Source of the DNA: an uncultured Gammaproteobacteria bacterium
GTDB lineage: Bacteria > Pseudomonadota > Gammaproteobacteria > DRLM01
Reading direction: 5' to 3'
Assembly: GCA_963729605.1 (NCBI GenBank)
Contig: CAVSNY010000007.1
Location: forward strand, 608,001-672,000
DNA length: 64,000 nt
In this document: positions 1 through 64,000 of the stretch, one piece after another
How the letters are laid out: every line of letters begins with the position of its first letter
Position numbering within the stretch: position 1 is the stretch's first letter
Made by a program: the position numbers and the translations under genes
Notes under the pieces: generated by a model
The model's input: the letters and a program-made list of their open reading frames with translations, nothing else
Databases searched by the model: none
What the model was told of the DNA's origin: nothing

Positions 1-1872
1 ACCCAGATCCGCTTCAGCAGCAAGGCCGAGGCCCAGGCCGAAAACTTCCGCAAGATGATGCTGGCCATGGTGCGCGACATCCGGGTGATCCTGGTCAAGC
101 TCGCCGACCGGGTTCACAACATGCGCACCGTGTCGGCCCTGCCGCCGGCCAAGCGCCGCCGCATCGCCCGCGAGACCCTGGAAATCTACGCGCCCATCGC
201 CAACCGGCTGGGTATGAACGCCATCCGTTTGGAATTGGAAGACCTCGGCTTCGCCGGGCTTTATCCCCATCGCCACCGTGTGCTGGCCGAGGCGGTAAAG
301 AAGGCGCGCGGCAACCGCAAGGAAATCGTCGACCAAGATTCAAGGCATGATGGAGCAGCGCCTCAGCGAAGAGGGGCCGCCGGCTCGGGTGGTAGGGCCG
401 CGAGAAACACATCTACAGCATCTATCGCAAAATGCGGCAAAAGGCCTTGCCTTTCTCCGAGGTGTTCGACGTCTACGCCTTCCGCATCGTCGTCGATAAA
501 GTCGATACCTGTTACCGGGTGTTGGGCGCGGTGCACAATCTCTACAAACCGGTGCCCGGTAAGTTCAAGGACTACATCGCCATCCCCAAGGCCAACGGTT
601 ACCAATCCCTGCACACCGTGTTGTTCGGGCCTCATGGCGTGCCCATCGAGGTCCAGATCCGCACCGAGGAAATGGACACGGTGGCCGAGGCCGGTATCGC
701 CGCCCACTGGCTGTATAAAACCGGCGACAGCAGTGGCGCCAGCGCGCAGGTGCGGGCGCGGGAATGGTTGCGCGGTCTGCTCGAGATGCAGAAAAAGCGC
801 CGGCAACTCCCTGGAGTTTTTGGAAAACGTCAAGATCGACCTCTTCCCCGACGAGGTCTACGTGTTCACCCCCAAGGGCGAGATCATGAAGCTGCCGCGC
901 GGCGCCACCGCGGTGGATTTCGCCTACAACGTCCACACCGACGTGGGCAACACCTGCGTCGCCGCGAAGATCGACCGCCGCCTGGCGCCGCTGCGCAGCC
1001 AGTTGGGCAACGGCCAGACCGTGGAGATCATCACCGCGCCCGGCGCGCGTCCCAATCCGGCCTGGCTCAACTTCGTGGTCAGCGGCAAGGCGCGGGCGAA
1101 TATCCGCCACTATTTGAAGAACCTCAAACGGGAAGAGGCCATCCAATTGGGCCGCCGCCTGCTCGATCGCTCCCTGGCCGCCAATGCGCTCAGCTTCGAA
1201 CAATTGCCGCCGGAACGTTTGGCCGCCACGATCAAGGAGCTCAAGTTCGCCAGCGCCGACGACCTGTTGGAAAGCATCGGTCTCGGCAACCGGGTCGCCA
1301 CCCTGGTGGCGCGTCACTTGATAGCCGACCTGGAGACGCCGCCTCCCGACTCTAAATCCGGCGTTTTCAAGAAGGCCATCACCCGCTACGTGCCGGCCTG
1401 GCTGCGCGGCGGCGAGCGCGACGCGCCGCGGCCGCTGGCCATCAAGGGCACCGAGGGCATGGTGGTGGCCTACGCCAAGTGTTGCCGGCCCATCCCCGGC
1501 GATCCCATCGTCGGTTTCGTCACCGCCGGCCGCGGCATCGTCATCCACACCGCCCATTGCAAGAACCTCGCGGAATTCCGCAACCGGCCCGAGAAGTGGA
1601 TCGACGTGGCCTGGGAGTCGGAAGTGCAGGGCGATTTCCCGGTGGAAATCCGTCTCGAAGTGGCCAATCAGCGCGGCGCGCTGGCCACGGTGGCGGCCGG
1701 CATTGCCGAGATGGATGCGAACATCGACAATGTCAGCATGGAAGAACGCGACGGCCGCTACAGCGCCTTGACCCTGTTGATCGAAGTGCACGATCGCGGC
1801 CACCTGGCGCGGGTGATTCGCCGGGTCCGTTCCATCGACATCGTGGCGCGCATCACTAGAACCAAAGGATAG
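1..1872 (+). CDS. spoT: Bifunctional (p)ppGpp synthetase/hydrolase, RelA/SpoT family (5'-truncated by the window; three apparent +1 indels)
   Basis: [25 protein letters not shown] and [10 protein letters not shown] are in frame 1. The synthetase motifs FDVYAFR and [17 protein letters not shown] are in the 432-795 frame. TGS (VYVFTPKG) and ACT domains are back in frame 1. Lies in spoT-ridA-recG synteny. Confidence 0.93.
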
Positions 1873-1877
1873 GGAGC

Positions 1878-2264
1878 ATGACTCGCGACATCATCAATAC
1901 CAATCGGGCGCCGGCGGCGATCGGCACCTATTCCCAGGCGGTGCGGGTCGGCGGCACCGTCTACCTCTCGGGCCAGATTCCGCTGGTGCCGGCCACCATG
2001 CAACTCCGCGACGGCGACATGCGCGCGCAGATCACGCAAGTCTTCGACAACCTCAAGGCGGTGGCCGAGGCGGCGGGCGGTAGCCTGGCCGACGTGGTCA
2101 AGCTCAATATCTTTCTCACCGACCTCGCCCACTTTCCGCTGGTCAACGAAGTGATGGCCGGCTATTTCCGCGAGCCGTATCCGGCCCGCGCCGCGATCGG
2201 GGTGGCGGCCCTGCCCAAGGGCGCGGCGGTGGAGGCGGACGGGATCATGGTCTTGAGCGACTGA
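1878..2264 (+). CDS. ridA: RidA/YjgF family enamine/imine deaminase
   Basis: [41 protein letters not shown]. Confidence 0.9.
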
Positions 2265-2308
2265 GGCGGGCAAAGCCAGCGATCCGGCCGCCACCCCATC
2301 TCCTCGCC

Positions 2309-4432
2309 ATGGCGATCCTCACCCCCCCTGCGCGGCGCGGCGCGCCCATGGACCGGACGGCGGGCTTGGCCGGACCGGTCACCGGACTCAAGGGCGTGGG
2401 GCCGCGCATGGCGGCGCGTCTGGAGCGGCTGGGTATCCGCCTCGCGCAAGACGTCTTGTTCCATTTGCCGGCCCGTTATCAGGACCGCACCCGTGTCGTC
2501 CCCATCGGCGCCTTGCGGGTGGGCGACGAGGCGGTGATCGAAGGTGAAGTGCAGCTCACCGAATTGCGTTACGGCAAACGCCCCACCTTGTTGTCCCGCA
2601 TCAGCGACGGCACCGGCAGTCTCACCCTGCGTTTTTTCCATTTCAACGCCAAGCAGCGCGACGCCTTGCAGCGCGGCGTGCGGCTGCGTTGTTACGGCGA
2701 AGTGCGCACCGGCCCCGCCACGCTGGAGATGGTCCATCCCGAATACGGGCCGCTGACCCCCGATGCCGCCGAACCGGAAGAAACGCTGACCCCGATTTAT
2801 CCCACCACCGAAGGGCTGCATCAGCTCAGTCTGCGCAATCTCACCGAGCAGGCGCTGGCGCGGTTGGCGGCGGATGACGGCGTCGAGGAATGGCTGCCCG
2901 CCGAGTTATTGGCCGCGCTGCGCCTGCCCGGTTTGGCGGCGGCGCTGCGTTATGTGCACCGGCCGCCGGTGGGCGCGCCGGTGGATATCTTGCTGGCCGG
3001 ACGCCATCCCGCGCAGCAGCGGCTCGCGTTCGAAGAATTGCTCGCCCATCATTTGAGCCTGCGTCAATTGCGGGCGCGGGTGCAGCGGCGCCGCGCGCCG
3101 GTGTTGCGCACCTCCGGCGCCTTGTTCCGCGCCTTGCGGGAATCCTTGCCTTTTCAACTCACCGCCGCGCAACAGCGGGTGATCGCCGAGATTCGCGCGG
3201 ATTTGCAGCGCGCCCATCCCATGCAGCGGCTGGTGCAGGGCGACGTGGGTTCGGGCAAGACCCTGGTGGCCGCGGCGGCGGTGCTCGCCGCGGTGGAGGC
3301 GGGACAGCAGGCGGCGGTGATGGCGCCGACCGAGTTGCTCGCCGAACAGCATCGGCGCAACTTCGGCGCCTGGCTCGACCCGCTCAACGTGCGCATCGAC
3401 TGGCTCGCGGGCAAGCTCAAGACCAAGGAACGTACGGCGGCGCTGCAACGCCTGGCCAGCGGCGCGACGCAGGTGGCGGTGGGGACTCACGCCTTGTTTC
3501 AAGATCAGGTCGCGTTCGAAAAACTCGGGTTGGTGGTGATCGACGAGCAGCACCGCTTCGGCGTGCATCAGCGTTTGGCGCTGTGGGAGAAGGGCGATCA
3601 CGGCGGCCAGTATCCCCATCAACTGATCATGACCGCCACTCCGATCCCGCGCACCCTGGCCATGACGGCCTACGCCGACCTCGATGTGTCGGTGATCGAC
3701 GAACTGCCGCCCGGCCGCCAGCCGGTGGAGACGGTGGTGATCCCCGGCAGCCGCCGCGACGAGGTGGTGTTGCGGGTGCGGCTCGCCTGCCGCGAGGGGC
3801 GCCAGGCCTATTGGGTGTGCACGCTCATCGAAGAATCGGAAGTGCTGCAATGCCAGGCCGCCGAGGAGACCGCGCGAGTCTTGGCCGAGGTCTTGCCCGA
3901 TCTGCGGGTGGGTTTGTTGCACGGCCGCATGAAGGGCGCCGAGAAAGAGGCGGTGATGACGGCCTTCAAGGCCGGCGAACTCGATCTGCTGGTGGCGACC
4001 ACCGTGATCGAAGTCGGCGTGGACGTGCCCAACGCCAGTCTGATGGTGATCGAAAACGCCGAGCGTTTAGGTCTCGCGCAATTGCATCAATTGCGCGGCC
4101 GCGTCGGGCGCGGCAATCAGAAGAGCGCATGCGTACTGATGTATCAGCCGCCGCTGTCGCGGCAAGGCCGCGCGCGGCTCGCGACCTTGCGCGAGACCAG
4201 CGACGGCTTCGAAATCGCGCGCCGCGATTTGGAAATCCGCGGCCCCGGCGAGGTGCTGGGCACGCGGCAGAGCGGCTTGCTGCAACTCAAGATCGCCGAT
4301 GTGCTGCGCGACCAGGGTTTGATCCCGCAGGTGGACGCGGCCGCGCAGCGCCTGCTGCGCGACTACCCGAGCCACGTGACGCCGCTGATCCGCCGCTGGC
4401 TGGGCGAGGCGGGGCGGTTTGGCGACGTGTGA
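2309..4432 (+). CDS. recG: ATP-dependent DNA helicase RecG
   Basis: RLVQGDVGSGKT, DEQHRFGV, MTATPIPRTL, QLHQLRGRVGRG; N-terminal wedge domain. Confidence 0.97.
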   Translation: MAILTPPARRGAPMDRTAGLAGPVTGLKGVGPRMAARLERLGIRLAQDVLFHLPARYQDRTRVVPIGALRVGDEAVIEGEVQLTELRYGKRPTLLSRISDGTGSLTLRFFHFNAKQRDALQRGVRLRCYGEVRTGPATLEMVHPEYGPLTPDAAEPEETLTPIYPTTEGLHQLSLRNLTEQALARLAADDGVEEWLPAELLAALRLPGLAAALRYVHRPPVGAPVDILLAGRHPAQQRLAFEELLAHHLSLRQLRARVQRRRAPVLRTSGALFRALRESLPFQLTAAQQRVIAEIRADLQRAHPMQRLVQGDVGSGKTLVAAAAVLAAVEAGQQAAVMAPTELLAEQHRRNFGAWLDPLNVRIDWLAGKLKTKERTAALQRLASGATQVAVGTHALFQDQVAFEKLGLVVIDEQHRFGVHQRLALWEKGDHGGQYPHQLIMTATPIPRTLAMTAYADLDVSVIDELPPGRQPVETVVIPGSRRDEVVLRVRLACREGRQAYWVCTLIEESEVLQCQAAEETARVLAEVLPDLRVGLLHGRMKGAEKEAVMTAFKAGELDLLVATTVIEVGVDVPNASLMVIENAERLGLAQLHQLRGRVGRGNQKSACVLMYQPPLSRQGRARLATLRETSDGFEIARRDLEIRGPGEVLGTRQSGLLQLKIADVLRDQGLIPQVDAAAQRLLRDYPSHVTPLIRRWLGEAGRFGDV

Positions 4433-4496
4433 AGGATGAGTGATGATCATCATCAAAGCGGCAAAGAAGATTGATTGCTGAAACGCATTCTTATAA

Positions 4497-6362
4497 GTCT
4501 TAATCCCTTCTTCATCAGGTCATGCATTCAAACCGCCGTGACGGTGACGGCCGAGCTGTTGATCTGTCTTAATCCCTTCTTCATCAGGTCATGCATTCAA
4601 ACATGTGGGAAGGATGTTATGCCTGCATCCATCCAGGTCTTAATCCCTTCTTCATCAGGTCATGCATTCAAACACTTATATCGAAACCACCGTGACCGGC
4701 GCCGTGGGTCTTAATCCCTTCTTCATCAGGTCATGCATTCAAACCCTTCGCGTCCACCCTTCACACCCTTTGCGTCCGTCTTAATCCCTTCTTCATCAGG
4801 TCATGCATTCAAACGGCCGAGTGACTACGGATCATATTCCGAGCTTCTGTCTTAATCCCTTCTTCATCAGGTCATGCATTCAAACGGCGTAACCGTGGAC
4901 ACGTCCGGGTTCCTGGCGTCTTAATCCCTTCTTCATCAGGTCATGCATTCAAACCCAGCCTTGAGATTTGACATGGGGATGGGGAGGGGGTCTTAATCCC
5001 TTCTTCATCAGGTCATGCATTCAAACCCCATAGGCGCGTCGGGCATGTCCCGCTGGTGTCTTAATCCCTTCTTCATCAGGTCATGCATTCAAACAAGCGA
5101 TCGGGCCAATTCACATTGACACGCTGGGTCTTAATCCCTTCTTCATCAGGTCATGCATTCAAACCTCGGCGAAGAAGGTCATCGAGGCCGTGTCCCATGT
5201 CTTAATCCCTTCTTCATCAGGTCATGCATTCAAACCGCCATCAATGACAACATCTTTGCCCAGATCAAAGTCTTAATCCCTTCTTCATCAGGTCATGCAT
5301 TCAAACATTAGGATGTTGTCGGCCACAGCGCCACGCGTGAGTCTTAATCCCTTCTTCATCAGGTCATGCATTCAAACACCTCGGCGGAGTAGATGCCAGC
5401 GACAATTACACGTCTTAATCCCTTCTTCATCAGGTCATGCATTCAAACTTATCCATCGTGCGGGCGGCCCGCGTGTCTTATAGTCTTAATCCCTTCTTCA
5501 TCAGGTCATGCATTCAAACGAGCCGCTCGCCATCTTCTACCAGGAGTCGGTGTCTTAATCCCTTCTTCATCAGGTCATGCATTCAAACCGTTCAGTAATT
5601 TTTCAGGATCGACCGGCCGCTGGTCTTAATCCCTTCTTCATCAGGTCATGCATTCAAACCGCTACGCCATCTTGAATGCCGCGGCCGTGGTCCGTCTTAA
5701 TCCCTTCTTCATCAGGTCATGCATTCAAACCTCGCCACCGCGCTGGATAACACCTCGGTGTATGAGTGTCTTAATCCCTTCTTCATCAGGTCATGCATTC
5801 AAACGGCGCTGGTATGTATGCGCCCGCCGACTCAGACGTCTTAATCCCTTCTTCATCAGGTCATGCATTCAAACCGAAAAGGGCGGACCACTAGACCCAG
5901 CAGACGTCTTAATCCCTTCTTCATCAGGTCATGCATTCAAACATACCTGAAGAACTGGTTGGCGAGTTTATGATTGTCTTAATCCCTTCTTCATCAGGTC
6001 ATGCATTCAAACCGAGGCATCGTCGTTAATGATGTGCGGCGCATGGTCTTAATCCCTTCTTCATCAGGTCATGCATTCAAACGCCCCGGCCATGAGGCAT
6101 CGTGAGGCGTAGGGTCTTAATCCCTTCTTCATCAGGTCATGCATTCAAACGGCCTGCGCAGAGTCTATGCAAACCGCGACGGACGTCTTAATCCCTTCTT
6201 CATCAGGTCATGCATTCAAACCTATGGCATGAATTCTCGCACGCACTCCGACGCGTCTTAATCCCTTCTTCATCAGGTCATGCATTCAAACCGAGGAACA
6301 TCACGAAGCTTGCGGCGCAGGTTACGTCTTAATCCCTTCTTCATCAGGTCATGCATTCAAAC
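4497..6362 (-). CRISPR. CRISPR array: 27 identical 37-bp repeats, 26 spacers of 31-37 bp
   Basis: The + strand repeat GTCTTAATCCCTTCTTCATCAGGTCATGCATTCAAAC was counted from 4497-4533 to 6326-6362. The transcribed form is GTTTGAATGCATGACCTGATGAAGAAGGGATTAAGAC. Orientation is inferred from the AT-rich leader next to cas2 and the ATTAAGAC 3' end. Confidence 0.99.
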
Positions 6363-6484
6363 CGCTCGTACTTTAAAAAATATCATAAACATTGAGTTGG
6401 AAAATGCGTTGCCAATTTTTTCGCCACTCTGGAAATCGCCTCACGGAGCAATCCCTCCTAGAGATTAGACTCCAGAAATGGAAT
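6363..6484 (-). promoter_or_regulatory. CRISPR leader
   Basis: AT-rich non-coding stretch between the cas2 stop and the first repeat. Confidence 0.75.
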
Positions 6485-6817
6485 CTACTCCTTCTTAGGT
6501 GTCGCTGAAAAGAGTCCCGTCTCTATTTCATCACCAAAAAACAGTGACGCCTCTTCGGGAAGGACGCGTTTGCCGATCATCGTTATATGTGCCGGCTGGG
6601 GCACGGCGTAGATGCGTACGTCGTCGCAAGCGGGTTCGATGAATTGTTCAAGTTCTTGGGCTAATTTTCCGATTCGCGCGGGACTCGCCTGTGTGCCAAA
6701 AACTGAATACTGTAGAGGCACTGCGCATCCTTTGAGAAAACGGTGTACCCGCGCTAAACGGCGGTGATCGCGGATGTCATAGGCAATCAACCAAGCGCGC
6801 TTCTGATTTAGCGCCAT
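6485..6817 (-). CDS. cas2: CRISPR-associated Cas2 (copy b)
   Basis: WLIAYDIRDHRRLARV...LQYSVF...DDVRIY. Confidence 0.92.
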   Translation of the reverse strand: MALNQKRAWLIAYDIRDHRRLARVHRFLKGCAVPLQYSVFGTQASPARIGKLAQELEQFIEPACDDVRIYAVPQPAHITMIGKRVLPEEASLFFGDEIETGLFSATPKKE

Positions 6818-7623
6818 TCGTGCAATCTCCTGGCGAGCAATTGCGCCAGTCTGCCTAGCGCGCTGGCGATAAGCGCATCCAGTTTGGCATCATAGATATG
6901 CAGCAAGTGCAGCGCGGTATGCTCGTCCAGGTGGGCTCGCTCGTGCATTTCGCCCGAATCGAGATGCAAGGCGAGCCGTAGTACTGCGGCCATATCCTCC
7001 GCCAGCTTTAATGGAACGCCGTCGAAACCCCAATGGACGGCTTGGAGTCCGCGTTGATCCAGATGTTCGATAGCCAGTGCAAGCAGCCAGCCGTTGGAAA
7101 TGGTCTCCGTTTCCATTTTTTCCTGGCAATAGACGTGCCGGCGAACCAATTCGCGCCATGAGTGGGATTCCACAACACCGCGCTCCGCACTTTGCCGCCA
7201 TTTCACCAAATGGCGCATGCGCTCGGCGCGTAGGAAGGTTGCCCACTGCTCTTGCCAGTCGGGCCGATCAAGGAACTCATCCAGCAGCCGGGCCAGGTCA
7301 GTCTGTGTTTGTCCGGTCGGTTGAAGGTAGCCATACGGCGTTCCCTCTCGATCAATAAACACGATGGAGACACGCTGTTTCAGGCACAACTGCAAGGCGG
7401 ACGCGGTCCAGGTACAGCGGCCGCTGACAATCACGCGTGAGACACGGGCAATCGGGTAAGCGCCGCTGGCGCGACCGGCCATGGTAATCATGAGGGCGGC
7501 TCCTTTGGTGTCAGCGATCATGTCTGTCCCGCTGAGATAGAGTGGGCGCGCACCCGGCATGCCGGGACGATTGGCAATATATTTAGGCGAATGCGAAATG
7601 GCCGGTCCGCTCATGCCATTCAT
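6808..7623 (-). CDS. Degenerate Cas1 paralog, probably catalytically inactive
   Basis: Cas1-like N-terminal beta domain (PLYLSG...YPIARVSRVIVSG...SALQLCLKQRVSIVFIDREG). The C-terminal RGLQAVHWG...LAEDM echoes Cas1 AGLDPLVGFYH...LACDL, but there is no GxEG motif and no in-register His. Its start overlaps the cas1 stop (TAATG). Confidence 0.7.
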   Translation of the reverse strand: MNGMSGPAISHSPKYIANRPGMPGARPLYLSGTDMIADTKGAALMITMAGRASGAYPIARVSRVIVSGRCTWTASALQLCLKQRVSIVFIDREGTPYGYLQPTGQTQTDLARLLDEFLDRPDWQEQWATFLRAERMRHLVKWRQSAERGVVESHSWRELVRRHVYCQEKMETETISNGWLLALAIEHLDQRGLQAVHWGFDGVPLKLAEDMAAVLRLALHLDSGEMHERAHLDEHTALHLLHIYDAKLDALIASALGRLAQLLARRLHEWR

Positions 7624-8609
7624 TAAAACATTTCCTCATCCCCGGGCGAGTCCAGCCATGATGCACCTCGCCCGCGCAGGCGGCGTGCCAATGCCGCGCA
7701 TTGTTGCCGCAACCAGCGGCGAATAGGTACGGCGAATTCATCATAGGCTTGATAGAAGTGCGTCCGCCCCGCCTTCTGCAGCAGGCAAGCCGCGCGATCA
7801 TGGGCAAAGTGCTCCGTGCGCAGAACGCGTCCGCGGAACAAATTCCACACCCAGGCATCCAGCTTCGGGCGCAGAGGTTCGATCAAATCGCAGGCAAGTG
7901 ATTCCCGACCGTGAGCGGGTCGATGATAGAACCCCACCAGGGGATCCAGCCCGGCGATATGGCTCGCGTGTACCGCATCGAAGTGCAACAGGGTATATCC
8001 GAGAGAAAGCACCGCGTTGACGGGATCGCGTGGCGGGCGGCGGTTGCGGCCCGTGAAGCCGAGTCCTTCTGGAAACAAGGCGCATAGGGCGCGAAAATAG
8101 GCCGCCGCCGCGCTTCCTTCGAGACCGCGTGTGCGGGCGGTTACCCCATCCTCCGATTCGGTGAGCGTGCGGATGATGGGATCGATGGTGCCTAGGGCAT
8201 CGGTGAGCGGCTTGCGGCAATCGGGACGTTGAAGCATGGCTTGCCGGAGCAGCTTTGCCTGGGCCCGGGTCTTGGCCAAGACGAGACGCTGCGACCAGTC
8301 ATTACAAAAATCCTCATCCAGCGCCATCTGGCATTGCGCAAGACGCACCGCCGCTTCGTTGTGGGCGGGGCCCAACACCAGGGCGAGGCGCCGGCTGTGA
8401 CGAGCGCTCAGCAGCAGGGTCGTTACTCCCGCTTCGCCAAGGCGGGTGAGCACGCCGGTTTCGATACGGATGGCCGCGCCCTGCAACACTACCCGGTCGA
8501 GCAAGGCGATGGGAATCGTGCCGCTGCGCGCGCCTGATTGGTACAGGGCCAGCGCCGAGCCATCGGCCCTTAACTCCAAATCCGAACGGTCAAGTACCAA
8601 CGTCGCCAT
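7623..8609 (-). CDS. cas1: CRISPR-associated integrase Cas1
   Basis: RGLEGSAAAAYF, RNRRPPRDPVNAVLSLGY, GLDPLVGFYH, SLACDLIEP (catalytic E/H/D present); ATG at 8609 after GAGG. Confidence 0.96.
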   Translation of the reverse strand: MATLVLDRSDLELRADGSALALYQSGARSGTIPIALLDRVVLQGAAIRIETGVLTRLGEAGVTTLLLSARHSRRLALVLGPAHNEAAVRLAQCQMALDEDFCNDWSQRLVLAKTRAQAKLLRQAMLQRPDCRKPLTDALGTIDPIIRTLTESEDGVTARTRGLEGSAAAAYFRALCALFPEGLGFTGRNRRPPRDPVNAVLSLGYTLLHFDAVHASHIAGLDPLVGFYHRPAHGRESLACDLIEPLRPKLDAWVWNLFRGRVLRTEHFAHDRAACLLQKAGRTHFYQAYDEFAVPIRRWLRQQCAALARRLRGRGASWLDSPGDEEMF

Positions 8610-8616
8610 GATGACC

Positions 8617-8901
8617 TCACCCAAAGTAAAAATACGGGGGATCGACCGGCGGTACCGCGCACCCCAGGGCATAGGTACGGGCACTCGGGTCGAGTCGCAG
8701 CAACATGAATCGGTCTTCTTGCTCGTCGAGGATCAGCGCCATGTTGTGCAGTAATTCATTTCGTTCCGCCGGCGAGAGAAAACATTCATGCACCGACTTT
8801 TGCCCGCCGGTAGCATAACCGCGCACGAGGGCGAGCGCCGCGGCCAAACGCCTGGGAGCGGCTACATCGTAGGCCGCGAGATAGAAGTCACGTTCGCTCA
8901 T
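8617..8901 (-). CDS. cas2: CRISPR-associated Cas2 (copy a)
   Basis: YLAAYDVAAPRRL...GGQKSVHECFL. Confidence 0.9.
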   Translation of the reverse strand: MSERDFYLAAYDVAAPRRLAAALALVRGYATGGQKSVHECFLSPAERNELLHNMALILDEQEDRFMLLRLDPSARTYALGCAVPPVDPPYFYFG

Positions 8902-8982
8902 GGGGGTCAGGGGCTTCCTGTGTTTGTCCTAGCTCAATCGGTGAACGCGATCATGCGCTAATCCACTCGTGCTGTAAGAAGT

Positions 8983-8993
8983 GGCAAGCTTGC
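8983..8993. promoter_or_regulatory. GGCAAGCTTGC box 1, upstream of the cas2-cas1 module
   Basis: Exact 11-mer with palindromic core GCAAGCTTGC; one of four copies, each upstream of a cas gene. Confidence 0.6.
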
Positions 8994-9060
8994 GATAGGA
9001 AGAAGAATGGCGATGAAAAATTGGAATGCGGTGCCCGGCGCGTCGGAGGGACGGTATACC

Positions 9061-9675
9061 CTATACGCCGGGCGGTATCGATACCGGCACGATCCGCGCC
9101 GTGCGCATGTCGAGTTGCTTGAGCGTGGTGTCGAAATGGGTTGCCACATAAAGCGTGGTGGCCCCCGCCTCTTCGGCGGCCATGAATGCGCCGAGACTCA
9201 TAGGGGTTTTGCCGCCGGTCACATCCACGGCCAGCGTCCCGCAACCGCCGTGCCTCATGCCATCCAGCAAATAGCGGGCGGCACGGCGGCTTTCTTGTGG
9301 GTCATCGGGATTGCCGATTTGTATCACTTCATGGACGCTGCCACCCTCAGCCTGCATGTGCGCCTTGATCTGGTCGGCATACCCCTGGGACTCGGCCGTG
9401 CAGACGAGACCGACGCGTTTGGGTTTGAGGTATTCGATGACGTAGCGTGGCACATCGGCATTGCTCACGGTGAAGACAATACCGTCGAAACGCAATGTCT
9501 CCCGTAGTCCACCCATCACGGAAGGAAAGCGGTTGCGCGTCAGCCAGCGGCGCAGGGCATCGCGCTTGAATAGCGCCACAATGAGCAACACCACCGGCAG
9601 ATAGCTCAGCAGGATGCCGGTCTGATCGATGTAGTGCCAGACTGTACTGGAGAGGCCGAAGAGGTTTCCGTTCAA
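9061..9675 (-). CDS. cam1: Cam1-like effector: N-terminal TM helix plus CARF domain
   Basis: 204 aa; hydrophobic GILLSYLPVVLLIVALF followed by RRWLTRNRFP; CARF motifs GIVFTVS and VDVTGGKTPMS; located in a type III locus. Confidence 0.82.
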   Translation of the reverse strand: MNGNLFGLSSTVWHYIDQTGILLSYLPVVLLIVALFKRDALRRWLTRNRFPSVMGGLRETLRFDGIVFTVSNADVPRYVIEYLKPKRVGLVCTAESQGYADQIKAHMQAEGGSVHEVIQIGNPDDPQESRRAARYLLDGMRHGGCGTLAVDVTGGKTPMSLGAFMAAEEAGATTLYVATHFDTTLKQLDMRTARIVPVSIPPGV

Positions 9676-9694
9676 GGCATGTCCCAGCCCCAGT

Positions 9695-10828
9695 TCAAGG
9701 TTTAATCCAGTTTTTTAATTTCTCATCAAGCCGACCAAGATCGGCGCCGCAAACCGGGACAATGCCCAAGGCCTTGGCCAATCGCTTCTCCGCATCCCCT
9801 AATGATCGGTAACTCGCCAATAACCCTCGGGCGCCCAATCCGCCCACCCGGCGGCAAATTTCCGCGAGCTTGAACAGTGTATCGTTGGCTTTCGTCGAAC
9901 CTTCCTTGTCCATACGCGCCGTCTTACACTCGATCATGAATAGGCGATTGCGCGCCATGAAGGCGACGTCGAGTTCGTTCTTCACCCCCGAGCTATCCAG
10001 CACGACCAGATTAGCCGCCTTATCGCGGATCGCGAGTTCACCGGAAATGTCGGCGACTGTCCTGAAGACATATTGTTCCAGCCAGCCGCCCTTAGTGAAT
10101 GCGCGATCGGCCTCGCTGGCGAAGCACAGCGTGTTATCTTTCATTTCCAAAACACCCGCTTCGCTGAACTGGCGCAGCAGGGCTTCCAGGCCGCGGCTGT
10201 CCATGTGCTGTTCGGAAAGCGTGACATGCAACCGGTTCTTGTCTTCGGCCTCTTGTGCCAGCCAGTTGAGTTGGCCGAGCGGTTGTTGCAGGCTGCCGAC
10301 TTGAGTGATCAGGGTGCGCAGTAGATCATCGTGGCGCCTTTCAGACTGTGGGTGCCGAATACCTTCTTGCAACGTGAACCCATACCCGCGCAGATAATGA
10401 CGAAAACGCAATTGTTCCGACAGCTTCTGTCGAGCAGGTTTATTGTCCAACCAGATGACTTCATCCGTATCGACATCGACGTAGAATACCGACCACCCCG
10501 CGGCCTGCGCGACCGTTTGCGCGGCGAGCGCCATAAGTTTTGTGCCGCCGGTGACATTGAGTGCGATACGCAGCTTATCCCGCACGCTGGCAACTTCAAG
10601 CAATGCCTGCTCCAATTTTGCGAAATCGTGTTCATCGTCCAGCAGCACGCGGGTGGTCTTGACGCTGGCTTCTTTCAGTACGGATTCAAGGTCATCGGCA
10701 CGCGCCTGCATTTTTCCGCTGACCATCAGCACAACTTCGGTGGGCTTAAGCGCGGGATCGAGTGCCGCGAGCAGGTTTGGAGCGGCCTGAGCCGATACTA
10801 ATAGCACTTGGACATCGGCATTCAACAT
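9695..10828 (-). CDS. card1: Card1/Can2-like cOA-activated nuclease (CARF plus PD-(D/E)xK, DUF1887-like)
   Basis: LLVSAQAAPN and LNVTGGTKLM (CARF); GGWLE...NELDVAFMARNRLFMIECKT (nuclease). Confidence 0.85.
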   Translation of the reverse strand: MLNADVQVLLVSAQAAPNLLAALDPALKPTEVVLMVSGKMQARADDLESVLKEASVKTTRVLLDDEHDFAKLEQALLEVASVRDKLRIALNVTGGTKLMALAAQTVAQAAGWSVFYVDVDTDEVIWLDNKPARQKLSEQLRFRHYLRGYGFTLQEGIRHPQSERRHDDLLRTLITQVGSLQQPLGQLNWLAQEAEDKNRLHVTLSEQHMDSRGLEALLRQFSEAGVLEMKDNTLCFASEADRAFTKGGWLEQYVFRTVADISGELAIRDKAANLVVLDSSGVKNELDVAFMARNRLFMIECKTARMDKEGSTKANDTLFKLAEICRRVGGLGARGLLASYRSLGDAEKRLAKALGIVPVCGADLGRLDEKLKNWIKP

Positions 10829-11130
10829 GAAATTTTCTCCGTCCTATATTCCTCCACCCGCGCCCCGTAGCGGCGCATCGCCTCCGCCGTCAACTCGATG
10901 CCGCGCGCGTCCGGCGGCAAATCCAATGACAGGTGCAGATACCGCGCGCCGCGCGCGCAGACCTCGGCGGCAAGATTCACCGGCAGCGAACCGATCACCA
11001 CATCACCCCTGTCGACCTCTGAAACAGTAAGGTGAGCCACGAGTTTGTCGACGGTAATATTTTGCGAAACAGCCCACTCCACAGCGCCGGGGTGGCGGGA
11101 AACAAAGAAGACAGTCAGGAGCGCCCCCAT
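10822..11130 (-). CDS. csx16: CRISPR-associated Csx16 (putative ring nuclease)
   Basis: FVSRHPGAVEW...GDVVIGSLPVNLAAEVCARGARYLHLSLDLP. Confidence 0.88.
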   Translation of the reverse strand: MGALLTVFFVSRHPGAVEWAVSQNITVDKLVAHLTVSEVDRGDVVIGSLPVNLAAEVCARGARYLHLSLDLPPDARGIELTAEAMRRYGARVEEYRTEKISC

Positions 11131-11266
11131 TGCAGGCGCTCCTGCCTAAAAAAACAACACCACAAGATACCCTTCAACTGACCCTGCTCCGAAGGCGAAC
11201 AATAAATTGGGTCAACGAATCGTGAGGCCACGATCCACGTCCCGTTATTTACCTTCCTCGAAGTCC

Positions 11267-11283
11267 GTATTACAATGTAATAC
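11267..11283. promoter_or_regulatory. Putative TA operator/promoter inverted repeat
   Basis: GTATTACA-A-TGTAATAC is a perfect 8-bp inverted repeat containing a TACAAT -10-like hexamer, 33 nt before the antitoxin ATG. Confidence 0.6.
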
Positions 11284-11316
11284 AAGAGCCACTTTTGTAT
11301 CATGAGGAATTTCACC

Positions 11317-11532
11317 ATGGGGACCCTTACCATCCGTCTTGATGAGAAGCTCGAAAAGGATCTGAACCGTTTAGCCAAACGCGCGCATCGAACCAAGAGC
11401 GACCTGGCGAGGGAGATGCTACGCGAGCATGTCGCCCTGGCGCGCCTGGATGAGATTCGCCGCCGACTACAACCCAAAGCGGAAGCCGCCGGCTGGTTGA
11501 CCGATGAGGATGTCTTCCGGGATATCTCGTGA
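11317..11532 (+). CDS. Ribbon-helix-helix (CopG-like) antitoxin
   Basis: MGTLTIRLDEKLEKDLNRLAKRAHRTKSDLAREML; its stop overlaps the toxin start (GTGA). Confidence 0.85.
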   Translation: MGTLTIRLDEKLEKDLNRLAKRAHRTKSDLAREMLREHVALARLDEIRRRLQPKAEAAGWLTDEDVFRDIS

Positions 11533-11981
11533 GAGTCTTTCCCGATACCAACATCCTGGTCAGCGCAATGGTCACCCGTGGACTGTGCGAGGATCTGTTG
11601 CGTCTGCTGGTGCAAGGCCATCTGCGTGGACAGATGGAGCTTTTGATTGGCGCATCGGTCATGGATGAGCTGGAGCGTATTCTCCAGGACAAGCTGGGGG
11701 CAGACCGCGAAACCCTGGTGTTGGCGCGGGCCTTGCTCGCCGAAGGATTGAAAGTTCCGCATGGCGAACATCCCGCAACATCCATCGTCCCCGATCCGGA
11801 TGATATTCCTGTCCTCGGTTGCGCGCTGGCCGCAAAGACGGACATTTTTGTCACCGGTGACAAGGCGCTGCTCAATCTGAAGGTTGTTGAGGGCATGGCC
11901 ATCCTGTCGCCAAGGCAGATGTGGGAACGGTTGAGCATCACGAGCAAGAAAAGTGATACGCCTGAGACATCACTGTTCTAA
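11529..11981 (+). CDS. PIN-domain (VapC-like) toxin
   Basis: MRVFPDTNILVSA...E...DPDDIPVLGCA...FVTGDKALL acidic PIN motifs. Confidence 0.88.
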   Translation: MRVFPDTNILVSAMVTRGLCEDLLRLLVQGHLRGQMELLIGASVMDELERILQDKLGADRETLVLARALLAEGLKVPHGEHPATSIVPDPDDIPVLGCALAAKTDIFVTGDKALLNLKVVEGMAILSPRQMWERLSITSKKSDTPETSLF

Positions 11982-13697
11982 CATTTCTAACCACGACCGG
12001 AATTCGACTTTACGTTCTTTTTTAGATGGCCAATCAGTCCAGTCTTTTATCGTCTCGCGCAGAAGTATAGCTGCCACGTTACGTGCCGCTTTGTCATTCC
12101 ATTCTAATGTTTGCTTGAAAAACTCAAGCCGCTTTTGATCGAAAGCACTTCCAGCCTGATAGCGCCCTTTCTGTTTTTGTACCAAATAAAATTCGCGGAA
12201 TACTTCGACTGCCTGCATTTCGGGAGTCAACGTAGCCAGCCGTGCCTGACGCCCGGCCTCTTCTCGTGCGAGGCGGGCTTCTTCTTCGGCGCGCAGCCGG
12301 ATTTTTTCTGCTTCCTCGCGACGTTTCACTTCAGCCCCGATACGCATCTGCTCGAACTTAACCTGCTTCTCGACAAGCTTCGCAGCTAAGGCGCGGGCGC
12401 TGGCCAAATGTGGCTCACAGGCTGCCTTTAGCTCAGGCCATTCTTGAATTGACGTATCCACAGGTTGCAGTTCTACCAGTAACCAACCAAAGGGCAACAG
12501 GTTGGTGGATTGATCTTTTATGTCGGCGGCGAGCCAGAGGGTTTTGGCGGACTCAGCATATTCTGGTTTCTCATCTTTACTCTTCATGATCTTGATGTCG
12601 CGTACGCCCCGCAGAGTGATGGAGTCTGCTCCGGAATGACGCCCTACACGCAACAGGAAAGCCTCGCCTCTTTGCACACTTGCCCGCGCGATAGTCATAA
12701 GCGCCCGCACAGCCTTGTCCCAAGCGGAATCAAGGTAACCCCGCTCTCGCATGAGTTTGTTTTCGGCCTCCAGAATAGGCATGTAGAAGGCGTTGCAAGC
12801 GCGTGCTATGTCTTCGATTTTAAAGCGCAGGTCGTTAGCCGGAAGCTGGCGCTGCCCTTTGTGGCTGGTTTCGGATAAGCCGTCTACGGATTGCACATTG
12901 ACTTGACCGGCAAAGGCGCGGTAACGCCAACCGGAGATGCATTCGAGAATTTGATAGAGTTCCTTGCTCTCGGCTTGGGATTTTCGGATGTTACCTTGCT
13001 TATCTTTTACCTCGTTCTTCTTGCGATTAACAGCAACGTGTATCTGGGCGGCGGGCAAACCGGACTCCTCATGCCACGCGGCATCGGAGAGTTGCGTCAG
13101 GCGCATCGGGTCGAGCTCAAACTTTCCTGCTTGGTACCGGAATAGGCGTTGTTGCAGTTCCAGGTTATTTTCATTGCGTGGTCTGCCTGTGCGACGATCT
13201 TCGACTTTCTGCAGGCCCATGCCATCATTCACTCCGTCCAACAATGCTGTTCGAATCGCTCCCTTGAGCGATGAACCATACAGCACGGGTAACCGGGTGA
13301 TAGGATTGTAGCTGGTGCGGTCAATCTCCATCCGGTTCAACACCTGCTTGCCGTCGGCTTCGCGGTTTACAGTCTGGCCGATCCGGCTGGCGTAAAGCTT
13401 TGCCACGCCGGACAGCACAGGGATACGGTTGGTTGCACAAGGCATGATCTGTTCGCGCCGGTCGTGGAAATAGCGCTGAACGGCCTTGATCATATCCGTA
13501 TCCGGCTTACGGTTAGCAATATCAAGTAACACCTTGCGGTCGCTGGCCGACAGCGCATCCACCACGGATCCGGTATCGAACTCGTACAGCACTCCATCCT
13601 CGATGACGTAGTTGGTGGGTTCGTAACTCTCGCCCGTGCCGATATGGATGGGCGACAAGGGGGTAATGAACATTCGGTAACTTTCAAATCTGCTCAT
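11970..13697 (-). CDS. csm5: Type III-A RAMP subunit Csm5 with C-terminal extension
   Basis: TPLSPIHIGTG, YGSSLKGAIRTA, LRVGRHSG, LPFGW. Confidence 0.88.
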   Translation of the reverse strand: MSRFESYRMFITPLSPIHIGTGESYEPTNYVIEDGVLYEFDTGSVVDALSASDRKVLLDIANRKPDTDMIKAVQRYFHDRREQIMPCATNRIPVLSGVAKLYASRIGQTVNREADGKQVLNRMEIDRTSYNPITRLPVLYGSSLKGAIRTALLDGVNDGMGLQKVEDRRTGRPRNENNLELQQRLFRYQAGKFELDPMRLTQLSDAAWHEESGLPAAQIHVAVNRKKNEVKDKQGNIRKSQAESKELYQILECISGWRYRAFAGQVNVQSVDGLSETSHKGQRQLPANDLRFKIEDIARACNAFYMPILEAENKLMRERGYLDSAWDKAVRALMTIARASVQRGEAFLLRVGRHSGADSITLRGVRDIKIMKSKDEKPEYAESAKTLWLAADIKDQSTNLLPFGWLLVELQPVDTSIQEWPELKAACEPHLASARALAAKLVEKQVKFEQMRIGAEVKRREEAEKIRLRAEEEARLAREEAGRQARLATLTPEMQAVEVFREFYLVQKQKGRYQAGSAFDQKRLEFFKQTLEWNDKAARNVAAILLRETIKDWTDWPSKKERKVEFRSWLEMLEQ

Positions 13698-14665
13698 GCG
13701 GCCTCCCTGTTTCCGGGTAGTGCAATCCCCACGACCGGGGCATAACCCTGATGCACCGTGCCGGGAATAGTTTTGGACAACCGGCCGTCTCCACCCAATC
13801 CCTTACCAGTGAACAATGCACACAGTTCAGTTCCGATCTGCGGCGTTAGCACGGCACCGGTATTGGCCAGCAGCACAGGGGTTTTGAAAGGACCGCCCTG
13901 ACCATGCACGCCGATATCGCCATGGCGGCCGAACCGGGTAAAGGGCTGGTAGAAACAACGATCCGCATGCCACAACAAACCTTGCGGTGCGCAGGGAGCC
14001 AGCGTCAACCAAGCGTCGGCGTGAGCTTGGTTGGGAAAACCGAAGGGCTCAAATTCTTTTATTTCAAACTTGCCCAAGCCGATGCTGGCGTCACGCCCAA
14101 AGCCGACCGCGCCGATGTCAGCGAGTAGTTCCCGCAACTCGTCGGCGGCGAGCCGGGATTCATCCAGTACTAGGTAGACATCAAGGACAATTTCCCGCAC
14201 GTCCTTGTCGCCAAACCAAAGCTGGTTCATAGCATAGGGCGCGAACTGACCTTCGCCCGTAGTGCCGGTGTTGCGGTTCAGAGTGTTGTGCGGTTGCGGG
14301 TGTTCGGCCGCCGCTCCGCTGGGAATAGCGCTGGACGACAGACAATGCTCCAGCCAGGCCTCGACTGGCGCATGGAACTGGTCGATCGGCATCCAGGAAC
14401 GTTTTTTGACTGCCTTGCGGTCGGCACCCTTCACTTCATCGAACCAATGACCGGGCAACACCGGTCGCGGCAGATATCCTGTGGGAAAGGCGTCGGAAAC
14501 AACGACAAATGGCCCGCCCTGACTGTAACCATCCAGCAGTTCAACAAGACGCGCCTCGCCATAGCGATTACGCACCGCCCAACACAATTGGCCAAATAGG
14601 GTGTCGCCCATAGGTTTGGTGCCGAAGGCCGATAACGGAGTGATGCGAGCACGATAAGAACGCAT
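13694..14665 (-). CDS. csm4: Type III-A RAMP subunit Csm4
   Basis: GDTLFGQLCW, VSDAFP, HNTLNR, GFGRDASIGLGKF. Confidence 0.9.
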   Translation of the reverse strand: MRSYRARITPLSAFGTKPMGDTLFGQLCWAVRNRYGEARLVELLDGYSQGGPFVVVSDAFPTGYLPRPVLPGHWFDEVKGADRKAVKKRSWMPIDQFHAPVEAWLEHCLSSSAIPSGAAAEHPQPHNTLNRNTGTTGEGQFAPYAMNQLWFGDKDVREIVLDVYLVLDESRLAADELRELLADIGAVGFGRDASIGLGKFEIKEFEPFGFPNQAHADAWLTLAPCAPQGLLWHADRCFYQPFTRFGRHGDIGVHGQGGPFKTPVLLANTGAVLTPQIGTELCALFTGKGLGGDGRLSKTIPGTVHQGYAPVVGIALPGNREAA

Positions 14666-14675
14666 GGTCGTCGCC

Positions 14676-15398
14676 TCAGGCTACCTGGGTGGTTTTAGAA
14701 AGTTGAATCGCGCCGAGTTCCGGCAACAAGTCCCGGTCCACCAGCATCAGATTCGCGAACTTCACCTTGCCATATCCGCGCGAACCGGAACCGCCCAAGC
14801 CGGTGAGTTCCATGAGCTTGAGGCCGCGTAAGACCGTGGATAACAAATCTTCGCCATCGTGTACGCGCAGAGTGAGATTGAACTCGAAGCGTGCGCCGGC
14901 CGGTACCCGCTCGGTGTTGCGCGGATGTACTGCCACGCCGCGGATGCGGTCGATCATATTCTCCATCTTGGTCTCGGTGAGCAACAGGTTACGACGGTTC
15001 ATTTCTTCTACCCAGGTCTTGTCCAAAGAGCAATCCCAGAAGGCTAGACGAGTTGGACCAATCTCCTTTACCAAGGAGTCCTCGGTTTTTGGGTTAGGCG
15101 CACCTCCGAATAGTTTGAGTATATTTTTTGCCTGCATTTCGCTTTGCATTCCTTTTTTGATGTCCAGGAATCCAAGCGGCTCACCTTTTTCATTGATAAT
15201 GCCCAATTCCCATTCCAGCAAGCTGCGAATCTTGCCCTTGATACTGGAGCCGGGGATATATGGTTCGAGCGTAAGCGGATGCTTGATGACCGGATTGTCG
15301 GTGCCGCCGATGTGCATTTCGTTGTTGCCGCTGCCGATATGCAGGCCGGTGACGAGTTCCAGGGTGCCGGTGAGTTTTTGGATGGCAGTGAGTTTCAT
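14676..15398 (-). CDS. csm3: Type III-A backbone endoribonuclease Csm3
   Basis: TGLHIG, IGGTDNPVIK (catalytic Asp), YIPGSSIKGKIRSLLE, LGGSGSRGYGKV. Confidence 0.95.
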   Translation of the reverse strand: MKLTAIQKLTGTLELVTGLHIGSGNNEMHIGGTDNPVIKHPLTLEPYIPGSSIKGKIRSLLEWELGIINEKGEPLGFLDIKKGMQSEMQAKNILKLFGGAPNPKTEDSLVKEIGPTRLAFWDCSLDKTWVEEMNRRNLLLTETKMENMIDRIRGVAVHPRNTERVPAGARFEFNLTLRVHDGEDLLSTVLRGLKLMELTGLGGSGSRGYGKVKFANLMLVDRDLLPELGAIQLSKTTQVA

Positions 15399-15413
15399 GT
15401 CTTTTCTCCAGAA

Positions 15414-15875
15414 TCAGTCGTTACCAGGGCGTTCCTGTTTATAGAAACCCATGAAGGCTTCCCAGAATAATTTGCAGGCGGTGAGAGTTTCAGGGTCTTT
15501 CACTTCGCCGAGAGTGTGCTGCAACAGGTTGACGAATGTACGGTCCACAAGCTTGCGACCCTCGGCATAGGCAGCCTTGGCGTTGATCATGCGAATGAAG
15601 GGCAGATATTCGTCGAATTTCTGTGGTTGCTGATTGAGGCGTCCCTCCCATGCAACGAGTTCGTCGTAGAAACGACGTAACTGAGTGGACTTGTTGCTCT
15701 GGTTATCACCACGCGAAACAGCTTGAGCGGCATTCTGTGCCTGTGTATTGAACAGTTCAGGATCAAGTGGCTTTGCCAGCTTGATCGCGTTGAACTGTGG
15801 TGCAGGCGTAGCACCTGCTTGACGTTGTTGGGTGCGCTGTCCCTGTGGTGGGCGTTGTTGGCGGTGGTCAGGCAT
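15414..15875 (-). CDS. csm2: Type III-A small subunit Csm2
   Basis: NKSTQLRRFYDEL...AKAAYAEGRK...FWEAFMGFYK; ATG at 15875 after GAGGAG. Confidence 0.92.
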   Translation of the reverse strand: MPDHRQQRPPQGQRTQQRQAGATPAPQFNAIKLAKPLDPELFNTQAQNAAQAVSRGDNQSNKSTQLRRFYDELVAWEGRLNQQPQKFDEYLPFIRMINAKAAYAEGRKLVDRTFVNLLQHTLGEVKDPETLTACKLFWEAFMGFYKQERPGND

Positions 15876-15886
15876 ATCTCGTCTCC

Positions 15887-18628
15887 TCAATCACGTCGTT
15901 GATACAGGTAAGTGAACAGGGCGATTTTGTAAGCTGCCCCATGTGCCTCAATGCCGAGTCCGGCGATTTCCGTTCCGAGTTCTGATTGCAGACGGCGGCG
16001 TTTCTCCTCAGTCTCTTGCCGATCCCCGGTGCTTTTGATTTTGGTTTCCACCATGCGACGTGTGCGATAAGCGAACTGCGAATGCCACAAGGCGTTTTCG
16101 GGACGCTGGCTGATCTTCCCGGCCATGTCTGTGTAACTAAGCAAACTGTAGAGGTAACCGGTGGATAAGGCGTGCTCGCCTGCCACCCGTGACAGTCCGT
16201 CCTCGCGGTTCATGAGATGATCGAATCTCTCCCACGCAACCGAATGATCGAACGCGCTGACCGCGTTTTTAGGCGGGGGTTGCCGGTTATCCGGGTTGTG
16301 TGTTTTGGCACTGTCCAGCGCCTTTTCCGCGAGACGCGCCAGTTGCCGGATAGGCAGGCCCGGTTTGGTCATGGAGAGTCCCGCGGAAAAGTGGATGTCC
16401 GGGTTCTCCGCCACGTAGCGTCTGAAATCGTCCTTCATGCGTTGGGCCAGCTTGATGGTCGAATGCCAGGGACCGATGAGAAAGAAATCGTCACCGCCCG
16501 CGAACACCGTGTAGGTGTTTGGGAATTCGCTTTTGCACAACCAAGGCAGATAAATGGCGAAGAAGGCATTGACCTGCCGGGACAGGCCGGCCATGCGGGC
16601 GAAGGTCGGGCGCTCCAGACCCTTTTCAAAAATCCGCCCCAGATTGTCTACGTCCCCCTTGAGGGTCATGAGAGCGGTGACCCCAATGTAGCGATCTCGA
16701 CCGTCGCTGGTTTTGAGTGCGTGACCTTCCTCGTCGAACAGTGGTTGCCGGTCGTCGCAGGCGAGGTGGTTGAGCGTCTTGATCTCATCTGGATGCGGCT
16801 CGAAGTCTTCCACGTTCTCGATGCCGTGGTACCGGTCGGCTTCCCAGGCATTCATTGCACCGAAACGCGGAACGTAGGCATTGATATGACGGCGCGCATA
16901 GCCGCCCCATAACGGAGTATCGAGACTCTCCGGCAGCGAGAAGTCCCACGCACGCAGCAGATTGCCGATGCGGGCTTCATTGCCGAACTTGCCGGTGTCT
17001 TCCTCGCTCTCAGTGAAGTTCACCCGGAAACCGAAGATGGGCAGCCTCAGGGTGTGATGATCGAGACCATCGCGCGTGATGAGGACGCGTTTCTGCGTAG
17101 CAAGCCACTTGCCGGTGTCAATCTGATCGGCGGCAAGCCTGCACATGCCATCCATTTCGGCCGGAGAGCGTCCATCGATCTTGCACTCGCCATGTTCAAA
17201 TCGGTCTAGAAAGCCCTTGAACACGGCTGGAGTAATTGCGCCGTCACAGAGGCTCAGGCGGGTAAGCTTGGTTTCCTCCAGTTGCTTGAACAATTGCGTG
17301 ATCAGATCGCGGAAAGGACTTTCACCCTCCTTGCCGTGGCGAAAATCATTGGCCCGAGCCGGCAGCCAGGCCAGACCGATGCCGGACTGTCCGTAGGTAT
17401 GCTCCAGGAACCAGATATCCAATTCTTTTTGCACGTCTCGGAGTTTGGCGATAGTGTCCGGGGTGTTGGGCGCGACGATGAGAAACTTGCCGGCGGCATT
17501 GACCACTTGACTGATGGCGGGCAACGCCAGCGCCTCCAACACTTTGAGGGCGGCCAGCTCGCTAAGCAGTGAAACGTAAAACGAGCGGCCACGCAGCAAT
17601 TTGGCGGCGCGCTTCTGGGTCTGCCCGCCCTCGGCGAAAATAAAGTCCTGGATACCGAAGAAATCACCCTGCACCAACAGGAATTTCTTTGTGTCCCAGG
17701 CGGCATCCGATTCCGGCGTACCCACCCGCTCGCGGTCCCACTGAGCACGCAGTTGTTGTTTGGTGCTTTGCGTATCGTGACCCTGGTCGGTGTGGTATCG
17801 CCACAGCGCGACGGCAAGCCCGGCCGTGGTCTTGGAGTGGTCGTAGAGCGAGACATCGGGCCGCACATTGCCACCGATGCCCGCTGTCGCCGAAGGAATC
17901 GCATGTGTGAATGTGAGCCAGAGACTATCAAAGTGGTCAAGCCAGAGCGGCAAACTTATCCTGTGACTGGCGGGAATAACTTTCAGGCCATCTAGAAACT
18001 GTTTCCACATATCCAAATAACGTGCCTGCGCGGCAACTTTGTCCTCGTTTTCGCAGGATTCCTTCTTGACAGGGAAGATGGCTTTAGGAGAGAGGGCCTT
18101 GAGCGGATAGCGCCAATTCTGCGCCTCCGGTCTGTCCTCCAGGCGGACATGTTCCAGCAACGTCCACTGTCGAGTGGTGTAGTGATTAAGTTTCTTTTGT
18201 TCATCATCCGGCGAGGCGTTGTAGGTCTCAAACTCCTCCCGCTCGAAACCCGATGCCAGGCGATCGGCCGTGGCAATGATCCATTGCAGAAAAGAATCCG
18301 GCCGATGATGGCGGGCAGCGGCGTTGATAATCGAGTCGTCGGCATTGCGTTCCCGCCACGGCGCAAAAGGTGTCATGTCGTTGCCGACGATGTCCGGAAG
18401 ATGTGCTTCCAGCAGGTCCATGCCAATGGCGGTGTAGGCGGCGTGGATATGTGTGCGGCGACCATTGTACTCAGGGCAGTACAGCAGTTCATTGATGGAC
18501 TGACGAGTATTACCATCGGTATCTTTCTCTTTCGCCTCCTGGATGCGCGCACGTTCAGCGAACTTGCCCAGGTCGTGCAAGTAAGCCGCCAGTGCCACGC
18601 GACAGGAAGCATTCATCTTTGGTGTCAT
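15887..18628 (-). CDS. cas10: Cas10/Csm1 (HD nuclease plus Palm cyclase)
   Basis: AYLHDLGKF (HD), DVSLYDHS, GDFFGIQDFIF, KGDVDNLG, VFAGGDDFFLIGPW (intact GGDD). Confidence 0.97.
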   Translation of the reverse strand: MTPKMNASCRVALAAYLHDLGKFAERARIQEAKEKDTDGNTRQSINELLYCPEYNGRRTHIHAAYTAIGMDLLEAHLPDIVGNDMTPFAPWRERNADDSIINAAARHHRPDSFLQWIIATADRLASGFEREEFETYNASPDDEQKKLNHYTTRQWTLLEHVRLEDRPEAQNWRYPLKALSPKAIFPVKKESCENEDKVAAQARYLDMWKQFLDGLKVIPASHRISLPLWLDHFDSLWLTFTHAIPSATAGIGGNVRPDVSLYDHSKTTAGLAVALWRYHTDQGHDTQSTKQQLRAQWDRERVGTPESDAAWDTKKFLLVQGDFFGIQDFIFAEGGQTQKRAAKLLRGRSFYVSLLSELAALKVLEALALPAISQVVNAAGKFLIVAPNTPDTIAKLRDVQKELDIWFLEHTYGQSGIGLAWLPARANDFRHGKEGESPFRDLITQLFKQLEETKLTRLSLCDGAITPAVFKGFLDRFEHGECKIDGRSPAEMDGMCRLAADQIDTGKWLATQKRVLITRDGLDHHTLRLPIFGFRVNFTESEEDTGKFGNEARIGNLLRAWDFSLPESLDTPLWGGYARRHINAYVPRFGAMNAWEADRYHGIENVEDFEPHPDEIKTLNHLACDDRQPLFDEEGHALKTSDGRDRYIGVTALMTLKGDVDNLGRIFEKGLERPTFARMAGLSRQVNAFFAIYLPWLCKSEFPNTYTVFAGGDDFFLIGPWHSTIKLAQRMKDDFRRYVAENPDIHFSAGLSMTKPGLPIRQLARLAEKALDSAKTHNPDNRQPPPKNAVSAFDHSVAWERFDHLMNREDGLSRVAGEHALSTGYLYSLLSYTDMAGKISQRPENALWHSQFAYRTRRMVETKIKSTGDRQETEEKRRRLQSELGTEIAGLGIEAHGAAYKIALFTYLYQRRD

Positions 18629-18680
18629 TGCATTTCCTCCCAATGCCGATTGTCATCTTTCCCCGCGCCGACTGCCGTTC

Positions 18681-18695
18681 CGGCAAGCTTGCGGC
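18681..18695. promoter_or_regulatory. GGCAAGCTTGC box 2, upstream of cas10
   Basis: CGGCAAGCTTGCGGC in the intergenic region, identical over 15 bp to box 3. Confidence 0.6.
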
Positions 18696-18725
18696 AGGCT
18701 GCCGCGCGTGACGCCGTTCGATGAT

Positions 18726-19868
18726 TCATAACCTTGGCTCCAGCGCCGCGAAGCGGATCGTCTCGGGCTCGAGTGTCAGCCGATAGCGGCGCGGGCGGGT
18801 GCCGCCGTCATCGATCAGGTAAGGTGCGGCCGCCGGACCCAGCGATTTCTTGAGTAGTTTTCGCAGCTTGCTCAGGTGCGACGAGAAGTATTCGCCGTCC
18901 ATGCCCTTTTTCAGGGCCCGTTCGGTGTGATCGCCGTCGGCCATATCGCCGACGATTCGGCGCAGTTCGTCCAAATACCACCGCGACCATTCGGTGTCGG
19001 GCACGTCTTTGGACGGTGCGGGTAACGCCGGCTCGTTACGCGAGGCGCGGTGCGCGAACACAGCCAGCAGTGCCAGTTCCGCCGGTGGCAAAGGGATGAT
19101 CTGATCCGCGGCGCGGATGCGCCGGTTCGCAAGGTCGAGCACCAGTTCCTTCGGTCCGAGCACCCGTTGGGCAGCGGCTACGCTGGCGCTGAAAGAGGTC
19201 GCGCCCTCGCGCAGCCGGTCGTCCAGGCCATGACGCATGCGCACGAAGGGGATCTCCGCCAACTCCACGATCGCATCCCGGCAATCGAGCGGACGCGGCT
19301 TGGTCTCGCGGGTCTGGATCACGCGCTGGTCACGGGTCGGGTAGTAGAACTCGGGGTGCGATTCGAAGGGTGCGGACACCAGTACATGCGACAGCCGGTC
19401 CTGCGGCCGACCGTAGAGTGACAACGCATAACCGAGATAATAGCCCATGGTCTTGCGGCCGCCGGCCAGCGAGACATGCATGGCCGTTTCCGGGTCGGCG
19501 GTCAGTTCGCGCACGATGTCCGCAATGAAATCGGCAACCCGTTCGTTGTTCGCCGGCGTGCGGATGTCGTCGAGCGGTTGGCCGTCGACATCGGTCACGA
19601 TGTGCAGGGTCGCGTCGTCGAAGCGCATCGCGGGCAGATCGTATTCGCGGCAGAGGAGATGGAACCAGCCCGGATCGTCAGACAGTAGATTCAGCCGCGC
19701 ATGCGCGGCGCCTTCGCCGGTGGTAATGACGTGGATCTCGGTGGGTATAAAGGCAACCCGTTTTTGAGCGGGTTTCACGGCCAAGGCATATAAAGTCTCC
19801 GTCACGATCTGCGGCGACAGGCCGGTGACGGCGAGCAGGATTCGTTTTGGATATTCGTATGGCTGCAT
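18726..19868 (-). CDS. NE0113-family CARF protein (ring-nuclease-like) fused to a C-terminal winged HTH
   Basis: KRILLAVTGLSPQIVTETLYAL, HVSLAGGRKTMGYY, DRLSHVLV, FESHPEFYYP; the C-terminal YFSSHLSKLRKLL...RRYRL resembles an OmpR-type wHTH; no HEPN RxxxxH seen. Confidence 0.82.
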   Translation of the reverse strand: MQPYEYPKRILLAVTGLSPQIVTETLYALAVKPAQKRVAFIPTEIHVITTGEGAAHARLNLLSDDPGWFHLLCREYDLPAMRFDDATLHIVTDVDGQPLDDIRTPANNERVADFIADIVRELTADPETAMHVSLAGGRKTMGYYLGYALSLYGRPQDRLSHVLVSAPFESHPEFYYPTRDQRVIQTRETKPRPLDCRDAIVELAEIPFVRMRHGLDDRLREGATSFSASVAAAQRVLGPKELVLDLANRRIRAADQIIPLPPAELALLAVFAHRASRNEPALPAPSKDVPDTEWSRWYLDELRRIVGDMADGDHTERALKKGMDGEYFSSHLSKLRKLLKKSLGPAAAPYLIDDGGTRPRRYRLTLEPETIRFAALEPRL

Positions 19869-19884
19869 ATTTTTCGCTGGTAGG

Positions 19885-20967
19885 TCAACCCGCCTGGCCT
19901 GATATGGGCTCGACGGCCCACCCCGAGGCATCGGTCATGGCGGGCACATCCGCCCCCGTTTGCTTCGGCAAGCTTGCGGCCGGCTCGAGCGTGTAGCGGC
20001 CTAATCCCATGCTGGTGCCCTTGCCGGCGTGCGTCCACTGACCGAGCCACAGATACGGCCAGAAGGCCGCCAACTCGCAGTCATCCAGCGATGCGGTTCC
20101 GGTCAATCCACCCATTTCCATGGTGGTCTGTTGACGGGTGCTGTAGCGCGTCCAGTCCTTCCAATGCAGTTCGGCCTTCGAAAAAGATACCGCGCGCGCT
20201 TGGTGGGTGAGGCCGGCGAAATCCGTCTCCAGCGGAGTGTCGGTATGAAAATAACTCAGCATGGAGATGCGCCTTAACAGGTTGCCGAACAGGTCGGCGA
20301 AGCGGAATTGGTCCGGCCCGACGTACTGCTCCGCGCGCCGCAGCCGCAGCGGGGTATGAAACCTCAGCCGCAGGCTTGAGGGCGCCGGCGGTGTTTCCAA
20401 TAATCGAGGCGCCTCCGCCGCCAATTCACTGCCCGGCCGGTAAATCTCCCGCCAGGCATCGGTCGTCGGATCGTCAGCCTGCTCGACGGCGATCAGGTCG
20501 AGCGGGGTGCGACCCGTGCCGAGGCCCTCGGCGCCTGCGCGCGCGAAGGCGTGAATCATGTAAGCCAGGGATTGGTTGGCGCGACCGAATAGCGTGAGGC
20601 CGAGGAGGTGTTCCGCGTCAGGGCCGATTTGCGGGGTCATGCCGTCTTCGAGTTCGATCAGGAACGGGTGCGGCGCGGCCGAATAACGCCGCATCTTGGC
20701 GGTCTCCGCGGGAGGCGGTGTTTCAAACAGATAAGGATAGGGACAGGACCGATAGAGCAAGCAGCCGCCGCAGGATTTCATGCGCGTGACGCAAACGGTG
20801 CGTTTGAGCGCATGGCCGAAGGCGCCACGCCAGGCCGAGCCGGCGTATTCGGGAAGCTTCGGTGTTCCCCGCGGCCTAAAGCGCAGGCGATAACGTGCCA
20901 GCGGAAGAACGGGTTTTACCCGCGATGAGGGTCCCGTGACGGTCTTATTGTTGTTGTGCCGGGACAC
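19885..20967 (-). CDS. cas6: crRNA-processing endoribonuclease Cas6
   Basis: YAGSAWRGAFG, CxxC...C insert, HPF, TPLRL, G-rich loop HAGKGTSMGLG. Confidence 0.92.
   Translation of the reverse strand: MSRHNNNKTVTGPSSRVKPVLPLARYRLRFRPRGTPKLPEYAGSAWRGAFGHALKRTVCVTRMKSCGGCLLYRSCPYPYLFETPPPAETAKMRRYSAAPHPFLIELEDGMTPQIGPDAEHLLGLTLFGRANQSLAYMIHAFARAGAEGLGTGRTPLDLIAVEQADDPTTDAWREIYRPGSELAAEAPRLLETPPAPSSLRLRFHTPLRLRRAEQYVGPDQFRFADLFGNLLRRISMLSYFHTDTPLETDFAGLTHQARAVSFSKAELHWKDWTRYSTRQQTTMEMGGLTGTASLDDCELAAFWPYLWLGQWTHAGKGTSMGLGRYTLEPAASLPKQTGADVPAMTDASGWAVEPISGQAG
19966..19980. promoter_or_regulatory. GGCAAGCTTGC box 3, in the cas6 3' tail upstream of the CARF-wHTH gene
   Basis: CGGCAAGCTTGCGGC; encodes AASLP just after the conserved Cas6 G-loop. 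Confidence 0.55.
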
Positions 20968-21037
20968 GGTTATTCAGCCTCCCTTGCTTATTTCAGATGA
21001 TCCTAGCTTAAATCCGGATGGAAGGCGAAGTCTCCGC

Positions 21038-21051
21038 CGGCAAGCTTGCCG
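21038..21051. promoter_or_regulatory. GGCAAGCTTGC box 4, upstream of cas6
   Basis: CGGCAAGCTTGCCG is a perfect 14-bp palindrome. Confidence 0.6.
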
Positions 21052-21291
21052 TCTGATTAGGAGGCGACAGCGGGGGTCATCTATTGATGTAGATGTGATG
21101 GCATCGCTTGAGGGCGGCGGCGCAATCGAAGTGTAACGATGCGGCGTCGAAAGAGCGGGGGATGTGTTCATGACGCTCTCGGTTACCGGATAGGGGTTCC
21201 ACGCCGCACCGCGGGCGCCAGTTCCCTACTGCCACCGGGCAGGCCGAGCGCGTAGAATGTCCCGTTTTGAAATCGCCAGGACTGATCTTCG

Positions 21292-21876
21292 ATGGGGGAT
21301 GGAAACACGCGGCGCCGCGAGCCAAGCTGGCGACCGGCACGACAGTTGTTGCGGAGCGCGGCCACGCCGGACGCCTGGGATTGGCTGCTCGACGGAGGCT
21401 CTCTCACCCAGCGTCTGCGGCGGGCTTGTGCCGGCCGTTTTCGGGTGGCGGTCCGCCGGCAGGCATGGGGCCGGCCGCTGCCCAGTGAAAGGCGTATTCT
21501 GAATATGGCGCATGGTGAACGGGCGGTGATCCGTGAGGTGCATCTGCTGTGTGGCGATACGCCGTGGGTGTTCGCGCGCACGGTGATCCCGGTCAGCACC
21601 TTGCGCGGGCCTCAACGCCGTTTGACCCGCCTGGGCTCCAAGCCTCTAGGCGCAGCCTTATTCGCCGATCCGTCCCTGCGGCGCGGCGCGGTGGAAGTGG
21701 CCTGCCTGCGGCGCGGCGAGCCGCCGTATATACGGGCGATGCAGGGTGTCGCGTCGTCCGCCGCGAGGATTTGGGGGCGGCGTTCGGTGTTTCGCCTGCA
21801 GGAACGGCCCTTGCTGGTGAGCGAAATTTTTCTGCCCGCGCTGTGGGCGCGGAGCGGCGATGAAGAGCGAAGATGA
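21292..21876 (+). CDS. ubiC: Chorismate--pyruvate lyase
   Basis: WLLDGGSLTQRL, REVHL, WVFARTVIP, LGSKPLG, WGRRS, LLVSEIFLP. Confidence 0.93.
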   Translation: MGDGNTRRREPSWRPARQLLRSAATPDAWDWLLDGGSLTQRLRRACAGRFRVAVRRQAWGRPLPSERRILNMAHGERAVIREVHLLCGDTPWVFARTVIPVSTLRGPQRRLTRLGSKPLGAALFADPSLRRGAVEVACLRRGEPPYIRAMQGVASSAARIWGRRSVFRLQERPLLVSEIFLPALWARSGDEERR

Positions 21877-21935
21877 GGCCGTGTGTCCAGACCGTGGTTT
21901 GAAACGTCGGCGGATGTGTCCGCAACAGGTGCAGC

Positions 21936-22802
21936 GTGATGGGTAATCAGCGGCTCCGCCAATACGCTTTATTGATGCGGCTCGACCGGCCCATCGGTAT
22001 TTTATTGCTGCTGTGGCCGACCTTGTGGGCGCTGTGGATCGCCGGCGCCGGTCACCCCGATCCGCTGGTGGTCACGGTCTTCGTGCTGGGCGTGGTGCTG
22101 ATGCGTTCCGCCGGCTGCGTGATCAACGATTACGCCGACCGCCATGTCGATCCCCACGTGGCGCGCACCAAGGGACGGCCGATCGCGGCGGGCAAGGTGG
22201 CGCCGCGCGAGGCCTTGTGGCTGTTCGCCGCCTTGTGTCTGACGGCCTTCGTTCTGGTGCTGCTGATGAATCCGCTCACCATCCTGATGTCCTTGGGCGG
22301 CGTGGTGCTGGCGGCGGTGTATCCCTTCATGAAGCGTTATACCCATCTGCCGCAGGTGGTGCTGGGCATGGCCTTCGGCTGGGCGGTGCCGATGGCCTTC
22401 GCGGCGCAGACCGGCGCGGCGCCGCCGCTGGCCTGGCTGCTGTTCGTCGCGACCATCTTGTGGGCGACGGCGTATGACACCATGTATGCCATGGTGGACC
22501 GCAACGATGATCTGCGGATCGGCGTCAAATCCACCGCGATTCTGTTCGGCGAGGCCGACCGGGTGTTGATCGCCTTATTGCAGGCCATGGTGTTGTTGAC
22601 CTTGGCGCTGGTGGGGAAACAAGCCGGCCTGGGCGATATCTATTACCTGAGCCTCGGCCTGGCGGCGGGTCTGGCGGTGTATCAGCTGTATCTGATCCGC
22701 CGCCGCGACGGCGCCGGTTGTTTCAAGGCCTTTTTGAACAACAACTGGTTGGGCGCGGTGGTGTTCGCGGGGATCGCGCTCGACTATTATGCCGCGGGCT
22801 AG
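21936..22802 (+). CDS. ubiA: 4-hydroxybenzoate polyprenyltransferase
   Basis: [32 protein letters not shown]. Confidence 0.96.
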
Positions 22803-22881
22803 CCCGCGGTTGGCAGCGGGCGCGGCCCGTGGGAAGATGGGCGCCCGGCCGGGACGGCGGCGCATGAACGGGATGAACGCT

Positions 22882-23085
22882 ATGCAGACCGAAATTTTCG
22901 CGGTGAATAACGTCAAGTGCGGCGGTTGCGCCGGCACCATTCAGCGGGGTCTCGCGGACTTGTCCGGCGTGATCGAGGTGGAGGTCAAGGCGCCCGGCGG
23001 ACCGGTCACGGTGCGCGGCGAAGGTTTGGAGCGCGCGGCGCTGGCGAAAAAACTGGCGGAGCTCGGTTACCCCGAGGCCGTGTAA
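22882..23085 (+). CDS. Heavy-metal-associated (CopZ-like) small protein
   Basis: VNNVKCGGCAGTI...LAELGYP; 67 aa. Confidence 0.8.
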   Translation: MQTEIFAVNNVKCGGCAGTIQRGLADLSGVIEVEVKAPGGPVTVRGEGLERAALAKKLAELGYPEAV

Positions 23086-23094
23086 AAATTTAGG

Positions 23095-24106
23095 ATGACG
23101 ATGACCGTGACGAATAAATCCGCGCCGGCCCAGCCGGGCGCTCACCGCTTCCGGACCTTGGGACTGGCGGTGTTGGAGATCGAAGCGAGGGCGGTGGCCG
23201 CCCTCGCCGAACGGGTGGACGAACACTTCGAGCGCGCTTGCGAACTGATGCTGGCCTGCGAAGGGCGCATCGTGGTGCTGGGCATGGGCAAGTCGGGCCA
23301 TATCGGCAGCAAGATCGCCGCGACCTTGGCCAGCACCGGCAGCCCGGCGTTTTTCGTCCATCCCGGCGAAGCCAGCCACGGCGACTTGGGCATGATCACC
23401 GTCAAGGACGTGGTGCTGGCCTTTTCCAATTCCGGCGAGACCGGCGAGATCCTCACCATTCTGCCCATCATCAAACGGCTGGGCGTGCCCTTGGTCGCCC
23501 TCACCGGCAATCCCGCGTCCACGCTGGCCACCCTGGCCGACGCCCACATCAACGTCGGCGTGGCGCAGGAGGCCTGTCCGCTGGATCTTGCCCCCACCGC
23601 CAGCACCACCGCGGCCTTGGCGATGGGCGACGCATTGGCCATCGCCCTGCTCGAGGCGCGCGGCTTCACCCGCGACGACTTCGCCCGCTCCCATCCCGGC
23701 GGTCGTCTGGGCCGGCGATTGTTGCTGCACGTCAGCGACGTGATGCGCAGCGGCGAGGCCCTGCCGATGGTCGGTCCCCATGTGAAGCTGAGCGCGGCCT
23801 TGCTGGAGATCACCCGCAAGGGCATGGGTATGACTGCCATCGTCGACGAGCAGCGCAAGGTGCTGGGCATCTACACCGACGGCGATTTGCGCCGCAGCCT
23901 GGATCACGCGCATGGATGTGCACACCACACTCATCGGCGAATTGATGACCCCCGGTTGCAAGACCGTGCGCCCCGAGATACTGGCCGCCGAGGCCATTCA
24001 AGTGATGGAGGCCGCCAAGATCAACGGCCTGCTGGTGGTGGACGAAGACAACCGGCTGGTGGGCGCCTTGAACATGCACGACCTGCTGCGCGCCGGCGTG
24101 GCGTAG
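23095..24106 (+). CDS. kdsD: Arabinose-5-phosphate isomerase (KpsF/GutQ), apparent +1 indel near 23909
   Basis: GMGKSGHIG, HPGEASHGDLG and SHPGG; the second CBS domain continues in the 23912-24106 frame (LNMHDLLRAGV). Confidence 0.92.
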
Positions 24107-24134
24107 CGGCCGATCATCTAACGTAAGGATATTC

Positions 24135-24683
24135 ATGCAAGACGTATTGCAAAAGGCGGCGCGGATCCGTTTGGTGATCTTCGACGTGGACGGCGTGCTC
24201 ACCGACGGCGGCCTGCATTTCGACGAGGCGGGCCGCGAGAATAAAGTATTCAACTCCCGCGACGGCCACGGCCTCAAGTTGCTGCAGGGCGCCGGCGTCG
24301 AACTGGCGGTGATCTCGGGGCGCAGCTCGGGCGCGGTCACCCATCGCATGAGCGGACTGGGCATACAACGCGTCTATCAAGGTCAGCGCGACAAGTTGCC
24401 GGCCTTTTATGAATTGCTGCGCGACGTAAACGTGGCCGCCGAACACACGGCCTATGTCGGCGACGACGTGGTGGACCTGCCGGTGATGTTGCGAGTGGGT
24501 TTGGCGGTGGCGGTGCAGGACGCCCATCCCCTGGTCAAGCAGCACGCCCATTGGCAAACCCCGAGTCCCGGCGGGCGCGGCGCGGCGCGGGATTTGAGTG
24601 AGTTGATCTTGGAGGCGCAGGGCAAACTCGCGGGCCTGTGGGCGGGTTATTTGAGCGTGGATCCGGTGACCCGTACGGTGTAA
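24135..24683 (+). CDS. kdsC: KDO-8-phosphate phosphatase
   Basis: FDVDGVLTDG, YVGDDVVDLP, GGRGAAR. Confidence 0.95.
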   Translation: MQDVLQKAARIRLVIFDVDGVLTDGGLHFDEAGRENKVFNSRDGHGLKLLQGAGVELAVISGRSSGAVTHRMSGLGIQRVYQGQRDKLPAFYELLRDVNVAAEHTAYVGDDVVDLPVMLRVGLAVAVQDAHPLVKQHAHWQTPSPGGRGAARDLSELILEAQGKLAGLWAGYLSVDPVTRTV

Positions 24684-24686
24684 TGC

Positions 24687-25262
24687 ATGCCCTTGCGCGC
24701 GGATAAAGGCTTAGTGGTGGTGACGGTGGCGGTGTTGTCGACCTTGAGCTGGTGGTTCCCGTTCCGCATGGGGCCGGCCCCGACCGAGACGCCCGCGATG
24801 GCCGAGGCGCGCCACATCCCGGATTTCTTTTTGACCGAGTTCGATCTCACCAGCATGGATATCACCGGCGCACCGCGTTACCGCCTGCAAGCGCAGACCA
24901 TGACCCACTACGTCGATGACGATACGGCGGACATGAGCTTGCCGCGCATGACCCTGTTCCGCGCCGACGCGGCGCCTTGGCAGGCCAGTGCCGGGCAGGG
25001 CTGGGTGGCGGGTCAAGGGGAGATGGTTAAATTGAGGGAAGATGTCGTGATCGAGCGGCCGGCGAGCGCCGCGGCGCAAAGGTTGGAGATCCGCACCGAC
25101 GAGATGCGGGTGTGGCCCGCCGAGGGATATGCCGAGACCGAACGGTCGGTGGCCCTGCGCAGTGATTTGGGTGTGACCCGCGCGGTGGGCATGCACGCCG
25201 ATTTCAAACACGATGTGGTGGAATTGCGTGCCGAGGTGCGTGGGGAATATGCGGCGCCTTAA
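24687..25262 (+). CDS. lptC: LPS export protein LptC
   Basis: N-terminal TM, beta-jellyroll pattern, located between kdsC and lptA. Confidence 0.85.
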   Translation: MPLRADKGLVVVTVAVLSTLSWWFPFRMGPAPTETPAMAEARHIPDFFLTEFDLTSMDITGAPRYRLQAQTMTHYVDDDTADMSLPRMTLFRADAAPWQASAGQGWVAGQGEMVKLREDVVIERPASAAAQRLEIRTDEMRVWPAEGYAETERSVALRSDLGVTRAVGMHADFKHDVVELRAEVRGEYAAP

Positions 25263-25803
25263 TCACCGGGACATCGCCGGGCTGTTGGCGGGGCTGCTGC
25301 TGGCCGGCGGGCCGGTCCATGCCTTGTCCACCGATAAGCAGCAGCCGATCTACATCGAGGCCGACAACGTCACCATCGACGACGGGCGCGGGGTGGCGGT
25401 GTATCGCGGCAATGTCCACTTCAAGCAGGGCAGCGCCCAGCTCACCGCCGACGAGGTGACCGTGTCCAGCACCGATCGCAAGCAGGTGGACAAGGTGATC
25501 GCCACCGGCGCGCCCGCCACCTTCCGCCAGCGGCCCGACAACAAAGACGAAGACATGCGCGGCCAAGCGTTGCGGATCGAATATTTCGCCAATGACGAGC
25601 GGGTGGTGCTGGAAAACCAGGCCCAGCTCTGGCAGGGCCAGAATGAATTCACCGGCAACCGCATCGAATATCGCGCCGGCGAGGAGGTGGTGCGGGCGCA
25701 CAAGGCGCCGGACGACAGCCGGCGGGTGCAGGTCATCATCCAGCCGCGGCAGGCGGCGCCGGAGCCGGACGCCGCGCCGCCGTCGAACAAACCCGCGCCA
25801 TGA
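25249..25803 (+). CDS. lptA: LPS export periplasmic protein LptA
   Basis: Signal peptide, [28 protein letters not shown]. Confidence 0.92.
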
Positions 25804-26528
25804 GCAGCCTGCTCCGCGCCGAGGGGCTCACCAAGCGTTATCGCGCGCGCCAGGTGGTGAACGGGGTGTCGCTGCATCTGGGCGGCGGCGAGGTGGTGGG
25901 GCTGCTGGGCCCCAACGGCGCGGGCAAGACCACCTGTTTTTATATGATCGTCGGGCTGATTGGCACCGACGAGGGCAGCATTCAGCTCGATGACCGCGAC
26001 ATCACCGCCTATCCCATGCACGTCCGCGCCCGCTTGGGTGTGGGTTATCTGCCGCAAGAGGCCTCGGTGTTCCGCAAGCTGAGCGTGGCGCAGAATATCC
26101 TGGCCATCCTCGAAACCCTGCCGGAGATGAATCGCGCCGAACGCACCGAACGCTGCGACGAATTGCTGGAAGAATTGCATATCGCGCACTTGCGCGACAG
26201 CATGGGCATGAGCCTGTCGGGCGGCGAACGGCGCCGTCTGGAGATCGCGCGGGCGCTCGCCACCCGCCCCCGCTTCATTCTGCTCGACGAGCCCTTCGCC
26301 GGCGTCGATCCCATTTCGGTGATGGACATCCAGGCGATTATCAAGCATTTGACCGAAAAAGGAATCGGTGTGCTGATTACCGATCACAACGTGCGGGAAA
26401 CCCTCGGTATCTGTGGCCGCGCCTACATCATGAGCGAGGGCCAGGTCATCGCCGAAGGGGCGCCGCAACAGATCTTGTTGAATGAACGGGTCCGTCAGGT
26501 GTATTTGGGGGAACATTTCACTCTTTAG
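25800..26528 (+). CDS. lptB: LPS export ATPase LptB
   Basis: [47 protein letters not shown]. Confidence 0.96.
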
Positions 26529-26612
26529 CGAATGCTCTACAGCGATAGGCAATTGCGTTAAACTAAGCGGGCTTTAGGAATAGTCGTTTTCTTATGATGA
26601 ATACGTAACGGA

Positions 26613-28124
26613 ATGAAACAGTCGCTCCAACTCCGGCTTGGACAACAGCTCACCATGACCCCGCAATTGCAGCAGGCCATCCGCCTGTTGCAATTGTCGA
26701 CCTTGGAATTGCAGGCCGAGGTGCAACAGGCCCTGGAGAGTAACCCCCTGCTGGAACTGGCCGAGGAAGGCGAGTCCCATGCCGGCGAGGCGGATTTTGG
26801 GGCGGACGCGCCGGCCTATGAGTTGCTCAACGGCCAGGACACCGCCGGCGCCATGGGTTTGAGCGAGGAGGCGCGCGTCGGCGGCGACGAGCCGCCGGGC
26901 GGCGAGATGGCCACCGACATCCCTCAAGATCTGCCGGTGGACACCAGTTGGGACGATGTCTACGACTCCGGCAGCAGCGGCGCCGCCGCCGGGCCGGACA
27001 ACGACCTGCGCGGCCAGGAGCTGCAAGGCACGCCTTCCGAAAGCCTCAACGATCACCTGGTATGGCAGATGGGGCTCACGCCTTTTTCCGAGACCGACCG
27101 CGCCATCGCCACCGCCATCGTCGACGCCATCGACGAGGACGGCTATCTCACCCTGTCGCTCGAGGACATCCATCAGGGCTTGGGCGAAGACCTCGATGTC
27201 GAACTCGACGAGGTCGAAGCGGTATTGCACCGCATTCAGCGTTTCGATCCGCCCGGCGTCGGCGCCCGCGACCTGCGCGAATGCCTGCTGATCCAGTTGC
27301 GGCAGTTGCCCGAGGACGTGCCGTGGCTGGCGCAGGCCAAGCAATTGGTCGATGAACACCTCGCCTCGCTGGGCGGCCGCGATTACGCGCATTTGATCCG
27401 CCGTCTGAAATTGAACGAGACCGACTTGCAGTGCGTCATCGAATTGATCCAGTCCTTGAATCCGCGGCCCGGCGGCACGGTGGCCTCGTCGCAGGCCGAA
27501 TACGTGATCCCCGACGTGATCGTGCGCAAACATCAGGGCGCGTGGCGGGTCGAACTCAATGACGAGGCGATGCCGCGCCTGCGCATCAACAAGCATTACG
27601 CCGGCCTGATCCGGCGCGCCGACAACAGCAACGACAACACCTATCTCAAAGGGCAATTGCAGGAGGCGCGCTGGTTCATGAAGAGCCTGCAAAGCCGCCA
27701 TGAAACCTTGCTCAAGGTGGCGAGCTGCATCGTCGAACGCCAGCGCGGATTTTTGGAACACGGCGAAGAGGCCATGAAGGCCTTGGTGCTGCACGACGTG
27801 GCGGAGACGGTGGGCATGCACGAATCCACCATCTCGCGGGTCACCACCAAAAAATACATGTGGACCCCGCGCGGCATCTTCGAACTCAAATATTTCTTTT
27901 CCAGCCATGTCAGCACCGCCGCCGGCGGCGTCTGTTCCGCGACGGCGATCCGCGCCCTGATCAAAAAACTGATCGCCGCCGAGAATCACCGCAAACCGCT
28001 CAGCGACAGCAAGCTCGCTTCCATCTTGTGCGAACAGGGCATCAACGTAGCGCGGCGCACGGTGGCGAAATATCGCGAGGCGATGGCCATCCCGCCCTCC
28101 AACGAGCGCAAGCAATTAGTCTAA
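26613..28124 (+). CDS. rpoN: RNA polymerase sigma-54 factor
   Basis: [22 protein letters not shown], RpoN box [10 protein letters not shown]. Confidence 0.98.
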
Positions 28125-28150
28125 ACTAAAAGCAAACGAGGTAAGCAGTA

Positions 28151-28459
28151 ATGCAAATTCAATTGAGTGGACATCATGTGGAGCTCACGCCCGCCTTGCA
28201 GCAGTACGTGACGGAGAAGATGGACCGGCTGGCGCGGCACTCCGACAACGTCAGCAATGTGCACGTGGTGTTGAGCGTGGAGAAATTGCGGCAGAAGGCC
28301 GAGGCCACCATTCATTTGACGCGGGGCACGGTGTTCGCGGACGCCGAGGCCGAGGACATGTACGCGGCGATCGACGCGCTGGTCGACAAGCTCGACCGGC
28401 AGGTGAAAAAACAAAAAGAAAAGAATACCGACTACCGCAGCGGCGGCGTCGCCAAGTGA
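28151..28459 (+). CDS. hpf: Ribosome hibernation promoting factor
   Basis: MQIQLSGHHVELT...DMYAAIDALVDKLDRQ; follows rpoN. Confidence 0.92.
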   Translation: MQIQLSGHHVELTPALQQYVTEKMDRLARHSDNVSNVHVVLSVEKLRQKAEATIHLTRGTVFADAEAEDMYAAIDALVDKLDRQVKKQKEKNTDYRSGGVAK

Positions 28460-28509
28460 GACTAATCCGGCGGGTCGCGTGATCATGATGCGCCGGTGGG
28501 GGGATTGAC

Positions 28510-28998
28510 ATGCAAATTGGTGATTTCATCACACCGGACCGCGTCGCGTACCGCTTGCACGCCGCCAGTAAAAAACGCGCCTTAGAATTGGTGAGCGGTT
28601 TGCTGGCCGGCGGCGATGCGAATTTGACGGAGGTCGAGATATTCGATTGCCTGGTCGCGCGCGAACGTTTGGGCAGCACCGGCCTCGGCCATGGCATCGC
28701 CCTGCCGCACGGCCGGATCAAAGGCCTCAAGCGGATCATGGGGGCCTTGGTGCGGTTGGATCAGGGCGTCGATTTCGATGCCATCGACGGCGCGCGGGTG
28801 GATATCGTCTGCGCCCTGGTGGTGCCCGCCGAGGCCACCGAAGAACATCTTCAACTGCTGGCGTCGTTGGCGGCCTTGTTCGGCGAGACCGATATGCGCG
28901 ACCGTTTGCGGCGCGCCGAGTCGGCGGCGCAATTGTACGATCTACTGACCTCGCAAGATGCCGCGCCGGTGAAACAGGCGGCGGCGCCGCGGCGCTGA
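28510..28998 (+). CDS. ptsN: PTS EIIA(Ntr)
   Basis: SKKRALE, RERLGSTGLGHGIALPHGR. Confidence 0.92.
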   Translation: MQIGDFITPDRVAYRLHAASKKRALELVSGLLAGGDANLTEVEIFDCLVARERLGSTGLGHGIALPHGRIKGLKRIMGALVRLDQGVDFDAIDGARVDIVCALVVPAEATEEHLQLLASLAALFGETDMRDRLRRAESAAQLYDLLTSQDAAPVKQAAAPRR

Positions 28999-29030
28999 CC
29001 CGTCCCGCCGCGCGCGGCCGGAGACCGCTG

Positions 29031-29564
29031 ATGGCCAAGCAGACCACGACGCTGCACGGGGTGTTCATGGAAGTCATGGGCCTCGGCGTGTTGTTGTCCG
29101 GGGCCAGCGGGGTGGGCAAAAGCGAGCTGGCGCTGGAACTGTTGACGCGCGGCCATCGTCTTATTGCCGACGACGCGCCGATATTTTCCCGGCTGGCCGA
29201 GGATATGGTGGAGGGTGTCTGTCCACCGCCCCTGCACGATTTTCTGGAAGTGCGCGGTTTGGGCATCATCAATATCCGCGCGATGTACGGCGACGGCGCC
29301 ATTGCCGAGCGGGCGGTGCTGCAACTCATCGTGCATTTGCAGTGGCTGCGCGACGAGGAGTTGGTCAATCTCGATCGTCTGCGCGCCAGCAAGGATGACG
29401 TGAAGGTGTTGGGGGTCGCGGTGCCGCGTATCATGCTGCCGGTGGCGGCGGGCCGCGAACTGGCGGTGCTGGCCGAGGCGGCGGTACGCAGCCATGTGTT
29501 GGCGGTGAGCGGTTACGACGCGGCGGAGGATTTCGCGCAGCGTCAGCATCGTTACATGAGTTAG
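29031..29564 (+). CDS. hprK: HPr kinase/phosphorylase, short form (catalytic domain only)
   Basis: LHGV, GASGVGKSELAL, HRLIADD, LEVRGLGIINI. Confidence 0.87.
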   Translation: MAKQTTTLHGVFMEVMGLGVLLSGASGVGKSELALELLTRGHRLIADDAPIFSRLAEDMVEGVCPPPLHDFLEVRGLGIINIRAMYGDGAIAERAVLQLIVHLQWLRDEELVNLDRLRASKDDVKVLGVAVPRIMLPVAAGRELAVLAEAAVRSHVLAVSGYDAAEDFAQRQHRYMS

Positions 29565-29592
29565 GGCCGGTTAACGGACCCTAAAGGGTGAT

Positions 29593-30450
29593 ATGAAGCT
29601 AATCGTGGTCAGCGGCCTGTCCGGTTCGGGAAAAACCATCGCCTTGCAGGCGCTGGAAGACATGGGCATTTATTGCATCGATAATCTGCCCTTCAAATTG
29701 CTTCCGTCGCTGGCCACGCATATGCAAAACGCGGTACGTCTCCAGGAAAAGGACGCCGCGGTGGGCATCGACGCCCGCAATCTCGCCGACGACTTCGAGT
29801 CGTTTCCGGAGATCCTCGCCCAGGTGCGGGCGCAAGGCATCAAGTGCGAGATCATTTTCCTTACCGCCGATGACAATACTTTACTGAAACGATTCAGCGA
29901 GACCCGCCGCAAACATCCCTTGAGCAGCGCCAGCGTGCCGCTCAACGAAGCCATCAAGGCCGAGCGCGCCCTGCTGGCACCGGTGGCGTCGGATACCGAC
30001 TGGCATCTCGACACCAGCCATACCACCGTCCATCAATTGCGCGCCCTGGTCCGCGAGCGGCTGGGCCACAGCAACGAAAATCGGCTGTCCCTGCTGTTTC
30101 TCTCCTTCGGTTACAAACACGGCCTGCCGCCCGACGCCGATTTCGTGTTCGACGCCCGCTGCCTGCCCAACCCGTATTGGGAGCCGCGGCTGCGGCCGTA
30201 TACCGGCCGCGACCCCGAGGTCGTGACGTTTCTCGAGCAGCAGCCGGCGGTGATCCGCATGTACGACGGCATCCGCGCCTATCTCGAGGAATGGATCCCC
30301 GGCTTCGAGGCGGAAAACCGCAGCTATATGACCGTGGCGGTGGGGTGCACCGGCGGCTATCACCGTTCCGTGTATCTGGTGGAGCGTCTCGCCCGGCATT
30401 TTTCCGAACAGCGCGGGCCGGTGCTGGCCCGCCACCGGGAGTTGCCGTGA
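29593..30450 (+). CDS. rapZ: RNase adapter RapZ (YhbJ)
   Basis: SGLSGSGKT, CIDNLP, SETRRKHPL, SFGYKHG, GCTGGYHRSV. Confidence 0.95.
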   Translation: MKLIVVSGLSGSGKTIALQALEDMGIYCIDNLPFKLLPSLATHMQNAVRLQEKDAAVGIDARNLADDFESFPEILAQVRAQGIKCEIIFLTADDNTLLKRFSETRRKHPLSSASVPLNEAIKAERALLAPVASDTDWHLDTSHTTVHQLRALVRERLGHSNENRLSLLFLSFGYKHGLPPDADFVFDARCLPNPYWEPRLRPYTGRDPEVVTFLEQQPAVIRMYDGIRAYLEEWIPGFEAENRSYMTVAVGCTGGYHRSVYLVERLARHFSEQRGPVLARHRELP

Positions 30451-30842
30451 TGGTGGGGTTGCTCATCATCACGCATAATCAAATCGGTACGGCGTTGATG
30501 GAGACCGCGTCCCACACCCTCGGCATGTGCCCCCTGATGGCCGAGGTGCTGCCGGTGCTGGCCGATTGCGAACCCGAGGCCATGGTGCACAAGGCCCGTA
30601 AATTGGCCGTCAAACTCAACAAGGGCGACGGCGTATTGGTGTTGACCGATATGTACGGTTCGACGCCCAGCAATATCGCCGGGCGTTTGGCGGACGATCG
30701 CGGTACCATGGTGGTGTGCGGCGTGAATCTGCCCATGCTGATCCGGGTCATGAATTATCCCAGTCTCAGTCTGGCGGAGCTGGCCGCCAAGGCGGAAAGC
30801 GGCGGCCGCGACGGCATTTTTCCGTACGTACCTCAAATGTGA
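30450..30842 (+). CDS. PTS EIIA, mannose-type
   Basis: GLLIITH, LVLTDMYGSTPSN, GVNLPML. Confidence 0.88.
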   Translation: MVGLLIITHNQIGTALMETASHTLGMCPLMAEVLPVLADCEPEAMVHKARKLAVKLNKGDGVLVLTDMYGSTPSNIAGRLADDRGTMVVCGVNLPMLIRVMNYPSLSLAELAAKAESGGRDGIFPYVPQM

Positions 30843-30862
30843 TGCTAGCGTAAAGGCCAAGG

Positions 30863-31132
30863 GTGGAGCATAAACGGATCACCATCGTCAACAAGCTCGG
30901 TTTGCACGCCCGCGCGGCGGCCAAGTTCGTCACCCTGGCCTCGCGTTTTAAAAGCGATGTCCGGCTGGTGCGCGGGGAAAAGGCCGTCAGCGGCAAGAGC
31001 ATCATGGGCGTGATGATGCTGGCCGCGGCCAAGGGCACCGAACTGGAACTGATCATCGAAGGCGCCGACGCGGCGCAGGCCTTGCTCGAACTGGAACGCC
31101 TGGTCAACGAGCGTTTCGGCGAAACCGAATAG
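30863..31132 (+). CDS. ptsH: Phosphocarrier HPr/NPr
   Basis: NKLGLHARAA, GKSIMGVMML. Confidence 0.9.
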   Translation: MEHKRITIVNKLGLHARAAAKFVTLASRFKSDVRLVRGEKAVSGKSIMGVMMLAAAKGTELELIIEGADAAQALLELERLVNERFGETE

Positions 31133-31195
31133 AGCAATCTACGGCCGCCCCAACCGGGGCGGTCGGGCGGTGAGTGCGGAGGAGGCGTTGTCGAT

Positions 31196-32941
31196 ATGAC
31201 GCTGGCCTTGAATGGCGTCGGTGCCGGCAAGGGTGTGGCCATCGGCAGGGCCCGCCTTCTGCGTCGCGGTTATTTCGACATCAGCCATTACAGCGTCCCC
31301 GCGCATTTTCTCGCCGACGAGGTCGCCCGCTACCGCGCCGCCATCGCCGCCGTCAAGCGCCGCCTGGAGAGTACCCGCCGGCAAATCCCCAACGACACCC
31401 CGCTCGACATTTTCGCCCTGGTCGACGTGCATCTGATGATGACGGACGACAGCGCCTTCGCGCACGACCCGGTCCGTCTCATCGAACAGCATCGCTGCAA
31501 CGCCGAATGGGCCTTGCAGATGCAGCGGGAAATCCTGGTGCAGGCCTTTCACGCCATGGAGGATCCCTATCTGCGCGCCCGCGCCGACGACGTGGAACAC
31601 GTGGTCCGCCGCATTCTGTACGAGCTGGTGAATGACCGGCCGGAAACCGGCCAGACCGGCGACCAGCTGCGCGACGGCATCGTGCTGGCCGAAGACCTGG
31701 CGCCCGCCGACGCCGTGTTGCTGCAGCAGCACGGCGTATACGCGCTGATTACCGAGGCCGGCGGCGTCACCTCCCACACCGCCATCCTCGCCCGCAGCCT
31801 GGGTGTGCCTACCATCGTCGGGCTGCGCCATGCCCTGCATTATGTGCGTCACGACGACCTGCTCATCGTCGACGGCGAGCAAGGCCTGCTGGTGGTGGAT
31901 CCCGATGGCCGCACCTTGCGCCATTATCAACGCCGCCAGCAACAGGAGCGCCGTGCCCGCGCGGTGTTGGCCAAACTCACCGGCAAACCGGCGGTGACCC
32001 GCGACGGGGTGAAGATGGCGCTGCGCGCCAACGCGGAATTGCCCGAGGAATTGCAGGCGGCGCGCCGCAGCGGCGCCGAGGGTATCGGTCTTTATCGCAC
32101 CGAGTTTTTATTCCTGGATCGCGACGAACCGCCGGGCGAGGAAGAGCAATTCGAGGTGTATCTGCGGGTGGTGCGCGCGATGGAGGGGGCGCCGGTCACC
32201 ATCCGCAGCGTCGATCTCGGCGCCGATAAGGAAAACGCCGGTTTTGACTATGGGGCGGAAGGGGGTGTCCGCGTCAACCCGGCCTTGGGTCTGCGCGGCA
32301 TCCGCCGCTGTTTGAAAGACCCGGCGTTGTTGCGCGTTCAACTGCGGGCGATACTCCGCGCCTCGGCCCACGGCCCGGTGCAGTTGTGCATCCCCATGCT
32401 CACCGGCGTCGATGAACTGTCGCAAGTGCTGGCCTGGGTCGAACGGGTGAAACAGGAATTGGATGTCGCCGGTCTGCCCTATGACCGCGGCCTGCCGGTG
32501 GGCGCGATGATCGAGGTGCCGGCCGCGGCGCTGCTGGCCGACGGTTTCGCCAGTCGTCTGGATTTCCTCTCGATAGGCACCAACGACCTCGTGCAATACA
32601 CCCTGGCCGCCGACCGGCTCGACGAAGACGTGAGTTATCTCTACGATTCCCTGCATCCGGCGGTGCTGCGCTTGATCGATATCACGGTGCAGGCCGGCGC
32701 GCGGCGGGGCGTGCCGGTGGCGATCTGTGGCGAGATGGCCGCCGATCCGCGCCGCACGCGTCTGCTGCTGGGTTTGGGCCTGCGCGATCTCAGCATGCAT
32801 CCGGCCATGCTGCTGGAAGTGAAGCAGGTGGTGCGGCGCAGCGCGCTGGATAGCGCGCGGCGCTACGCCCGCGCCGCGCTCGACGCCGGCGATGTCCGCG
32901 AAGTGGCCGAGCTGGTCGAGCGGCTCAACGACCTGCCTTAA
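31196..32941 (+). CDS. ptsI: PEP-protein phosphotransferase (enzyme I)
   Basis: GGVTSHTAILAR, GIGLYRTEF, NPALGLRGIR, SIGTNDL, CGEMA; no GAF domain. Confidence 0.93.
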   Translation: MTLALNGVGAGKGVAIGRARLLRRGYFDISHYSVPAHFLADEVARYRAAIAAVKRRLESTRRQIPNDTPLDIFALVDVHLMMTDDSAFAHDPVRLIEQHRCNAEWALQMQREILVQAFHAMEDPYLRARADDVEHVVRRILYELVNDRPETGQTGDQLRDGIVLAEDLAPADAVLLQQHGVYALITEAGGVTSHTAILARSLGVPTIVGLRHALHYVRHDDLLIVDGEQGLLVVDPDGRTLRHYQRRQQQERRARAVLAKLTGKPAVTRDGVKMALRANAELPEELQAARRSGAEGIGLYRTEFLFLDRDEPPGEEEQFEVYLRVVRAMEGAPVTIRSVDLGADKENAGFDYGAEGGVRVNPALGLRGIRRCLKDPALLRVQLRAILRASAHGPVQLCIPMLTGVDELSQVLAWVERVKQELDVAGLPYDRGLPVGAMIEVPAAALLADGFASRLDFLSIGTNDLVQYTLAADRLDEDVSYLYDSLHPAVLRLIDITVQAGARRGVPVAICGEMAADPRRTRLLLGLGLRDLSMHPAMLLEVKQVVRRSALDSARRYARAALDAGDVREVAELVERLNDLP

Positions 32942-33004
32942 TTCCATTCGCAATCCCTTTTGCTTTTGCATACACTCTCGCAGCGTCGAGGGCGAGAGAT
33001 CATC

Positions 33005-34363
33005 ATGGGCGAGGCGGCGGAAAGGGCGGAACGCGAACACCATTTGCGCCGGTTTACCCAGGCGCTGGGCAGCGGTGCGCTCTCCAATGTCCGCCGCATG
33101 CTCAACAGTCTTCATCCCGCCGAGATCGCCCACCTCCTCGAATCACTGCCCGCCGATGAACGCAAGCTGGCCTGGGAATTGGTCCTGCCGGAGCACGAAG
33201 GCGATGTGCTGCTGCACGTCAGCGACAATGTTCGCGCCAGCCTGATCCGCGAGATGGCCCACCACGAGCTGGTGGCCGCCACCGCCGGGCTGGAGACCGA
33301 CGACCTCGCCGATTTTCTGCGCGACCTGCCCGGCGCGGTGGTGACCCAGGTCCTCCACTCCATGAGCGAGCAGGACCGCGAGCGCCTGCAAGCGGTGTTG
33401 TCCTACCCCGAGGATACCGCCGGCGGTTTGATGAACACCGACACTATCACCGTGCGGCCCGGCGTCACCCTCGACGTGGTGCTGCGTTATCTGCGTTGGC
33501 GCGCGGCCATTCCCGACATGACCGACAGCCTGATCGTGGTCAAACGCGACGACACCTACTTGGGCCTGCTGGTGATCAACGATTTGCTGACCAAGGATCC
33601 CGACCTCACCGTGGGCGAGGTGATGCTGCGCGACGTGGAACCCATCGACGCCATGATGCCCGCCAACGAGGTGGCCAATCTGTTCGAGCACCGCGACTTG
33701 ATCTCGGCGCCGGTGGTCGATGATCACGGCAAGCTGCTCGGCCGCATCACCATCGACGACGTGGTGGACGTCATCCGCCAGGAAGCGGACCACTCCTTGA
33801 TGAGCATGGCGGGTCTGTCGGAGGAGGAAGACCTCTTCGCGCCGGTGGGCCAGGCCAGCCGGCGCCGTGCGGTGTGGCTGGGGGTGAATCTCGCCACCGC
33901 CTTGCTGGCCTCGTGGGTGATCGGCCTGTTCGACGCCGCCATCGAAAAGGTGGTGGCGCTGGCGGTGTTGATGCCGGTGGTCGCCAGCATGGGCGGCATC
34001 GCCGGCAGTCAGACCCTGACGCTGGTGATCCGCGGCATGGCGCTCGGCCAGCTCAGCCGCGACAACGCCCGCGATTTTTTCAACAAAGAGCTGGCGGTGG
34101 GTGCGGTCAACGGGCTGATCTGGGCGCTGGTGGTGGCGGTGATCGCCGGACTGTGGTTCGAGGATATTTCCATCGCCTGGATCCTCGGCCTCGCCATGGT
34201 GGTCAACCTGATCACCGCGGCAGCGGCGGGCGCCACCATCCCGCTGTTGTTGCGTCGCGCCGGGGTCGATCCCGCGCTGGCGGGGTCGGTGGTACTCACC
34301 ACCGTCACCGACGTGGTGGGTTTCGTGGCCTTTCTCGGCCTCGCGAGTCTGGTGTTTTTGTGA
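33005..34363 (+). CDS. mgtE: Magnesium transporter MgtE
   Basis: YPEDTAGGLM, GRITIDDVVD, MGGIAGSQ, DPALAG...TTVTDVVGF. Confidence 0.95.
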   Translation: MGEAAERAEREHHLRRFTQALGSGALSNVRRMLNSLHPAEIAHLLESLPADERKLAWELVLPEHEGDVLLHVSDNVRASLIREMAHHELVAATAGLETDDLADFLRDLPGAVVTQVLHSMSEQDRERLQAVLSYPEDTAGGLMNTDTITVRPGVTLDVVLRYLRWRAAIPDMTDSLIVVKRDDTYLGLLVINDLLTKDPDLTVGEVMLRDVEPIDAMMPANEVANLFEHRDLISAPVVDDHGKLLGRITIDDVVDVIRQEADHSLMSMAGLSEEEDLFAPVGQASRRRAVWLGVNLATALLASWVIGLFDAAIEKVVALAVLMPVVASMGGIAGSQTLTLVIRGMALGQLSRDNARDFFNKELAVGAVNGLIWALVVAVIAGLWFEDISIAWILGLAMVVNLITAAAAGATIPLLLRRAGVDPALAGSVVLTTVTDVVGFVAFLGLASLVFL

Positions 34364-34437
34364 GGCCGCCCCGCGGTGTTTCAACGCGCAGTCCGCTTCG
34401 CTTTCTCGGCCTCGCGAGTCTGGTGTTTTTGTGAGGC
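34330..34437. repeat. Exact 37-bp direct repeat flanking a unique 34-bp insert
   Basis: CTTTCTCGGCCTCGCGAGTCTGGTGTTTTTGTGAGGC at 34330-34366 and 34401-34437; flanking bases differ on both sides. Confidence 0.95.
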
Positions 34438-34504
34438 GGTGAAGGCGCGGTCGCGCGATTTATCAACCCGGTATTGGTATTCAAACCAGACCTGATCGGA
34501 GCGT

Positions 34505-34655
34505 CCCCTCTCCCAACGGGAGAGGGTCAGGGAGAGGGGACGTTGATTGAATCGCTTCATTCACACTTTCTCCCCGTGCGGGGGGAGGGGCAAAATCGCC
34601 CGCGCCCTCTCTGATAGATGCGCGCACTCTCTCTCCCGCGCGGGAGAGAGAGAGG
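34505..34655. repeat. Cluster of three CCCTCTCCC/GGGAGAGGG-type intergenic palindromes
   Basis: CCCTCTCCC-AAC-GGGAGAGGG, TTCTCCCC-GTGC-GGGGGGAG and CTCTCTCTCCCG-CG-CGGGAGAGAGAG between convergent genes. Confidence 0.7.
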
Positions 34656-34729
34656 CGTAGTCGAAGTGCCCGGTTAATAGGCGGCGCGCTGCGTGGCGCC
34701 GGGCGCTGCGCCCCGGCCCATTCGAAGTA

Positions 34730-36706
<1,977 letters not shown>

Positions 36707-36830
36707 AAACGCAGCCGGAACTATTTCTCTATTGAGTACTCACTAGGGGGCGGCCTATTATAGGCCGCGTCGTCCGTGCCGCGGCGTCGTCAACAAGCAG
36801 CCGTCAATAACCAAAGCCGTCTTTATCGCC

Positions 36831-37793
36831 ATGAGCGAATCCACCTTGATCAGAGTAGAACATGTTTATCGTTACTACGGCGCCGCCTGCGCGCTGCACG
36901 ACGTGAGTTTCAGCGTCGGCAAGGGCGAGGTGCTGGGCCTGCTGGGGCCGAACGGCGCCGGCAAATCGACGACCATGCAAATCATCAGCGGCAATCTCGC
37001 GCCCAGCGCCGGCCAGGTGTGGATCAACGGCATCGACCTGCTCGACCAGCCCAAGGCGGCCAAGCTGGGCCTCGGTTATCTGCCGGATCAGCCGCCCTTG
37101 TATCGCGAACTCACCGTCGATGAATATCTCGCCTATTGCGCGCGCCTGCACCGCATCGCCGCCGCCCGGCGCCGCGCCGCCATCGACACCGCCAAGCAGC
37201 GCTGCGGCCTCACCGAGGTGGGCCACCGTTTGATCGGCAACCTGTCGAAAGGATATCAGCAGCGGGTCGGTATCGCGCAGGCGATCGTCCATGCTCCGCC
37301 GGTGGTGATCCTCGATGAGCCTACGGTGGGGCTCGATCCTTTGCAGATGCGGGAGATCCGCGCCCTGATCCGCGAGCTGCGCGGCGAGCACAGCATCATT
37401 TTGTCCACCCATATTCTGCCCGAGGTGCAGGCGGTGTGCGACCGGGTGCAGATCATCAGCGCCGGCAAGCTGGTGTTGAACGACAGCATCGAGGGACTAC
37501 AGCGGCGGATGCGGATCTCCAGCGTGATCCTGGGCGTGCGCCGTCCGCCGCCGCCGCAAGAGTTGCAAGCCCTGCCCGGCGTCGAGTCGGTGGAGACGCT
37601 CGAGCCCGGCCGCTTCCGCCTGCACTATCTTCCGGAACACAGTCCCGCCGAGACGGTAGCGGAACAGGCGGTGCGCAGCGGTTGGGGTTTGTATGAGTTA
37701 TCCCCCGAGCGTATGTCTTTTGAGCAGGTGTTCGTGGACATCACCCGCAGTGATCCCACCGAGCAGGCCTCGGCGGTGGAGGCGGTGTCATGA
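36831..37793 (+). CDS. ABC transporter ATP-binding protein (GldA-like)
   Basis: GPNGAGKST, LSKGYQQRVG, LDEPTVGLDP, STHILPEV. Confidence 0.9.
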   Translation: MSESTLIRVEHVYRYYGAACALHDVSFSVGKGEVLGLLGPNGAGKSTTMQIISGNLAPSAGQVWINGIDLLDQPKAAKLGLGYLPDQPPLYRELTVDEYLAYCARLHRIAAARRRAAIDTAKQRCGLTEVGHRLIGNLSKGYQQRVGIAQAIVHAPPVVILDEPTVGLDPLQMREIRALIRELRGEHSIILSTHILPEVQAVCDRVQIISAGKLVLNDSIEGLQRRMRISSVILGVRRPPPPQELQALPGVESVETLEPGRFRLHYLPEHSPAETVAEQAVRSGWGLYELSPERMSFEQVFVDITRSDPTEQASAVEAVS

Positions 37794-38545
37794 TTCTGCA
37801 TATCGCGGCCCTCGAATTGCGCCGTTTGTTTTTATCGCCGCTGGCCTGGTGCGTGCTGGCGGTGGAGCAGGTCATCCTCGCCTATTTCTTTTTGATCTCG
37901 ATCGACAACTATCTTCAGTGGCAACCGCGCCTGGCGGCGGTGGCCGGCGCGCCGGGCGTCACCGACATGGTGGTGGGGCCGCTGTTCGGCGACGCCGCGC
38001 TGTTTTTGCTGTTCGCCGTGCCGATGATGACCATGCGCTTGATCAGCGAGGAGCGCCGCGCGCAGACCTTGAGCCTGCTGTTCTCCGCGCCGGTGTCGAT
38101 GACCGACATCGTGCTCGGCAAATTTCTCGGGGTCACGGCGTTTTTTCTGATCTTGGTGGCGATGATCGCCTTGATGCCGCTGTCGCTGCTGGTCGGGGTC
38201 AATCTCGATTTGGGGGTGTTTTGGTCGGCGCTGCTCGGGGTATCCTTGCTGGTCGCGAGTTTCGTCGCGGTGGGCCTGTTCATGTCCACCCTCACCGTGC
38301 AGCCCGCCATCGCCGCGGTCAGCACCTTCGGCGTGTTGCTGTTGTTGTGGATCGTCGACTGGGTGGGCGGCGACCGGGCCGGGGATTACAGCGGCTTGTT
38401 CGCCTATCTGTCGCTGCTGCGGCATTACGAGCCTTTGCTCAAAGGCGTGTTCAATACCAGCGATATCCTGTACTACCTGTTGTTCATCGCCATGTTTTTG
38501 ATCTTGAGCATCCGCCGCCTGGATGCGGAGCGCTTGCAACATTGA
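37790..38545 (+). CDS. ABC-2 permease (GldF-like)
   Basis: Six TMs; PMMTMRLISEERRAQTLSLL. Confidence 0.85.
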   Translation: MILHIAALELRRLFLSPLAWCVLAVEQVILAYFFLISIDNYLQWQPRLAAVAGAPGVTDMVVGPLFGDAALFLLFAVPMMTMRLISEERRAQTLSLLFSAPVSMTDIVLGKFLGVTAFFLILVAMIALMPLSLLVGVNLDLGVFWSALLGVSLLVASFVAVGLFMSTLTVQPAIAAVSTFGVLLLLWIVDWVGGDRAGDYSGLFAYLSLLRHYEPLLKGVFNTSDILYYLLFIAMFLILSIRRLDAERLQH

Positions 38546-38600
38546 AGCGCATGAGTGTGTGTGCGGCGCAGCCATCGTTTGAGGAAGGTATGAGTTCACT

Positions 38601-39977
38601 ATGCAGGTGACGCCGAAATCGCGCCGCGCCACGCGGCTGCAGAATATCGTGTTTGTGTTGTTGCTGCTGATCGCGCTCGGTCTGTTGGCGTGGCTGAGCA
38701 CGCGTTTCAACTATCACGCCGACTGGACCGCCGACTCGCGCCGCTCCCTCTCCGAGGCCAGCGTGCAGTTGCTCGCCAAGCTGGAAGGGCCGCTGACGGT
38801 GACGGCCTTCGCCCGCGATGACCGCCAGTTGCGGCAGGGCATCAGCGATTTGGTGGGGCGTTATAAGCACTATAAGTCCGATATCAATTTGAGGTTCGTC
38901 AATCCTGACGCCGAACCGCAGCAGGTCCGCGAGCTGGGGGTGACCAGTGACGGCGAGTTGGTGCTGGGCTACGGCGAGCGCCGTGAAAATCTCAAACCTT
39001 TCGATTTGAATGAACAGGCGATGACCAATGCCTTGCAGCGTATGTTGCGCGCGGGCGAGCGCTGGCTGGTGTTTTTGGAAGGCCACGGCGAGCGGCGCGC
39101 CCATGCCGAGGCCAATCACGATGTGTCGCTGTGGGTGAAGGAACTGGAGAATAAAGGCTTCAAGGCGCTCTCGCTCAATTTGGCGGAGAACCCGGTGATT
39201 CCCGACAACACCACCGTGCTGGTGATCGCCAGTCCGCAGGTGAGTTTGTTGCCCGGTGAAGTCGAGGCGGTGAGCGACTATCTCGAGCGCGGCGGTAATT
39301 TATTGTGGCTGGGCGATCCCGGCCCCTTGCAGGGTTTGGAGCCGGTGGCGGCTCAATTGGGCGTGCATTTTCTGCCGGGCACGGTGGTGGATCTCACCAC
39401 CCAGTTGTTGGGTATACAAAGCGCGGCCATCGCCGCGGTGACCAATTATCCGCCCCATCCCATCACCCGCGATTTCTCTTTGCTCACGGTGTTTCCGCTG
39501 GCGGTGGCGCTGTCGTTGGAGCCGGGCTCGGCGTGGCAGGCGTCGGCCTTTTTACAGACCGGGACCGGCAGTTGGCTGGAGACCGGCAAGCTGGCCAATG
39601 AAGTCCAGTTCGATGAAAATCAGGATATCCGCGGACCGCTGACCCTCGGCGTGAGTTTGACCCGCGAACTCGGCGCGGCCGCGGGGAATGGAGCCCAAGG
39701 CGCGCGCCAGCAGCGGGTGGTGGTGGTGGGCGACGGGGATTTTCTCTCCAACCGCTACCTCGGCAATGTGGGCAATCTCGACATGGGCATGAACATCGTC
39801 AACTGGCTGAGCGCCGATGAACAGTTGATCGCCATCCCCAGCAAGACCGCACTGGATAGCGGTTTGACGCTCACGCCGCTGCAGTCGAGCGTGATCGGTT
39901 TCGGATTCCTGATGGGCTTGCCGGCGATTTTGCTGGGCAGCGGCCTGGTGATCTGGTGGCGCCGCCGTAAGCGTTGA
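38601..39977 (+). CDS. GldG-like ABC auxiliary component
   Basis: DWTADSRRSLS, FLEGHGER, VVVGDGDF, NWL; TMs at both ends. Confidence 0.85.
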   Translation: MQVTPKSRRATRLQNIVFVLLLLIALGLLAWLSTRFNYHADWTADSRRSLSEASVQLLAKLEGPLTVTAFARDDRQLRQGISDLVGRYKHYKSDINLRFVNPDAEPQQVRELGVTSDGELVLGYGERRENLKPFDLNEQAMTNALQRMLRAGERWLVFLEGHGERRAHAEANHDVSLWVKELENKGFKALSLNLAENPVIPDNTTVLVIASPQVSLLPGEVEAVSDYLERGGNLLWLGDPGPLQGLEPVAAQLGVHFLPGTVVDLTTQLLGIQSAAIAAVTNYPPHPITRDFSLLTVFPLAVALSLEPGSAWQASAFLQTGTGSWLETGKLANEVQFDENQDIRGPLTLGVSLTRELGAAAGNGAQGARQQRVVVVGDGDFLSNRYLGNVGNLDMGMNIVNWLSADEQLIAIPSKTALDSGLTLTPLQSSVIGFGFLMGLPAILLGSGLVIWWRRRKR

Positions 39978-40003
39978 ACCTGTGATGATGGAATGGGGGT
40001 GGA

Positions 40004-40882
40004 ATGAATAAACGGCAGGGGCTGAACATCGGCTTGGTGGTGCTGGTGTTGCTGCTCGCGCTGCTGGCGTGGTACGAGTCGGGCCGCGATAAGGCGCCGC
40101 CGCATCCCCCTTTGACCTCGCTGACGCCGGGGGCCGTCAATAAAATCGAGATCGTCCGCCGCGATCACGGCACCATCATTCTCACCGGCCAGGGTGATAA
40201 CTGGTGGTTGAAAGAGCCGATGCGCATCGCGGCCAATCGCTTTCGGGTGGAGAGTCTCTTGGGGGTGTTGACGACGGACAGCCTGGCGCAATTTCCCGCG
40301 GCGGGCAAAGATCTGGCGGCCTTTGGCTTGAAACAGCCCGCGGTGCGGGCGCGCTTCAACAACACGGAGTTGGTCTTCGGTGCGCTGACGCCGGTGGACC
40401 AGCGCCGTTATGTGCTGGTGGGCGACACGGTGCATCTCATCGTCGATAGTTATTTTTTCGATTTCGTCGCCGAGGCGTCGGATTTCGCCAGCCGTAATCT
40501 GGTACCGACCCGCCAGCGCATCGCCGGCTTGACTACCCCCGCGTTTCAATTGGAACAGGACGCCGAAGGCAAATGGGCGGTGCGGCCGGCGGATTATGCC
40601 TTGTCGGCCGATGCGATTCAGGCCGTCATAGAAGAATGGCAGCATGCCCAGGCCGTGAAGGTGGCCTTATACCGGTCCGCGCCGGCCCTCGGCAGTGTGA
40701 CGCTTACGCTGGCCGGTCAGCGGGGGGCGTTGCATTATGAGATCGCCGCGGAGGAGCCGGAGTGGATATTGGCGCGGCCGGAGGTGGGATTGGAATTTCA
40801 TCTGAGCGCCGAGCAGGGTCGGCGTTTGTTCGCGCGCGCCAACGGAGAGGGCAAGGGCGAACAGCGGGGTGCGAGCGAGTGA
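40004..40882 (+). CDS. DUF4340-like periplasmic protein
   Basis: N-terminal TM, DLAAFGLKQP; typical fourth gene of Gld-like ABC operons. Confidence 0.7.
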   Translation: MNKRQGLNIGLVVLVLLLALLAWYESGRDKAPPHPPLTSLTPGAVNKIEIVRRDHGTIILTGQGDNWWLKEPMRIAANRFRVESLLGVLTTDSLAQFPAAGKDLAAFGLKQPAVRARFNNTELVFGALTPVDQRRYVLVGDTVHLIVDSYFFDFVAEASDFASRNLVPTRQRIAGLTTPAFQLEQDAEGKWAVRPADYALSADAIQAVIEEWQHAQAVKVALYRSAPALGSVTLTLAGQRGALHYEIAAEEPEWILARPEVGLEFHLSAEQGRRLFARANGEGKGEQRGASE

Positions 40883-40885
40883 GTT

Positions 40886-41701
40886 ATGCCTGAGTTGCCC
40901 GAAGTGGAGACCACGCGGCGCGGGATCGCCCCCCATGTCGAAGGGCGGCGTATCGAGCGGGTGGTGGTGCGGGACGGGCGTTTGCGCCAGCCGGTGCCGC
41001 GCCGCATCAATCAATTGGCCGCCGGTCAGCTCATCCGGAGCGTAGCGCGGCGCGGCAAATATCTCTTGCTGGAAGGCGCGACGGGCAGCGTGATGATTCA
41101 CCTCGGCATGTCCGGCAGTCTGCGTTTGCTGCCGGCCGGCACCGCCGCCGGGAAACACGACCATGTGGACGTGGAGTTGGCGGATGGCGGGTGTCTGCGC
41201 TTGCGCGATCCGCGCCGTTTCGGCCTGTTGTTGTGGGTGGCGGGCGATCCGGCGCTGCACCCCTTGCTGAGCAAGCTCGGTCCCGAACCTTTGGAACGCG
41301 CCTTCAACGCGGATTATCTTTATCAACGCGCCCGCGGCCGGGTGTTGGCGGTCAAGCCGTTTCTCATGGACGCCCAGGTGGTGGTGGGCGTGGGGAATAT
41401 CTACGCCAATGAGGCCTTGTTTTCCGCCGCCGTGCACCCGCGGCGGCCGGCCGGTGATTTGTCGCGGGATGAATGCGCGCGCCTGGTGACGTCGATTAAA
41501 GCGGTGTTGCGGCGGGCCATCGCCCAAGGCGGCACGACCCTCCGCGATTTCGTGGCCGGTGACGGCCGCCCCGGTTATTTCAAACAGCGCTTGAAAGTGT
41601 ACGATCGCGAGGGCGCGCCCTGTCTGGTTTGCGCCGCGGAGATCGTCTGTGAACGGCTGGGTCAGCGCGCCACGTATTTTTGCGGACGCTGTCAGCGTTA
41701 G
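40886..41701 (+). CDS. mutM: Formamidopyrimidine-DNA glycosylase
   Basis: [31 protein letters not shown]-terminal zinc finger. Confidence 0.97.
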
Positions 41702-41952
41702 TGAGTGGTGCGTCATTTTTGAGCCGGGGTCCTCACGCCTTGGGAAGTCATGGCGAAAGGCCGTGTCCGTTTTCCTCCCGCTTCGTGCGGAAGAAGAGGG
41801 ATCGAGGGATCGTGAGGGGCCGGGTGTGAGCGGAATCAAATTAAAAACCGCGTTCGGCCGGCGCAATGAGGACGGAGATTGTTATATTCTGTCCGCGGTG
41901 GTTTGATGGCGCGGCTGTTTTAATGGGTGTTAACGGGGGAGGTGGGCGGCCG

Positions 41953-42405
41953 ATGAAGATCGATTTTCTCAAGATGTTCGACCGGGTGGTGGCGGTGGTG
42001 TTCGGCGCGATGATGCTGATCATCACCCTGGGAATGATCATCGGCGTGTTCAGCCTGTTCGTGGATATCCGCGATATGCTGGTCGATCAAAAATTGACCG
42101 AGGGTTATCTCAAGATCATCTCCGGTGTCTTGACGCTGTTTATCATGATCGAACTGCTGCGTTCGATCGTCGAGTATTTCAGCGCCAAGCGCTTGCGGAT
42201 GACGTTTATCGTCGACGCGGCCCTGGTGTTCGTGCTGCGGGAGATCATGATCAAGTTGTTCGAACACAAAATCCAACCCGATGAGTTGTACGCGATGAGC
42301 GCCTTGATTCTGGTGCTCACCGTGCTGCGGATGGGCAGTATGTTGATGTATCAGCGCGATACCGCCTTGGGCTTGCAGGTCAACGCGGCGGCGGCTAAAG
42401 ACTAA
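41953..42405 (+). CDS. PsiE-family (phosphate-starvation-inducible) membrane protein
   Basis: Four TMs; LTLFIMIELLRS, FIVDAALVFVLREI. Confidence 0.75.
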   Translation: MKIDFLKMFDRVVAVVFGAMMLIITLGMIIGVFSLFVDIRDMLVDQKLTEGYLKIISGVLTLFIMIELLRSIVEYFSAKRLRMTFIVDAALVFVLREIMIKLFEHKIQPDELYAMSALILVLTVLRMGSMLMYQRDTALGLQVNAAAAKD

Positions 42406-42529
42406 ACGCCGGGGGATTCGGCGGCCGCATGGTTGCCGTGCGGCCGGTGTGCGGGTCGATGCCATGTGCGGCTTGGTCGATACGGCCCGCGACGTGGTGG
42501 CGGGCGTCCGCGCGGCGTGAGCCCCCGCT

Positions 42530-44017
42530 TTAGCGGGGTTGGGTCGCTTGATCCTGCGGGGCGGGCGGCGGCGTCGGCGGTTGGTCGAGCGTTTCCTCGC
42601 CGTCGCTAGGGCTGACGTTTGGCCGGATATGCACGATTACGCCGCCGGCCTCCAGGGCCTGAGTTTCGACGACGCCGCTCAGTTCGGCCATGTTTTTGCC
42701 CAATTCAAGATTGGCCGGCGCCTTGTGGTCGAAGATCAAGTGAGTAATACCTTTGATGTCGTTGAGCAGGGTCTGCCCGTCGACGGCCCCGGCCGGCAAG
42801 GGAAATACGTCGCGGCGTACCGCGATCATGGTGCGCCCCGGCCATTGGCTGGCGGCGCGAAATTCCTGATCGGGATCGGCCGCTTCGTCTGCCAGCTGGC
42901 GGATCAGCTGATCCTGCGGGCTCATGGTTTCTTCCCCCAGGGCGAGTGCGCGGGTTTTGTCGGTCACCATGAACGCGACGCTGGTGATGAACATGACGGC
43001 GATAGCGACGCCGCGTTGCCGCAGCAGTCCCTTGCCTTCGCTGTGCTGATTGAGGGCGATCAAGTGGGGGATGCCGCGGTATAACAGTAAGGCGACCGCC
43101 AGCAAGGCCCAGTTGTAGTCGGCGGCCAGCAGGCCGATGGCCAGCCCCGACAAAAACATCAGTCCGACCGGGTCTGAGCTGAGGAACCGCCGGTCCACCC
43201 AGATAACGATCACCAGCAACGCCGCGAGCAGGCCGCCGACAAACCAATTTGGTTCGGCGAGGCTGGGCGCTATTTGGTGGGCCTGCGCCAGGCTCAGCAA
43301 CGGATTGCTCAGCCAAGGGATGGTCTGCCAACCTTGCCGCAGCGTCAGCATCAGCAGGGTGACGATGGCGAGTCCGATGAGCACATGGCGTCTTTGCCGC
43401 GCGTCGATGGGGTTTCTGTACCACGTCCACGCCAGGACCAACGGATAGGCGAGGCCGATGGGATGCAGGGTCAAGGTGATGCTGGCCCAGAGTAACTGCA
43501 CGAAAAACCAGCCGCCCAGCGGGCGATTGACGCGCCGGTAGGCCGTATCGAGCCAGGCCCCCAGTCCAAAGGCCAGGAGTAGAAAAGGGCCGGTGGCGAT
43601 GGCGTCTATTCCATTAATCAAATGCGGTGCTATCAGCAAGAGGGCGCTGGCGGCGAGGGCGGCTTCGCCGTCGGCGGTGCGCTTGCTCCATCTATAAAGA
43701 AAAGCGATCGCAAGGAAACTCAATATTAAGGTGAAGACCTTGGCCGCCACGAGGCTGCCGGGCCAATACAGCCCGAGCGGGATAAATAATAGGGCGCGGA
43801 AGTCGGGTATGCCCAAGGTGAAGATGGGGTTGACGATTTTGTCGAAGATCGACCAGATCAACAGTAGGCCGCGGGCGGCGCTTTCATCGAGACCATAGGG
43901 ATCAAAACGCAACAAGCCCAACCCGAGTAACGCCCCGCCCCAAACCAGCAGTACGAGTATCCCCCAATAATGACTCAGGGCATGTATTGCTTTGTGTGAT
44001 AAGTCTTTCAATGTCAT
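42530..44017 (-). CDS. Polytopic membrane protein, possible GT-C-fold glycosyltransferase
   Basis: About 11-12 TMs, acidic DE pair after TM1 (DPYGLDE), HP motif, soluble C-terminal domain. Confidence 0.5.
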   Translation of the reverse strand: MTLKDLSHKAIHALSHYWGILVLLVWGGALLGLGLLRFDPYGLDESAARGLLLIWSIFDKIVNPIFTLGIPDFRALLFIPLGLYWPGSLVAAKVFTLILSFLAIAFLYRWSKRTADGEAALAASALLLIAPHLINGIDAIATGPFLLLAFGLGAWLDTAYRRVNRPLGGWFFVQLLWASITLTLHPIGLAYPLVLAWTWYRNPIDARQRRHVLIGLAIVTLLMLTLRQGWQTIPWLSNPLLSLAQAHQIAPSLAEPNWFVGGLLAALLVIVIWVDRRFLSSDPVGLMFLSGLAIGLLAADYNWALLAVALLLYRGIPHLIALNQHSEGKGLLRQRGVAIAVMFITSVAFMVTDKTRALALGEETMSPQDQLIRQLADEAADPDQEFRAASQWPGRTMIAVRRDVFPLPAGAVDGQTLLNDIKGITHLIFDHKAPANLELGKNMAELSGVVETQALEAGGVIVHIRPNVSPSDGEETLDQPPTPPPAPQDQATQPR

Positions 44018-44356
44018 GGTGGGGTGCGTCGATTTCCTTGGTACGGCAGCAGCAATTCGCCGCGCAGCTTAGCAGAGACGGTAGGCTATTGGTACAGTCT
44101 AGTTATCCGCCATCATCGCGCTCTTGGTCGGTGGGAGTGTCGGTGAATAATGAGAGCACAACATGCGCGTATGCGTTCGTTGCCGCTTTAGTAGTGGCTC
44201 GGCGAGTCCACGTCGCGAACAGAATAAGATGCTTGCGTTGTGCGAGAGGGTCGTGTTAAATAATCCCGCTATACTTAAAACACGGTGAAGCGCCGTGCTT
44301 CGCAAGTGAGGGTGAACAGGCGAGGTTTAGGCGGCGCACCGTTCTCAGGGGAATTA

Positions 44357-44380
44357 TTGACGCCATGCCAATGGCGTCAA
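44357..44380. promoter_or_regulatory. Perfect 10-bp inverted repeat in a divergent promoter region
   Basis: TTGACGCCAT-GCCA-ATGGCGTCAA. Confidence 0.45.
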
Positions 44381-44674
44381 CATGGCCTTTTTTGTAAGGT
44401 CCGGGGTTAAGTCAAAGAAATCCAGATGGAGGTGTGTCGTGCTAGATACTGCAGGGGTAATTACCATTTATACCGTTTGGTTTACAGTAATTTTTCTGTT
44501 TGCCACGATTCTTCTCAAGGTCAATTCTAAAAAGTAACAGCCTCAGCCTGAGAATTTTTTGATCGCGAAGAGGGCGGATCATCAGGCAAAGTGGGATCCG
44601 ATTTAGGGTAGGTGGGTGGCCTGCGATGGTCATTGCACGCTAGGATATAAGCTAGAGTGGGAGGGGGTCTGTCG

Positions 44675-45466
44675 ATGCGACACGTCATAGCGATTGTTTC
44701 AGCGGTAATGTTAGGGGTGCTGGCCCCGACGGGGGCGTTTGCCTCGGATGCCTTTTGGCCAAAGGGCGATGGCAATAAAGCCAATGGCGAAAAGATTTTT
44801 AAAGAAGGCAAGGGGGATGTCCCGGCTTGTGTAACTTGTCACGGTGAAGACGGTTCCGGTAATGACGATATGGGTACGCCGCGTATCTCGGGGCAATTTT
44901 TTACCTTTTTGCTGAAGCAGCTTGAAGATTATGCGGCCGATAAGCGGATGGATGCCACGATGTTCGTGATGAACGCCAACGCGAAGGGTTTGTCGACGCA
45001 GGATCGTCGGGATGTGGCCACTTATTTGGCGGCCAAGAAGATCGACTTTAACGGTTCCGACCTCAAGGCCTTGGAAGCGAATGGTCATGTGGTGGGTTTG
45101 GAGTATAAAGGGCGTGCCTTGGTGGAGTACGGTAGTCCGGAACGAAACGATGGCTTTCCTAATAGTTTGGGCAGTAAAGGTCCGGGTGCCCCAGCCTGCA
45201 AATCTTGTCATGGGTATGCCGGAAACGGTGCGCCGCCGCTCTATCCCATGATAGGCAAGCAGCGTTATGTTTATCTCGTGAATCAGTTGAAGAACTGGCG
45301 TGACGGTAGTCGTGCCAATGATCCCATGGGTCAAATGCAGGTGGTTGCGAGAAAGTTATCCGATGAGGATATTTATAACGCGGCGGCTTATTTGACCGGT
45401 GCAAATGAATTGACTATGGGTAATCCCCGTACGCCTTATGATAATCGCTTCGATGACCGTAAGTAA
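44675..45466 (+). CDS. Diheme cytochrome c4-type
   Basis: Signal peptide; CVTCH and CKSCH; PRISGQ...LLKQL and YLVNQL...RANDPMGQM. Confidence 0.9.
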   Translation: MRHVIAIVSAVMLGVLAPTGAFASDAFWPKGDGNKANGEKIFKEGKGDVPACVTCHGEDGSGNDDMGTPRISGQFFTFLLKQLEDYAADKRMDATMFVMNANAKGLSTQDRRDVATYLAAKKIDFNGSDLKALEANGHVVGLEYKGRALVEYGSPERNDGFPNSLGSKGPGAPACKSCHGYAGNGAPPLYPMIGKQRYVYLVNQLKNWRDGSRANDPMGQMQVVARKLSDEDIYNAAAYLTGANELTMGNPRTPYDNRFDDRK

Positions 45467-45551
45467 TGGCGGTCGTACCCGCCGATAGCGGTCGTGATTG
45501 CGCGGCGCCTGCGCTGCGTGAGCGGATCGTGATTTAAATAGAGGCATTTTT

Positions 45552-45582
45552 AGAGGGCGGGGTGAACCTGCCCTCTTTCTTT
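45552..45582 (+). terminator. Rho-independent terminator
   Basis: AGAGGGCGGG-GTGAA-CCTGCCCTCT followed by TTCTTT. Confidence 0.6.
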
Positions 45583-45663
45583 ATGTCCAATGAAATGCTG
45601 ATATAGTTCGTTTCACTTTCTCAAAATATGTCTTCTTAATCCGAACGGTTGGTACGCTGTCAT

Positions 45664-46218
45664 ATGAGTAAACAACCCCTGAAGCGCGGTGAAAAAGTCC
45701 TGTTTAGTATTTTTGGGGTCTTCTTTTTATTGGCGATGATCGCGTATGTCGCGATAGAAACCGTGCGGATACGTTCTGATAAACCCCTGTTTCCGCAAAC
45801 TACCCATTTTGATTTTTCGGAGCAGGGAAAGCAGGGCTCATCGATCTACCTCAAGGCCAATTGTAATGCTTGTCATCGCGCCCTGCGCTCGGGTACCAGC
45901 ATGGGCTTGTCTCTCGATGGAATTGGATCTAAGCGTTCTATCGAATGGTTAGAAAAATTCCTGCGCGACCCTGGGGCTGTGTATGAAGGCGCGACCGTGG
46001 ATCACGGTTTATCCCAGGAGGCGGCTTATGTTTCCAGGATGCCGCCTGAAGATTTGCGGTTGATCGCGGTGTTTCTCTCTGAGTTGAGGGCTGATCCGGG
46101 TTCTTCGGTGGCAAAAAGGCCGCCTGAGGGGCGTTCTCCGTTTATCGACTCGATGATAGGGACATGGGCGCCGGAAAGCTGGAAGGAAAAATACCAGGAT
46201 ATCCGTGATAAGCAGTAA
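45664..46218 (+). CDS. Membrane-anchored monoheme cytochrome c
   Basis: N-terminal TM; CNACH; LDGIGSKRSIEWL. Confidence 0.85.
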   Translation: MSKQPLKRGEKVLFSIFGVFFLLAMIAYVAIETVRIRSDKPLFPQTTHFDFSEQGKQGSSIYLKANCNACHRALRSGTSMGLSLDGIGSKRSIEWLEKFLRDPGAVYEGATVDHGLSQEAAYVSRMPPEDLRLIAVFLSELRADPGSSVAKRPPEGRSPFIDSMIGTWAPESWKEKYQDIRDKQ

Positions 46219-46252
46219 TAAATACTTAAGATGTAAGGCGAGATAACAGCGA

Positions 46253-46777
46253 ATGAAAGACGTTTCCATTTCCGTACAAGAAATAGAATATCGGCGCTAT
46301 ACCCTCTGGTTTATTTATGCTTGTATTGTTTACAGTATTATTGGATTTTCGTGGGGCGCCCTAATGGGTGGCATCCCGGAATTTCGTCATTTCGTGGACC
46401 ATCGGGCTCACGGGGATCTCATCGTGCGGGGGCATACCCATGTCAATCTGCTGGGTTGGGTGGAGATGGCGATTTTCGCGGCGGTTTATTATATCGTTCC
46501 TCGGATGGTAAAGCGGTCTATTTATAGCTTGCGTCTGGTCAAGGTCCATTTTTGGATCCATAACCTGGGGTTGATCGGCATGGTGGTTTTCTTCACGGTG
46601 GCCGGCATAGCGGGTGGTGTTGCGAGTCAGACGGTCGAGCCGGCCGAGGTTGAAGCGATCATTCGGCCGTTTTTGGCGCTGGTCGGTATTTTCGGCAGCC
46701 TGGTGTTGTTGGCCAACTGTATTTGGGCGTACAACTTGTTCAGGACCTGTGCGGGTTGGGAGAAAAACTATGCATAG
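46253..46777 (+). CDS. Stand-alone 4-TM heme-copper-oxidase-repeat protein (copy 1)
   Basis: GHTHVNLLGW...AAVYYIVP...IYSLRLVKVHFW aligns by eye to CcoN helices IX-XII. Confidence 0.78.
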   Translation: MKDVSISVQEIEYRRYTLWFIYACIVYSIIGFSWGALMGGIPEFRHFVDHRAHGDLIVRGHTHVNLLGWVEMAIFAAVYYIVPRMVKRSIYSLRLVKVHFWIHNLGLIGMVVFFTVAGIAGGVASQTVEPAEVEAIIRPFLALVGIFGSLVLLANCIWAYNLFRTCAGWEKNYA

Positions 46778-47276
46778 ACGTGCCAAACTCTCCATCATGT
46801 TGGCGATTGTCATGGGCGTGCTGTCGGGTTGTGGCTTTGCCCCCGAATCTTCCTTGAAGGTGGGTTTAAAGGCGCCGGTTATTCAGACTAAGACCCTGGC
46901 CGATGTCGGTGGTGATTTTAGCCGCATCACTTCCTATCGTTATCCCGACGAGCGTATGTATCAGCACTCCTTGGATAAGGCCTTACAGCAGGGCAAGCCC
47001 ATACTTGTGGAATTTGCCACGCCGGGTCATTGCACCGTATGCGACGTGCAGTTGCAGATGCTAAAGTCCCTGGTGAACAAATACGATCCGGAGGTTATAT
47101 TTTTACATATGGATCAATATGAAAATCCAGGTGCGTTTAAAGCCTTTAATGTCAAGGGTGATCCTTGGACCTTTTTGATAGACGCCAAAGGGGTTGTGCG
47201 ATTCAAGCAGCCGGGCCGGATGTTGTACGGCGAGCTGGAAAGGCAGATTGAGCGTGTCAAGAATGGTCAGGGGTAG
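46770..47276 (+). CDS. Thioredoxin-fold lipoprotein
   Basis: Lipobox LSGC; EFATPGHCTVC; cis-Pro-like GDPWTFLID. Confidence 0.78.
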   Translation: MHRRAKLSIMLAIVMGVLSGCGFAPESSLKVGLKAPVIQTKTLADVGGDFSRITSYRYPDERMYQHSLDKALQQGKPILVEFATPGHCTVCDVQLQMLKSLVNKYDPEVIFLHMDQYENPGAFKAFNVKGDPWTFLIDAKGVVRFKQPGRMLYGELERQIERVKNGQG

Positions 47277-47279
47277 CCC

Positions 47280-47738
47280 ATGGCGGGCAAAGAGAAACGT
47301 TATGAGTTGCAGCAAGACCGCAAGGGGATGGTGTGGGACCTGCTGCTGTATGTCCCAACTGTCACGGCGCTGATACTGATCGGAGTCAAGTTGTGGTTTG
47401 GGCCCAACCAAGGTTGGGCATATCTGCTGATTTTCCTTGGAACATTCTTTTTTCTGATTGGCTTCAATCGGATTATGAAAACGCGGCTTATGGTGTTTCC
47501 TGGTTCTCCGGTCACCTTGGAGGTGACTAAGGACCGCGTTAGCATCGGATTGAGAAATGGGGCGGTGGTGAGTATGGTGAAAGACATCCGCTACTTTTCG
47601 GAGGTGGGTGGAAAGACCATCGCGCTGACCGGGATCGATGCGTCGGGACAGAAACAACAGCACATATTCCATCAAGGCCAGTTTAAGGACGAGGCGGTTT
47701 TCAAGGATGCGAAGAGCTGGCTGGAGGTGTACCGCTAG
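47280..47738 (+). CDS. Hypothetical 2-TM membrane protein
   Basis: 152-aa ORF in operon with two hydrophobic segments. Confidence 0.7.
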   Translation: MAGKEKRYELQQDRKGMVWDLLLYVPTVTALILIGVKLWFGPNQGWAYLLIFLGTFFFLIGFNRIMKTRLMVFPGSPVTLEVTKDRVSIGLRNGAVVSMVKDIRYFSEVGGKTIALTGIDASGQKQQHIFHQGQFKDEAVFKDAKSWLEVYR

Positions 47739-47780
47739 AATCCTCTGGGGTGCGGGGCAGCGAGGAGAGGATTGCTTAGC

Positions 47781-48005
47781 TTAGGAGGGGTCGTCCGAGC
47801 GAAATTGAGAGGGGGGAAGTTTGCGCCTTCTCACGACGTCCCTTGCCAGGAGCGCCATGCCCACCGCCGCTGTTATAACGACACCGAGCATGACGAGGGA
47901 TTCTGTTTCTTCGCTCACCAACCCTCCTATAAACATATGGACGGTGTAGGCCAGCATCGTTAGAGAGCTCAAGGCAACGAGGCCGTATATAACTATTTCT
48001 TTCAT
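47781..48005 (-). CDS. Small 2-TM membrane protein
   Basis: MKEIVIYGLVALSSLTMLAYTVHMFIGGLVSEETE...; 74 aa. Confidence 0.65.
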   Translation of the reverse strand: MKEIVIYGLVALSSLTMLAYTVHMFIGGLVSEETESLVMLGVVITAAVGMALLARDVVRRRKLPPSQFRSDDPS

Positions 48006-48325
48006 TGAAGAGCGGCTCAGGGACTCGTAATTTTTGGCAATGATACGCATACCTTTGGGGCTGGACAAGGTCCGTGAAGGTCGGAAGCGAAGTATCGAAA
48101 AGCGGCGGTGAAAGAAGGCTATACTCCTAGTTGACGAAGGCAGGGTAGGGGTGTATGTTTTCAAAATAAGTTTGAAATGATCGCTTGTGGTGTATCGGCG
48201 ATCGCCAACTAGAAAAATGATGGCCTGTTTTTGGGCGAGAGTGTTTGAATTTGCTAGTTTTTGCTTTTAGCTCGTGTTCGTTAGTTGGGTCAACCGTCTT
48301 CTTAAGCTATAAATCGGGGGGGAAA

Positions 48326-48616
48326 ATGGAGAACAAACTTACTTTCGGCCGCCTCTTCTTCTTCTTGTTGGTGCCTGCATTTACCACGGGAATGGGAAAC
48401 GGTAGTGTGTTCGGGGCGGCGGTTATGTGTGCGCTCGGTCGCGGGGGATATGAAAGTTGGGGAGGCTGGGGAATGGATGCCTACGATCCGGCAACCTTTT
48501 CCGGCTTCGTCAATTGGATGATGATCGTTTTCGGGATTGCTTTCTGTGTCATTACAATGTTGGCAATGAAAAAGCATGGAGAAATCGAAGCTCAGCGCGA
48601 TAATACCGCTTGGTAA
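48326..48616 (+). CDS. Small membrane protein upstream of ccoN
   Basis: G-rich RBS; 96 aa, Gly-rich with hydrophobic segments. Confidence 0.7.
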   Translation: MENKLTFGRLFFFLLVPAFTTGMGNGSVFGAAVMCALGRGGYESWGGWGMDAYDPATFSGFVNWMMIVFGIAFCVITMLAMKKHGEIEAQRDNTAW

Positions 48617-48688
48617 GCGCTCTTCGCTGACGAATGGATTGATGCGTACCGATCCGTAAGACATATTGTTCGCATAAAGGGGGAAATT

Positions 48689-48778
48689 ATGGCTGCAACC
48701 GCGAGTGCCTTCTGTATTGTCTTGGCGTTTTCAAGTATGTGGTTTACTTGGTACTTGATGAACAAGATGACCGAGTGA
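48689..48778 (+). CDS. 29-aa single-TM micro-protein (not in the ORF track)
   Basis: AAGGGGG RBS; MAATASAFCIVLAFSSMWFTWYLMNKMTE. Confidence 0.55.
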   Translation: MAATASAFCIVLAFSSMWFTWYLMNKMTE

Positions 48779-48839
48779 GGGTTGAAGTATTGCGAGTGTT
48801 TGAAAAAACACTAGGGATTATTAGGGAGAGGCTACTGCT

Positions 48840-50249
48840 ATGCTGTTAAAATATCTCTTTGCAAAAAATGAGGATATACCGGCGGGGTCGTCGACAATAT
48901 TCTTTGGATATTCGGCGATCTTTTGGTTTGTTGTGGGGACGGGGATCGGTTCTTTCAATGCCGCCAAGCTCGCATTTCCCGATTTTGCAACCGGCGTCGA
49001 GCTGTTTGCGTTTGGACATATGCGGCAGGTGCACGTGCTGGCGGTCATCTTGGGCTGGATTTCGATGGCCTTCGCGATGACCATGATGTACATGACCCCG
49101 GCGTTGGGTAATACCAAGTTATGGTCGGAAAAACTGGGTTTGTGGACCGCGTTCAATTGGAATGTGGGTCTCAGCCTGGGTTTGATTCTGTTGTGGGCTG
49201 GTTTTACCTCGGGCCGGGAATACTCCGATTTGATCTGGCCTATCGACTTGGTGGTGATCTTCGGCGTGCTGGTCCCGCTGGGCATTAACGTGTGGATGAC
49301 CATCGCTCAACGTAGAACGCAGGGTATCTACATTACCAACTGGTTCTTCGGTGCATGTATTTTCTTCCTTATTGTTGTGTTTTTGGTGGGTCAATCCGCC
49401 GAGCTGTTTAATTTGACCGGTTTGACGGAAGGTTATCTCACCTTCTGGTTTGCCCATAACGTGCTGGGCTTGTGGATCACTCCGGTGGCTGCGGGTATTG
49501 CTTATTACACCATCCCCAAGCTGACGGGTAATCCCCTGTACTCGCATCGCATCGGTCATCTGCATTTCTGGTCTATCATTGCCTTCTACTCAACGCCGGC
49601 TTCCCATCATCTGTTGTCGGCGCCGTTGCCGGAGTGGTTGAAATCTTTCGCTTCGGTTGAAGGTGTGTTGATTCTGATCCCCGCCGTAGCGTTTGTCGCG
49701 AACATCCTTCTCACCATGAAAGGTCGTTGGAGCATGTTTGTGGAAAACGTGGAGATTAAGTTCTCCGTGACCGGCGTATTGCTGGCCATTCCTCTAAATA
49801 TGCAAGGCGGTTTCCAGCAGACTCGTGCCATTAACTGGTACGTTCACGGCACCGGTTGGATTGTTGCCCATGCGCATTTGGCGTTATTGGGTATGTCCAG
49901 CTTCCTGGAAATTGCGGCCGTGTATTTCGGTTTGCAGCAAGTGTTGCGTAGAAAACTTTACTCCTTGGTCTTGGCCAACTTCCATTTCTGGTTCGTCATC
50001 ATTGGGTTCTGTATTTATTGGATATCGATGACCATCGCAGGGTTGATCCAGGGTGCCGGTAAGATTTATGAGGTCCCCTATATTGACGTGGTTATCGCCG
50101 AGCATCCCTATATGATCGCGCGTTGGATAGGTGGAACCATGGTGTTTACGGGCAATATGGTGTGGCTGTACAACATGTACATGACCGCCCGCGAAGGTAC
50201 CATTGTGCCCAAGGGACGCTATGCGCATGAGATGGCATACGAGCGTTAA
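48840..50249 (+). CDS. ccoN: Heme-copper oxidase subunit I, divergent cbb3/C-family
   Basis: About 12 TMs; His ligands RQVH, WFAHNVLG, SHH and AHAH; helix VII Tyr (AFYSTPASHH); REYSD loop. Confidence 0.88.
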   Translation: MLLKYLFAKNEDIPAGSSTIFFGYSAIFWFVVGTGIGSFNAAKLAFPDFATGVELFAFGHMRQVHVLAVILGWISMAFAMTMMYMTPALGNTKLWSEKLGLWTAFNWNVGLSLGLILLWAGFTSGREYSDLIWPIDLVVIFGVLVPLGINVWMTIAQRRTQGIYITNWFFGACIFFLIVVFLVGQSAELFNLTGLTEGYLTFWFAHNVLGLWITPVAAGIAYYTIPKLTGNPLYSHRIGHLHFWSIIAFYSTPASHHLLSAPLPEWLKSFASVEGVLILIPAVAFVANILLTMKGRWSMFVENVEIKFSVTGVLLAIPLNMQGGFQQTRAINWYVHGTGWIVAHAHLALLGMSSFLEIAAVYFGLQQVLRRKLYSLVLANFHFWFVIIGFCIYWISMTIAGLIQGAGKIYEVPYIDVVIAEHPYMIARWIGGTMVFTGNMVWLYNMYMTAREGTIVPKGRYAHEMAYER

Positions 50250-50287
50250 TTCGACGTTCATATAGTCATACCCTCAGGTAAGTTGTG

Positions 50288-50321
50288 GTCCCAAGCGCGG
50301 TTTAAATGCCGTGCTTGGGAC
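50288..50321 (+). other. Intercistronic hairpin between ccoN and ccoO
   Basis: GTCCCAAGCGCGG...CCGTGCTTGGGAC 13-bp stem with no U-tract. Confidence 0.5.
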
Positions 50322-50348
50322 TAGGGGAAAACAGGGGAGGAAGCTTAC

Positions 50349-51305
50349 GTGGCATTTCAAACATACAAATTAGGATCGATTGGTATTGGAGCAATGTTGG
50401 GATTGTCCATGACAATCACCCTCATGTTGCCTAGTTTCGACTTCCGGTCAGCGGAGTCGACGTGGGTGGGCTTGGATAAATCACTTTCCAATGGCCTTCG
50501 GATAGGCTGGAGTTATGAGGACCCCTTTGTGATAGGGGCGGGTAAACCGCTTACGGTGATTCTCAATGCGAATCCTAAAACCGGTGAGCCATATGATCCC
50601 CCCATCCGGGCTTATGTTTACCAAGCGGGGACGCCGTTCGCTTCCGGTATCGAGCATCCGGATAACCTTGGACCAACTGTTAAAAGATTGAGTTTGGAAC
50701 GAGGTAAGATCGATCAAGCAGACAGAAGCCAGGGTGCGGTTTTTACCATTGAGTTTACTGACGTCAATGGGCAAGAGTGGGCTTATGTGGTAAATGAGAC
50801 GGCTACCCAAGGCTGGACACCGCAAGAAGTGCTCAACGCGGCGGGGGATGAAAATACCCGTTACGTTGCGCGTGGTAAGACGGTTTACATTACCGAAGGT
50901 TGCTGGTGGTGCCATACCTTATTGCCGGAACATACTCAGGACTGGCAGGTCTTTGGTACTCCTCCCTACTTGGGAGACTTCAATGGAGAAATGCCGACCG
51001 CTTTCGGTTCTGATCGTAAAGCACCGGATCTCCTCCATGTCGCATCACGTAATTCATCTCGTGAATGGATGATGATGCATTTCTTCAACCCCCGTTTGGT
51101 ACAGCCCAATTCGATCATGCCGCGCTTTGATTATTTGTGGGGTAAGGTTGATGTGAACGGCAACCCAATCGATTTTGCCAAATGGCGTGCGGAATATACG
51201 GCCTATCGGAAGGGTGAACGTGCCTATCCTCCTGAGGTGCCGGAATACGCGCGGGATACTGAAATTCGCGCCCTGATCGACTGGGTCTTGACGAGTCTGA
51301 AGTAA
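50349..51305 (+). CDS. ccoO: cbb3-type subunit II (CcoO-like) with a large insertion
   Basis: N-terminal TM; RGKTVYITEGCWWCH, FGSDRKAPDL, HFFNPR..QPNSIMP. Confidence 0.85.
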   Translation: MAFQTYKLGSIGIGAMLGLSMTITLMLPSFDFRSAESTWVGLDKSLSNGLRIGWSYEDPFVIGAGKPLTVILNANPKTGEPYDPPIRAYVYQAGTPFASGIEHPDNLGPTVKRLSLERGKIDQADRSQGAVFTIEFTDVNGQEWAYVVNETATQGWTPQEVLNAAGDENTRYVARGKTVYITEGCWWCHTLLPEHTQDWQVFGTPPYLGDFNGEMPTAFGSDRKAPDLLHVASRNSSREWMMMHFFNPRLVQPNSIMPRFDYLWGKVDVNGNPIDFAKWRAEYTAYRKGERAYPPEVPEYARDTEIRALIDWVLTSLK

Positions 51306-51320
51306 GGGGAGGGTTTATAA

Positions 51321-51974
51321 ATGGCTTGGAAATTAGATAATCCGTTGTATTCATTGGCCGATGATGCGGAAAATAAGGCTACGATTGAGGCGTGGCAAAG
51401 GGAAAAACACGGTGGTTTGTGGGAAGGTAATAATCGTTTACCCTATCCGGTCACTTTTTTGATCGGGTTGATCATAATTACCGCCTTCCTCGTTACAAAA
51501 CCTATTTGGGGACAGCGCCCAACCGCCGAGTTGTATGCGCCCATGGTGGAGTTGATGGACTCGCCTGAAGTGCAGCAAATGGCGACTAAAGAAGAAAAGA
51601 TAGCCTATCTCACCGAGCGGGCCATGGAGGTTCATAAGTCGGCTGCGGACACCCGTCTGCCCGGTCTTTTGGAGCGCCATCCGATCCTCTGGGAGGATCT
51701 GCAGCTTGCAGCACCCCATATCCGCGAGATTAAGTCAGCGAGTGGTCCATATGGCTTGGAAAGTTATACAGTGGTAGGCGATCAAGTTGTACTTGCCAAC
51801 TTCGAGGGTAGCTATCGCCCCGACGGTCTGCGGGAGCGTACCCAGCCCTGGTGGGATAAAGGTTACACGATTGACCTTTTATATGTGGCTTATTTCATCA
51901 TAACGATGGTTATCGTGTGCAAGCGGCTTCCCCACTTCACACAAAAACCCGACATGTCTAAAGCGGTTAAATAA
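51321..51974 (+). CDS. 2-TM protein in the CcoP position, no heme motif
   Basis: HGGLWEGNNRLPYP plus TM resembles the CcoP N-terminus; no CxxCH. Confidence 0.7.
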   Translation: MAWKLDNPLYSLADDAENKATIEAWQREKHGGLWEGNNRLPYPVTFLIGLIIITAFLVTKPIWGQRPTAELYAPMVELMDSPEVQQMATKEEKIAYLTERAMEVHKSAADTRLPGLLERHPILWEDLQLAAPHIREIKSASGPYGLESYTVVGDQVVLANFEGSYRPDGLRERTQPWWDKGYTIDLLYVAYFIITMVIVCKRLPHFTQKPDMSKAVK

Positions 51975-51988
51975 TAGGGGTAAATACC

Positions 51989-52138
51989 ATGGTTAATTTC
52001 GATTATGCGCCGGCTGTGTTCGCGGGGATTATCATTTTTGTGATTGTCGCTCCCGCTCTTTATGGGATTTTATTGGTCGATAAATTTTGGAAGAAAAATC
52101 AGCAGGATAAATCCGCTGGTGGTGATGCCTTCAATTAA
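51989..52138 (+). CDS. 49-aa single-TM micro-protein, CcoQ-like (not in the ORF track)
   Basis: AGGGG RBS; MVNFDYAPAVFAGIIIFVIVAPALYGILLVDKFWKKNQQDKSAGGDAFN. Confidence 0.65.
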   Translation: MVNFDYAPAVFAGIIIFVIVAPALYGILLVDKFWKKNQQDKSAGGDAFN

Positions 52139-52166
52139 TTAAATTAGATCAAAAGTAGTAAACACG

Positions 52167-52194
52167 GATGCCGCTTTCAAAGCGGCATCTTTTT
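52167..52194 (+). terminator. Rho-independent terminator closing the ccoNO unit
   Basis: GATGCCGCTTTCAAAGCGGCATC followed by TTTTT. Confidence 0.8.
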
Positions 52195-52266
52195 ATCAGG
52201 ATCATTGCAACTTACTGATTCTTGATCATGACTAATGACAGTGTGCGATCTTAAGGTTGGAGTCTC

Positions 52267-52602
52267 ATGCGTGATGAATTGATGTCGCTGTTTATGCCTG
52301 AACAGCGCTTAGCGTCATTAGCTCAATTCATTACATCTGTGGTGGTTGAGGGTGACAATACTAAATTTTTCGGTCTTGATACGAGTATCGAAGGTCTTCG
52401 CTCGCAAGAGTATAGTAACTTTATCTTCGGTTTTTTGGTTTTTTCCCTGATCATTTTCGCGGTCATAATTTATCTTTACTTACCCAAGCGAAAAGGCGAC
52501 CTTAAGACCGGGGAAAAGATTATGTTTGGTGCCATCATCATGGGGATGGTGTTTGCCGTGGTGTTTGGTTATATCCAGCTGATAGGTGGATACCTATTCT
52601 AG
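52267..52602 (+). CDS. Hypothetical 2-TM membrane protein
   Basis: GGAG RBS, two hydrophobic segments. Confidence 0.65.
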   Translation: MRDELMSLFMPEQRLASLAQFITSVVVEGDNTKFFGLDTSIEGLRSQEYSNFIFGFLVFSLIIFAVIIYLYLPKRKGDLKTGEKIMFGAIIMGMVFAVVFGYIQLIGGYLF

Positions 52603-52614
52603 GAGGATTGCGTC

Positions 52615-52902
52615 ATGAAAGAATTTGTCGAGTCATTGCCGGACGGTTGGACCATCTATTTATGGATGATTTTTGCGGCGGGTATTTTAATAGCGGCCGG
52701 TTTTATGTTGCGTTGGGCCGCCAAAAATGCCCAATTCGACGAGGACATAAAATATACGGTGTTTAACGAAGACGATAAAGATAAGATGGATCCCGAAGAA
52801 TATAAAAAGTCACGGGAAGTGATTGCCCATCAGACTCAACTTCGTAATGAGTACCTGGAAAAAAAGGCGGAAACGCATGCGGCTAAACATGCGGACAGGT
52901 GA
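52615..52902 (+). CDS. CcoS/FixS-like oxidase maturation protein
   Basis: TM followed by RWAAKNAQFDED (compare CcoS WAxxxGQFDD); AGGAGG RBS. Confidence 0.7.
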   Translation: MKEFVESLPDGWTIYLWMIFAAGILIAAGFMLRWAAKNAQFDEDIKYTVFNEDDKDKMDPEEYKKSREVIAHQTQLRNEYLEKKAETHAAKHADR

Positions 52903-53407
52903 GAAAGGCATTTTAATTTTAATCGGGGTGATTGTGGTGACCCTGATGGGATACAGAACGTATAAGCTGGCAGTGGACGAGCCTGATCCTGGGATACCGT
53001 TTTATACAACCGCCCCGCATGAAGTCAAAAGAACGGCTGAACTCATCTATAAGCGTAATGGTTGTGATAATTGTCATTCTTTGTGGTTGGTCCGTAACAT
53101 GATGGCGAGCGTGCCGGCGCCTGCCCTGGATGGTATCGGCTCGCTCCGCGACGAAGCGTGGTTTTATGAGTACTTTTCAGCAGAACAACCGCAATCAATT
53201 TTGCCGTCCCGGCTGAAAAAGGAATTTCAGATGCCATCGTATGCGCATTTGCCAGAACAGGAACGAAAGTTGTTGGCGGCATATATGGCAAGCCTGAAAG
53301 TAGAAGACTGGTATTTGCATGAAACCAAAAAGGCGGAGTACGAAAAATTGACCGGCCTACCCTACCCAGAGACGGTGAGAGATGATGAGTCGGCGCCTGA
53401 AAAATAG
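52889..53407 (+). CDS. Membrane-anchored monoheme cytochrome c
   Basis: TM; CDNCH; APALDGIGS; distal QMPSY. Confidence 0.85.
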   Translation: MRTGEKGILILIGVIVVTLMGYRTYKLAVDEPDPGIPFYTTAPHEVKRTAELIYKRNGCDNCHSLWLVRNMMASVPAPALDGIGSLRDEAWFYEYFSAEQPQSILPSRLKKEFQMPSYAHLPEQERKLLAAYMASLKVEDWYLHETKKAEYEKLTGLPYPETVRDDESAPEK

Positions 53408-53900
53408 GCTGGTCGATGTCGGTATGGCCTTTGTGGCCATCATGGCGGGTGCCTTGGTGGTCTATTTGGGCGATATGGCTTTGGGGATCACCCTCGAATT
53501 TTACTTCGGTGTCGCTACCTTCAGTCCGTTATGGGTGATGGATTTGTTCCTGGTGCCGTTTATCGCCGGGATAGTGGTATCTTACATCTATGGGCTGGGC
53601 GGAAAGATTTTGGCGCATTTTTCGCCCCTGATAGTGCGGGTCGCGAGCTTTTATTCGCTGAATAATGGGGGCGTGGTGCCGCCGGGTGTGGAAGTGCTGC
53701 CCATGGGCTTTTGGCTATTGGTAGTGATTATCTCAGTGGAGTTTGCCGCTTTTGGCGGAGTAGTGGGGGAGATCCTGGTTAAAAAAACCTATGGCCGCAC
53801 CGCGAAAGAATTGCTGCATAAGAAATATCAGATCGCTGAAGTGGATGAGTTGCCTGGTGTGGAAGACGTCGGGCAAAAACCGAGTGCCGTTAAAAAATGA
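53382..53900 (+). CDS. Hypothetical 4-TM membrane protein
   Basis: Hydrophobic ORF overlapping both neighbours. Confidence 0.7.
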   Translation: MMSRRLKNRLVDVGMAFVAIMAGALVVYLGDMALGITLEFYFGVATFSPLWVMDLFLVPFIAGIVVSYIYGLGGKILAHFSPLIVRVASFYSLNNGGVVPPGVEVLPMGFWLLVVIISVEFAAFGGVVGEILVKKTYGRTAKELLHKKYQIAEVDELPGVEDVGQKPSAVKK

Positions 53901-54964
53901 AGCTGCATTACAGTAAAGGGATCGCGAACACGCCGGGTGTCGATGTGGAGCGCCGCAAAAAATATCTGGCGGCTACCTTGGTATCCTGCATCGTGTTAAG
54001 TCTGGTGGGCGGCACTATCCACGTGCTGCAGTTGGGCGCCAACCGCATGCACGATATGCGCGGTAAAGCGCAGATTGATATGGATCAAGAAAAAAAGCAT
54101 CTGCGCGCCGCGGGTGAAGATTTTTATCGCCAGGCGGAACATGAATACGGTAAAAAGCAGATCGCCTCTTATTCGGTGGCCGAAGCCGAAGCGTTGCTGA
54201 CGCCTGATCAATGGCAAGAATTGGAAACCATGATAACGATTCCCGCCGGCAAATTTACCGTAGGTACGAATAGCGGACGGGCCGATGTGCAGGATCGGCC
54301 TGAGCACACGGTGAGCTTGGCGTCGTATCAGATCGATAAATATCCCGTGACCAATGCGCAATATGCGCGCTTCGTCGCGGCGACTGGACACCGCCCCCCT
54401 TTGCATTGGGATCAAGGCAAAATTCCGCCGGGCCGTGAAATGCACCCTGTAACCATGGTGTCCTGGTTTGATGCTAAGCGGTATGCGGAGTGGGCGGGCA
54501 AGCGTTTGCCCAAAGAATACGAATGGGAAGCGGCGGCGCGCGGCGCGGATGGCCGGCGTTGGCCTTGGGGCAACAAGATGGATCCCTTTCGCCTCAACAC
54601 TTATTATCAAGTCGGGTCGACCACCGAGGTGATGGCTTATCCCTCCGGCGCCAGTCCTTATGGCGTGATGGATATGGCGGGAAATGTCAGTCAGTGGATG
54701 GCGGATGACTTTTTACCTTACGCCGGCAGTGACGCGCCCAAGGATTTATTCCTGGCTAAGGCGGCGCAGCTGCCGGCCTCCGGCGCCGATCGCTCGATGA
54801 GGGTCGCCGAGTTCGTGGCTACGGATGAGCGTTACAAAGTGTTGCGAGGCGGATCTTGGAAGAGCGATCCTTTTTCCACGTCCAGTTATCATCGCAATTT
54901 TTCATGGCCCCATTTCGCTTCGAACTTTTTTGGATTTCGCTGTGTTAAAGACCTCACTTCCTGA
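53897..54964 (+). CDS. Membrane-anchored FGE-sulfatase-fold (SUMF1/EgtB/PvdO/NirV-like) protein
   Basis: IPAGKFTVG, VTNAQY, KRLPKEYEWEAAARG, DMAGNV, RGGSW, FGFRC; lacks the FGE catalytic Cys pair. Confidence 0.85.
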   Translation: MKLHYSKGIANTPGVDVERRKKYLAATLVSCIVLSLVGGTIHVLQLGANRMHDMRGKAQIDMDQEKKHLRAAGEDFYRQAEHEYGKKQIASYSVAEAEALLTPDQWQELETMITIPAGKFTVGTNSGRADVQDRPEHTVSLASYQIDKYPVTNAQYARFVAATGHRPPLHWDQGKIPPGREMHPVTMVSWFDAKRYAEWAGKRLPKEYEWEAAARGADGRRWPWGNKMDPFRLNTYYQVGSTTEVMAYPSGASPYGVMDMAGNVSQWMADDFLPYAGSDAPKDLFLAKAAQLPASGADRSMRVAEFVATDERYKVLRGGSWKSDPFSTSSYHRNFSWPHFASNFFGFRCVKDLTS

Positions 54965-54968
54965 TTTA

Positions 54969-55208
54969 ATGGGCCGCCGTTTAGCTCAAGCCTGGCTGCT
55001 GGGCCTCTTGTTCGCACCCGCGGCCGCGTCGGCGGCCGATAGTTATCGCTGGTTGCACGTCACCATCGACACGCCCTGGGCCATCTTCATCTTCCTGCTG
55101 CCGATGGTGCTGCTGCCGGTGGTGCTGATGGCCTATTTGTATTGGCGGTTTGCCGGGCGCGCGGAGGCGGACAAAACCAAGAAAACGCCGGGCGACGAGC
55201 TGAAGTAA
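54969..55208 (+). CDS. Small membrane protein with signal peptide
   Basis: ...AASA-ADSYRWLHVTIDTPW followed by a TM; 79 aa. Confidence 0.6.
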   Translation: MGRRLAQAWLLGLLFAPAAASAADSYRWLHVTIDTPWAIFIFLLPMVLLPVVLMAYLYWRFAGRAEADKTKKTPGDELK

Positions 55209-55288
55209 TACCAATAAACGGCATTCATGCCTTAAACGAGATTTGGGGAGTGACAGCGCGGATGATCGCACGGCAAGGAACGTGGTGG

Positions 55289-55636
55289 ATGGGGTTGAGT
55301 AAGTTTTTCAAGCTGCTTGTCTTCGTGGTTTTATTTTCAGGATCCGTGAACGCGCTGGCCCAGCCCGATGAAGGGTCGGAGGTGTTGCGTGGTTTTACCG
55401 ATAAAGCCTTGGCGGAAAGCGACGCCGTCAAAATCACCGATAAGAAAAAACACCAAATTCTGTTTATCATGGGCGCCTTGCTGCTGGCGGGTGTATTGGC
55501 CACCGCGGGTTTGGGGATAGCGATGGTGGTGTATGGTAAACAAGTCTTCATCGCGCACATGATCGGCGCGGGCTTCACCGTCTTTCTATCGGTTGCGCAC
55601 GCCGTCACCGCGATGGTGTGGTTTTTCCCTTACTGA
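55289..55636 (+). CDS. Hypothetical membrane protein with His in TM segments
   Basis: Signal peptide, then KHQIL, IAHMI and VAHAV in hydrophobic segments. Confidence 0.65.
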   Translation: MGLSKFFKLLVFVVLFSGSVNALAQPDEGSEVLRGFTDKALAESDAVKITDKKKHQILFIMGALLLAGVLATAGLGIAMVVYGKQVFIAHMIGAGFTVFLSVAHAVTAMVWFFPY

Positions 55637-55661
55637 TAATCGGGTGCCTAGTTCGCCCACC

Positions 55662-58322
55662 ATGCAGCCGACGGGGCCCCTCGATGCGCCGTTGAACGGT
55701 GGCGTCGCCCGTGGCGGGCAGGGTCACCGTTTGGTGGTCTTCGCCTATTTCCTGAGCGGTTTAACCTGTATCGCCTACGAAGTGCTGTGGGTGCGTATGC
55801 TCACGGTGCAATTTGGCGCCAGTATTTTTGGTGTGGTGCTCACCGTGTCCGCCTTCATGGCCGGGCTCGGTTTGGGCAGCTTGCTGGGCGCGCGGTTTGG
55901 TTATCTCTTGAGATCGCCCCTGATGTGGTGCGCGGCGTTGGAAGCGGCGGTGGCCGGATTCGCCCTTTTAATGCCTACGATTTTCCAGTGGCTGGAGCCC
56001 TGGTTGGACGGTTTTACCGGTGGCGCCAATCTTGCCCAATGGCACGGCTTGCAGGGTGGAGCCAGCTTTTTGCTGCTGTTTTTGCCGGCCTTGGCCATGG
56101 GCGCCGGTTTTTCATTGATACTGCGCGGCCTGGCGGGGGCCCCGGTGACTCTAGCCAAGCTGTATGGTTTGAATACCTTGGGCGGGGTGCTGGGCGCCTT
56201 ATTGCCTTTACTGCTGCTGCCGACGCTGGGGTGGACGCCGTCTTTACAGCTAATCGTCGTGCTCGGGGTAGCGGTGGCGGTGTTGATCGCATGGGGTGCC
56301 CGTTCGCTGCCACCCGTCAATCAGCCTGCGCCAACATCGTTTGACGCCGGCGTGCGTCCACCTATTACTTTATTGCTGAGTTACGCCGGGGTGGGAGCCA
56401 GCGCATTGATTCTGCAAGTGGGCTGGACCCGCCTGTACGGTATGGTGCTGTTGCGTACCGAGTACGTGCTGGCGGTGATTTTGGCGGTATTCCTGCTGGG
56501 TATCGGTGTCGGTAGTTTGCTGGCCCGGCGTGCCTTTTTTCAAAAATGGTTTATTTGGCTGCCGCCGCTCGCGGGCCTGTTCGCCTTGCTCAGTTTATGG
56601 GGGTTGCCGGCCCTGGCGGGGTGGGCCGACCGCCAGCAATTCGGGTCTTTGTGGGCGGCCTTGTTTTGGCAGGGGCTGGCACTGGCCGTGTTGACCTTTC
56701 CCACGACTTTGATGCTGGGCGCATGGCTGCCCCTGCTGAGCGAACGTATTGCCGCGGGCAAGGCCATCACGGGCGCGTGGCTGTACGGCGCCAACGCGGT
56801 GGGGGCGGCGGTGGGGGCGATCGTCGGTGGGCTGGTTTTGGTCCCCTGGATAGGGACGACCGCGCTCATCGGTTTGGCGGCCTTACTGCTGTTTGTCTGC
56901 GGAATGGGTTGCATAACGAGTCGGCGGTCTTGGTGGGCGATGCCGGTATTGATCGCCGCGGTCGTGCCCGTGCTGTCTTTCCCCCCGGTCAGCAGCCTTT
57001 TGCCGGTGACCCAGGCCCGGGTGAAAGATTTGGCGCTCTACGAGGATGCCTTATCCATCACCCATGTGGTGGAGCAGGAGGACGGTCAGCGTTTGCTGCT
57101 GGCCGATTTGCAGCGGATGGACGCCTCGTCGGATCCGGTTGCGGTGGTCGGTCAGCAAAATCAGGCCCGATTGCCTTTGTTGCTGCATGAAAACCCGCGC
57201 TCGGTGTTGTTTTTAGGTTTGGGTACCGGCATCTCCGCGGCGGGTGCGTTGCCATTCCCGGATATCTCGATCACCGCGGTGGAGTTGTCGGAGGGGGCGA
57301 TCAGTGCGGCCAAACAGTGGTTCGCCCCCGTGAACGCGGACGTGATGCGGCGGGCACGGGTGGTGAATGATGACGCCCGCCGGTTTCTGCGCGCCGATAC
57401 TGAAAATTACGATGTGATCATCGGCGATCTGTTTCATCCGGATTTGATCGGGCGGGGCAATCTGCTTTCCGTGCAGCAATTTCAGCGGGCCCGCGATCAT
57501 CTGGCGCCCGATGGGGTGTTCGTGCAGTGGCTGGCGCTCAACCAATTTGATCCCGAATCGCTGGTCATCGTCTTGCGCAGTTTCCGGCGGGTGTTCCCCG
57601 AGGCGCAGTTATTTGTCGAAGGATTTCGCCTGGCGCTGGTCGGGCCACGGGACCGCTGGCTGGGTGCGCCCGCCATGCTGAATAATTTGGCGCGTATGTC
57701 CGCCGCGGAACAAGCCGCGGTGACCGGCGGCGAAGGGTCTTGGACGTGGCTGGGGCGTTACTGGGGGCCGATCCCGGATAGCCGCGGTCCGCTGCAGGAC
57801 GAGTGGCGTCCCAAGATCGAGTTCAAGCTGCCGCAGGCGCGTTATGCCGGAACCTTTGATTTGGGTAGTCTCTTGGACCTGCTGCTCCGGTGGCGCCTGG
57901 ACCTGGACGCGGCGGCGCTGGCCTTGCGCATTGAAGATCGGAATAGGGAGGCCTTTGAGCGGGCCTTCGTTGGCTCCGAGCTGGTGATGCGGAGTTGGTT
58001 GGCAGCCTTGCGCGGCGATCCCTACGAGGGGCAGCGTCTGCTGCGCGCCGGATATGAGGCCAATCCCCAGGACCGTTGGATCGCCTCTACGTTGCTGGAT
58101 CAGATGCTGGCGTCCCTGCCGCAGGCGTTGCAACAAGGACGCGATGAGCGTGAGGCGTTGCAAACCCTGTTGGCGATCCATCCCGAACATGCCGGTGTAT
58201 TACGTGCGTTATGGCATCTTGAACGGAGGGAGGGACATCTTGATGAGGCGGAGCATTATCGGCGGCGTTTGCTGAGTTTGAGCCCGCTGGATAGGGAAGC
58301 AAATTTGATTGCGGCGCCTTAA
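55662..58322 (+). CDS. Fused MFS-like membrane domain / spermidine-synthase-like SAM-fold protein
   Basis: YEVLWVRML, LYGLNTLG, YGANAVG; VLFLGLGTGIS, VELS, DDARRFL, YDVIIGDLFHP; TPR-like tail. Confidence 0.87.
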   Translation: MQPTGPLDAPLNGGVARGGQGHRLVVFAYFLSGLTCIAYEVLWVRMLTVQFGASIFGVVLTVSAFMAGLGLGSLLGARFGYLLRSPLMWCAALEAAVAGFALLMPTIFQWLEPWLDGFTGGANLAQWHGLQGGASFLLLFLPALAMGAGFSLILRGLAGAPVTLAKLYGLNTLGGVLGALLPLLLLPTLGWTPSLQLIVVLGVAVAVLIAWGARSLPPVNQPAPTSFDAGVRPPITLLLSYAGVGASALILQVGWTRLYGMVLLRTEYVLAVILAVFLLGIGVGSLLARRAFFQKWFIWLPPLAGLFALLSLWGLPALAGWADRQQFGSLWAALFWQGLALAVLTFPTTLMLGAWLPLLSERIAAGKAITGAWLYGANAVGAAVGAIVGGLVLVPWIGTTALIGLAALLLFVCGMGCITSRRSWWAMPVLIAAVVPVLSFPPVSSLLPVTQARVKDLALYEDALSITHVVEQEDGQRLLLADLQRMDASSDPVAVVGQQNQARLPLLLHENPRSVLFLGLGTGISAAGALPFPDISITAVELSEGAISAAKQWFAPVNADVMRRARVVNDDARRFLRADTENYDVIIGDLFHPDLIGRGNLLSVQQFQRARDHLAPDGVFVQWLALNQFDPESLVIVLRSFRRVFPEAQLFVEGFRLALVGPRDRWLGAPAMLNNLARMSAAEQAAVTGGEGSWTWLGRYWGPIPDSRGPLQDEWRPKIEFKLPQARYAGTFDLGSLLDLLLRWRLDLDAAALALRIEDRNREAFERAFVGSELVMRSWLAALRGDPYEGQRLLRAGYEANPQDRWIASTLLDQMLASLPQALQQGRDEREALQTLLAIHPEHAGVLRALWHLERREGHLDEAEHYRRRLLSLSPLDREANLIAAP

Positions 58323-58324
58323 AT

Positions 58325-58354
58325 ACATAAGGGCCGCGATGGCGGCCCTTATGT
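58325..58354. terminator. Bidirectional terminator
   Basis: ACATAAGGGCCGC-GATG-GCGGCCCTTATGT between convergent ORFs. Confidence 0.75.
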
Positions 58355-58379
58355 TAATAAATGCACTTCAGTGCCGGGA

Positions 58380-58517
58380 TTATTTGGAGCCTTCTTCTTC
58401 CTTGCGACGGCGCAGGACGTCTTGAAAAGCCCCGTCGCTGATCATGTAGGCACCGACGATAATGATACTGAAAACAAAGATAGGAATTAAAATCCGAAAG
58501 CCAATTTCTTCGACCAT
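58380..58517 (-). CDS. 45-aa single-TM micro-protein
   Basis: AGGAGGGGG RBS; MVEEIGFRILIPIFVFSIIIVGAYMISDGAFQDVLRRRKEEEGSK. Confidence 0.65.
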   Translation of the reverse strand: MVEEIGFRILIPIFVFSIIIVGAYMISDGAFQDVLRRRKEEEGSK

Positions 58518-58929
58518 GTTACCCCCCCTCCTTATGAAAGCCTTTCCCCGCAAGGGAGAACAAGCCAGTTGCACGACTATAGCCAATCAATTTATATTTT
58601 ACAATACGATTTCTTAAATTAGCTTGATTGGGAATTCCACGGGCCAAGCCTGGAATGCTTGCCGAGCGTAGAAGTTTAGTGCGCCGGCCGGGGTGGAGTG
58701 GTTTGAAAGCCCTGCCGTCATTCATCATGAATGAGGCCGCGCGGACCTGACGACCGGCGTAAAAACACGCCTGGCGGGTTATATCCGGCGATTTTAAAGG
58801 TTCAGTACCGTGTAGTTGCATCACTGGTGGGGATTGGATAGAGTAGCTCCGCTGAATAGATAAGCGCAGCTTCCGATTGGGAAGAGTCGCTAAAAGCGAT
58901 TTATTATTTATAAGGGGGAGTGGGTGATT

Positions 58930-59010
58930 ATGAACAACGTCGGTTTTCTTGCTGTCCTGTTTTCCTTGGCGATTTTGATCTTTGTTGTTTTGCCCGCGAT
59001 GACCATCTAA
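58930..59010 (+). CDS. 26-aa hydrophobic micro-protein (not in the ORF track)
   Basis: GGGGGAG upstream; MNNVGFLAVLFSLAILIFVVLPAMTI. Confidence 0.45.
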   Translation: MNNVGFLAVLFSLAILIFVVLPAMTI

Positions 59011-59134
59011 CTCTTGCCGGGGCGAACTCTTATTGTTGAAGTCCTGCGTGAGAGGCTAGTGGGGCGAGTGAGTGCATGCCCATGTGCTCACGCCCCTCTC
59101 CATGCAGGGTGAGAATCGTCGCCTGTAGGTTCTG

Positions 59135-59689
59135 TTGTTTCGTACATTCAAGACGCGGGGATTGATTTTGCATCCTACACAGCTTGCCGCTGAATCTCAT
59201 CAGCTGCTCAAATTTTTGCTTGGGGCGGCCGCATTTTTATTCGTGGGTACCGTGCAGGGCGTCTTGCAGGTGCTTCCCCCCATCCGGGCCTGGCTGGATT
59301 CGGTGGGTAGCCCGATCAGCGGCCCCGGCCATATGATCGATCCGCTCGCCCATGCCCACATCAACGTGGTAGGCGGCTTGGTCATCATTGGGATGGCGGT
59401 CACTTATTATTTGTGGCCGATCTTGTCGGGACGCCCGGTATGGTCGAAGCGTTTGATCGATCATTCGTTTTGGTGGACGGCGGTGGGGGTCAGCGGTTTT
59501 TATACCACTTTATTGGTATTCGGGATCGTCGAAGGCAATTTATTGCTGAACGATCCGCAAGCCGTGCCCGCCGTGCATCGTTATTACGCCCCGGTCATCA
59601 GCATCGTATCGACCGTGATGGGGATGGGCTTCTGGATTTTTTTCATCAATGTCTTTTGTAGCTTCAGAGCCATTCACAAGAAACAATGA
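59135..59689 (+). CDS. Stand-alone 4-TM heme-copper-oxidase-repeat protein (copy 2; start uncertain)
   Basis: GTVQG, AHAHINVVGG...YYLWP..SGRPVWSKRLIDHSFW. Confidence 0.75.
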   Translation: MFRTFKTRGLILHPTQLAAESHQLLKFLLGAAAFLFVGTVQGVLQVLPPIRAWLDSVGSPISGPGHMIDPLAHAHINVVGGLVIIGMAVTYYLWPILSGRPVWSKRLIDHSFWWTAVGVSGFYTTLLVFGIVEGNLLLNDPQAVPAVHRYYAPVISIVSTVMGMGFWIFFINVFCSFRAIHKKQ

Positions 59690-60201
59690 GCATGTCCTGT
59701 GGGTGTCCCGTGGATGTCCCGGCTTGGGACGGTCAGGATATCGATCTCAGCGGGAGACATGCCCATATCCTTCCGATCCCGATGTTCATGCATATGCCCA
59801 TGGCTTATGGGCTGTACTTGCATCGCCAGCAACAACTCGTCGAAAAATTGGAGCTTGAAGAGCGCTGGCCTGGTTTAGTGTTGACCCGCACCGGTTTTTT
59901 CAGAGGCAGCCTCACCCGTTTGCTGGAAGAAACCCATTCGCCATCCCGCCATATCCAGGTGTTGCCGACCCCGTTCCGGGTGCGCGCGGTTCTGCATCGC
60001 GGCAATGTCAGCACCAGTTATAAAGTGATTCAACGCATGCAGGCCGAGCTGATCGATGCCGGCCGCGCGCCCAAGGAACTTTATATGTGTCATCTGACCT
60101 GTCCCCACTGCGAAGAGCGCAAAGGTGGCGAGCAGATTTTATTGCTGCGCCGCTGGGAAGAAAGCGCGTTTTTGAAAAAGCGGCAAGCGGGGCGCGCTTG
60201 A
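59686..60201 (+). CDS. Cys-rich soluble protein, possibly GyrI-like and metal-binding
   Basis: N-terminal CGCP, MFMHMPM, C-terminal CHLTCPHC; ATGA-coupled to the upstream gene. Confidence 0.65.
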   Translation: MSMSCGCPVDVPAWDGQDIDLSGRHAHILPIPMFMHMPMAYGLYLHRQQQLVEKLELEERWPGLVLTRTGFFRGSLTRLLEETHSPSRHIQVLPTPFRVRAVLHRGNVSTSYKVIQRMQAELIDAGRAPKELYMCHLTCPHCEERKGGEQILLLRRWEESAFLKKRQAGRA

Positions 60202-60427
60202 TCCGATAGGTTGAAAGGCTGATTCCGTGTCGCCTTCAAAATCGCACTGATTTTTTCAGCACGTAAAATCGTCGCGTTCTTGATTCGACGTTTTTTCGAT
60301 CGCGTTCAGCGTTTGACAGAATACTCTTGTCTGCACCGTGCGCAGCTTGTTTTGTGATGGTTGCCGCAGTCAGCGCCGTTCCGCGTGGTCAATTGACCGG
60401 CATCCTTGCGCCGTGCGGTCGGTGTTT

Positions 60428-60856
60428 TCAGGGCGAGTTGGCCTTCACACTGGCGATTTGTTCGCTGAGGGGGAAACGCAGCAAGCCTTGGCGGCTGTCG
60501 CGGTCGATACGCACGTACAAGATGTCCTGCGTGGGATCTCCAACCGCGATGGCGCGCCGATAAACGCCCACATGGCCATCTTGTATGGCTTGATACCAGC
60601 GTCCGTCCTCGTTGATGCGTAATGACACCATGAGGTTGTGTGCCGGTTTGTGCTGTTCGCGAGAGGCGATGATGAGAAATTCGTTCATGCCGCTGGTGGC
60701 CAAGGGCGGCCGCGTTTCAACCTGGATACGGACGTCCTCCCAGGTTTGCGCGGGCATGGAGGGGACGGGACCGCTGTCGCAGGCGCTCAGTGCCGAGCAC
60801 AAGATCACGCTTGCCCAACCGGGGAATGAATTAATTTTAAATTTAGAGTGGCGCAT
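60428..60856 (-). CDS. Ig-like lipoprotein (FixH/YtkA-like, tentative)
   Basis: Lipobox LSAC; beta-rich; QAIQDGHVGVYRR. Confidence 0.55.
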   Translation of the reverse strand: MRHSKFKINSFPGWASVILCSALSACDSGPVPSMPAQTWEDVRIQVETRPPLATSGMNEFLIIASREQHKPAHNLMVSLRINEDGRWYQAIQDGHVGVYRRAIAVGDPTQDILYVRIDRDSRQGLLRFPLSEQIASVKANSP

Positions 60857-61124
60857 GGGTCTGGTAGTAATGGGTGATCTTGCGCAGGTCTTCTTCCTCG
60901 ATGGCGGCGAGGCCTTTGGTAATCCGATGTTGTTGCATACGCAGTACGATCGGCCGCCAATCGCCCCGTGGGTGCGCGGAGGGGCGCGGCGCGGCGTGGC
61001 ATTCGCTGCACCATTTTTGAATCAAAGGTTGCACTTCATTCACCGCGGGGGTTTGAAAACCCATGGTGGCCTCCTGTTTTCCGATGTCGCAGCCGGCGCT
61101 GAGTCCGGCTGCGAGGATCAGCAA
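60843..61124 (-). CDS. Small monoheme cytochrome c lipoprotein (start uncertain)
   Basis: SAGC lipobox; CSECHAAPRPSAH...WRPIVLRM. Confidence 0.78.
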   Translation of the reverse strand: MLILAAGLSAGCDIGKQEATMGFQTPAVNEVQPLIQKWCSECHAAPRPSAHPRGDWRPIVLRMQQHRITKGLAAIEEEDLRKITHYYQTHAPL

Positions 61125-61279
61125 AAACGTCTTCAGCGTGGACGCGTTTATGCCGCGCGGGCGTGCAGTATAGAGTGTTGATGGGGTAATGGTGAATTTC
61201 TCCGTACGGCCTTTTCATCTGGATTTGACTCGTCGCTCGGTTCGGCGATTGTGGTCCAGCCGGCGTGACAAGTTGGATT

Positions 61280-61702
61280 TTAATCGGCGGATTTAGCCTT
61301 TTCGGCAGCTTGTTTCGCCTTTTTGCGCGCGCGCTGGTGCCGCCCGTCCACCATGTAATAAATCACCCCGGCCATGCTGATGACCCACACCGCGCCGGCG
61401 ACGATGCCCCAGTCGAACCAGGGCCGCTCGTAACCGGGTCGCACGCCCCAGAAGGGGAAGGTGAGGCCGGTCGCGACCAGCAAGAGTACAAAAAAGAGTG
61501 CGACAAACCAATAGGGCACGCCGTGATCCGACGAGGAATCGGCCATTTTTTCCACCATTTCCCAATCCTCGAGGCCGCGCTTGCTGATCCGGTCTTCGTC
61601 GTTGGCGTAACCCATATGATCCTGGCGTTTCTCGCCCCACTGGACCTCCTGCATGGGGCTCAGCGCCTCGTGTCCAACTTCATCGCTTTGTTTGGTCGCC
61701 AT
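61280..61702 (-). CDS. Hypothetical 2-TM membrane protein
   Basis: Acidic N-terminus, GVPYWF, two TMs; GAGG RBS directly after the ccoG-like gene. Confidence 0.7.
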   Translation of the reverse strand: MATKQSDEVGHEALSPMQEVQWGEKRQDHMGYANDEDRISKRGLEDWEMVEKMADSSSDHGVPYWFVALFFVLLLVATGLTFPFWGVRPGYERPWFDWGIVAGAVWVISMAGVIYYMVDGRHQRARKKAKQAAEKAKSAD

Positions 61703-61708
61703 GGTTCG

Positions 61709-63019
61709 TTAACCTCGCTCGACGTAGTGTTGTATCTGGAAGCTGTCCTTCCAGCCGTCCGCCGCTCGAGCGTGGACGGTGATGCTGTAAATACCGGTGG
61801 GCAGGCCGGGTTTGATATGCAGATTGAGATCCTTGCGGTCCGCCGTGGTAAATTCCGCCTGGGTTTGATTCAAACTGTACATCTCTGCGGGAATGCCTTC
61901 CACTTGCACGGCGACGGTGGCCGGGCCGTAAATTTTATTGGCGATATTGATTCGATAATCTTGGATTTGGTTCCCGTGCAGGATCTCCGCGCGGTAGACG
62001 GTGAGATGATACGGATTGTAGTCGATGATACCCCAGGCCAGCAGGCCGACGCCCAGCGCGAAGGCCGGCGCGACCCACTTGGTGCGGTTGAGCAAAGTCG
62101 TCAAAGCCATTTTGTTATTGGCGCGCTGTTTACCCTTCGGCGGGCCGAATTTCAGGCTTAAGAGGCCGGCTACGCCCTGTTTTTTATGCAGGCTGTCGCA
62201 GGCGCTGACGCATTCGCCGCAATTGATGCAGCTGTCGTAGGTCAGGGTGTTGCGCGGGTCGATATTGACCGGGCATTTGGTTTCGCAGTAGTTGCAGGTG
62301 GCGCATTCCTGTCCCCGCGCGGTGTCGTATTCGAGGTGCAAGGTGTCGCGGGTCTTGAACAGGAATTGCCACATCCGGTAGATGCACATGTAGCGGCATA
62401 CATAGTGGCGGATCAGGGCGATGTTGGTGGCGACGATGAACACGAACACCGAGTAGATCCAGTACAGCGAGTTGCTCAAGGCCGGGTGCGCTTGCAGGGT
62501 CACGAAGGCCCAGATCGCCTCGCGCGGGAGGAAATAGAGCATCGGGATGATGGAGATCAGCATCGCCGCGCCGAGGATTTTCAGGGTCAAGCTCGTCCAG
62601 TTTTGCCAGTGGTTCTTGCCGGACGAAACCCGGGTGCTGGCGGGTTCGTCCCCCCAGTTGATGATGGCGCGTTTGCCCAGCAGGCGGGAGGTGAGGTTGT
62701 TCGCCCAGGTGGAAAAGGTGTTTTGCGGGCAGACCCAGCCACAGAAGACGTTGCCCATGGTGGAATATAAAACGATGAACAGGCAGGCCGCCGCCAGCCA
62801 AAATCCGAAGACGATGAAAAAGTCGGCGAACCAGATTTGCCGATCGAGGATCACGAAACCCGACGACACATCTATTCTGAATAGACCGAGTAAGGGGATG
62901 AGGATCAGCGCGACTATCGCCCCGATACGGGTGAATTGGCGGAGACGAGCCATATTTCCGCCGCCGCCTTTGGTCTCGGTTACAATAGGAATGCGTTTAA
63001 AGGTGGCGTGCTCGCTCAT
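61709..63019 (-). CDS. CcoG/FixG-like membrane 4Fe-4S protein
   Basis: FCGWVCPQ, VCRYMC, CATCNYCETKCP, CINCGECVSAC; C-terminal Ig-like domain. Confidence 0.87.
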   Translation of the reverse strand: MSEHATFKRIPIVTETKGGGGNMARLRQFTRIGAIVALILIPLLGLFRIDVSSGFVILDRQIWFADFFIVFGFWLAAACLFIVLYSTMGNVFCGWVCPQNTFSTWANNLTSRLLGKRAIINWGDEPASTRVSSGKNHWQNWTSLTLKILGAAMLISIIPMLYFLPREAIWAFVTLQAHPALSNSLYWIYSVFVFIVATNIALIRHYVCRYMCIYRMWQFLFKTRDTLHLEYDTARGQECATCNYCETKCPVNIDPRNTLTYDSCINCGECVSACDSLHKKQGVAGLLSLKFGPPKGKQRANNKMALTTLLNRTKWVAPAFALGVGLLAWGIIDYNPYHLTVYRAEILHGNQIQDYRINIANKIYGPATVAVQVEGIPAEMYSLNQTQAEFTTADRKDLNLHIKPGLPTGIYSITVHARAADGWKDSFQIQHYVERG

Positions 63020-63228
63020 GATGCAACGGTACCCGCTTCAGTTAGGTGAACTCATCTTCCGGCTCGGCTACTTTAAGGGCTCGGACGTACAACTGTGATC
63101 ACGAAGTGGCGGCGGGGCCGGCCTCTTATTGGCTACAGGTGGGTTACGTCACCGTATTAGACGGTCCTAGCAGCATAGATTCCACTGTTGATACTATCAC
63201 TCATGGAAGTAATTGGGGAACCTCAGTC

Positions 63229-63648
63229 ATGCCTACCGCGATAAACCGCTTGCGTTCTTTGTTCGTTATATGTTTGTGCGTGTTGTTTTTGCCGGGATGT
63301 GAAACGGGCAGCCCGGTATCGGACGCGGAAGCCGTGGCCGAAAAATACTATCAGGCCTTGAAAAACCAGGATTTCGAAGGGGCGGCGGGCTTCTTCGCCG
63401 CCGGCGAACGGAGTCGCGGCCAGTGGCAGCAGGAGCTGGAGGGATATCACGGCAAATTGGGCGATTTGCAAGAAGCCAAACTTACCAATAGTTTGGTGAA
63501 TACCGTGTTCAGCGGCCGCCGTTATATTCTTACTTACAGCGTCAAATACGCCAATTTTCCCGCCACTGAAACCTTGATCATGTTCGAACCCGTCTCGGGC
63601 GAGAGCCTGTTGATAGAAGTTATCAATGTCATGTCGCGGGGCTTGTAG
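63229..63648 (+). CDS. Lipoprotein, NTF2-like (tentative)
   Basis: Lipobox LPGC; AEAVAEKYYQALKNQDF. Confidence 0.65.
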   Translation: MPTAINRLRSLFVICLCVLFLPGCETGSPVSDAEAVAEKYYQALKNQDFEGAAGFFAAGERSRGQWQQELEGYHGKLGDLQEAKLTNSLVNTVFSGRRYILTYSVKYANFPATETLIMFEPVSGESLLIEVINVMSRGL

Positions 63649-63667
63649 CCGGGCCGGACGAATTTTA

Positions 63668-63811
63668 GGAAGCTCTGAAAAATCCATCCCTGGATTTTTC
63701 AGAGACGAAAAAATGGGATTTTTGTTTTTCTTCATTTCTCGAACACGCGCGTGTTCGAGAAAGAGAGGCGCATCCCTGCACCGCACGGAACCTCTATAAA
63801 TCAGGGGTTCC
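63668..63811. mobile_element. Putative MITE, 144 bp
   Basis: Imperfect terminal inverted repeats GGAAGCTCTGA / TCAGGGGTTCC (9/11), TTTA on both flanks, internal 14-bp-stem hairpin and 28-bp perfect palindrome. Confidence 0.6.
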
Positions 63812-63812
63812 T

Positions 63813-64000
63813 TTATTTGAAATCCAGGCGCAACATCTTGCCCCCGGTTTTTTCCGCCAATTTCAGATACTCCCGTTCGGTATACGGGTCGGAGCGGCCA
63901 AATGGCAGCGTAAACACCGGGCGGGGAATGTCGCTGTATTGGATGGTGTCGTCCGAGGGTTCGTCGCCGATCAGCATATAGGCGCCCGGTAAAGGCGCCC
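63813..64000 (-). CDS. C-terminal part of a probable VWA-domain protein (runs off the window)
   Basis: ...AYMLIGDEPSDD...PVFTLPFG...YLKLAEKTGGKMLRLDFK-stop. Confidence 0.55.
   Translation of the reverse strand, partial: APLPGAYMLIGDEPSDDTIQYSDIPRPVFTLPFGRSDPYTEREYLKLAEKTGGKMLRLDFK

Follow-up and report, generated by a model that had tools for sequence, protein, structure and literature searches.

A short palindromic box in front of four gene groups of a type III-A CRISPR island is, judged from the comparison of related sequences, a conserved promoter element that crosses phyla together with one CARF/DNA-binding protein. We consider it probable that the NE0113-family protein encoded in the island recognises this box; the protein would activate promoters without a -35 element from around position -46 and take a cyclic oligoadenylate as its input. 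To our knowledge, little is established on how bacterial type III CRISPR loci are switched on. For a widespread, uncharacterised CARF family, the present analysis proposes a cis element, the promoter architecture around it, and a candidate regulator.

Results

Four copies of a palindromic box precede genes of one type III-A island

An exact scan of the window, i.e., the whole 64-kb stretch of DNA analysed here, found the 11-mer GGCAAGCTTGC on the plus strand at positions 8983, 18682, 19967, and 21039, precisely where a preliminary description of this DNA had placed it in a single orientation. A fifth match that appears when both strands of the window are scanned is the minus-strand reading of the palindromic site at 21039. 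Shuffled sequences give an expectation of 0.06 matches and reached five or more in 0 of 100 shuffles, in line with the earlier estimate of well below one copy per 64 kb. The island's cas genes are encoded on the minus strand, so that every box is located upstream of its gene (Table 1). The distances reported before (81, 53, 98, and 71 nt to cas2a, cas10, the CARF gene, and cas6) are right with the start codons used there, namely ATG 8901 for cas2a, ATG 18628 for cas10 (preceded by the Shine-Dalgarno sequence GGGAGG), Met22 at 19868 for the CARF gene, and GTG 20967 for cas6. Also as described, the core (the 10-mer GCAAGCTTGC) is palindromic, the sites at 18682 and 19967 have 15 bp in common on the gene strand, and the copy at 21038-21051 is a perfect 14-bp palindrome.

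Table 1. Boxes, -10-like hexamers, and genes of the island (positions in the window).
Feature	Position	Strand	Remarks
Box A CGGCAAGCTTGCCG	21038..21051	-	Perfect 14-bp palindrome; 71 nt upstream of cas6 start; profile score 24.1, genome top 4
-10-like hexamer TAAGCT, 3' of box A	21005..21010	-	Spacing is consensus plus one base; putative promoter element
Box B GCCGCAAGCTTGCCG	19966..19980	-	Within cas6 3' end (read ASLP); 98 nt before CARF gene Met22; profile score 25.9
-10-like hexamer CATGAC, 3' of box B	19934..19939	-	Has the A of +39 but lacks the T of +43; weakest of the four
Box C GCCGCAAGCTTGCCG	18681..18695	-	In 82-nt gap between CARF gene and cas10; 53 nt before cas10 ATG; score 27.2-27.4, genome best
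-10-like hexamer GACAAT, 3' of box C	18649..18654	-	From the site listing
Box D TCGCAAGCTTGCCA	8982..8996	-	Between small CARF gene and cas2a; 81 nt before cas2a ATG; profile score 25.6
-10-like hexamer CATGAT, 3' of box D	8950..8955	-	From the site listing
Possible fifth, weaker box GCAAGCTTGT (gene strand)	15547..15556	-	One mismatch; in csm2, ~150 nt before csm3; score 21.0-21.1
NE0113-family CARF + OmpR/PhoB-like winged-helix protein, candidate regulator	18726..19868	-	380 aa from Met22; ORF open from 19931
cas6	19885..20967	-	PF10040, E 2e-20
cas10/csm1, csm2, csm3, csm4, csm5 (type III-A effector genes)	11970..18628	-	NCBIfam and Pfam
218-aa gene, csx16, card1, small CARF gene	9061..11771	-	Family searches; no own box in window
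cas2a, cas1, cas1-like gene, cas2b (adaptation)	6485..8901	-	Downstream of box D; family searches
CRISPR array, 27 repeats of 37 nt	4497..6362	-	Directly after cas2b
AT-rich putative leader	6363-6480		

The possible fifth box is accompanied by CACACT at the -10 position with the right spacing, and an exact box stands between cas10 and csm2 in Accumulibacter relatives. No copy, exact or degenerate, precedes the csx16-card1 unit within the window, as the preliminary description had stated, and for the small CARF gene that it had named cam1 the match to TIGR02710 is no more than weak. One metagenomic relative (L094) differs in having a box ahead of csx16-card1. No box was found before the CRISPR array in this window; the transcription direction assigned to the array is a putative one, drawn only from its AT-rich flank.

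The box clusters in the island yet is not diagnostic by itself

The 3,475,565-bp genome contains 6 copies of the 10-mer against a zero-order expectation of 4.05, and 4 of them lie in the island within 12.1 kb. The other 2 sit inside unrelated coding regions (a DUF1905/OmdA gene and an 855-codon ORF) and were taken as chance occurrences rather than functional boxes, with the copy in the DUF1905/OmdA gene still fitting the extended profile at a score of 23.4. When the whole genome was ranked with a position profile built from related loci only, the four island sites in gene orientation came out as the top four. The exact genome scan proposed in the preliminary description thus finds a motif that is clustered in the island and not common genome-wide, and these numbers (6 copies in 3.48 Mb, 4 in the island) also led us to reject a genome-wide repeat such as a REP element or uptake sequence.

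In metagenome contigs, the perfect 14-mer is present in at least 121 stretches, and flanks were examined for 80 of these. The bare motif is not diagnostic because, among the matches listed, cas genes lie beside only 3 metagenomic stretches (L094 and L095 on one contig, and L168). Other genomes contain 8-26 copies. Two small genomes with an excess of the 10-mer (G269 and G202) contributed 19 examined sites, of which 18 are considered background because they show neither cas context nor a -10 signature; the remaining one lies between an NE0113 gene and cas2a. By itself, the box is therefore not exclusive to cas loci, and the majority of its copies in metagenomes and in other genomes represent background.

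The box is conserved at gene junctions of related loci

We gathered 47 related loci (478 kb) from Pseudomonadota, Acidobacteriota, and one Bacillota-labelled MAG that all encode relatives of the CARF protein; this protein served as the query, so that the association of box and protein is partly given by construction. These loci contain 64 copies of the 10-mer, compared with a mean of 0.75 for 320 ten-base palindromes of equal G+C content, the runner-up among which reaches 6. The 10-mer of the box is the most widely shared one in this set, with at least one copy in 35 and at least two in 24 of the 47 loci, and its 8-mer core is found in 41. No 10-mer is present in 12 loci, among them all deltaproteobacterial-type homologues. 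A search for an alternative palindrome in 8 box-less loci (L022, L032, L043, L045, and L047-L050) gave nothing convincing; in L047 and L049, AAATATTT is found repeatedly close to the starts of genes, but it was rejected as a substitute box, both loci being AT-rich.

In the relatives, boxes precede cas6, stand where cas6 meets the CARF gene, follow closely on the CARF gene, lie between cas10 and csm2, and precede the cas1-like gene and cas2a; before cas2a, the position of box D recurs in L008, L011, and L095. The look at homologous loci that the preliminary description had called for therefore finds the box at the same gene junctions in several phyla. The consensus of the aligned sites is C(C/G)GCAAGCTTGCCG, i.e., C-C/G-GCAAGCTTGC-C-G. 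The preliminary description had also asked whether Cas6 homologues end in ASLP-like codons. Of the 12 loci with a box overlapping cas6, 10 read it as ASLP; the other 2 read KLA in another frame. Moreover, the tails of NE0113 proteins read the box as KLAE or ASLP, and elsewhere it is non-coding. Since the box is read in differing frames and proteins and also occurs outside of coding sequence, the constraint acts on the DNA and not on the protein.

A second sample was drawn with Cas10. It comprises 23 other genomes that encode a relative of Cas10, 9 of which lack a TIGR02584 gene. In these 9, the contig carrying cas10 is free of the box, and the 8-mer core does not occur in the 1.5 kb around cas10; this control is small, and its genomes are related to one another. 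The five Cas10-sampled genomes whose NE0113 homologue is close (measured identities of 46-65% in G006, G110, G202, and G226; by TIGR02584 match in G387) carry the box or its 8-mer core in the cas locus, adjoining the CARF gene in four. In a tree of 32 homologues, 25 of 25 box-bearing loci fall into one clade of 28 (support 98/99), and the box is found in 0 of 4 loci outside.

A -10-like hexamer follows the box at a fixed distance

On the gene side only, the box is followed after 26 bp by a -10-like hexamer of the form nAnnnT. Among 65 non-redundant sites, on which all promoter statistics are based, A-N3-T occupies positions +39 to +43 in 39 and lies within one base of this place in 56, while the mirror side shows it in 2 (exact) and 9 (within one base) sites; with a background of 3.7% per position, the binomial p is 4e-39. 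The aligned sites contain no conserved -35, and a scan with the sigma-70 consensus returned 7 promoter-like matches (6.4 expected from shuffles), 0 of them at a box. A -10 at a fixed distance from a binding site and the lack of a -35 are the features of activator-dependent sigma-70 promoters. At 13 of the 65 sites, an ORF with 80 or more codons begins between +50 and +53 (at +51 precisely in 8 of them), a range that lies 7-10 nt after the hexamer; such starts are as expected of leaderless mRNAs made from that -10 and suggest, indirectly, that it is used. The centre of the box would then precede the predicted start of transcription by ~45-47 bp, i.e., lie near -46. This fixed layout of box, 26 bp, and -10 without a -35 favours activation over simple repression, although the position of the box is not strictly decisive between an activator and a repressor.

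The island encodes a CARF protein with an OmpR/PhoB-type domain

The product of the CARF gene belongs to the NE0113 family, with 257.5 bits for TIGR02584 (cut-off 80.65) and 163.3 bits for PF09623 (cut-off 23). The NCBIfam label of TIGR02584 is ring nuclease, and there is a weak Csx14 match (TIGR03642, E 7e-5). Structure models of the protein have pLDDT values of 92.7 and 94.0. In the model with pLDDT 92.7, the N-terminal domain adopts a CARF fold that Foldseek matched to the CARF domain of Cad1 (E 5e-6) and to other solved CARF structures, namely Cam1, Sis0455, Can2, Csm6, and Sso2081 (E 1e-3).

The secondary structure of the modelled C-terminal domain is that of the OmpR/PhoB fold, with an N-terminal beta-sheet, helices, and a C-terminal beta-hairpin wing, as well as a helical insertion that comes after the strand following the first helix and before the recognition helix. 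Profile searches against the PDB gave RstA (E 4e-4), KdpE (1e-3), and PhoB (2e-3), borderline matches that extend to 3e-3. The best 50 Foldseek matches listed are of the OmpR/PhoB type throughout, with weak E values (4e-3 at best). VIA aligned 85-99 residues at an rmsd of 2.2-3.6 Å with Z scores of 7.0-9.2 (9.2 being the top and 31 chains having a Z of at least 8), values that exceed the noise level stated for this tool by a moderate margin only; the best 50 chains listed all belong to the OmpR/PhoB family. Trans_reg_C of Pfam does not match the C-terminal 144 aa at E <= 10, and no Csa3 family model is among the NCBIfam and Pfam matches at E <= 0.001.

By family and fold searches, this protein is the only product of the island with an identified DNA-binding fold, and the palindromic site expected of a CARF-wHTH transcription factor is present, as sequence, in the cas promoters. 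Motif II contains an invariant lysine (K139 in AGGRK), and a Ser/Thr is also seen behind the first strand; given the roles that the available text of PMC8844856 assigns to these motifs, the protein may be a ring nuclease as well, as a candidate only. Direct regulation of transcription by the NE0113 family was predicted by Makarova et al. in 2014 (PMC4012209, accessible part).

Discussion

The preliminary description had proposed an operator for a dimeric regulator of processing, interference, and adaptation genes. This proposal agrees with every computational test applied and gains in silico support because the box clusters in the island, recurs at the same gene junctions of related loci, and is absent from the Cas10 loci without the CARF gene, and because the island encodes a CARF protein with an OmpR/PhoB-type DNA-binding fold. 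The observations on the box (its clustering, its conservation, and its constant distance to a -10-like hexamer) and on the protein's folds could be joined as follows. The NE0113 protein, probably a dimer with an N-terminal CARF sensor and a C-terminal OmpR/PhoB-type winged helix, would bind the box and recruit RNA polymerase from 26 bp upstream of the -10-like hexamer, so that binding would mean activation. Four (perhaps five) promoters would thereby drive expression of cas6, of the gene for the regulator itself, of cas10-csm2-5, and of cas2-cas1, the latter transcript possibly reading on into the CRISPR array, and genes for processing, autoregulation, interference, and adaptation would be switched together. 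The controlling ligand would be a cyclic oligoadenylate, most likely cyclic tetra-adenylate made on infection because the CARF sensor shares its locus with Cas10, Card1, and Csx16, and such an input would close a positive feedback loop.

The same protein and site could instead serve repression or autorepression, with an NE0113 dimer silencing the island until a cyclic oligoadenylate releases it. Repression is the rule at many CRISPR loci, the available text of PMC8844856 names Csa3b as a repressor of type I-A interference genes, and box B before the regulator's own gene fits autorepression as well as autoactivation. We nevertheless hold this to be unlikely: The box is located upstream of the would-be -35 and covers neither the -10 nor the start, a conserved -35 is lacking, and in 56 of 65 sites the distance to the -10 deviates by no more than one base, a phasing that is a hallmark of factors contacting RNA polymerase and that a repressor does not need. 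Quite improbable, in our view, is a real promoter element bound by a host factor or by another protein of the locus, even though the way in which loci were sampled accounts for part of the link to NE0113. A host factor leaves unexplained that the box crosses phyla with the locus, and the box is absent from the 9 Cas10-bearing genomes without NE0113. As for other proteins of the locus, Cas6 is missing from the examined DNA of box-bearing Accumulibacter loci, none of the related loci contains a relative of the 218-aa gene, and NE0113 alone has an identified DNA-binding fold.

Explanations that dispense with a binding protein fare worse. It is very improbable that the palindrome forms a hairpin for RNA processing or termination or serves as a recombination joint between cas modules, though the 14-mer and its flanks can fold into a 5-6-bp stem with an AGCU loop, boxes lie at module boundaries, and module order varies among loci. 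The sequence is invariant including the would-be loop, and the flanking positions -1 and +10 frequently fail to complement each other (with C in 35 of 65 sites at -1 and in 50 of 65 at +10), so there is no covariation of the structural type. An intrinsic terminator was rejected: No T-run follows any box, and 0 of 20 terminator-like sites lie at one. Neither hairpin nor joint would explain the one-sided -10 and the leaderless starts, and 14 bp are too short for homologous recombination. To chance clustering of a short palindrome we give practically no credence; about 4 copies of the 10-mer are expected per genome and most copies in metagenomes and other genomes are background, but the concentration of 4 of 6 copies within 12 kb, the 64 copies in relatives against at most 6 for matched palindromes, and the spacing signal (p = 4e-39) all speak against it.

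Activation by the NE0113 protein would resemble known systems in part. With OmpR/PhoB response regulators, the protein shares the predicted fold of the DNA-binding domain. These regulators act at promoters with poor or absent -35 elements from sites that adjoin or overlap the -35, and they usually bind direct repeats and not palindromes. The NE0113 protein differs in having a CARF domain in place of the receiver domain, a helical insertion, and no Pfam Trans_reg_C match, and its putative site is an inverted repeat. As a counterpoint, we note the pairing of an OmpR/PhoB-type domain with a palindromic site and the -10 of box B without its T.

Csa3 proteins of Sulfolobales (Csa3a and Csa3b) likewise combine a CARF sensor with a winged-helix domain and, in the accessible parts of PMC8844856 and PMC8699464, are dimers that bind cA4 and act at cas promoters including those of adaptation genes. 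However, they are archaeal and belong to type I-A loci, whereas the present protein is of the TIGR02584/PF09623 family, has an OmpR/PhoB-type domain, and is part of a type III-A locus; it may thus be Csa3-like in function without being a Csa3 family member by sequence. Ring nucleases of the Crn1/Csx14 type share the CARF-wHTH arrangement, the weak TIGR03642 match, the fold match to Sso2081, and the invariant motif-II lysine. The available text of sources including PMC8844856 describes Crn1 only as a cA4-degrading enzyme and mentions no DNA site, unlike the NE0113 gene, which is accompanied by a conserved one. The ring-nuclease family label and the existence of Crn1-like CARF-wHTH enzymes without known DNA sites count against the NE0113 protein being a regulator. 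CalpL-CalpT-CalpS also couples type III cyclic-nucleotide signalling to transcription, but via proteolysis of an anti-sigma factor (cA4-triggered sigma release) and not through a one-component sensor and operator (PMC11229360, available text).

Large surveys of type III accessory genes leave transcription factors for later (PMC11229360, in its accessible part), and the domain-based prediction of 2014 (PMC4012209, likewise) becomes testable with a proposed binder, site, and set of controlled genes. If the link to cyclic oligoadenylate holds, the island would offer bacteria an equivalent of the Csa3 circuit known from archaea and a direct route from interference to adaptation within one type III-A locus. 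Going further, it is possible, though we regard it as doubtful, that the island houses a portable, self-contained module in which cyclic tetra-adenylate made by Cas10 causes the dimer to activate its own gene, Cas6, the Csm effector, and Cas1-Cas2. Invader sensing by type III interference would then directly induce spacer acquisition, and, if the Ser/Thr and Lys of the CARF domain also make the protein a ring nuclease, the same molecule would time the pulse. Since the operator crosses phyla in company with its regulator, the two would function in any sigma-70 host and, if all this is true, might provide an orthogonal cA4-inducible promoter system.

Literature searches by motif string, NE0113, CARF transcription factors, ring nucleases, and feedback, with supplements and subscription journals outside their scope, found no published description of the box sequence, of its fixed place upstream of a bacterial -10, or of its presence at four promoters in one type III-A island. 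The matches listed for the motif string are unrelated to CRISPR and consistent with oligonucleotides carrying HindIII sites.

Four copies of a palindromic box precede cas genes of the island

Genes of the type III-A CRISPR island were called from an ORF listing and family scans and are given in gene order in the table. The preliminary description had reported four exact copies of the 11-mer GGCAAGCTTGC at stated distances from cas genes, and a search of the window bore out both the copies, for which the expectation in the shuffled window is 0.06, and the distances. As all genes of the island are on the minus strand, boxes A to D precede cas6, the CARF gene of the NE0113 family, cas10 and cas2a, respectively. 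The concentration of the box in the island also held up in an exact scan of the source genome, where the palindromic 10-mer core has 6 copies in 3.48 Mb (zero-order expectation for the full assembly, about 4), 4 of them within 12.1 kb and the remaining 2 within unrelated coding regions. A profile built from related loci only ranked the four window boxes as the four best sites genome-wide, in gene orientation.

Features of the island in gene order, with the -10-like hexamer belonging to each box
Feature	Position in the window	Strand	Remarks
Box A	21039	plus	TAAGCT, one base further out than the consensus
cas6	19885-20967	minus	first in gene order
Box B	19967	plus	CATGAC, without the final T
NE0113-family CARF gene	18726-19931	minus	probable start Met22 at 19868
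Box C	18682	plus	GACAAT
cas10/csm1	15887-18628	minus	followed by csm2, csm3, csm4, csm5
One-mismatch box copy	15547-15556		within csm2
218-aa ORF of no assigned family	11115-11771	minus	3' of csm5, followed by csx16, card1 and a small CARF gene (all minus)
Box D	8983	plus	CATGAT
cas2a, cas1, cas1-like gene, cas2b	6485-8901	minus	after the small CARF gene; doubled adaptation module
Array flank toward cas2b	6363-6480		118 nt, AT-rich, leader-like
CRISPR array	4497-6362		27 repeats, last in gene order
Spacer with box identity	6292-6325		adjoins the AT-rich flank
Opposite array flank	4433-4496		64 nt, after a 707-aa ORF

The 218-aa ORF between csm5 and csx16, which overlaps the csx16 start, has no match in Pfam or NCBIfam, and none of the 47 related loci described below encodes a relative. 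In the doubled adaptation module, the product of the 271-aa cas1-like gene matches the N-terminal third of Cas1 only. Two Solibacteraceae loci (L008 and L011) have the same four-gene adaptation order, with a second box before the cas1-like gene that is an exact 10-mer in L008 and the 8-mer core only in L011.

The box is conserved as DNA in related loci

With the CARF protein as query, we collected 47 related loci of other species (478 kb in total) from Beta-, Gamma- and Alphaproteobacteria, Acidobacteriota, one Bacillota-labelled MAG, an actinomycete and deltaproteobacterial-type lineages. The 10-mer has 64 copies in these loci, compared with a mean of 0.75 and a runner-up of 6 for 320 ten-base palindromes of equal G+C. 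It occurs at least once in 35 and at least twice in 24 of the 47 loci and is absent from 12; no other 10-mer is found in as many, and the 8-mer core is present in 41. Gene maps drawn with the window's proteins place the box at recurrent sites: some 70-170 nt ahead of the cas6 match, at the junction of cas6 and the CARF gene, at most about 40 nt from where the CARF protein match ends (in many cases in the gene's 3' tail), and before cas2a and the cas1-like gene (L008, L011). In three Accumulibacter loci it lies between cas10 and csm2; Cas6 was not present in the sequence examined for the box-bearing Accumulibacter loci. Variants include 8-mer-only sites in Bryobacteraceae and TCACAAGCTTGTGA in Thiorhodococcus. 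To allow for near-duplicates among the related loci (L015/L044 and parts of L025/L033), site statistics were computed on 65 non-redundant sites, 4 of them the window's.

The box overlaps the 3' end of cas6 in 12 of 15 loci examined, and the Cas6 ending in ASLP-like codons raised by the preliminary description recurs, with an Ala-Ser-Leu-Pro reading in 10 of these 12. The other two read the box in another frame as Lys-Leu-Ala, and the Cas6 tail beyond it comprises 6 to 30 codons that are not conserved. Tails of NE0113 genes read it as KLAE or ASLP, the other sites are intergenic, and synonymous positions of the box are no less invariant than the remaining ones. Judged from these sequences, the constraint acts on the DNA and not on the protein.

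On one metagenome contig (L094/L095), the CARF gene comes after csx16-card1 and a perfect 14-mer box lies before csx16. A second box is located 82 nt before cas2a, the same distance as in the window, and a degenerate repeat of the adjacent array around 15 nt from this box.

A -10-like element lies at a fixed distance from the box

When the 65 sites were aligned on the box in gene orientation (position 0 being the first G of GCAAGCTTGC), they gave the extended consensus C(C/G)GCAAGCTTGCCG and, on the downstream side only, a prominent A at +39 and T at +43 (each in 42/65). The combination A-N3-T is found at exactly this offset in 39/65 sites and within one base of it in 56/65, compared with 2/65 and 9/65 on the mirror side (background 3.7% per position; binomial p = 4e-39). 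Typical -10-like hexamers are CATACT, CATAAT, GACAAT, TACACT and TATGCT. No TTGACA-like -35 element is conserved at +15 to +20 in the aligned sites, and of the 7 promoter-like sites that a sigma-70 consensus scan returned for the island (expectation from shuffled sequence, 6.4), none coincides with a box. ORFs of at least 80 codons start at +50 to +53 in 13/65 sites (exactly +51 in 8), which is 7-8 nt past the hexamer, as expected of leaderless mRNAs from that -10. We read this as a predicted promoter architecture that combines a good -10 with a factor site centred around 45-47 bp upstream of the predicted start and lacks a -35; the four window sites fit it.

In several Acidobacteriota and Competibacter loci (L015, L018, L024, L025, L026, L029, L031, L052 and others), it is the start codon of cas6 or the CARF gene that lies 7-8 nt past a -10-like hexamer; these genes would be translated from leaderless mRNAs. 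The only other copy in the source genome matching the extended profile (G000:C7:401700, outside the window; score 23.4) is located in a DUF1905/OmdA (YdeI-like) coding region, where GCAAGCTTGCCG is paired with CACCAT at the -10 position, and is probably due to chance.

The NE0113 protein is a candidate regulator

The island's CARF gene matches TIGR02584, a family named ring nuclease in NCBIfam, with 257.5 bits (cut-off 80.65), and a model of its product made with 32 homologues has a pLDDT of 92.7. The best solved-structure match of the N-terminal domain is the Cad1 CARF domain (E 5e-6), followed by matches to Cam1, the Sis0455 ring nuclease, Can2, Csm6 and Sso2081/Crn1. An AGGRK motif in this domain is invariant, and its first strand is followed by a Ser/Thr; in other CARF proteins, according to the text cited here, these positions are important for binding cA4 and for ring-nuclease catalysis (PMC8844856). 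The NE0113 protein may have either function. No Pfam match was obtained for the C-terminal 144 residues. Profile comparison of this part with the PDB retrieved OmpR/PhoB-family DNA-binding domains (RstA 4e-4, KdpE 1e-3, PhoB 2e-3), which form the majority of the 42 matches listed. Modelled alone (pLDDT 94.0), the domain shows a beta-sheet, helices (the putative recognition helix being in the FSSHLSKLRK region), a C-terminal hairpin wing and an extra helical insertion; all Foldseek matches listed down to rank 50 are OmpR/PhoB-type, with weak E values (4e-3 to 0.3), and VIA-align gave Z scores of 7.0-9.2 over 85-99 residues (rmsd 2.2-3.6 Å).

NE0113 proteins were predicted from their domain content to regulate transcription in the section cited of Makarova et al. 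(2014; PMC4012209), and the part cited of Hoikkala et al. (2024; PMC11229360) leaves type III transcription factors for future study. Our literature search, which covered freely available main texts, found no description of the box and no experiment on the NE0113 family. Among characterised systems, Csa3 of Sulfolobales comes closest; the excerpts cited describe it as a cA4-binding CARF-wHTH factor at cas promoters (PMC8844856, PMC8699464). The NE0113 protein does not belong to the Csa3 family, has a different type of DNA-binding domain and is encoded in a bacterial type III-A locus.

The box and close NE0113 homologues occur together

As the related loci were found via the CARF protein, the association of box and protein rests mainly on a Cas10-sampled control and on the absence of a rival conserved DNA-binding candidate, given the Accumulibacter loci with a box but no Cas6 in the sequence examined and the lack of relatives of the 218-aa ORF in the related loci. 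Among 400 genomes of the same phylum sampled with the window's Cas10, 23 matched, and the comparison covers 20 (9 + 5 + 6) of them. Nine are devoid of any TIGR02584 match and have no 10-mer on the cas10 contig and no 8-mer core within 1.5 kb of cas10. Five encode a close NE0113 homologue (G006, G110, G202 and G226 with 46-65% identity, G387 with a strong TIGR02584 match), and in all five the cas locus contains the box or else its 8-mer core, adjoining the CARF gene in four; in G387, one copy precedes the CARF gene by around 0.5 kb and another the cas10 fragment by 61 nt. In the six genomes whose homologues are all divergent (29-35% identity), the sequence examined contains no box. A maximum-likelihood tree built from 32 homologues groups the 25 loci that have a box near the gene, without exception, in one clade of 28 (support 98/99), and the box is found in 0/4 loci of the deltaproteobacterial-type clade and the actinomycete, a pattern of co-distribution and not statistical proof because kin are not independent. 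No alternative operator was found in the loci of the box-less clade. In the box-less deltaproteobacterial-type loci L047 and L049, a palindrome, AAATATTT, recurs shortly before the CARF gene, and in L047 also before cas10; it could be a different operator or mere AT-rich intergenic DNA.

The box alone is not diagnostic. In five further genomes the 10-mer has 8-26 copies, compared with 6-12 for a reversed control, and clusters of 3-4 copies at the NE0113 locus are found in four of them. Across two small genomes, 18/19 copies lack cas context and the -10 signature, and among the matches listed only 3/121 metagenomic stretches with the perfect 14-mer have cas genes in the sequence examined.

Proposed mechanism and the CRISPR array

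We propose that a dimer of the NE0113 protein would bind the inverted repeat, which lies immediately 5' of the -35 position, and assist RNA polymerase in loading at promoters without a -35. Within the island, such promoters would drive cas6, the NE0113 gene itself, cas10-csm and cas2-cas1, with transcription perhaps reading on through the AT-rich stretch after cas2b into the array. If the NE0113 protein binds the box, activation seems probable and repression rather unlikely, given the fixed phasing and the missing -35. The likely ligand is cA4, since the locus also encodes Card1 and Csx16, of which the latter is reported in the text cited as a confirmed cA4-specific ring nuclease (PMC12409355) and the former is cited as a cA4 receptor (PMC12409355, PMC8844856).

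Because its leader-like flank adjoins cas2b and the opposite flank is so short, the array is probably transcribed on the minus strand like the cas genes; this direction is not settled, as a likeness to the usual 8-nt tag is seen at either end of the repeat. The probably newest spacer, which adjoins the AT-rich flank, shares an 11-nt identity (GCCGCAAGCTT, minus strand) with boxes B and C, which may be a coincidence or reflect a spacer from a box-bearing foreign element.

Follow-up and report, generated by a model that had tools for sequence, protein, structure and literature searches.

We analysed a 64,000-nucleotide stretch of DNA (the window) in which a CRISPR-Cas locus of type III contains a gene for a CARF domain joined to a winged helix. 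Judged from its sequence, the gene product is quite likely a cA4-sensing, dimeric and probably self-resetting factor that controls both the type III genes and its own gene, with activation the likelier mode. We hold most firmly, as highly probable from the sequence comparisons, that the regulator binds a palindromic box and controls the promoters that carry it. An earlier note on this DNA had proposed a CARF-wHTH transcription factor acting at this palindrome, and the OmpR/PhoB fold, the gene-linked box, its fixed distance from the -10 element and its enrichment in carrier genomes all support that proposal.

In the proposed mechanism, the type III CRISPR-Cas locus would be governed by the protein acting as a one-component homodimer. 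Two CARF5-type domains would make a pocket for cyclic oligoadenylate (cOA) made by Cas10, and a pair of OmpR/PhoB-type winged helices would read the palindrome YSGCAAGCTTGCSR, whose distance upstream of the transcription start is about 46 bp in promoters with a -10 element and without a -35 element. Within the window, the protein would act on cas6, its own gene, the cas10-csm operon and cas2-cas1, which the array follows. Infection would then raise the effector complex, the adaptation genes and the regulator; the pocket would probably cleave its ligand slowly and so reset the switch, and this cleavage would end the pulse. The ligand is likely to be cA4, because the locus holds a Card1/Can2-type protein, a CARF-TM protein and Csx16.

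Domain architecture of the putative regulator

A longer 401-aa reading frame of the regulator gene opens at 19931, and we took the 380-aa form as the start because the homologue consensus begins there (Table 1). The predicted structure had a pLDDT of 89. More than 6,900 full-length relatives came back from the sequence search, and the best 120 homologues covered the regulator at 97-100%, with the C-terminal domain as conserved as the CARF domain. A single-sequence search of solved structures gave no match at E <= 1. The regulator occurs in cultured organisms, including Allochromatium vinosum DSM 180, Thauera aromatica and Ectothiorhodospira species.

Table 1. Positions of the locus genes, regulator domains and boxes in the window
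Feature	Position	Strand	Evidence or remark
CRISPR array	4498..6364	- (presumed)	27 repeats of 37 nt
cas2, cas1, second cas1-like and cas2 gene	6485..8901	-	
Small CARF8-TM protein	9061-9675	-	
Card1/Can2-type CARF-nuclease	9695-10828	-	
csx16	10822-11130	-	
csm2, csm3, csm4, long csm5-like gene	11970..15890	-	
cas10/csm1	15887..18628	-	TIGR02578 E 2.2e-207
CARF5/NE0113 + OmpR/PhoB-type winged helix regulator gene	18726..19868	-	380 aa plus stop
CARF domain (residues 1 to about 238)	19155..19868	-	TIGR02584 E 1.1e-76; fold matches
Winged-helix DNA-binding domain (residues 240-374)	18747..19151	-	inserts relative to OmpR/PhoB; model pLDDT 92
cas6	19885..20967	-	PF10040 E 2.1e-20
Box 1, upstream of cas6	14-mer 21038..21051; 10-mer 21040-21049		-10-like TAAGCT 21010-21005, 29 nt after the 10-mer
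Box 2, inside 3' end of cas6	14-mer 19966..19979; 10-mer 19968-19977		100 nt upstream of regulator ATG
Box 3, between regulator stop and cas10	14-mer 18681..18694; 10-mer 18683-18692		
Box 4, upstream of cas2-cas1	14-mer 8982..8995; 10-mer 8984-8993		CATGAT 8955-8950, 28 nt after the box
Possible degenerate fifth box GCAAGCTTGT, inside csm2	15547..15556	-	read by eye

The N-terminal domain matched the TIGR02584 model (cas_NE0113) over all of its positions (1-209 of 209) with 257.5 bits against a cut-off of 80.65, and PF09623 with 163.3 bits against a cut-off of 23 (E 9e-48). The PADLOC profile PDLC01904 ('CARF5--CARF') matched with E 4.3e-132, aligning residues 7-374 to profile positions 1-350 of 351. 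By these profiles the domain is of clade CARF5 and not of the Crn1 clade. The nearest fold was the CARF domain of Cad1 (VIA Z 15.1, rmsd 3.0, 184 aligned residues, 22-26% identity), and other CARF matches were Sis0455 (Z 13.1), Sso2081 (12.9) and Csm6 (11.7). The earlier description of an NE0113-type CARF domain followed by an OmpR-like wHTH with no nuclease motif held up, as Pfam and NCBIfam scans matched no nuclease family in the protein.

The SLAGGRKTM motif that had been reported in the CARF domain was located at residues 133-141. Within it, G137-R138-K139 was invariant in 32 sequences and begins a helix (139-152); in the homologue alignment GGRKT, T15, G16, L17, P19 and Q20 were invariant and S18 was at least 90% conserved. 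In ring nucleases, motif I is Gly-Thr-Ser after strand 1 and motif II is Gly-Arg-Lys atop helix 4 (PMC10018336). The motif I region of the regulator, in the loop after strand 1, reads T15-G16-L17-S18, with Leu where Gly-Thr-Ser has Thr, an equivalence based on secondary-structure position. Degradation of cA4 by this domain is plausible, because motif II is invariant, motif I reads TGLS and the nearest fold, the Cad1 CARF domain, is a cA4 ring nuclease. We lean slightly towards an intrinsic ring-nuclease activity of the regulator on these motifs.

The C-terminal domain, modelled alone, aligned best with BaeR (Z 9.0, rmsd 3.1, 99 residues). All 50 VIA entries listed were of the OmpR/PhoB type, with Z from 9.0 to 6.8 over 90-99 residues, and Z was at least 8 for 29 of 782 chains. 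The top Foldseek rows also belonged to the OmpR/PhoB family (best E 3.1e-3), and a profile search against solved structures gave a sole, weak match to the KdpE DNA-binding domain (E 0.8). The C-terminal 145 aa had no Pfam match, with Trans_reg_C absent up to E 10. Because this model was unmatched, we describe the domain as having an OmpR/PhoB fold and not as a member of the sequence family. The model retains the whole fold, with the three-stranded N-terminal sheet, three helices, of which the third is long, and a C-terminal hairpin forming an Arg-rich wing, as in OmpR/PhoB proteins.

The regulator differs from OmpR/PhoB proteins in having no receiver domain, the proposed signal being a cyclic oligoadenylate sensed through the CARF dimer, and its C-terminal domain is about 40 residues longer. 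Direct repeats are the usual targets of OmpR/PhoB domains, whereas the candidate site here is a compact inverted repeat. Its conserved bases span 14 bp, with half-site centres only 7-8 bp apart, which is an unusual spacing for two winged helices on one DNA face.

We also considered a stand-alone ring nuclease as the protein's main role, in which the C-terminal domain does no more than modulate the enzyme and another factor or the polymerase reads the box. The NCBIfam label of the family, 'CRISPR-associated ring nuclease Csm6', which plasmid records repeat, and the conserved motif II GRK and motif I-like TGLS are in keeping with this, as is the auto-inhibitory role proposed for the wHTH of Sis0811 (PMC8643638). 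However, the C-terminal domain keeps the entire OmpR/PhoB fold and is conserved like the CARF domain, no other DNA-binding family was found among the locus ORFs scanned with Pfam and NCBIfam, and the locus already has the ring nuclease Csx16. We regard this alternative as improbable.

The palindromic box and its promoter geometry

The locus is of type III-A (Csm): it has Cas10/Csm1, Csm2-5 and Cas6, together with an array and accessory genes dependent on cOA. The csx16, Card1/Can2-type and CARF8-TM genes (9061..11130) are signalling partners in the locus, and Csx16 is described as a ring nuclease (PMC12409355). The start of cas10 is likely ATG 18628, as the listed TTG at 18643 would fall within the promoter. 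The array lies downstream of the cas2-cas1 module in the same direction; its transcription is presumably on the - strand, judging from a repeat-end motif.

The 10-mer box GCAAGCTTGC extends to the 14-mer YSGCAAGCTTGCSR. The genome (3,475,565 bases) contained six exact 10-mers, four of them within 12.1 kb in this locus, against one for the reversed-pattern control; the 14-mer occurred only in the four locus copies and the reversed control did not occur. Boxes before both the regulator and the next gene had been claimed and both were found; the regulator's own copy falls in the coding part of cas6, and the only -10-like hexamer after it, CATGAC (19939-19934), is a poor one. Box 3 is followed by GACAAT (18654-18649, 28 nt after the box), GGGAGG and the ATG at 18628. 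The possible fifth box is followed at 28 nt by CACACT (15518-15513) and lies about 110 nt upstream of csm3. A consensus promoter scan of 18500-21350 detected neither a terminator nor, on the - strand, a site of the sigma-70 type, and the -10 elements were identified solely by alignment on the box. A sigma-54 reading of the box was rejected by eye, since the spacing is GG-N7-GC and not N10, and a reading of its right half as a -35 element was rejected because the spacer to the -10 element would be 26 nt.

We examined the box in 80 related loci (82 in the shuffle test), the search having found 583 genome loci. In 56 of 78 loci an exact 10-mer preceded the regulator gene by at most 250 nt, and 9 more had a copy with one mismatch there; within 300 nt after the regulator stop the exact 10-mer was found in 14 of 73 loci and a one-mismatch copy in 12 more. 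Outside these upstream and downstream stretches, 29 exact 10-mers occurred in 564,568 positions. The best upstream match had no or one mismatch in 66 of 82 loci, compared with 0.6 in composition-shuffled regions. No box was found near the regulator gene in loci L063/L066, L025, L056 and L079. Across the related loci the box tracked the regulator gene regardless of the neighbouring genes, which argues against the reading of the protein as mainly a ring nuclease.

The distance between box and -10-like hexamer was narrowly distributed. Among 100 box sites, the hexamer began 28 nt after the box in 47 and 29 nt after it in 19, and it lay at 27-30 nt in 72. A hexamer at 28-29 nt places the box centre near -46. 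No -35 signal was detected, the match being no better than in shuffles, and an extended -10 was present in 1 of 74 sites. The seventh nucleotide after the hexamer was C in 43 of 74 sites and the eighth was A in 40 of 74. The start codon lay 5-8 nt past the hexamer in 16 of 37 regulator genes, as leaderless mRNAs would have it. The first ORF after 77 box/-10 pairs was the regulator in 37, cas10 in 6, cas6 in 3, and csx16, csm2 and cas2 in one each; it was unlabelled in 21, and 7 pairs had no ORF. The motif TPAFLG opens 9 of the 20 unlabelled downstream ORFs listed, and the RAMP family matched at E <= 1e-4 in 4 of 9 unlabelled ORFs scanned, while an NCBIfam scan of 13 ORFs downstream of boxes gave no match.

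That the spacing is fixed and a -35 is missing points to recruitment of RNA polymerase by the bound dimer; sites from which OmpR/PhoB domains activate often adjoin the -35 element or take its place. On this geometry we consider it rather probable that the regulator is an activator and not a repressor. One-component repressors that regulate themselves through palindromic operators are common, and we weighed a repressor dimer at -53 to -40 that would block polymerase contacts in uninfected cells until released by cA4, with ring-nuclease activity restoring repression. Expressing type III systems is costly, and other CRISPR systems are described as repressed until infection (PMC12205988). Box 2 and the boxes inside coding regions could serve as roadblocks, and cA4 production first needs basal complex, which fits derepression. 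However, repressors usually bind at sites overlapping the -35, -10 or start, where variation in position is tolerated, whereas the box-to-hexamer distance is near-invariant at 28-29 nt and no -35 is present, both being typical of activator-dependent promoters. Repression is therefore the unlikely alternative to activation. Building on the activator reading, we tentatively, and with some doubt, propose an alarm amplifier with a built-in timer in a large family of bacterial type III loci, in which Cas10-made cA4, bound by the CARF5 dimer, would switch the winged-helix pair onto the palindrome, and activation of -35-less and often leaderless promoters would be followed by cA4 cleavage.

The box might also be an RNA or DNA hairpin, acting in processing or termination, or a by-product of an Ala-Ser-Leu coding segment. 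Its core can pair, and box 1 folded to -8.6 kcal/mol (z -2.0), but the other three window boxes were no better than shuffles (z +0.26, +0.80 and -0.67), and no terminator-like site was found in 18500-21350. The flanks follow a symmetric Y-S...S-R consensus whose pairwise covariation did not exceed composition, the first flank pair being observed 44 times against 47.2 expected. When a long ORF read through the box, the frame was Ala-Ser-Leu in 21 of 33 cases, so the conservation of the box inside cas6 could partly reflect shared coding ancestry. However, the 10-mer is also conserved in intergenic DNA and in other frames, with synonymous positions invariant, and the box is phased with -10 elements. 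A hairpin or coding origin is thus very hard to credit, and we continue to read the box as an operator.

Relation to known CARF and CRISPR regulatory systems

Makarova et al. (2014) predicted that NE0113-family CARF proteins are direct transcription regulators (PMC4012209), so the earlier note's view of a candidate for an undescribed system is only partly right in respect of its regulatory role. The rest of that claim stood, in that our literature search found no description of the operator, its regulon or an OmpR-type CARF fusion; the 15 matches listed, of 310 papers with the box motif, were cloning primers and none concerned CRISPR.

Csa3 (Csa3a/Csa3b; Sulfolobales and some bacteria) resembles the regulator in having a CARF sensor followed by a winged helix. 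It is described as binding cA4 and acting on palindromic promoter sites to regulate cas and adaptation genes (PMC8844856, PMC8699464, PMC9704534), and a 2022 review gave it as the only characterised cOA-responsive transcription factor. However, the regulator matched no Csa3 family model and aligned with the Csa3 structure 2wte at only Z 9.0 with an rmsd of 10.1. It pairs a CARF5 domain with an OmpR/PhoB-type domain, sits in type III loci of bacteria and seems to control the type III genes themselves. Csa3 was reported without cA4 cleavage (PMC9704534), whereas the CARF domain of the regulator retains ring-nuclease-type motifs. The regulator may work like Csa3 without belonging to that family.

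The Crn1-type proteins with a wHTH (Sso1393 and Sis0811) also consist of a CARF domain with a winged helix at the C terminus and no other effector domain, and their motif II, Gly-Arg-Lys, is identical to that of the regulator (PMC10018336). However, their CARF folds matched less well (Z 10.9 and 9.4, against 15.1 for Cad1), and their wHTH domains are MarR-like. A link between cA4 turnover and DNA binding has been speculated for these proteins, while for the Sis0811 wHTH, down-regulation of the enzyme was suggested instead of DNA binding; the docking analysis questioned its wHTH dimer arrangement and, in that account, mentioned no operator (PMC8643638).

Cad1 has the closest CARF domain by fold and shares clade CARF5 with the regulator. 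TaqCad1 is described as binding cA4 at about 13 nM and cleaving it, with the motif II lysine essential (PMC12669630). Cad1 differs as a hexamer-forming deaminase effector without a DNA-binding output. In type III systems, CalpL-CalpT-CalpS offers a further way of linking cA4 to transcription, described as working by protease release of an ECF sigma factor and not through a one-component DNA-binding sensor.

How type III CRISPR systems control their own expression level is poorly understood. If the amplifier reading is true, type III CRISPR genes would here have their first one-component activator dependent on cOA, and its operator would be defined. The finding concerns a large family annotated merely as 'ring nuclease', in which the conserved operator position makes feedback of infection signalling on cas, adaptation and crRNA expression testable, as are a timed pulse from sensing and ligand cleavage in one protein and the recognition of a compact palindrome by a domain of the OmpR type. 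With the box as a sequence handle, the regulon could be mapped in any genome.

Distribution of the box across genomes

The sample comprised 201 genomes, 22 with the regulator gene and 179 without it. Co-occurrence of the box with the wHTH-fused CARF protein, raised in the earlier note as a check, was observed: 14-mers were enriched in carriers (2.45 per genome on average, against 0.56 in non-carriers) and clustered near the gene, with 30 of 54 carrier boxes on its contig within 30 kb. At least one box was present in 19 of 22 carriers and in 63 of 179 non-carriers, which had 100 boxes in all. The reversed control occurred 39 times in the 201 genomes, and non-carriers had about three times more 14-mers than this control. 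Nine boxes from three non-carriers had no nearby cas homologue and no -10 element at 27-29 nt. In two carriers with single-contig assemblies (G012 and G164) the sole 14-mer lay far from the regulator gene, and in a third carrier (G021) no 14-mer was found.

Equal occurrence of the box in loci lacking the protein had been named as an observation that would count against the assignment, and this check for the most part did not overturn it. No box lay near cas10 in 7 of 8 type III genomes without an intact regulator. The eighth, G195, has a cmr locus with two boxes, of which one is followed at 28 nt by GACACT; its assembly (99% complete, 90 contigs) yielded no regulator, and its contig stops 0.85 kb upstream of the box, within a Cad1-like gene. 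Boxes without a detectable regulator in G195 fit the alternative in which another factor reads the box and the CARF protein is mainly an enzyme.

Plasmid-borne type III-B loci carried RCAAGCTTGY boxes, four in Allochromatium vinosum and five in A. tepidum. A clean specificity switch of the outer box positions from G...C to A...T was rejected, as the A. tepidum locus mixes both types; because of this mixing, and because related sequences share labels, we keep the switch only as a lead. The A...T variants occurred with proteins outside the main clade, requiring two changes on a quick tree, a number as low being reached in 1 of 500 shuffles. Position 336, in the long helix, was Asn in 5 of 6 variant-type proteins.

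A palindromic box in a type III-A locus

Family and profile matches and an array search showed that the minus strand of the window carries a complete type III-A CRISPR-Cas locus, with divergent ubiC- and ubiA-like genes flanking cas6 on its other side. The palindromic 10-mer GCAAGCTTGC (the box) occurred exactly at four positions in the window and in six copies in the whole 3.48-Mb genome, compared with one copy of the reversed pattern. The flanks of 103 exact sites from the window and related loci showed S at both adjoining positions (-1 and +1), Y at -2 (C in 66, T in 36) and R at +2. From this flank consensus, we took the site to be the 14-mer YSGCAAGCTTGCSR, whose four genome copies all lie at the four window boxes.

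Only CATGAC follows box 2 as a -10-like hexamer, so in the window the regulator may be transcribed mainly from the cas6 promoter. The one-mismatch box in csm2, together with CACACT, may form an internal promoter for csm3-csm5.

Features of the window, with box-to-hexamer distances
Feature	Position	Strand	Remark
Box 1	start 21040		TAAGCT at 29 nt; before cas6
cas6	19885-20967	-	first gene in locus order
Box 2	start 19968		followed by CATGAC
Regulator gene	18726-19868	-	after cas6
Box 3	start 18683		GACAAT at 28 nt, then GGGAGG, then ATG 18628 of cas10
cas10/csm1, csm2, csm3, csm4, long csm5-like gene		-	in this order after the regulator gene
One-mismatch box	15547-15556		inside csm2; CACACT at 15513-15518, the canonical 28-nt distance
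csm5-like gene	11970-13697	-	575 aa
ORF	11115-11771	-	218 aa; between csm5-like gene and csx16
csx16, Card1/Can2-type CARF-nuclease, small CARF protein		-	in this order after the 218-aa ORF
Small CARF protein	9061-9675	-	204 aa
Box 4	start 8984		CATGAT at 28 nt; before cas2
cas2, cas1, second cas1-like gene, second cas2	6485-8901	-	in a row, after the small CARF protein
Second Cas1	6808-7623		271 aa
CRISPR array			27 repeats of 37 nt; after second cas2
Perfect 37-nt direct repeat	34330-34366, 34401-34437		outside the CRISPR locus; 71 nt apart

The 218-aa ORF had no family match in Pfam, NCBIfam or PADLOC. The Csm5-like protein matched only positions 113-207 of the 364-position NCBIfam Csm5 model, and the second Cas1 matched only the initial third of the PF01867 Cas1 model (positions 1-111 of 283).

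The box at related loci and its promoter geometry

To cover relatives of the regulator, one genome per species was scanned, and the best 80 of the 583 stretches encoding a relative were kept. Upstream sequence of 120 nt or more was available for 78 loci; in 56 of them the exact 10-mer lay no further than 250 nt ahead of the regulator gene (one-mismatch in nine more). It lay within 300 nt past the regulator stop in 14 of 73 loci (one-mismatch in 12 more). Elsewhere in these loci there were 29 exact copies in 564,568 positions, some preceding other cas genes. When the window and three other loci were added, the best upstream match had 0, 1, 2, 3 and 4 mismatches in 57, 9, 8, 4 and 4 of 82 loci, compared with 0, 0.6, 8.1, 42.3 and 30.6 for shuffled upstream regions. 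The box stayed about 90 nt ahead of the alignment start also in loci with a gene other than cas6 upstream (e.g. Accumulibacter loci). The carriers of these related loci included Gammaproteobacteria, Betaproteobacteria and three Acidobacteriota.

An RNA hairpin or a coding artefact fits these data poorly. Three of the four window boxes fold no better than shuffles, the flank pairs showed no covariation and no terminator was present. The Ala-Ser-Leu frame is common to 21 of 33 read-through cases, as a coding origin would have it, but conservation of the box extends to non-coding sequence and to other frames.

We aligned sites on the box and searched for -10-like hexamers (four or more of six matches, with A fixed at position 2 and T at position 6). 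The hexamer started 28 nt past the box at 47 sites and 29 nt past it at 19 sites, while other offsets from 0 to 43 never exceeded 8; overall, 72 of 100 sites had a hexamer at 27-30 nt. This spacing places the box centre near -46. When 74 promoters were re-aligned on the hexamer, A appeared at positions 4 and 5 of the hexamer, neither of them fixed by the filter, and the seventh and eighth nucleotides past the hexamer were C in 43 and A in 40 promoters, respectively. A -35 element was matched no better in these 74 promoters than in shuffled spacers, and an extended -10 was present in just one. The regulator could instead repress from the same box, a reading we consider less likely, as the fixed box-to-hexamer spacing and the missing -35 favour activation.

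The regulator start codon lay 5-8 nt past the hexamer in 16 of 37 regulator genes (loci L010, L031, L037, L040, L042, L046, L054, L059, L061, L064, L065, L071, L072, L074, L076 and L078). This lends independent support to the hexamers as real promoters and suggests that the regulator mRNAs of these 16 loci are leaderless.

Among 77 box/-10 pairs, the first downstream ORF was the regulator in 37, cas10 in 6, cas6 in 3, and csx16, csm2 and cas2 in 1 each; 21 ORFs were unlabelled and 7 pairs had no ORF. A shared TPAFLG motif opened 9 of the 20 unlabelled ORFs listed. Four of nine scanned unlabelled ORFs had a RAMP family match at E ≤ 1e-4 (one more at E 0.086), so the box also precedes Cmr-type operons. 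In the Allochromatium vinosum pALVIN01 locus (L096, 4600-8952), the cmr genes are separated from the regulator by radical SAM, radical SAM/SPASM and EcsC-family genes; since boxes stand at the ends of two of them, these genes may belong to the regulon.

The main variable box position was the outer one, giving RCAAGCTTGY. The symmetric A...T form occurred in L055, in L067/L070 (two loci of one MAG), in carrier genome G001 and in Allochromatium vinosum, and a quick tree placed the regulators with A...T boxes outside the 66-row main clade. The joint change of both half-sites would agree with a symmetric dimer. Allochromatium tepidum mixes both outer forms, and for this reason we do not claim a specificity switch. 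A Methylococcaceae contig (L056) lacked the canonical box and carried four GTGCGAA-N4-TTCGCAC inverted repeats on both sides of the regulator gene, possibly a different operator or else a repeat element.

Co-occurrence of box and regulator gene

We counted 14-mers in a sample of 201 genomes from across the class; the regulator gene is present in 22 of them. Carriers had 54 copies (mean 2.45; at least one in 19 of 22), and the 179 non-carriers had 100 (mean 0.56; at least one in 63), or 97 in 178 genomes without the unpublished genome G141. The reversed 14-mer pattern occurred 39 times in all 201 genomes.

Thirty of the 54 carrier boxes were within 30 kb of the gene on the same contig, with clustering at the regulator in, for example, G178 (4/5), G200 (3/3), G163 (4/5), G103 (3/4), G114 (6/7) and G084 (2/2); many of the remaining carrier boxes were in fragmented assemblies. 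Two carriers without the canonical box had ACAAGCTTGT (G001) and ACAACCTTGT (G082) adjoining the regulator gene, and no box was found in carrier G021. In multi-box non-carriers the boxes were scattered in four of five genomes, the exception being G195, with two on one contig. None of the nine boxes examined in three further non-carriers had a cas homologue within 3 kb or a hexamer at 27-29 nt.

Among genomes with type III systems but no intact regulator, G009, G055, G105 and G160 (Csm1) had no 14-mer, nor did G104, where a broken regulator remnant remains. In G104 the gene (C20:3830-4489) is apparently broken into two fragments, with a single TAA inside, and adjoins cmr2. G062 and G064 had boxes only far from cmr2. 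The cmr locus of G195 had two boxes, one of them followed by GACACT at 28 nt; the assembly yielded no regulator, and its 11.7-kb box contig stops 0.85 kb upstream, within a Cad1-like gene. The earlier note had named equal occurrence of the box in loci lacking the protein as grounds for rejecting the coupling; carriers were instead enriched and their boxes clustered, leaving G195 as the one possible counter-example. In the G195 locus (L095, contig C6), the Cad1-like adenosine deaminase gene (10927-11682, minus strand) occupies the usual regulator place, directly upstream of the box-bearing RAMP-gene promoter, and at 1376-2440 the cmr locus contains an IS630-type transposase (DDE_3).

The putative regulator protein and its predicted ligand

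The 380-aa product starts where its homologues start by consensus; an alternative 401-aa frame overlaps cas6. The CARF domain spans residues 1 to about 238 (TIGR02584, E 1.1e-76; PF09623, E 9e-48), and PADLOC profile 'CARF5--CARF' spans residues 7-374 (E 4.3e-132). The full-length AlphaFold2 model (pLDDT 89.1, pTM 0.73) had its best superposition with the Cad1 CARF domain (Z 15.1, rmsd 3.0, 184 residues); two ring nucleases, Sis0455 at Z 13.1 and Sso2081 at Z 12.9, ranked next, ahead of Csm6 and Sis0811. In contrast, Csa3 aligned poorly (Z 9.0, rmsd 10.1).

The C-terminal 145 residues had no Pfam match. Modelled alone (pLDDT 92.0, pTM 0.88), they formed three short strands, three helices (the third long) and a terminal hairpin. 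The top Foldseek rows were OmpR/PhoB-type domains, with a best E of only 3.1e-3, and all 50 VIA-align matches listed belonged to this family (Z 9.0 to 6.8, rmsd about 3 Å, 90-99 residues aligned). A profile of 32 homologues weakly matched the KdpE DNA-binding domain (E 0.8). Domain searches found no nuclease domain. These matches bear out the earlier description of an NE0113-type CARF domain joined to an OmpR-type C-terminus without a nuclease motif. A purely enzymatic role for the protein, with the box read by another factor, is unlikely, since it retains a conserved DNA-binding fold and the box goes along with its gene. The finding is real, and its interpretation as a CARF-winged-helix factor acting at the box has good support from comparative evidence.

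The NCBI name for the family is 'ring nuclease Csm6'. A 2025 ring-nuclease survey left out proteins over 250 aa (PMC12409355), so this family would go uncounted there. Csa3 and NE0113 families without effector domains were predicted to be direct transcription regulators (Makarova et al., 2014; PMC4012209), a 2022 review gives Csa3 as the only characterised non-nuclease CARF effector (PMC9704534), and a 2025 classification includes transcriptional regulators among cOA effectors (PMC12669027). The literature searched yielded no account of this operator, this promoter architecture or an OmpR-type domain in the family; the 2020 CARF classification may say more. The protein is presented as a putative cOA-responsive CARF-winged-helix regulator, a known type, with a newly defined predicted operator and regulon.

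Ring-nuclease-competent CARF motifs in Sso2081 are Gly-Thr-Ser after strand 1 and Gly-Arg-Lys atop helix 4 (PMC10018336). Across 32 sequences, G137-R138-K139 of the regulator was invariant, and in its loop after strand 1 (T15-G16-L17-S18) Ser was conserved in at least 90%. TaqCad1 belongs to the CARF5 clade as well; its affinity for cA4 is about 13 nM, and it cleaves this ligand but not cA6 (PMC12669630). The window locus also encodes Card1/Can2, a CARF-TM protein and Csx16, which reviews and the 2025 survey link to cA4 (PMC9704534 table; PMC12409355). It is reasonable to infer that the regulator would sense cA4 and slowly cleave it itself.

The small CARF protein matched PADLOC 'CARF8--CARF_TM' over its full length (E 2.1e-73) and may be a small CARF effector associated with the membrane, perhaps resembling Cam1, with its gene adjoining that for Card1/Can2. 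A homologue adjoins the regulator in carrier G021 (L084).

What the first reader, a model, noticed from the sequence alone, without database searches (positions are those of the whole stretch)
34330..34437. Probable off-target Cas1-Cas2 integration (neo-CRISPR unit) at the mgtE stop codon
Seen: an exact 37-bp duplication encloses a unique 34-bp insert (CGCCCCGCGGTGTTTCAACGCGCAGTCCGCTTCG). This equals the array repeat length and a typical spacer length. An ungapped alignment to the repeat gives 14/37 identities, clustered at positions 10-12 (CCT), 19-24 (TCxGGT) and the leader-side terminal C. The mgtE reading frame is preserved. ATTCAAAC (34479) and GACCTGAT (34489), both 8-mers of the repeat, lie just downstream and may be chance. 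Known: Cas1-Cas2 duplicates its target by a ruler mechanism and can integrate at repeat-like off-target sites. Inference: a natural fossil of array birth that shows which repeat positions this integrase reads.
Basis: partly seen in the sequence, partly recalled or inferred. Interest (0 to 1): 0.8.

Follow-up and report, generated by a model that had tools for sequence, protein, structure and literature searches.

The report
Stray CRISPR spacer insertion behind mgtE
A 71-base insertion at the end of a magnesium-transporter gene has exactly the size of one CRISPR repeat plus one spacer, so it is most likely a spacer that the cell's own CRISPR integrase wrote into the wrong place; a second insertion of this kind elsewhere in the genome breaks another gene.

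Summary
An exact 37-bp direct repeat (34330-34366 and 34401-34437) encloses a unique 34-bp insert, and mgtE keeps its own stop codon. The 71 bp are a recent insertion. Contigs from 4 of 4 metagenome runs laid (3 studies), about 97-99% identical, skip exactly these 71 bp. Two same-genus genomes also have a single copy.

The genome holds two CRISPR systems with 37-nt repeats and a modal 34-nt spacer. One is the type III-A array in the window. The other is a much larger type I-C array on another contig, so the responsible integrase is ambiguous.

I found a second clean unit of 28+33+28 bp on contig C4. It matches the resident type I-F array (28-nt repeat, 32-33-nt spacers) and frameshifts an enolase-superfamily gene. 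A 98%-identical homologue is intact there.

Only 4 clean short duplications with a unique insert exist in the genome, and 2 of them have resident CRISPR dimensions.

Off-target Cas1-Cas2 integration is the best explanation (about 0.8).

Not supported: that the site resembles the repeat or shows which positions the integrase reads. No protospacer was found. No public reads carry the filled allele, so an assembly artefact is unlikely but not excluded.

The parts
34330..34366 (.). Copy 1 of the duplicated 37-bp target. It holds the last 31 coding bases of mgtE, the TGA stop (34361-34363) and 3 further bases.
34367..34400 (.). Unique 34-bp insert (spacer-sized, 71% G+C). No other copy in the genome and no source found.
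34401..34437 (.). Copy 2 of the duplicated 37-bp target, now non-coding, downstream of the mgtE stop.
   Evidence: Contigs of 4 runs join 34329 to 34401 and skip 71 bp.
32960..34363 (+). mgtE magnesium transporter gene (467 aa), left intact by the insertion.
4497..6362 (-). Type III-A CRISPR array, one of two candidate source systems: 27 identical 37-nt repeats and 26 spacers of 31-37 nt (34 nt in 12 of 26). Transcription on the minus strand is inferred from the side where the cas genes and leader lie.
6363..6484 (-). A+T-rich putative leader between cas2 and the array (inferred from position only).
6485..6817 (-). cas2 (110 aa).
   Evidence: TIGR01573, 35.8 bits, cut-off 24.5
6808..7623 (-). 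Second, Cas1-like gene (271 aa). Only the N-terminal Cas1 domain matches.
7623..8684 (-). cas1 (353 aa), full-length match.
9695..19931 (-). Type III-A effector and accessory genes: Card1-like nuclease (9695-10828), RAMP (11970-13697), Csm4 (13694-14665), RAMP/Csm3-like (14676-15398), Csm2 (15414-15890), Cas10/Csm1 (15887-18643), Cas_NE0113 (18726-19931).

Best explanation
A Cas1-Cas2 spacer integrase of this cell inserted a 34-bp prespacer into ordinary chromosomal DNA at the 3' end of mgtE instead of at a leader-repeat junction. The integrase belongs either to the type I-C system on contig C6 or to the type III-A system in the window. The mechanism below is inferred from established Cas1-Cas2 chemistry and is not shown here. 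The two 3'-OH ends of the prespacer attacked opposite strands 37 bp apart, a distance set by the integrase's own ruler. Gap repair then copied the 37 bp between the cuts, giving target-insert-target (37+34+37). Copy 1 carries the whole end of mgtE including its stop, so the event is neutral and survived. The unit is not a working array: it has one spacer, no leader, and a 'repeat' unlike any resident repeat. The same process, run by the type I-F integrase, made a 28+33+28 unit on contig C4 that frameshifts an enolase-superfamily gene.
For: Shown:

(1) The duplication is exactly 37 bp and the insert exactly 34 bp. 37 nt is the repeat length of both the III-A array (27 of 27 repeats) and the I-C arrays (187 of 187). 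34 nt is the modal spacer length in both, 12 of 26 and 96 of 185.

(2) The 71 bp are derived. In 4 of 4 runs laid (3 studies), one contig per run is collinear on both sides and skips exactly 34330-34400, with 37 bases fitting either side. Other letters were 7 in 335, 3 in 216, 6 in about 259 plus a 6-base gap, and 6 in 274. Same-genus genomes G001 and G003 have one copy.

(3) Adaptation genes look intact. Four Cas1 ORFs have no stops. Cas1c scores 495 bits with Cas4 and Cas2 alongside; the III-A locus has Cas1 and Cas2; Cas1f scores 509 bits with Cas2-3.

(4) There is an independent second unit at C4:305113-305201: an exact 28-bp duplication around a unique 33-bp insert. The resident I-F array has 28-nt repeats and spacers of 32 nt (285) or 33 nt (9). 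The unit splits an MR_MLE gene. Removing 61 bp in silico gives a 379-aa ORF. P0001, 379 aa and 98% identical, reads straight across the site.

(5) Specificity. Outside the arrays the genome has 26 exact direct repeats of 20 nt or more with a 10-100-nt gap. Of these, 13 carry REP-type motifs, and 9 more either have related flanks (8) or are tRNA copies (1). Only 4 are clean, and 2 of those 4 have resident CRISPR dimensions.

(6) From papers (passages read): off-target full-site integration that keeps repeat-length spacing occurs with P. furiosus Cas1-Cas2 (PMC6698737). A type III-A Cas1-Cas2 is promiscuous without HU (PMC13769266). Genomic off-target integration by E. coli Cas1-Cas2 is cited.
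Against: The duplicated 37-mer does not resemble either 37-nt repeat or the leader-repeat junctions beyond background. Published in vitro off-target sites did share bases with the repeat.

No protospacer, and hence no PAM, was found for either insert.

The filled allele rests on this assembly alone. Among the 24 runs listed, none holds half or more of the sampled words, so no independent reads confirm it.

The 33-nt insert of the second unit belongs to the minor I-F spacer class (9 of 296).

The integrase responsible for the mgtE unit cannot be told from the sequence.
Confidence: 0.82

Rival explanations
1. Another DNA repair or recombination accident, such as a double-strand break repaired with filler DNA and a duplication, happens to have these lengths.
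For: The site has no repeat-like or leader-like sequence, and no protospacer was found. Two other clean short duplications with non-CRISPR dimensions exist: 26/79 at C4:137398 and 22/62 at C5:59975.
Against: It would have to hit 37+34 by chance, and a second event would have to hit 28+33 by chance, both being sizes of resident systems. The inserts are not copied from anywhere in the assembled genome; the best other places have 11 and 9 mismatches. I know of no repair pathway that gives a 37-bp duplication around a 34-bp foreign filler (from my own knowledge, not tested).
Confidence: 0.08
2. Assembly or sequencing artefact: the 71 bp are not in the real chromosome.
For: Only the empty allele is seen in public data. 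All 4 laid runs skip the 71 bp, and no listed run holds half or more of the sampled words of the stretch.
Against: I know of no artefact that inserts a novel 34-mer between two perfect copies of the flanking 37 bp, and none that would do it twice with the sizes of two different resident CRISPR systems. The laid runs are relatives at about 97-99% identity, not the source sample, so they do not contradict the filled allele.
Confidence: 0.06
3. An attL/attR or transposon footprint: the remnant of a mobile element that integrates at the 3' end of mgtE.
For: Integrative elements often target gene 3' ends and carry a copy of the end, which gives direct repeats.
Against: The insert is only 34 bp and has no terminal inverted repeats (read by eye). 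It has no other copy in the genome. The downstream neighbour is a hydantoinase/caprolactamase-like gene, not an integrase. Near-identical relatives are collinear without any element. Target duplications of transposons are far shorter than 37 bp (from my own knowledge). This model also does not explain the 28+33+28 unit inside a gene.
Confidence: 0.03

Closest known systems
Neo-CRISPR loci from non-canonical (off-target) spacer integration by E. coli type I-E Cas1-Cas2 (Nivala, Shipman and Church 2018, Nat Microbiol 3:310). The paper is not held; I know it only through citing passages and recall.
   Same: A spacer-sized insert flanked by a repeat-length duplication of ordinary genomic DNA, outside any array, in a cell with an active integrase.
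   Different: These are natural units in an environmental genome, not cells over-producing Cas1-Cas2. The systems differ (I-C or III-A, and I-F). There is one spacer per site. Empty alleles are seen in near-identical wild relatives. No leader-like or IHF-like context was detected. According to the passage, natural evidence was so far 'circumstantial' in two other species.
In vitro off-target full-site integration by Pyrococcus furiosus Cas1-Cas2 (PMC6698737; abstract and passages read)
   Same: Integration at non-CRISPR DNA keeps the repeat-length spacing between the two attack sites (30-31 bp there; 37 and 28 bp here).
   Different: The preferred off-target sites there shared positionally conserved bases with the repeat, especially at the borders and centre. 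The mgtE site here shows no such similarity above background. The I-F-sized site shows only marginal, post hoc similarity.
Promiscuous integration by type III-A Cas1-Cas2 of Thermotoga profunda in the absence of HU (PMC13769266; abstract and passages read)
   Same: It shows that a III-A integrase by itself discriminates poorly between CRISPR and non-CRISPR DNA, which makes the window's III-A module a plausible author.
   Different: That is in vitro work on plasmids. Nothing here shows which module acted.
Target-site duplications of transposons and casposons
   Same: The same logic applies: staggered strand transfer followed by gap repair duplicates the target.
   Different: The duplication here is 37 bp (or 28 bp) and the cargo is only 33-34 bp with no transposase and no terminal inverted repeats. 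From my own knowledge, duplications of transposons are typically 2-15 bp.

Membership tests
Off-target Cas1-Cas2 integration product (neo-CRISPR unit) | Target duplication equal to the length of a resident CRISPR repeat | tested here: met
   37 bp exact, against 37-nt repeats in the III-A (27 of 27) and I-C (187 of 187) arrays.
Off-target Cas1-Cas2 integration product (neo-CRISPR unit) | Insert of resident spacer length | tested here: met
   34 bp, the modal spacer length: 12 of 26 in III-A and 96 of 185 in I-C.
Off-target Cas1-Cas2 integration product (neo-CRISPR unit) | Apparently intact adaptation genes in the same genome | tested here: met
   Cas1c, Cas4 and Cas2 on C6; Cas1, a Cas1-like gene and Cas2 in the window; Cas1f and Cas2-3 on C4. 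None has an internal stop. Activity itself was not tested.
Off-target Cas1-Cas2 integration product (neo-CRISPR unit) | The empty site (single copy, no insert) is the ancestral state | tested here: met
   Contigs of 4 of 4 laid runs (3 studies) skip exactly 71 bp. G001 and G003 have a single copy.
Off-target Cas1-Cas2 integration product (neo-CRISPR unit) | The insert derives from a protospacer, with the system's PAM for type I | tested here: inconclusive
   No source was found in the own genome, phages, plasmids, IMG/VR, JGI metagenomes, GTDB genomes or 400 genomes of the class. In the control, 0 of 26 and 0 of 30 genuine spacers hit the phage collection either.
Off-target Cas1-Cas2 integration product (neo-CRISPR unit) | The site resembles the repeat or the leader-repeat junction (seen in vitro; not strictly defining) | tested here: not met
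   Ungapped identity is 12-14 of 37, with genome tails of 0.04-0.15. Local alignment gives P of 0.85-1.0 against the 37-nt repeats. Leader-anchored comparison gives P of 0.06-0.18.
Off-target Cas1-Cas2 integration product (neo-CRISPR unit) | The filled allele is confirmed by independent reads | tested here: inconclusive
   None of the 24 listed runs holds half or more of the sampled words. The source reads were not available.
Functional CRISPR array | Several repeats that the resident Cas6/Cas5 can process, a leader, and more than one spacer | tested here: not met
   There are two copies and one spacer. The 'repeat' is unlike any resident repeat, and no leader-like flank is present.
attL/attR remnant of an integrative element, or transposon footprint | An element or recombinase at the site in this genome or in relatives; terminal inverted repeats; a short duplication | tested here: not met
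   The insert is 34 bp and unique. Relatives are collinear without an element. No integrase lies next to the site.
Tandem duplication by slippage | The duplicated unit is contiguous (A-A or AB-AB) and all of its sequence is present in the ancestor | tested here: not met
   The structure is A-B-A, and B is absent from relatives and from the rest of the genome.

The most novel reading that the evidence does not exclude
In wild bacteria, spacer integrases of at least two different CRISPR types write spacers into ordinary chromosomal DNA that does not look like a repeat, and they still keep their ruler-defined duplication length. This genome carries about 507 spacers in three systems. It has two fresh events, one neutral behind mgtE and one that knocks out a gene. 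If so, off-target adaptation is a recurrent natural source of insertional mutation and the raw material for new arrays, and it can be recognised in any genome by its size signature.
Probability: 0.4. Interest if true: 0.75.

Novelty: new member of a known kind. Interest (0 to 1): 0.6.

Why it matters
Off-target spacer integration is established in the laboratory. According to the one statement I could read, evidence from natural genomes was only circumstantial.

Here two freshly made units sit in one environmental genome. Each has the dimensions of a different resident system, and empty alleles exist in near-identical relatives. That gives three things:

- Natural evidence that the integrase's ruler works on DNA that does not resemble a repeat, for 37-nt (I-C or III-A) and 28-nt (I-F) systems.
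- A visible fitness cost of adaptation, since a gene is frameshifted.
- Defined natural substrates (the empty mgtE and enolase-family sites) for integration assays.

It also supplies a simple size signature (duplication = repeat length, insert = spacer length) that could be searched for across genomes to measure how often arrays are seeded this way.

Tried and rejected
Repeat likeness of the mgtE site. Ungapped identity to both 37-nt repeats in both orientations was 12-14 of 37, with genome tails of 0.039-0.154. Gapped local alignment against all three repeats gave P of 0.43-1.0. Comparison anchored on the last 15 leader bases plus the repeat gave P of 0.18 (III-A) and 0.06 (I-C). I rejected all of these as evidence.

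1.9% of 100-nt windows carry two or more 8-mers of the III-A repeat. They lie in opposite orientations and are also covered by the contigs that lack the insert. I treat them as chance.

Spacer-end base preferences of the three arrays give no usable bias for orienting or assigning the inserts.

Protospacer searches for the 34-mer found no significant match:
- own genome
- phages
- plasmids, where all E values were 0.9 or more
- exact scans of IMG/VR, JGI metagenomes and GTDB genomes
- BLAST of window:34354-34413 in 400 genomes of the class, best E 0.002, which is chance level over 400 genomes; one further genome was not scored

Protospacer searches for the 33-mer also found no significant match. 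I did no mismatch-tolerant scan of the large collections, because it would have meant typing sub-stretches or altered versions of the inserts.

Self-targeting: 0 of 503 genuine spacers examined match the genome outside the arrays at 5 or fewer mismatches.

Public reads: no listed run holds half or more of the stretch, and no cover of 34365-34395 was seen in the 4 runs laid. This says nothing about whether the filled allele is real.

A third candidate at C5:236520 (two 37-nt units 71 bp apart, 31 of 37 identical) turned out to be part of an intergenic cluster of 17-18-bp tandem units. I rejected it.

The MAFFT alignment of the site with G001 and G003 put the gap in an unhelpful place. Pairwise comparison shows that the G001 downstream sequence weakly resembles what follows copy 2 and does not resemble the insert. 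The intergenic region is too diverged for more than that.

I looked by eye for an IHF-type consensus near either site and saw none; no tool was used.

Nivala et al. 2018 is not held. Supplementary files were not consulted and may hold lists of natural neo-CRISPR candidates that bear on novelty.

My statement that natural examples are scarce rests on searches and the passages, not on an exhaustive reading.
Full report
WHAT IS THERE

At window 34330-34366 and 34401-34437 the same 37 bases occur twice without a mismatch, 71 bp apart. At up to 3 mismatches these are the only two matches in the window, and 0 of 100 shuffles gave two. The 34 bases between them (34367-34400) occur once in the window and once in the 3.48-Mb genome, where the next best place has 11 mismatches. 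The bases next to the two copies differ on both sides, so the sizes are exactly 37 and 34.

The mgtE ORF (32960-34363, 467 aa; TIGR00400 at 295 bits, cut-off 232.75) ends at a TGA inside copy 1. The gene is therefore untouched, and copy 2 lies in the 3' untranslated region.

THE CRISPR SYSTEMS OF THE GENOME

The window is C7:608001-672000 of a 7-contig genome. Three systems are present.

(a) Type III-A, in the window.
- The array has 27 identical 37-nt repeats at 4497-6362.
- Spacer lengths are 31 (3), 32 (3), 33 (6), 34 (12), 35 (1) and 37 (1).
- Next to it lie cas2, a Cas1-like gene, cas1, a Card1-like nuclease and csm genes, all on the minus strand.

(b) Type I-C, on C6.
- There are 156 + 31 identical 37-nt repeats, split by an insertion sequence.
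- Spacers are 34 nt in 96 of 185 and 35 nt in 66.
- The genes cas3, cas5c, cas8c, cas7c, cas4, cas1c and cas2 lie beside it.
- An A+T-rich leader lies on the cas side and a degenerate partial repeat at the far end.

(c) Type I-F, on C4.
- There are 297 repeats of 28 nt, with spacers of 32 nt (285) or 33 nt (9).
- The operon cas1f, cas2-3, csy1-3, cas6f is complete.

All four Cas1 ORFs are open. Two different adaptation modules therefore make 37+34 units.

THE 71 bp ARE A RECENT INSERTION

I laid the contigs of four metagenome runs (three studies) on 33900-34800. In each run one contig fits both sides of the site and joins 34329 to 34401. It skips exactly 71 bp, with 37 bases that fit on either side of the joint. 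Other letters were 7 of 335, 3 of 216, 6 of about 259 plus a 6-base gap, and 6 of 274. These strains are about 97-99% identical here and carry the empty site.

Among 40 relatives searched, 26 have a match to the region. Same-genus genomes G001 and G003 align up to the end of one copy and have no second copy or insert. What follows in G001 weakly resembles what follows copy 2 here and does not resemble the insert.

No public run holds the filled allele. The insertion itself therefore rests on this assembly.

A SECOND UNIT

I scanned the whole genome for the size signature. One scan used 37-nt windows 66-76 bp apart with at least 31 identities. The other used 28-nt windows 58-62 bp apart with at least 25 identities.

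Besides the mgtE unit, the scan found C4:305113-305140 and 305174-305201. This is an exact 28-bp duplication around a unique 33-bp insert, the size of the I-F repeat and of its minor spacer class.

The unit lies inside an enolase-superfamily gene with MR_MLE_N and MR_MLE_C domains. The upstream ORF runs into the insert and goes out of frame. A second ORF resumes with the same nine residues. Removing the 61 bp in silico gives one 379-aa ORF. P0001, 379 aa and 98% identical over the shared part, reads straight across the site, as do P0002 and P0003. None of the 40 relatives carries the gene at the DNA level.

HOW SPECIFIC IS THE SIGNATURE?

Outside the arrays the genome has 26 exact direct repeats of at least 20 nt with a gap of 10-100 nt.
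- 13 carry the genome's REP-type palindrome motifs.
- 9 more either have related flanks, so they are parts of longer imperfect repeats (8), or are tRNA copies (1).
- 4 are clean, with sizes 26/79, 22/62, 28/33 and 37/34.

Two of the four clean cases have the dimensions of resident CRISPR systems. A third candidate on C5 proved to be an iteron-like tandem cluster.

WHAT THE SITES LOOK LIKE

However, 3.9% of all genomic 37-mers reach that value. The other three comparisons give tails of 0.09-0.15. Gapped local alignment is at or below background (P 0.85-1.0 against the two 37-nt repeats). The flanks do not resemble the leader ends. The two downstream 8-mers are within chance. The site therefore does not reveal which repeat positions the integrase reads.

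The 28-mer is marginally similar to the I-F repeat (P 0.046) and, oddly, to the I-C repeat (P 0.009). An 11-mer identical to the core of the I-F repeat lies 2 nt after copy 2. The genome has 92 such places, so about 0.002 are expected within 40 nt of a given site. I noticed this after the fact and treat it as a lead only.

SOURCE OF THE INSERTS

None was found for the 34-mer or the 33-mer. This says little. 0 of 26 III-A spacers and 0 of 30 I-C spacers tested hit the phage collection either, and no genuine spacer matches the host genome (0 of 503).

MECHANISM

The best-supported explanation is off-target spacer integration. The two 3' ends of a 34-bp prespacer attack opposite strands 37 bp apart, and gap repair duplicates the interval. 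The sizes, the derived state, the intact modules and the second unit are shown. The chemistry is inferred from established knowledge of Cas1-Cas2 and from papers whose passages I read:
- P. furiosus Cas1-Cas2 keeps 30-31-bp spacing at non-CRISPR sites (PMC6698737).
- A III-A integrase is promiscuous without HU (PMC13769266).
- E. coli Cas1-Cas2 integrates off-target in the genome (citing passages). The original paper is not held.

Which module acted at mgtE is open. If off-target events scale with array growth, the I-C module (185 spacers against 26) is the likelier author. That is a prior, not evidence.

The unit is not a functional array: it has one spacer, no leader, and a 'repeat' that no resident Cas6 or Cas5 should recognise.

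RIVALS

A repair accident would have to hit resident CRISPR sizes twice with inserts that match nothing in the genome. An assembly artefact cannot be excluded without the source reads, but I know of no artefact of this shape. An att or transposon remnant is contradicted by the 34-bp unique insert, the collinear relatives and the absence of any recombinase.

VERDICT

The main interpretation is supported at about 0.8. Attribution to the window's array and the claim about 'positions read' are not supported. It is a new, natural member of a known kind of event, made more interesting by the second unit from a different system, which breaks a gene.

Noticed in passing
G000 contig C4:305113-305201 (locus L015:3114-3202), outside the window: A second unit with the CRISPR size signature: an exact 28-bp duplication around a unique 33-bp insert, the dimensions of the resident type I-F array. 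It frameshifts an enolase-superfamily (MR_MLE) gene, and a 98%-identical homologue (P0001) is intact across the site. An 11-mer identical to the core of the I-F repeat lies 2 nt after copy 2.
   Followed up: yes
G000 contig C6:198796-213393 (loci L013, L014): A type I-C system with 37-nt repeats, which I recall as long for this subtype (not tested). It has 187 repeats. The array is split by an insertion sequence of about 1.3 kb (C6:209920-211212), and a degenerate partial repeat sits at the trailer end.
   Followed up: partly
window 6808-8684 (minus strand): Two adjacent Cas1 genes in the type III-A locus. One is a full-length 353-aa Cas1. The other is a 271-aa protein in which only the N-terminal Cas1 domain matches. 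It may be a partner subunit or a decayed copy.
   Followed up: no
whole genome G000: Three CRISPR systems (I-F, I-C, III-A) with 297 + 187 + 27 repeats, about 507 spacers in a 3.5-Mb genome. Almost all repeats are identical within each array. None of 503 spacers examined matches the host genome.
   Followed up: partly
window 34502-34542 and 34627-34654, and many places genome-wide: REP-like palindromes of the type CCCCTCTCCC...GGGAGAGGGG. They account for 13 of the 26 short exact direct-repeat pairs outside the arrays. One metagenome contig (run X3) replaces 34513-34624 with 35 other letters, so this intergenic REP region varies between strains.
   Followed up: partly
G000 contig C5:236460-236660 (locus L016:3455-3660): An intergenic cluster of four 17-18-bp tandem units (TTAACTTCACTGCCTTC-like) followed by two 37-nt units 71 bp apart (31 of 37 identical). 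It shares TTCACTGCC with the 5' half of the I-F repeat. It looks iteron-like and is not a clean duplication. Its function is unknown.
   Followed up: partly
window 9695-10828 (minus strand): A Card1-like CARF nuclease and further CARF-type ORFs lie between the adaptation genes and the csm genes. This suggests cyclic-oligoadenylate signalling in this III-A system.
   Followed up: no
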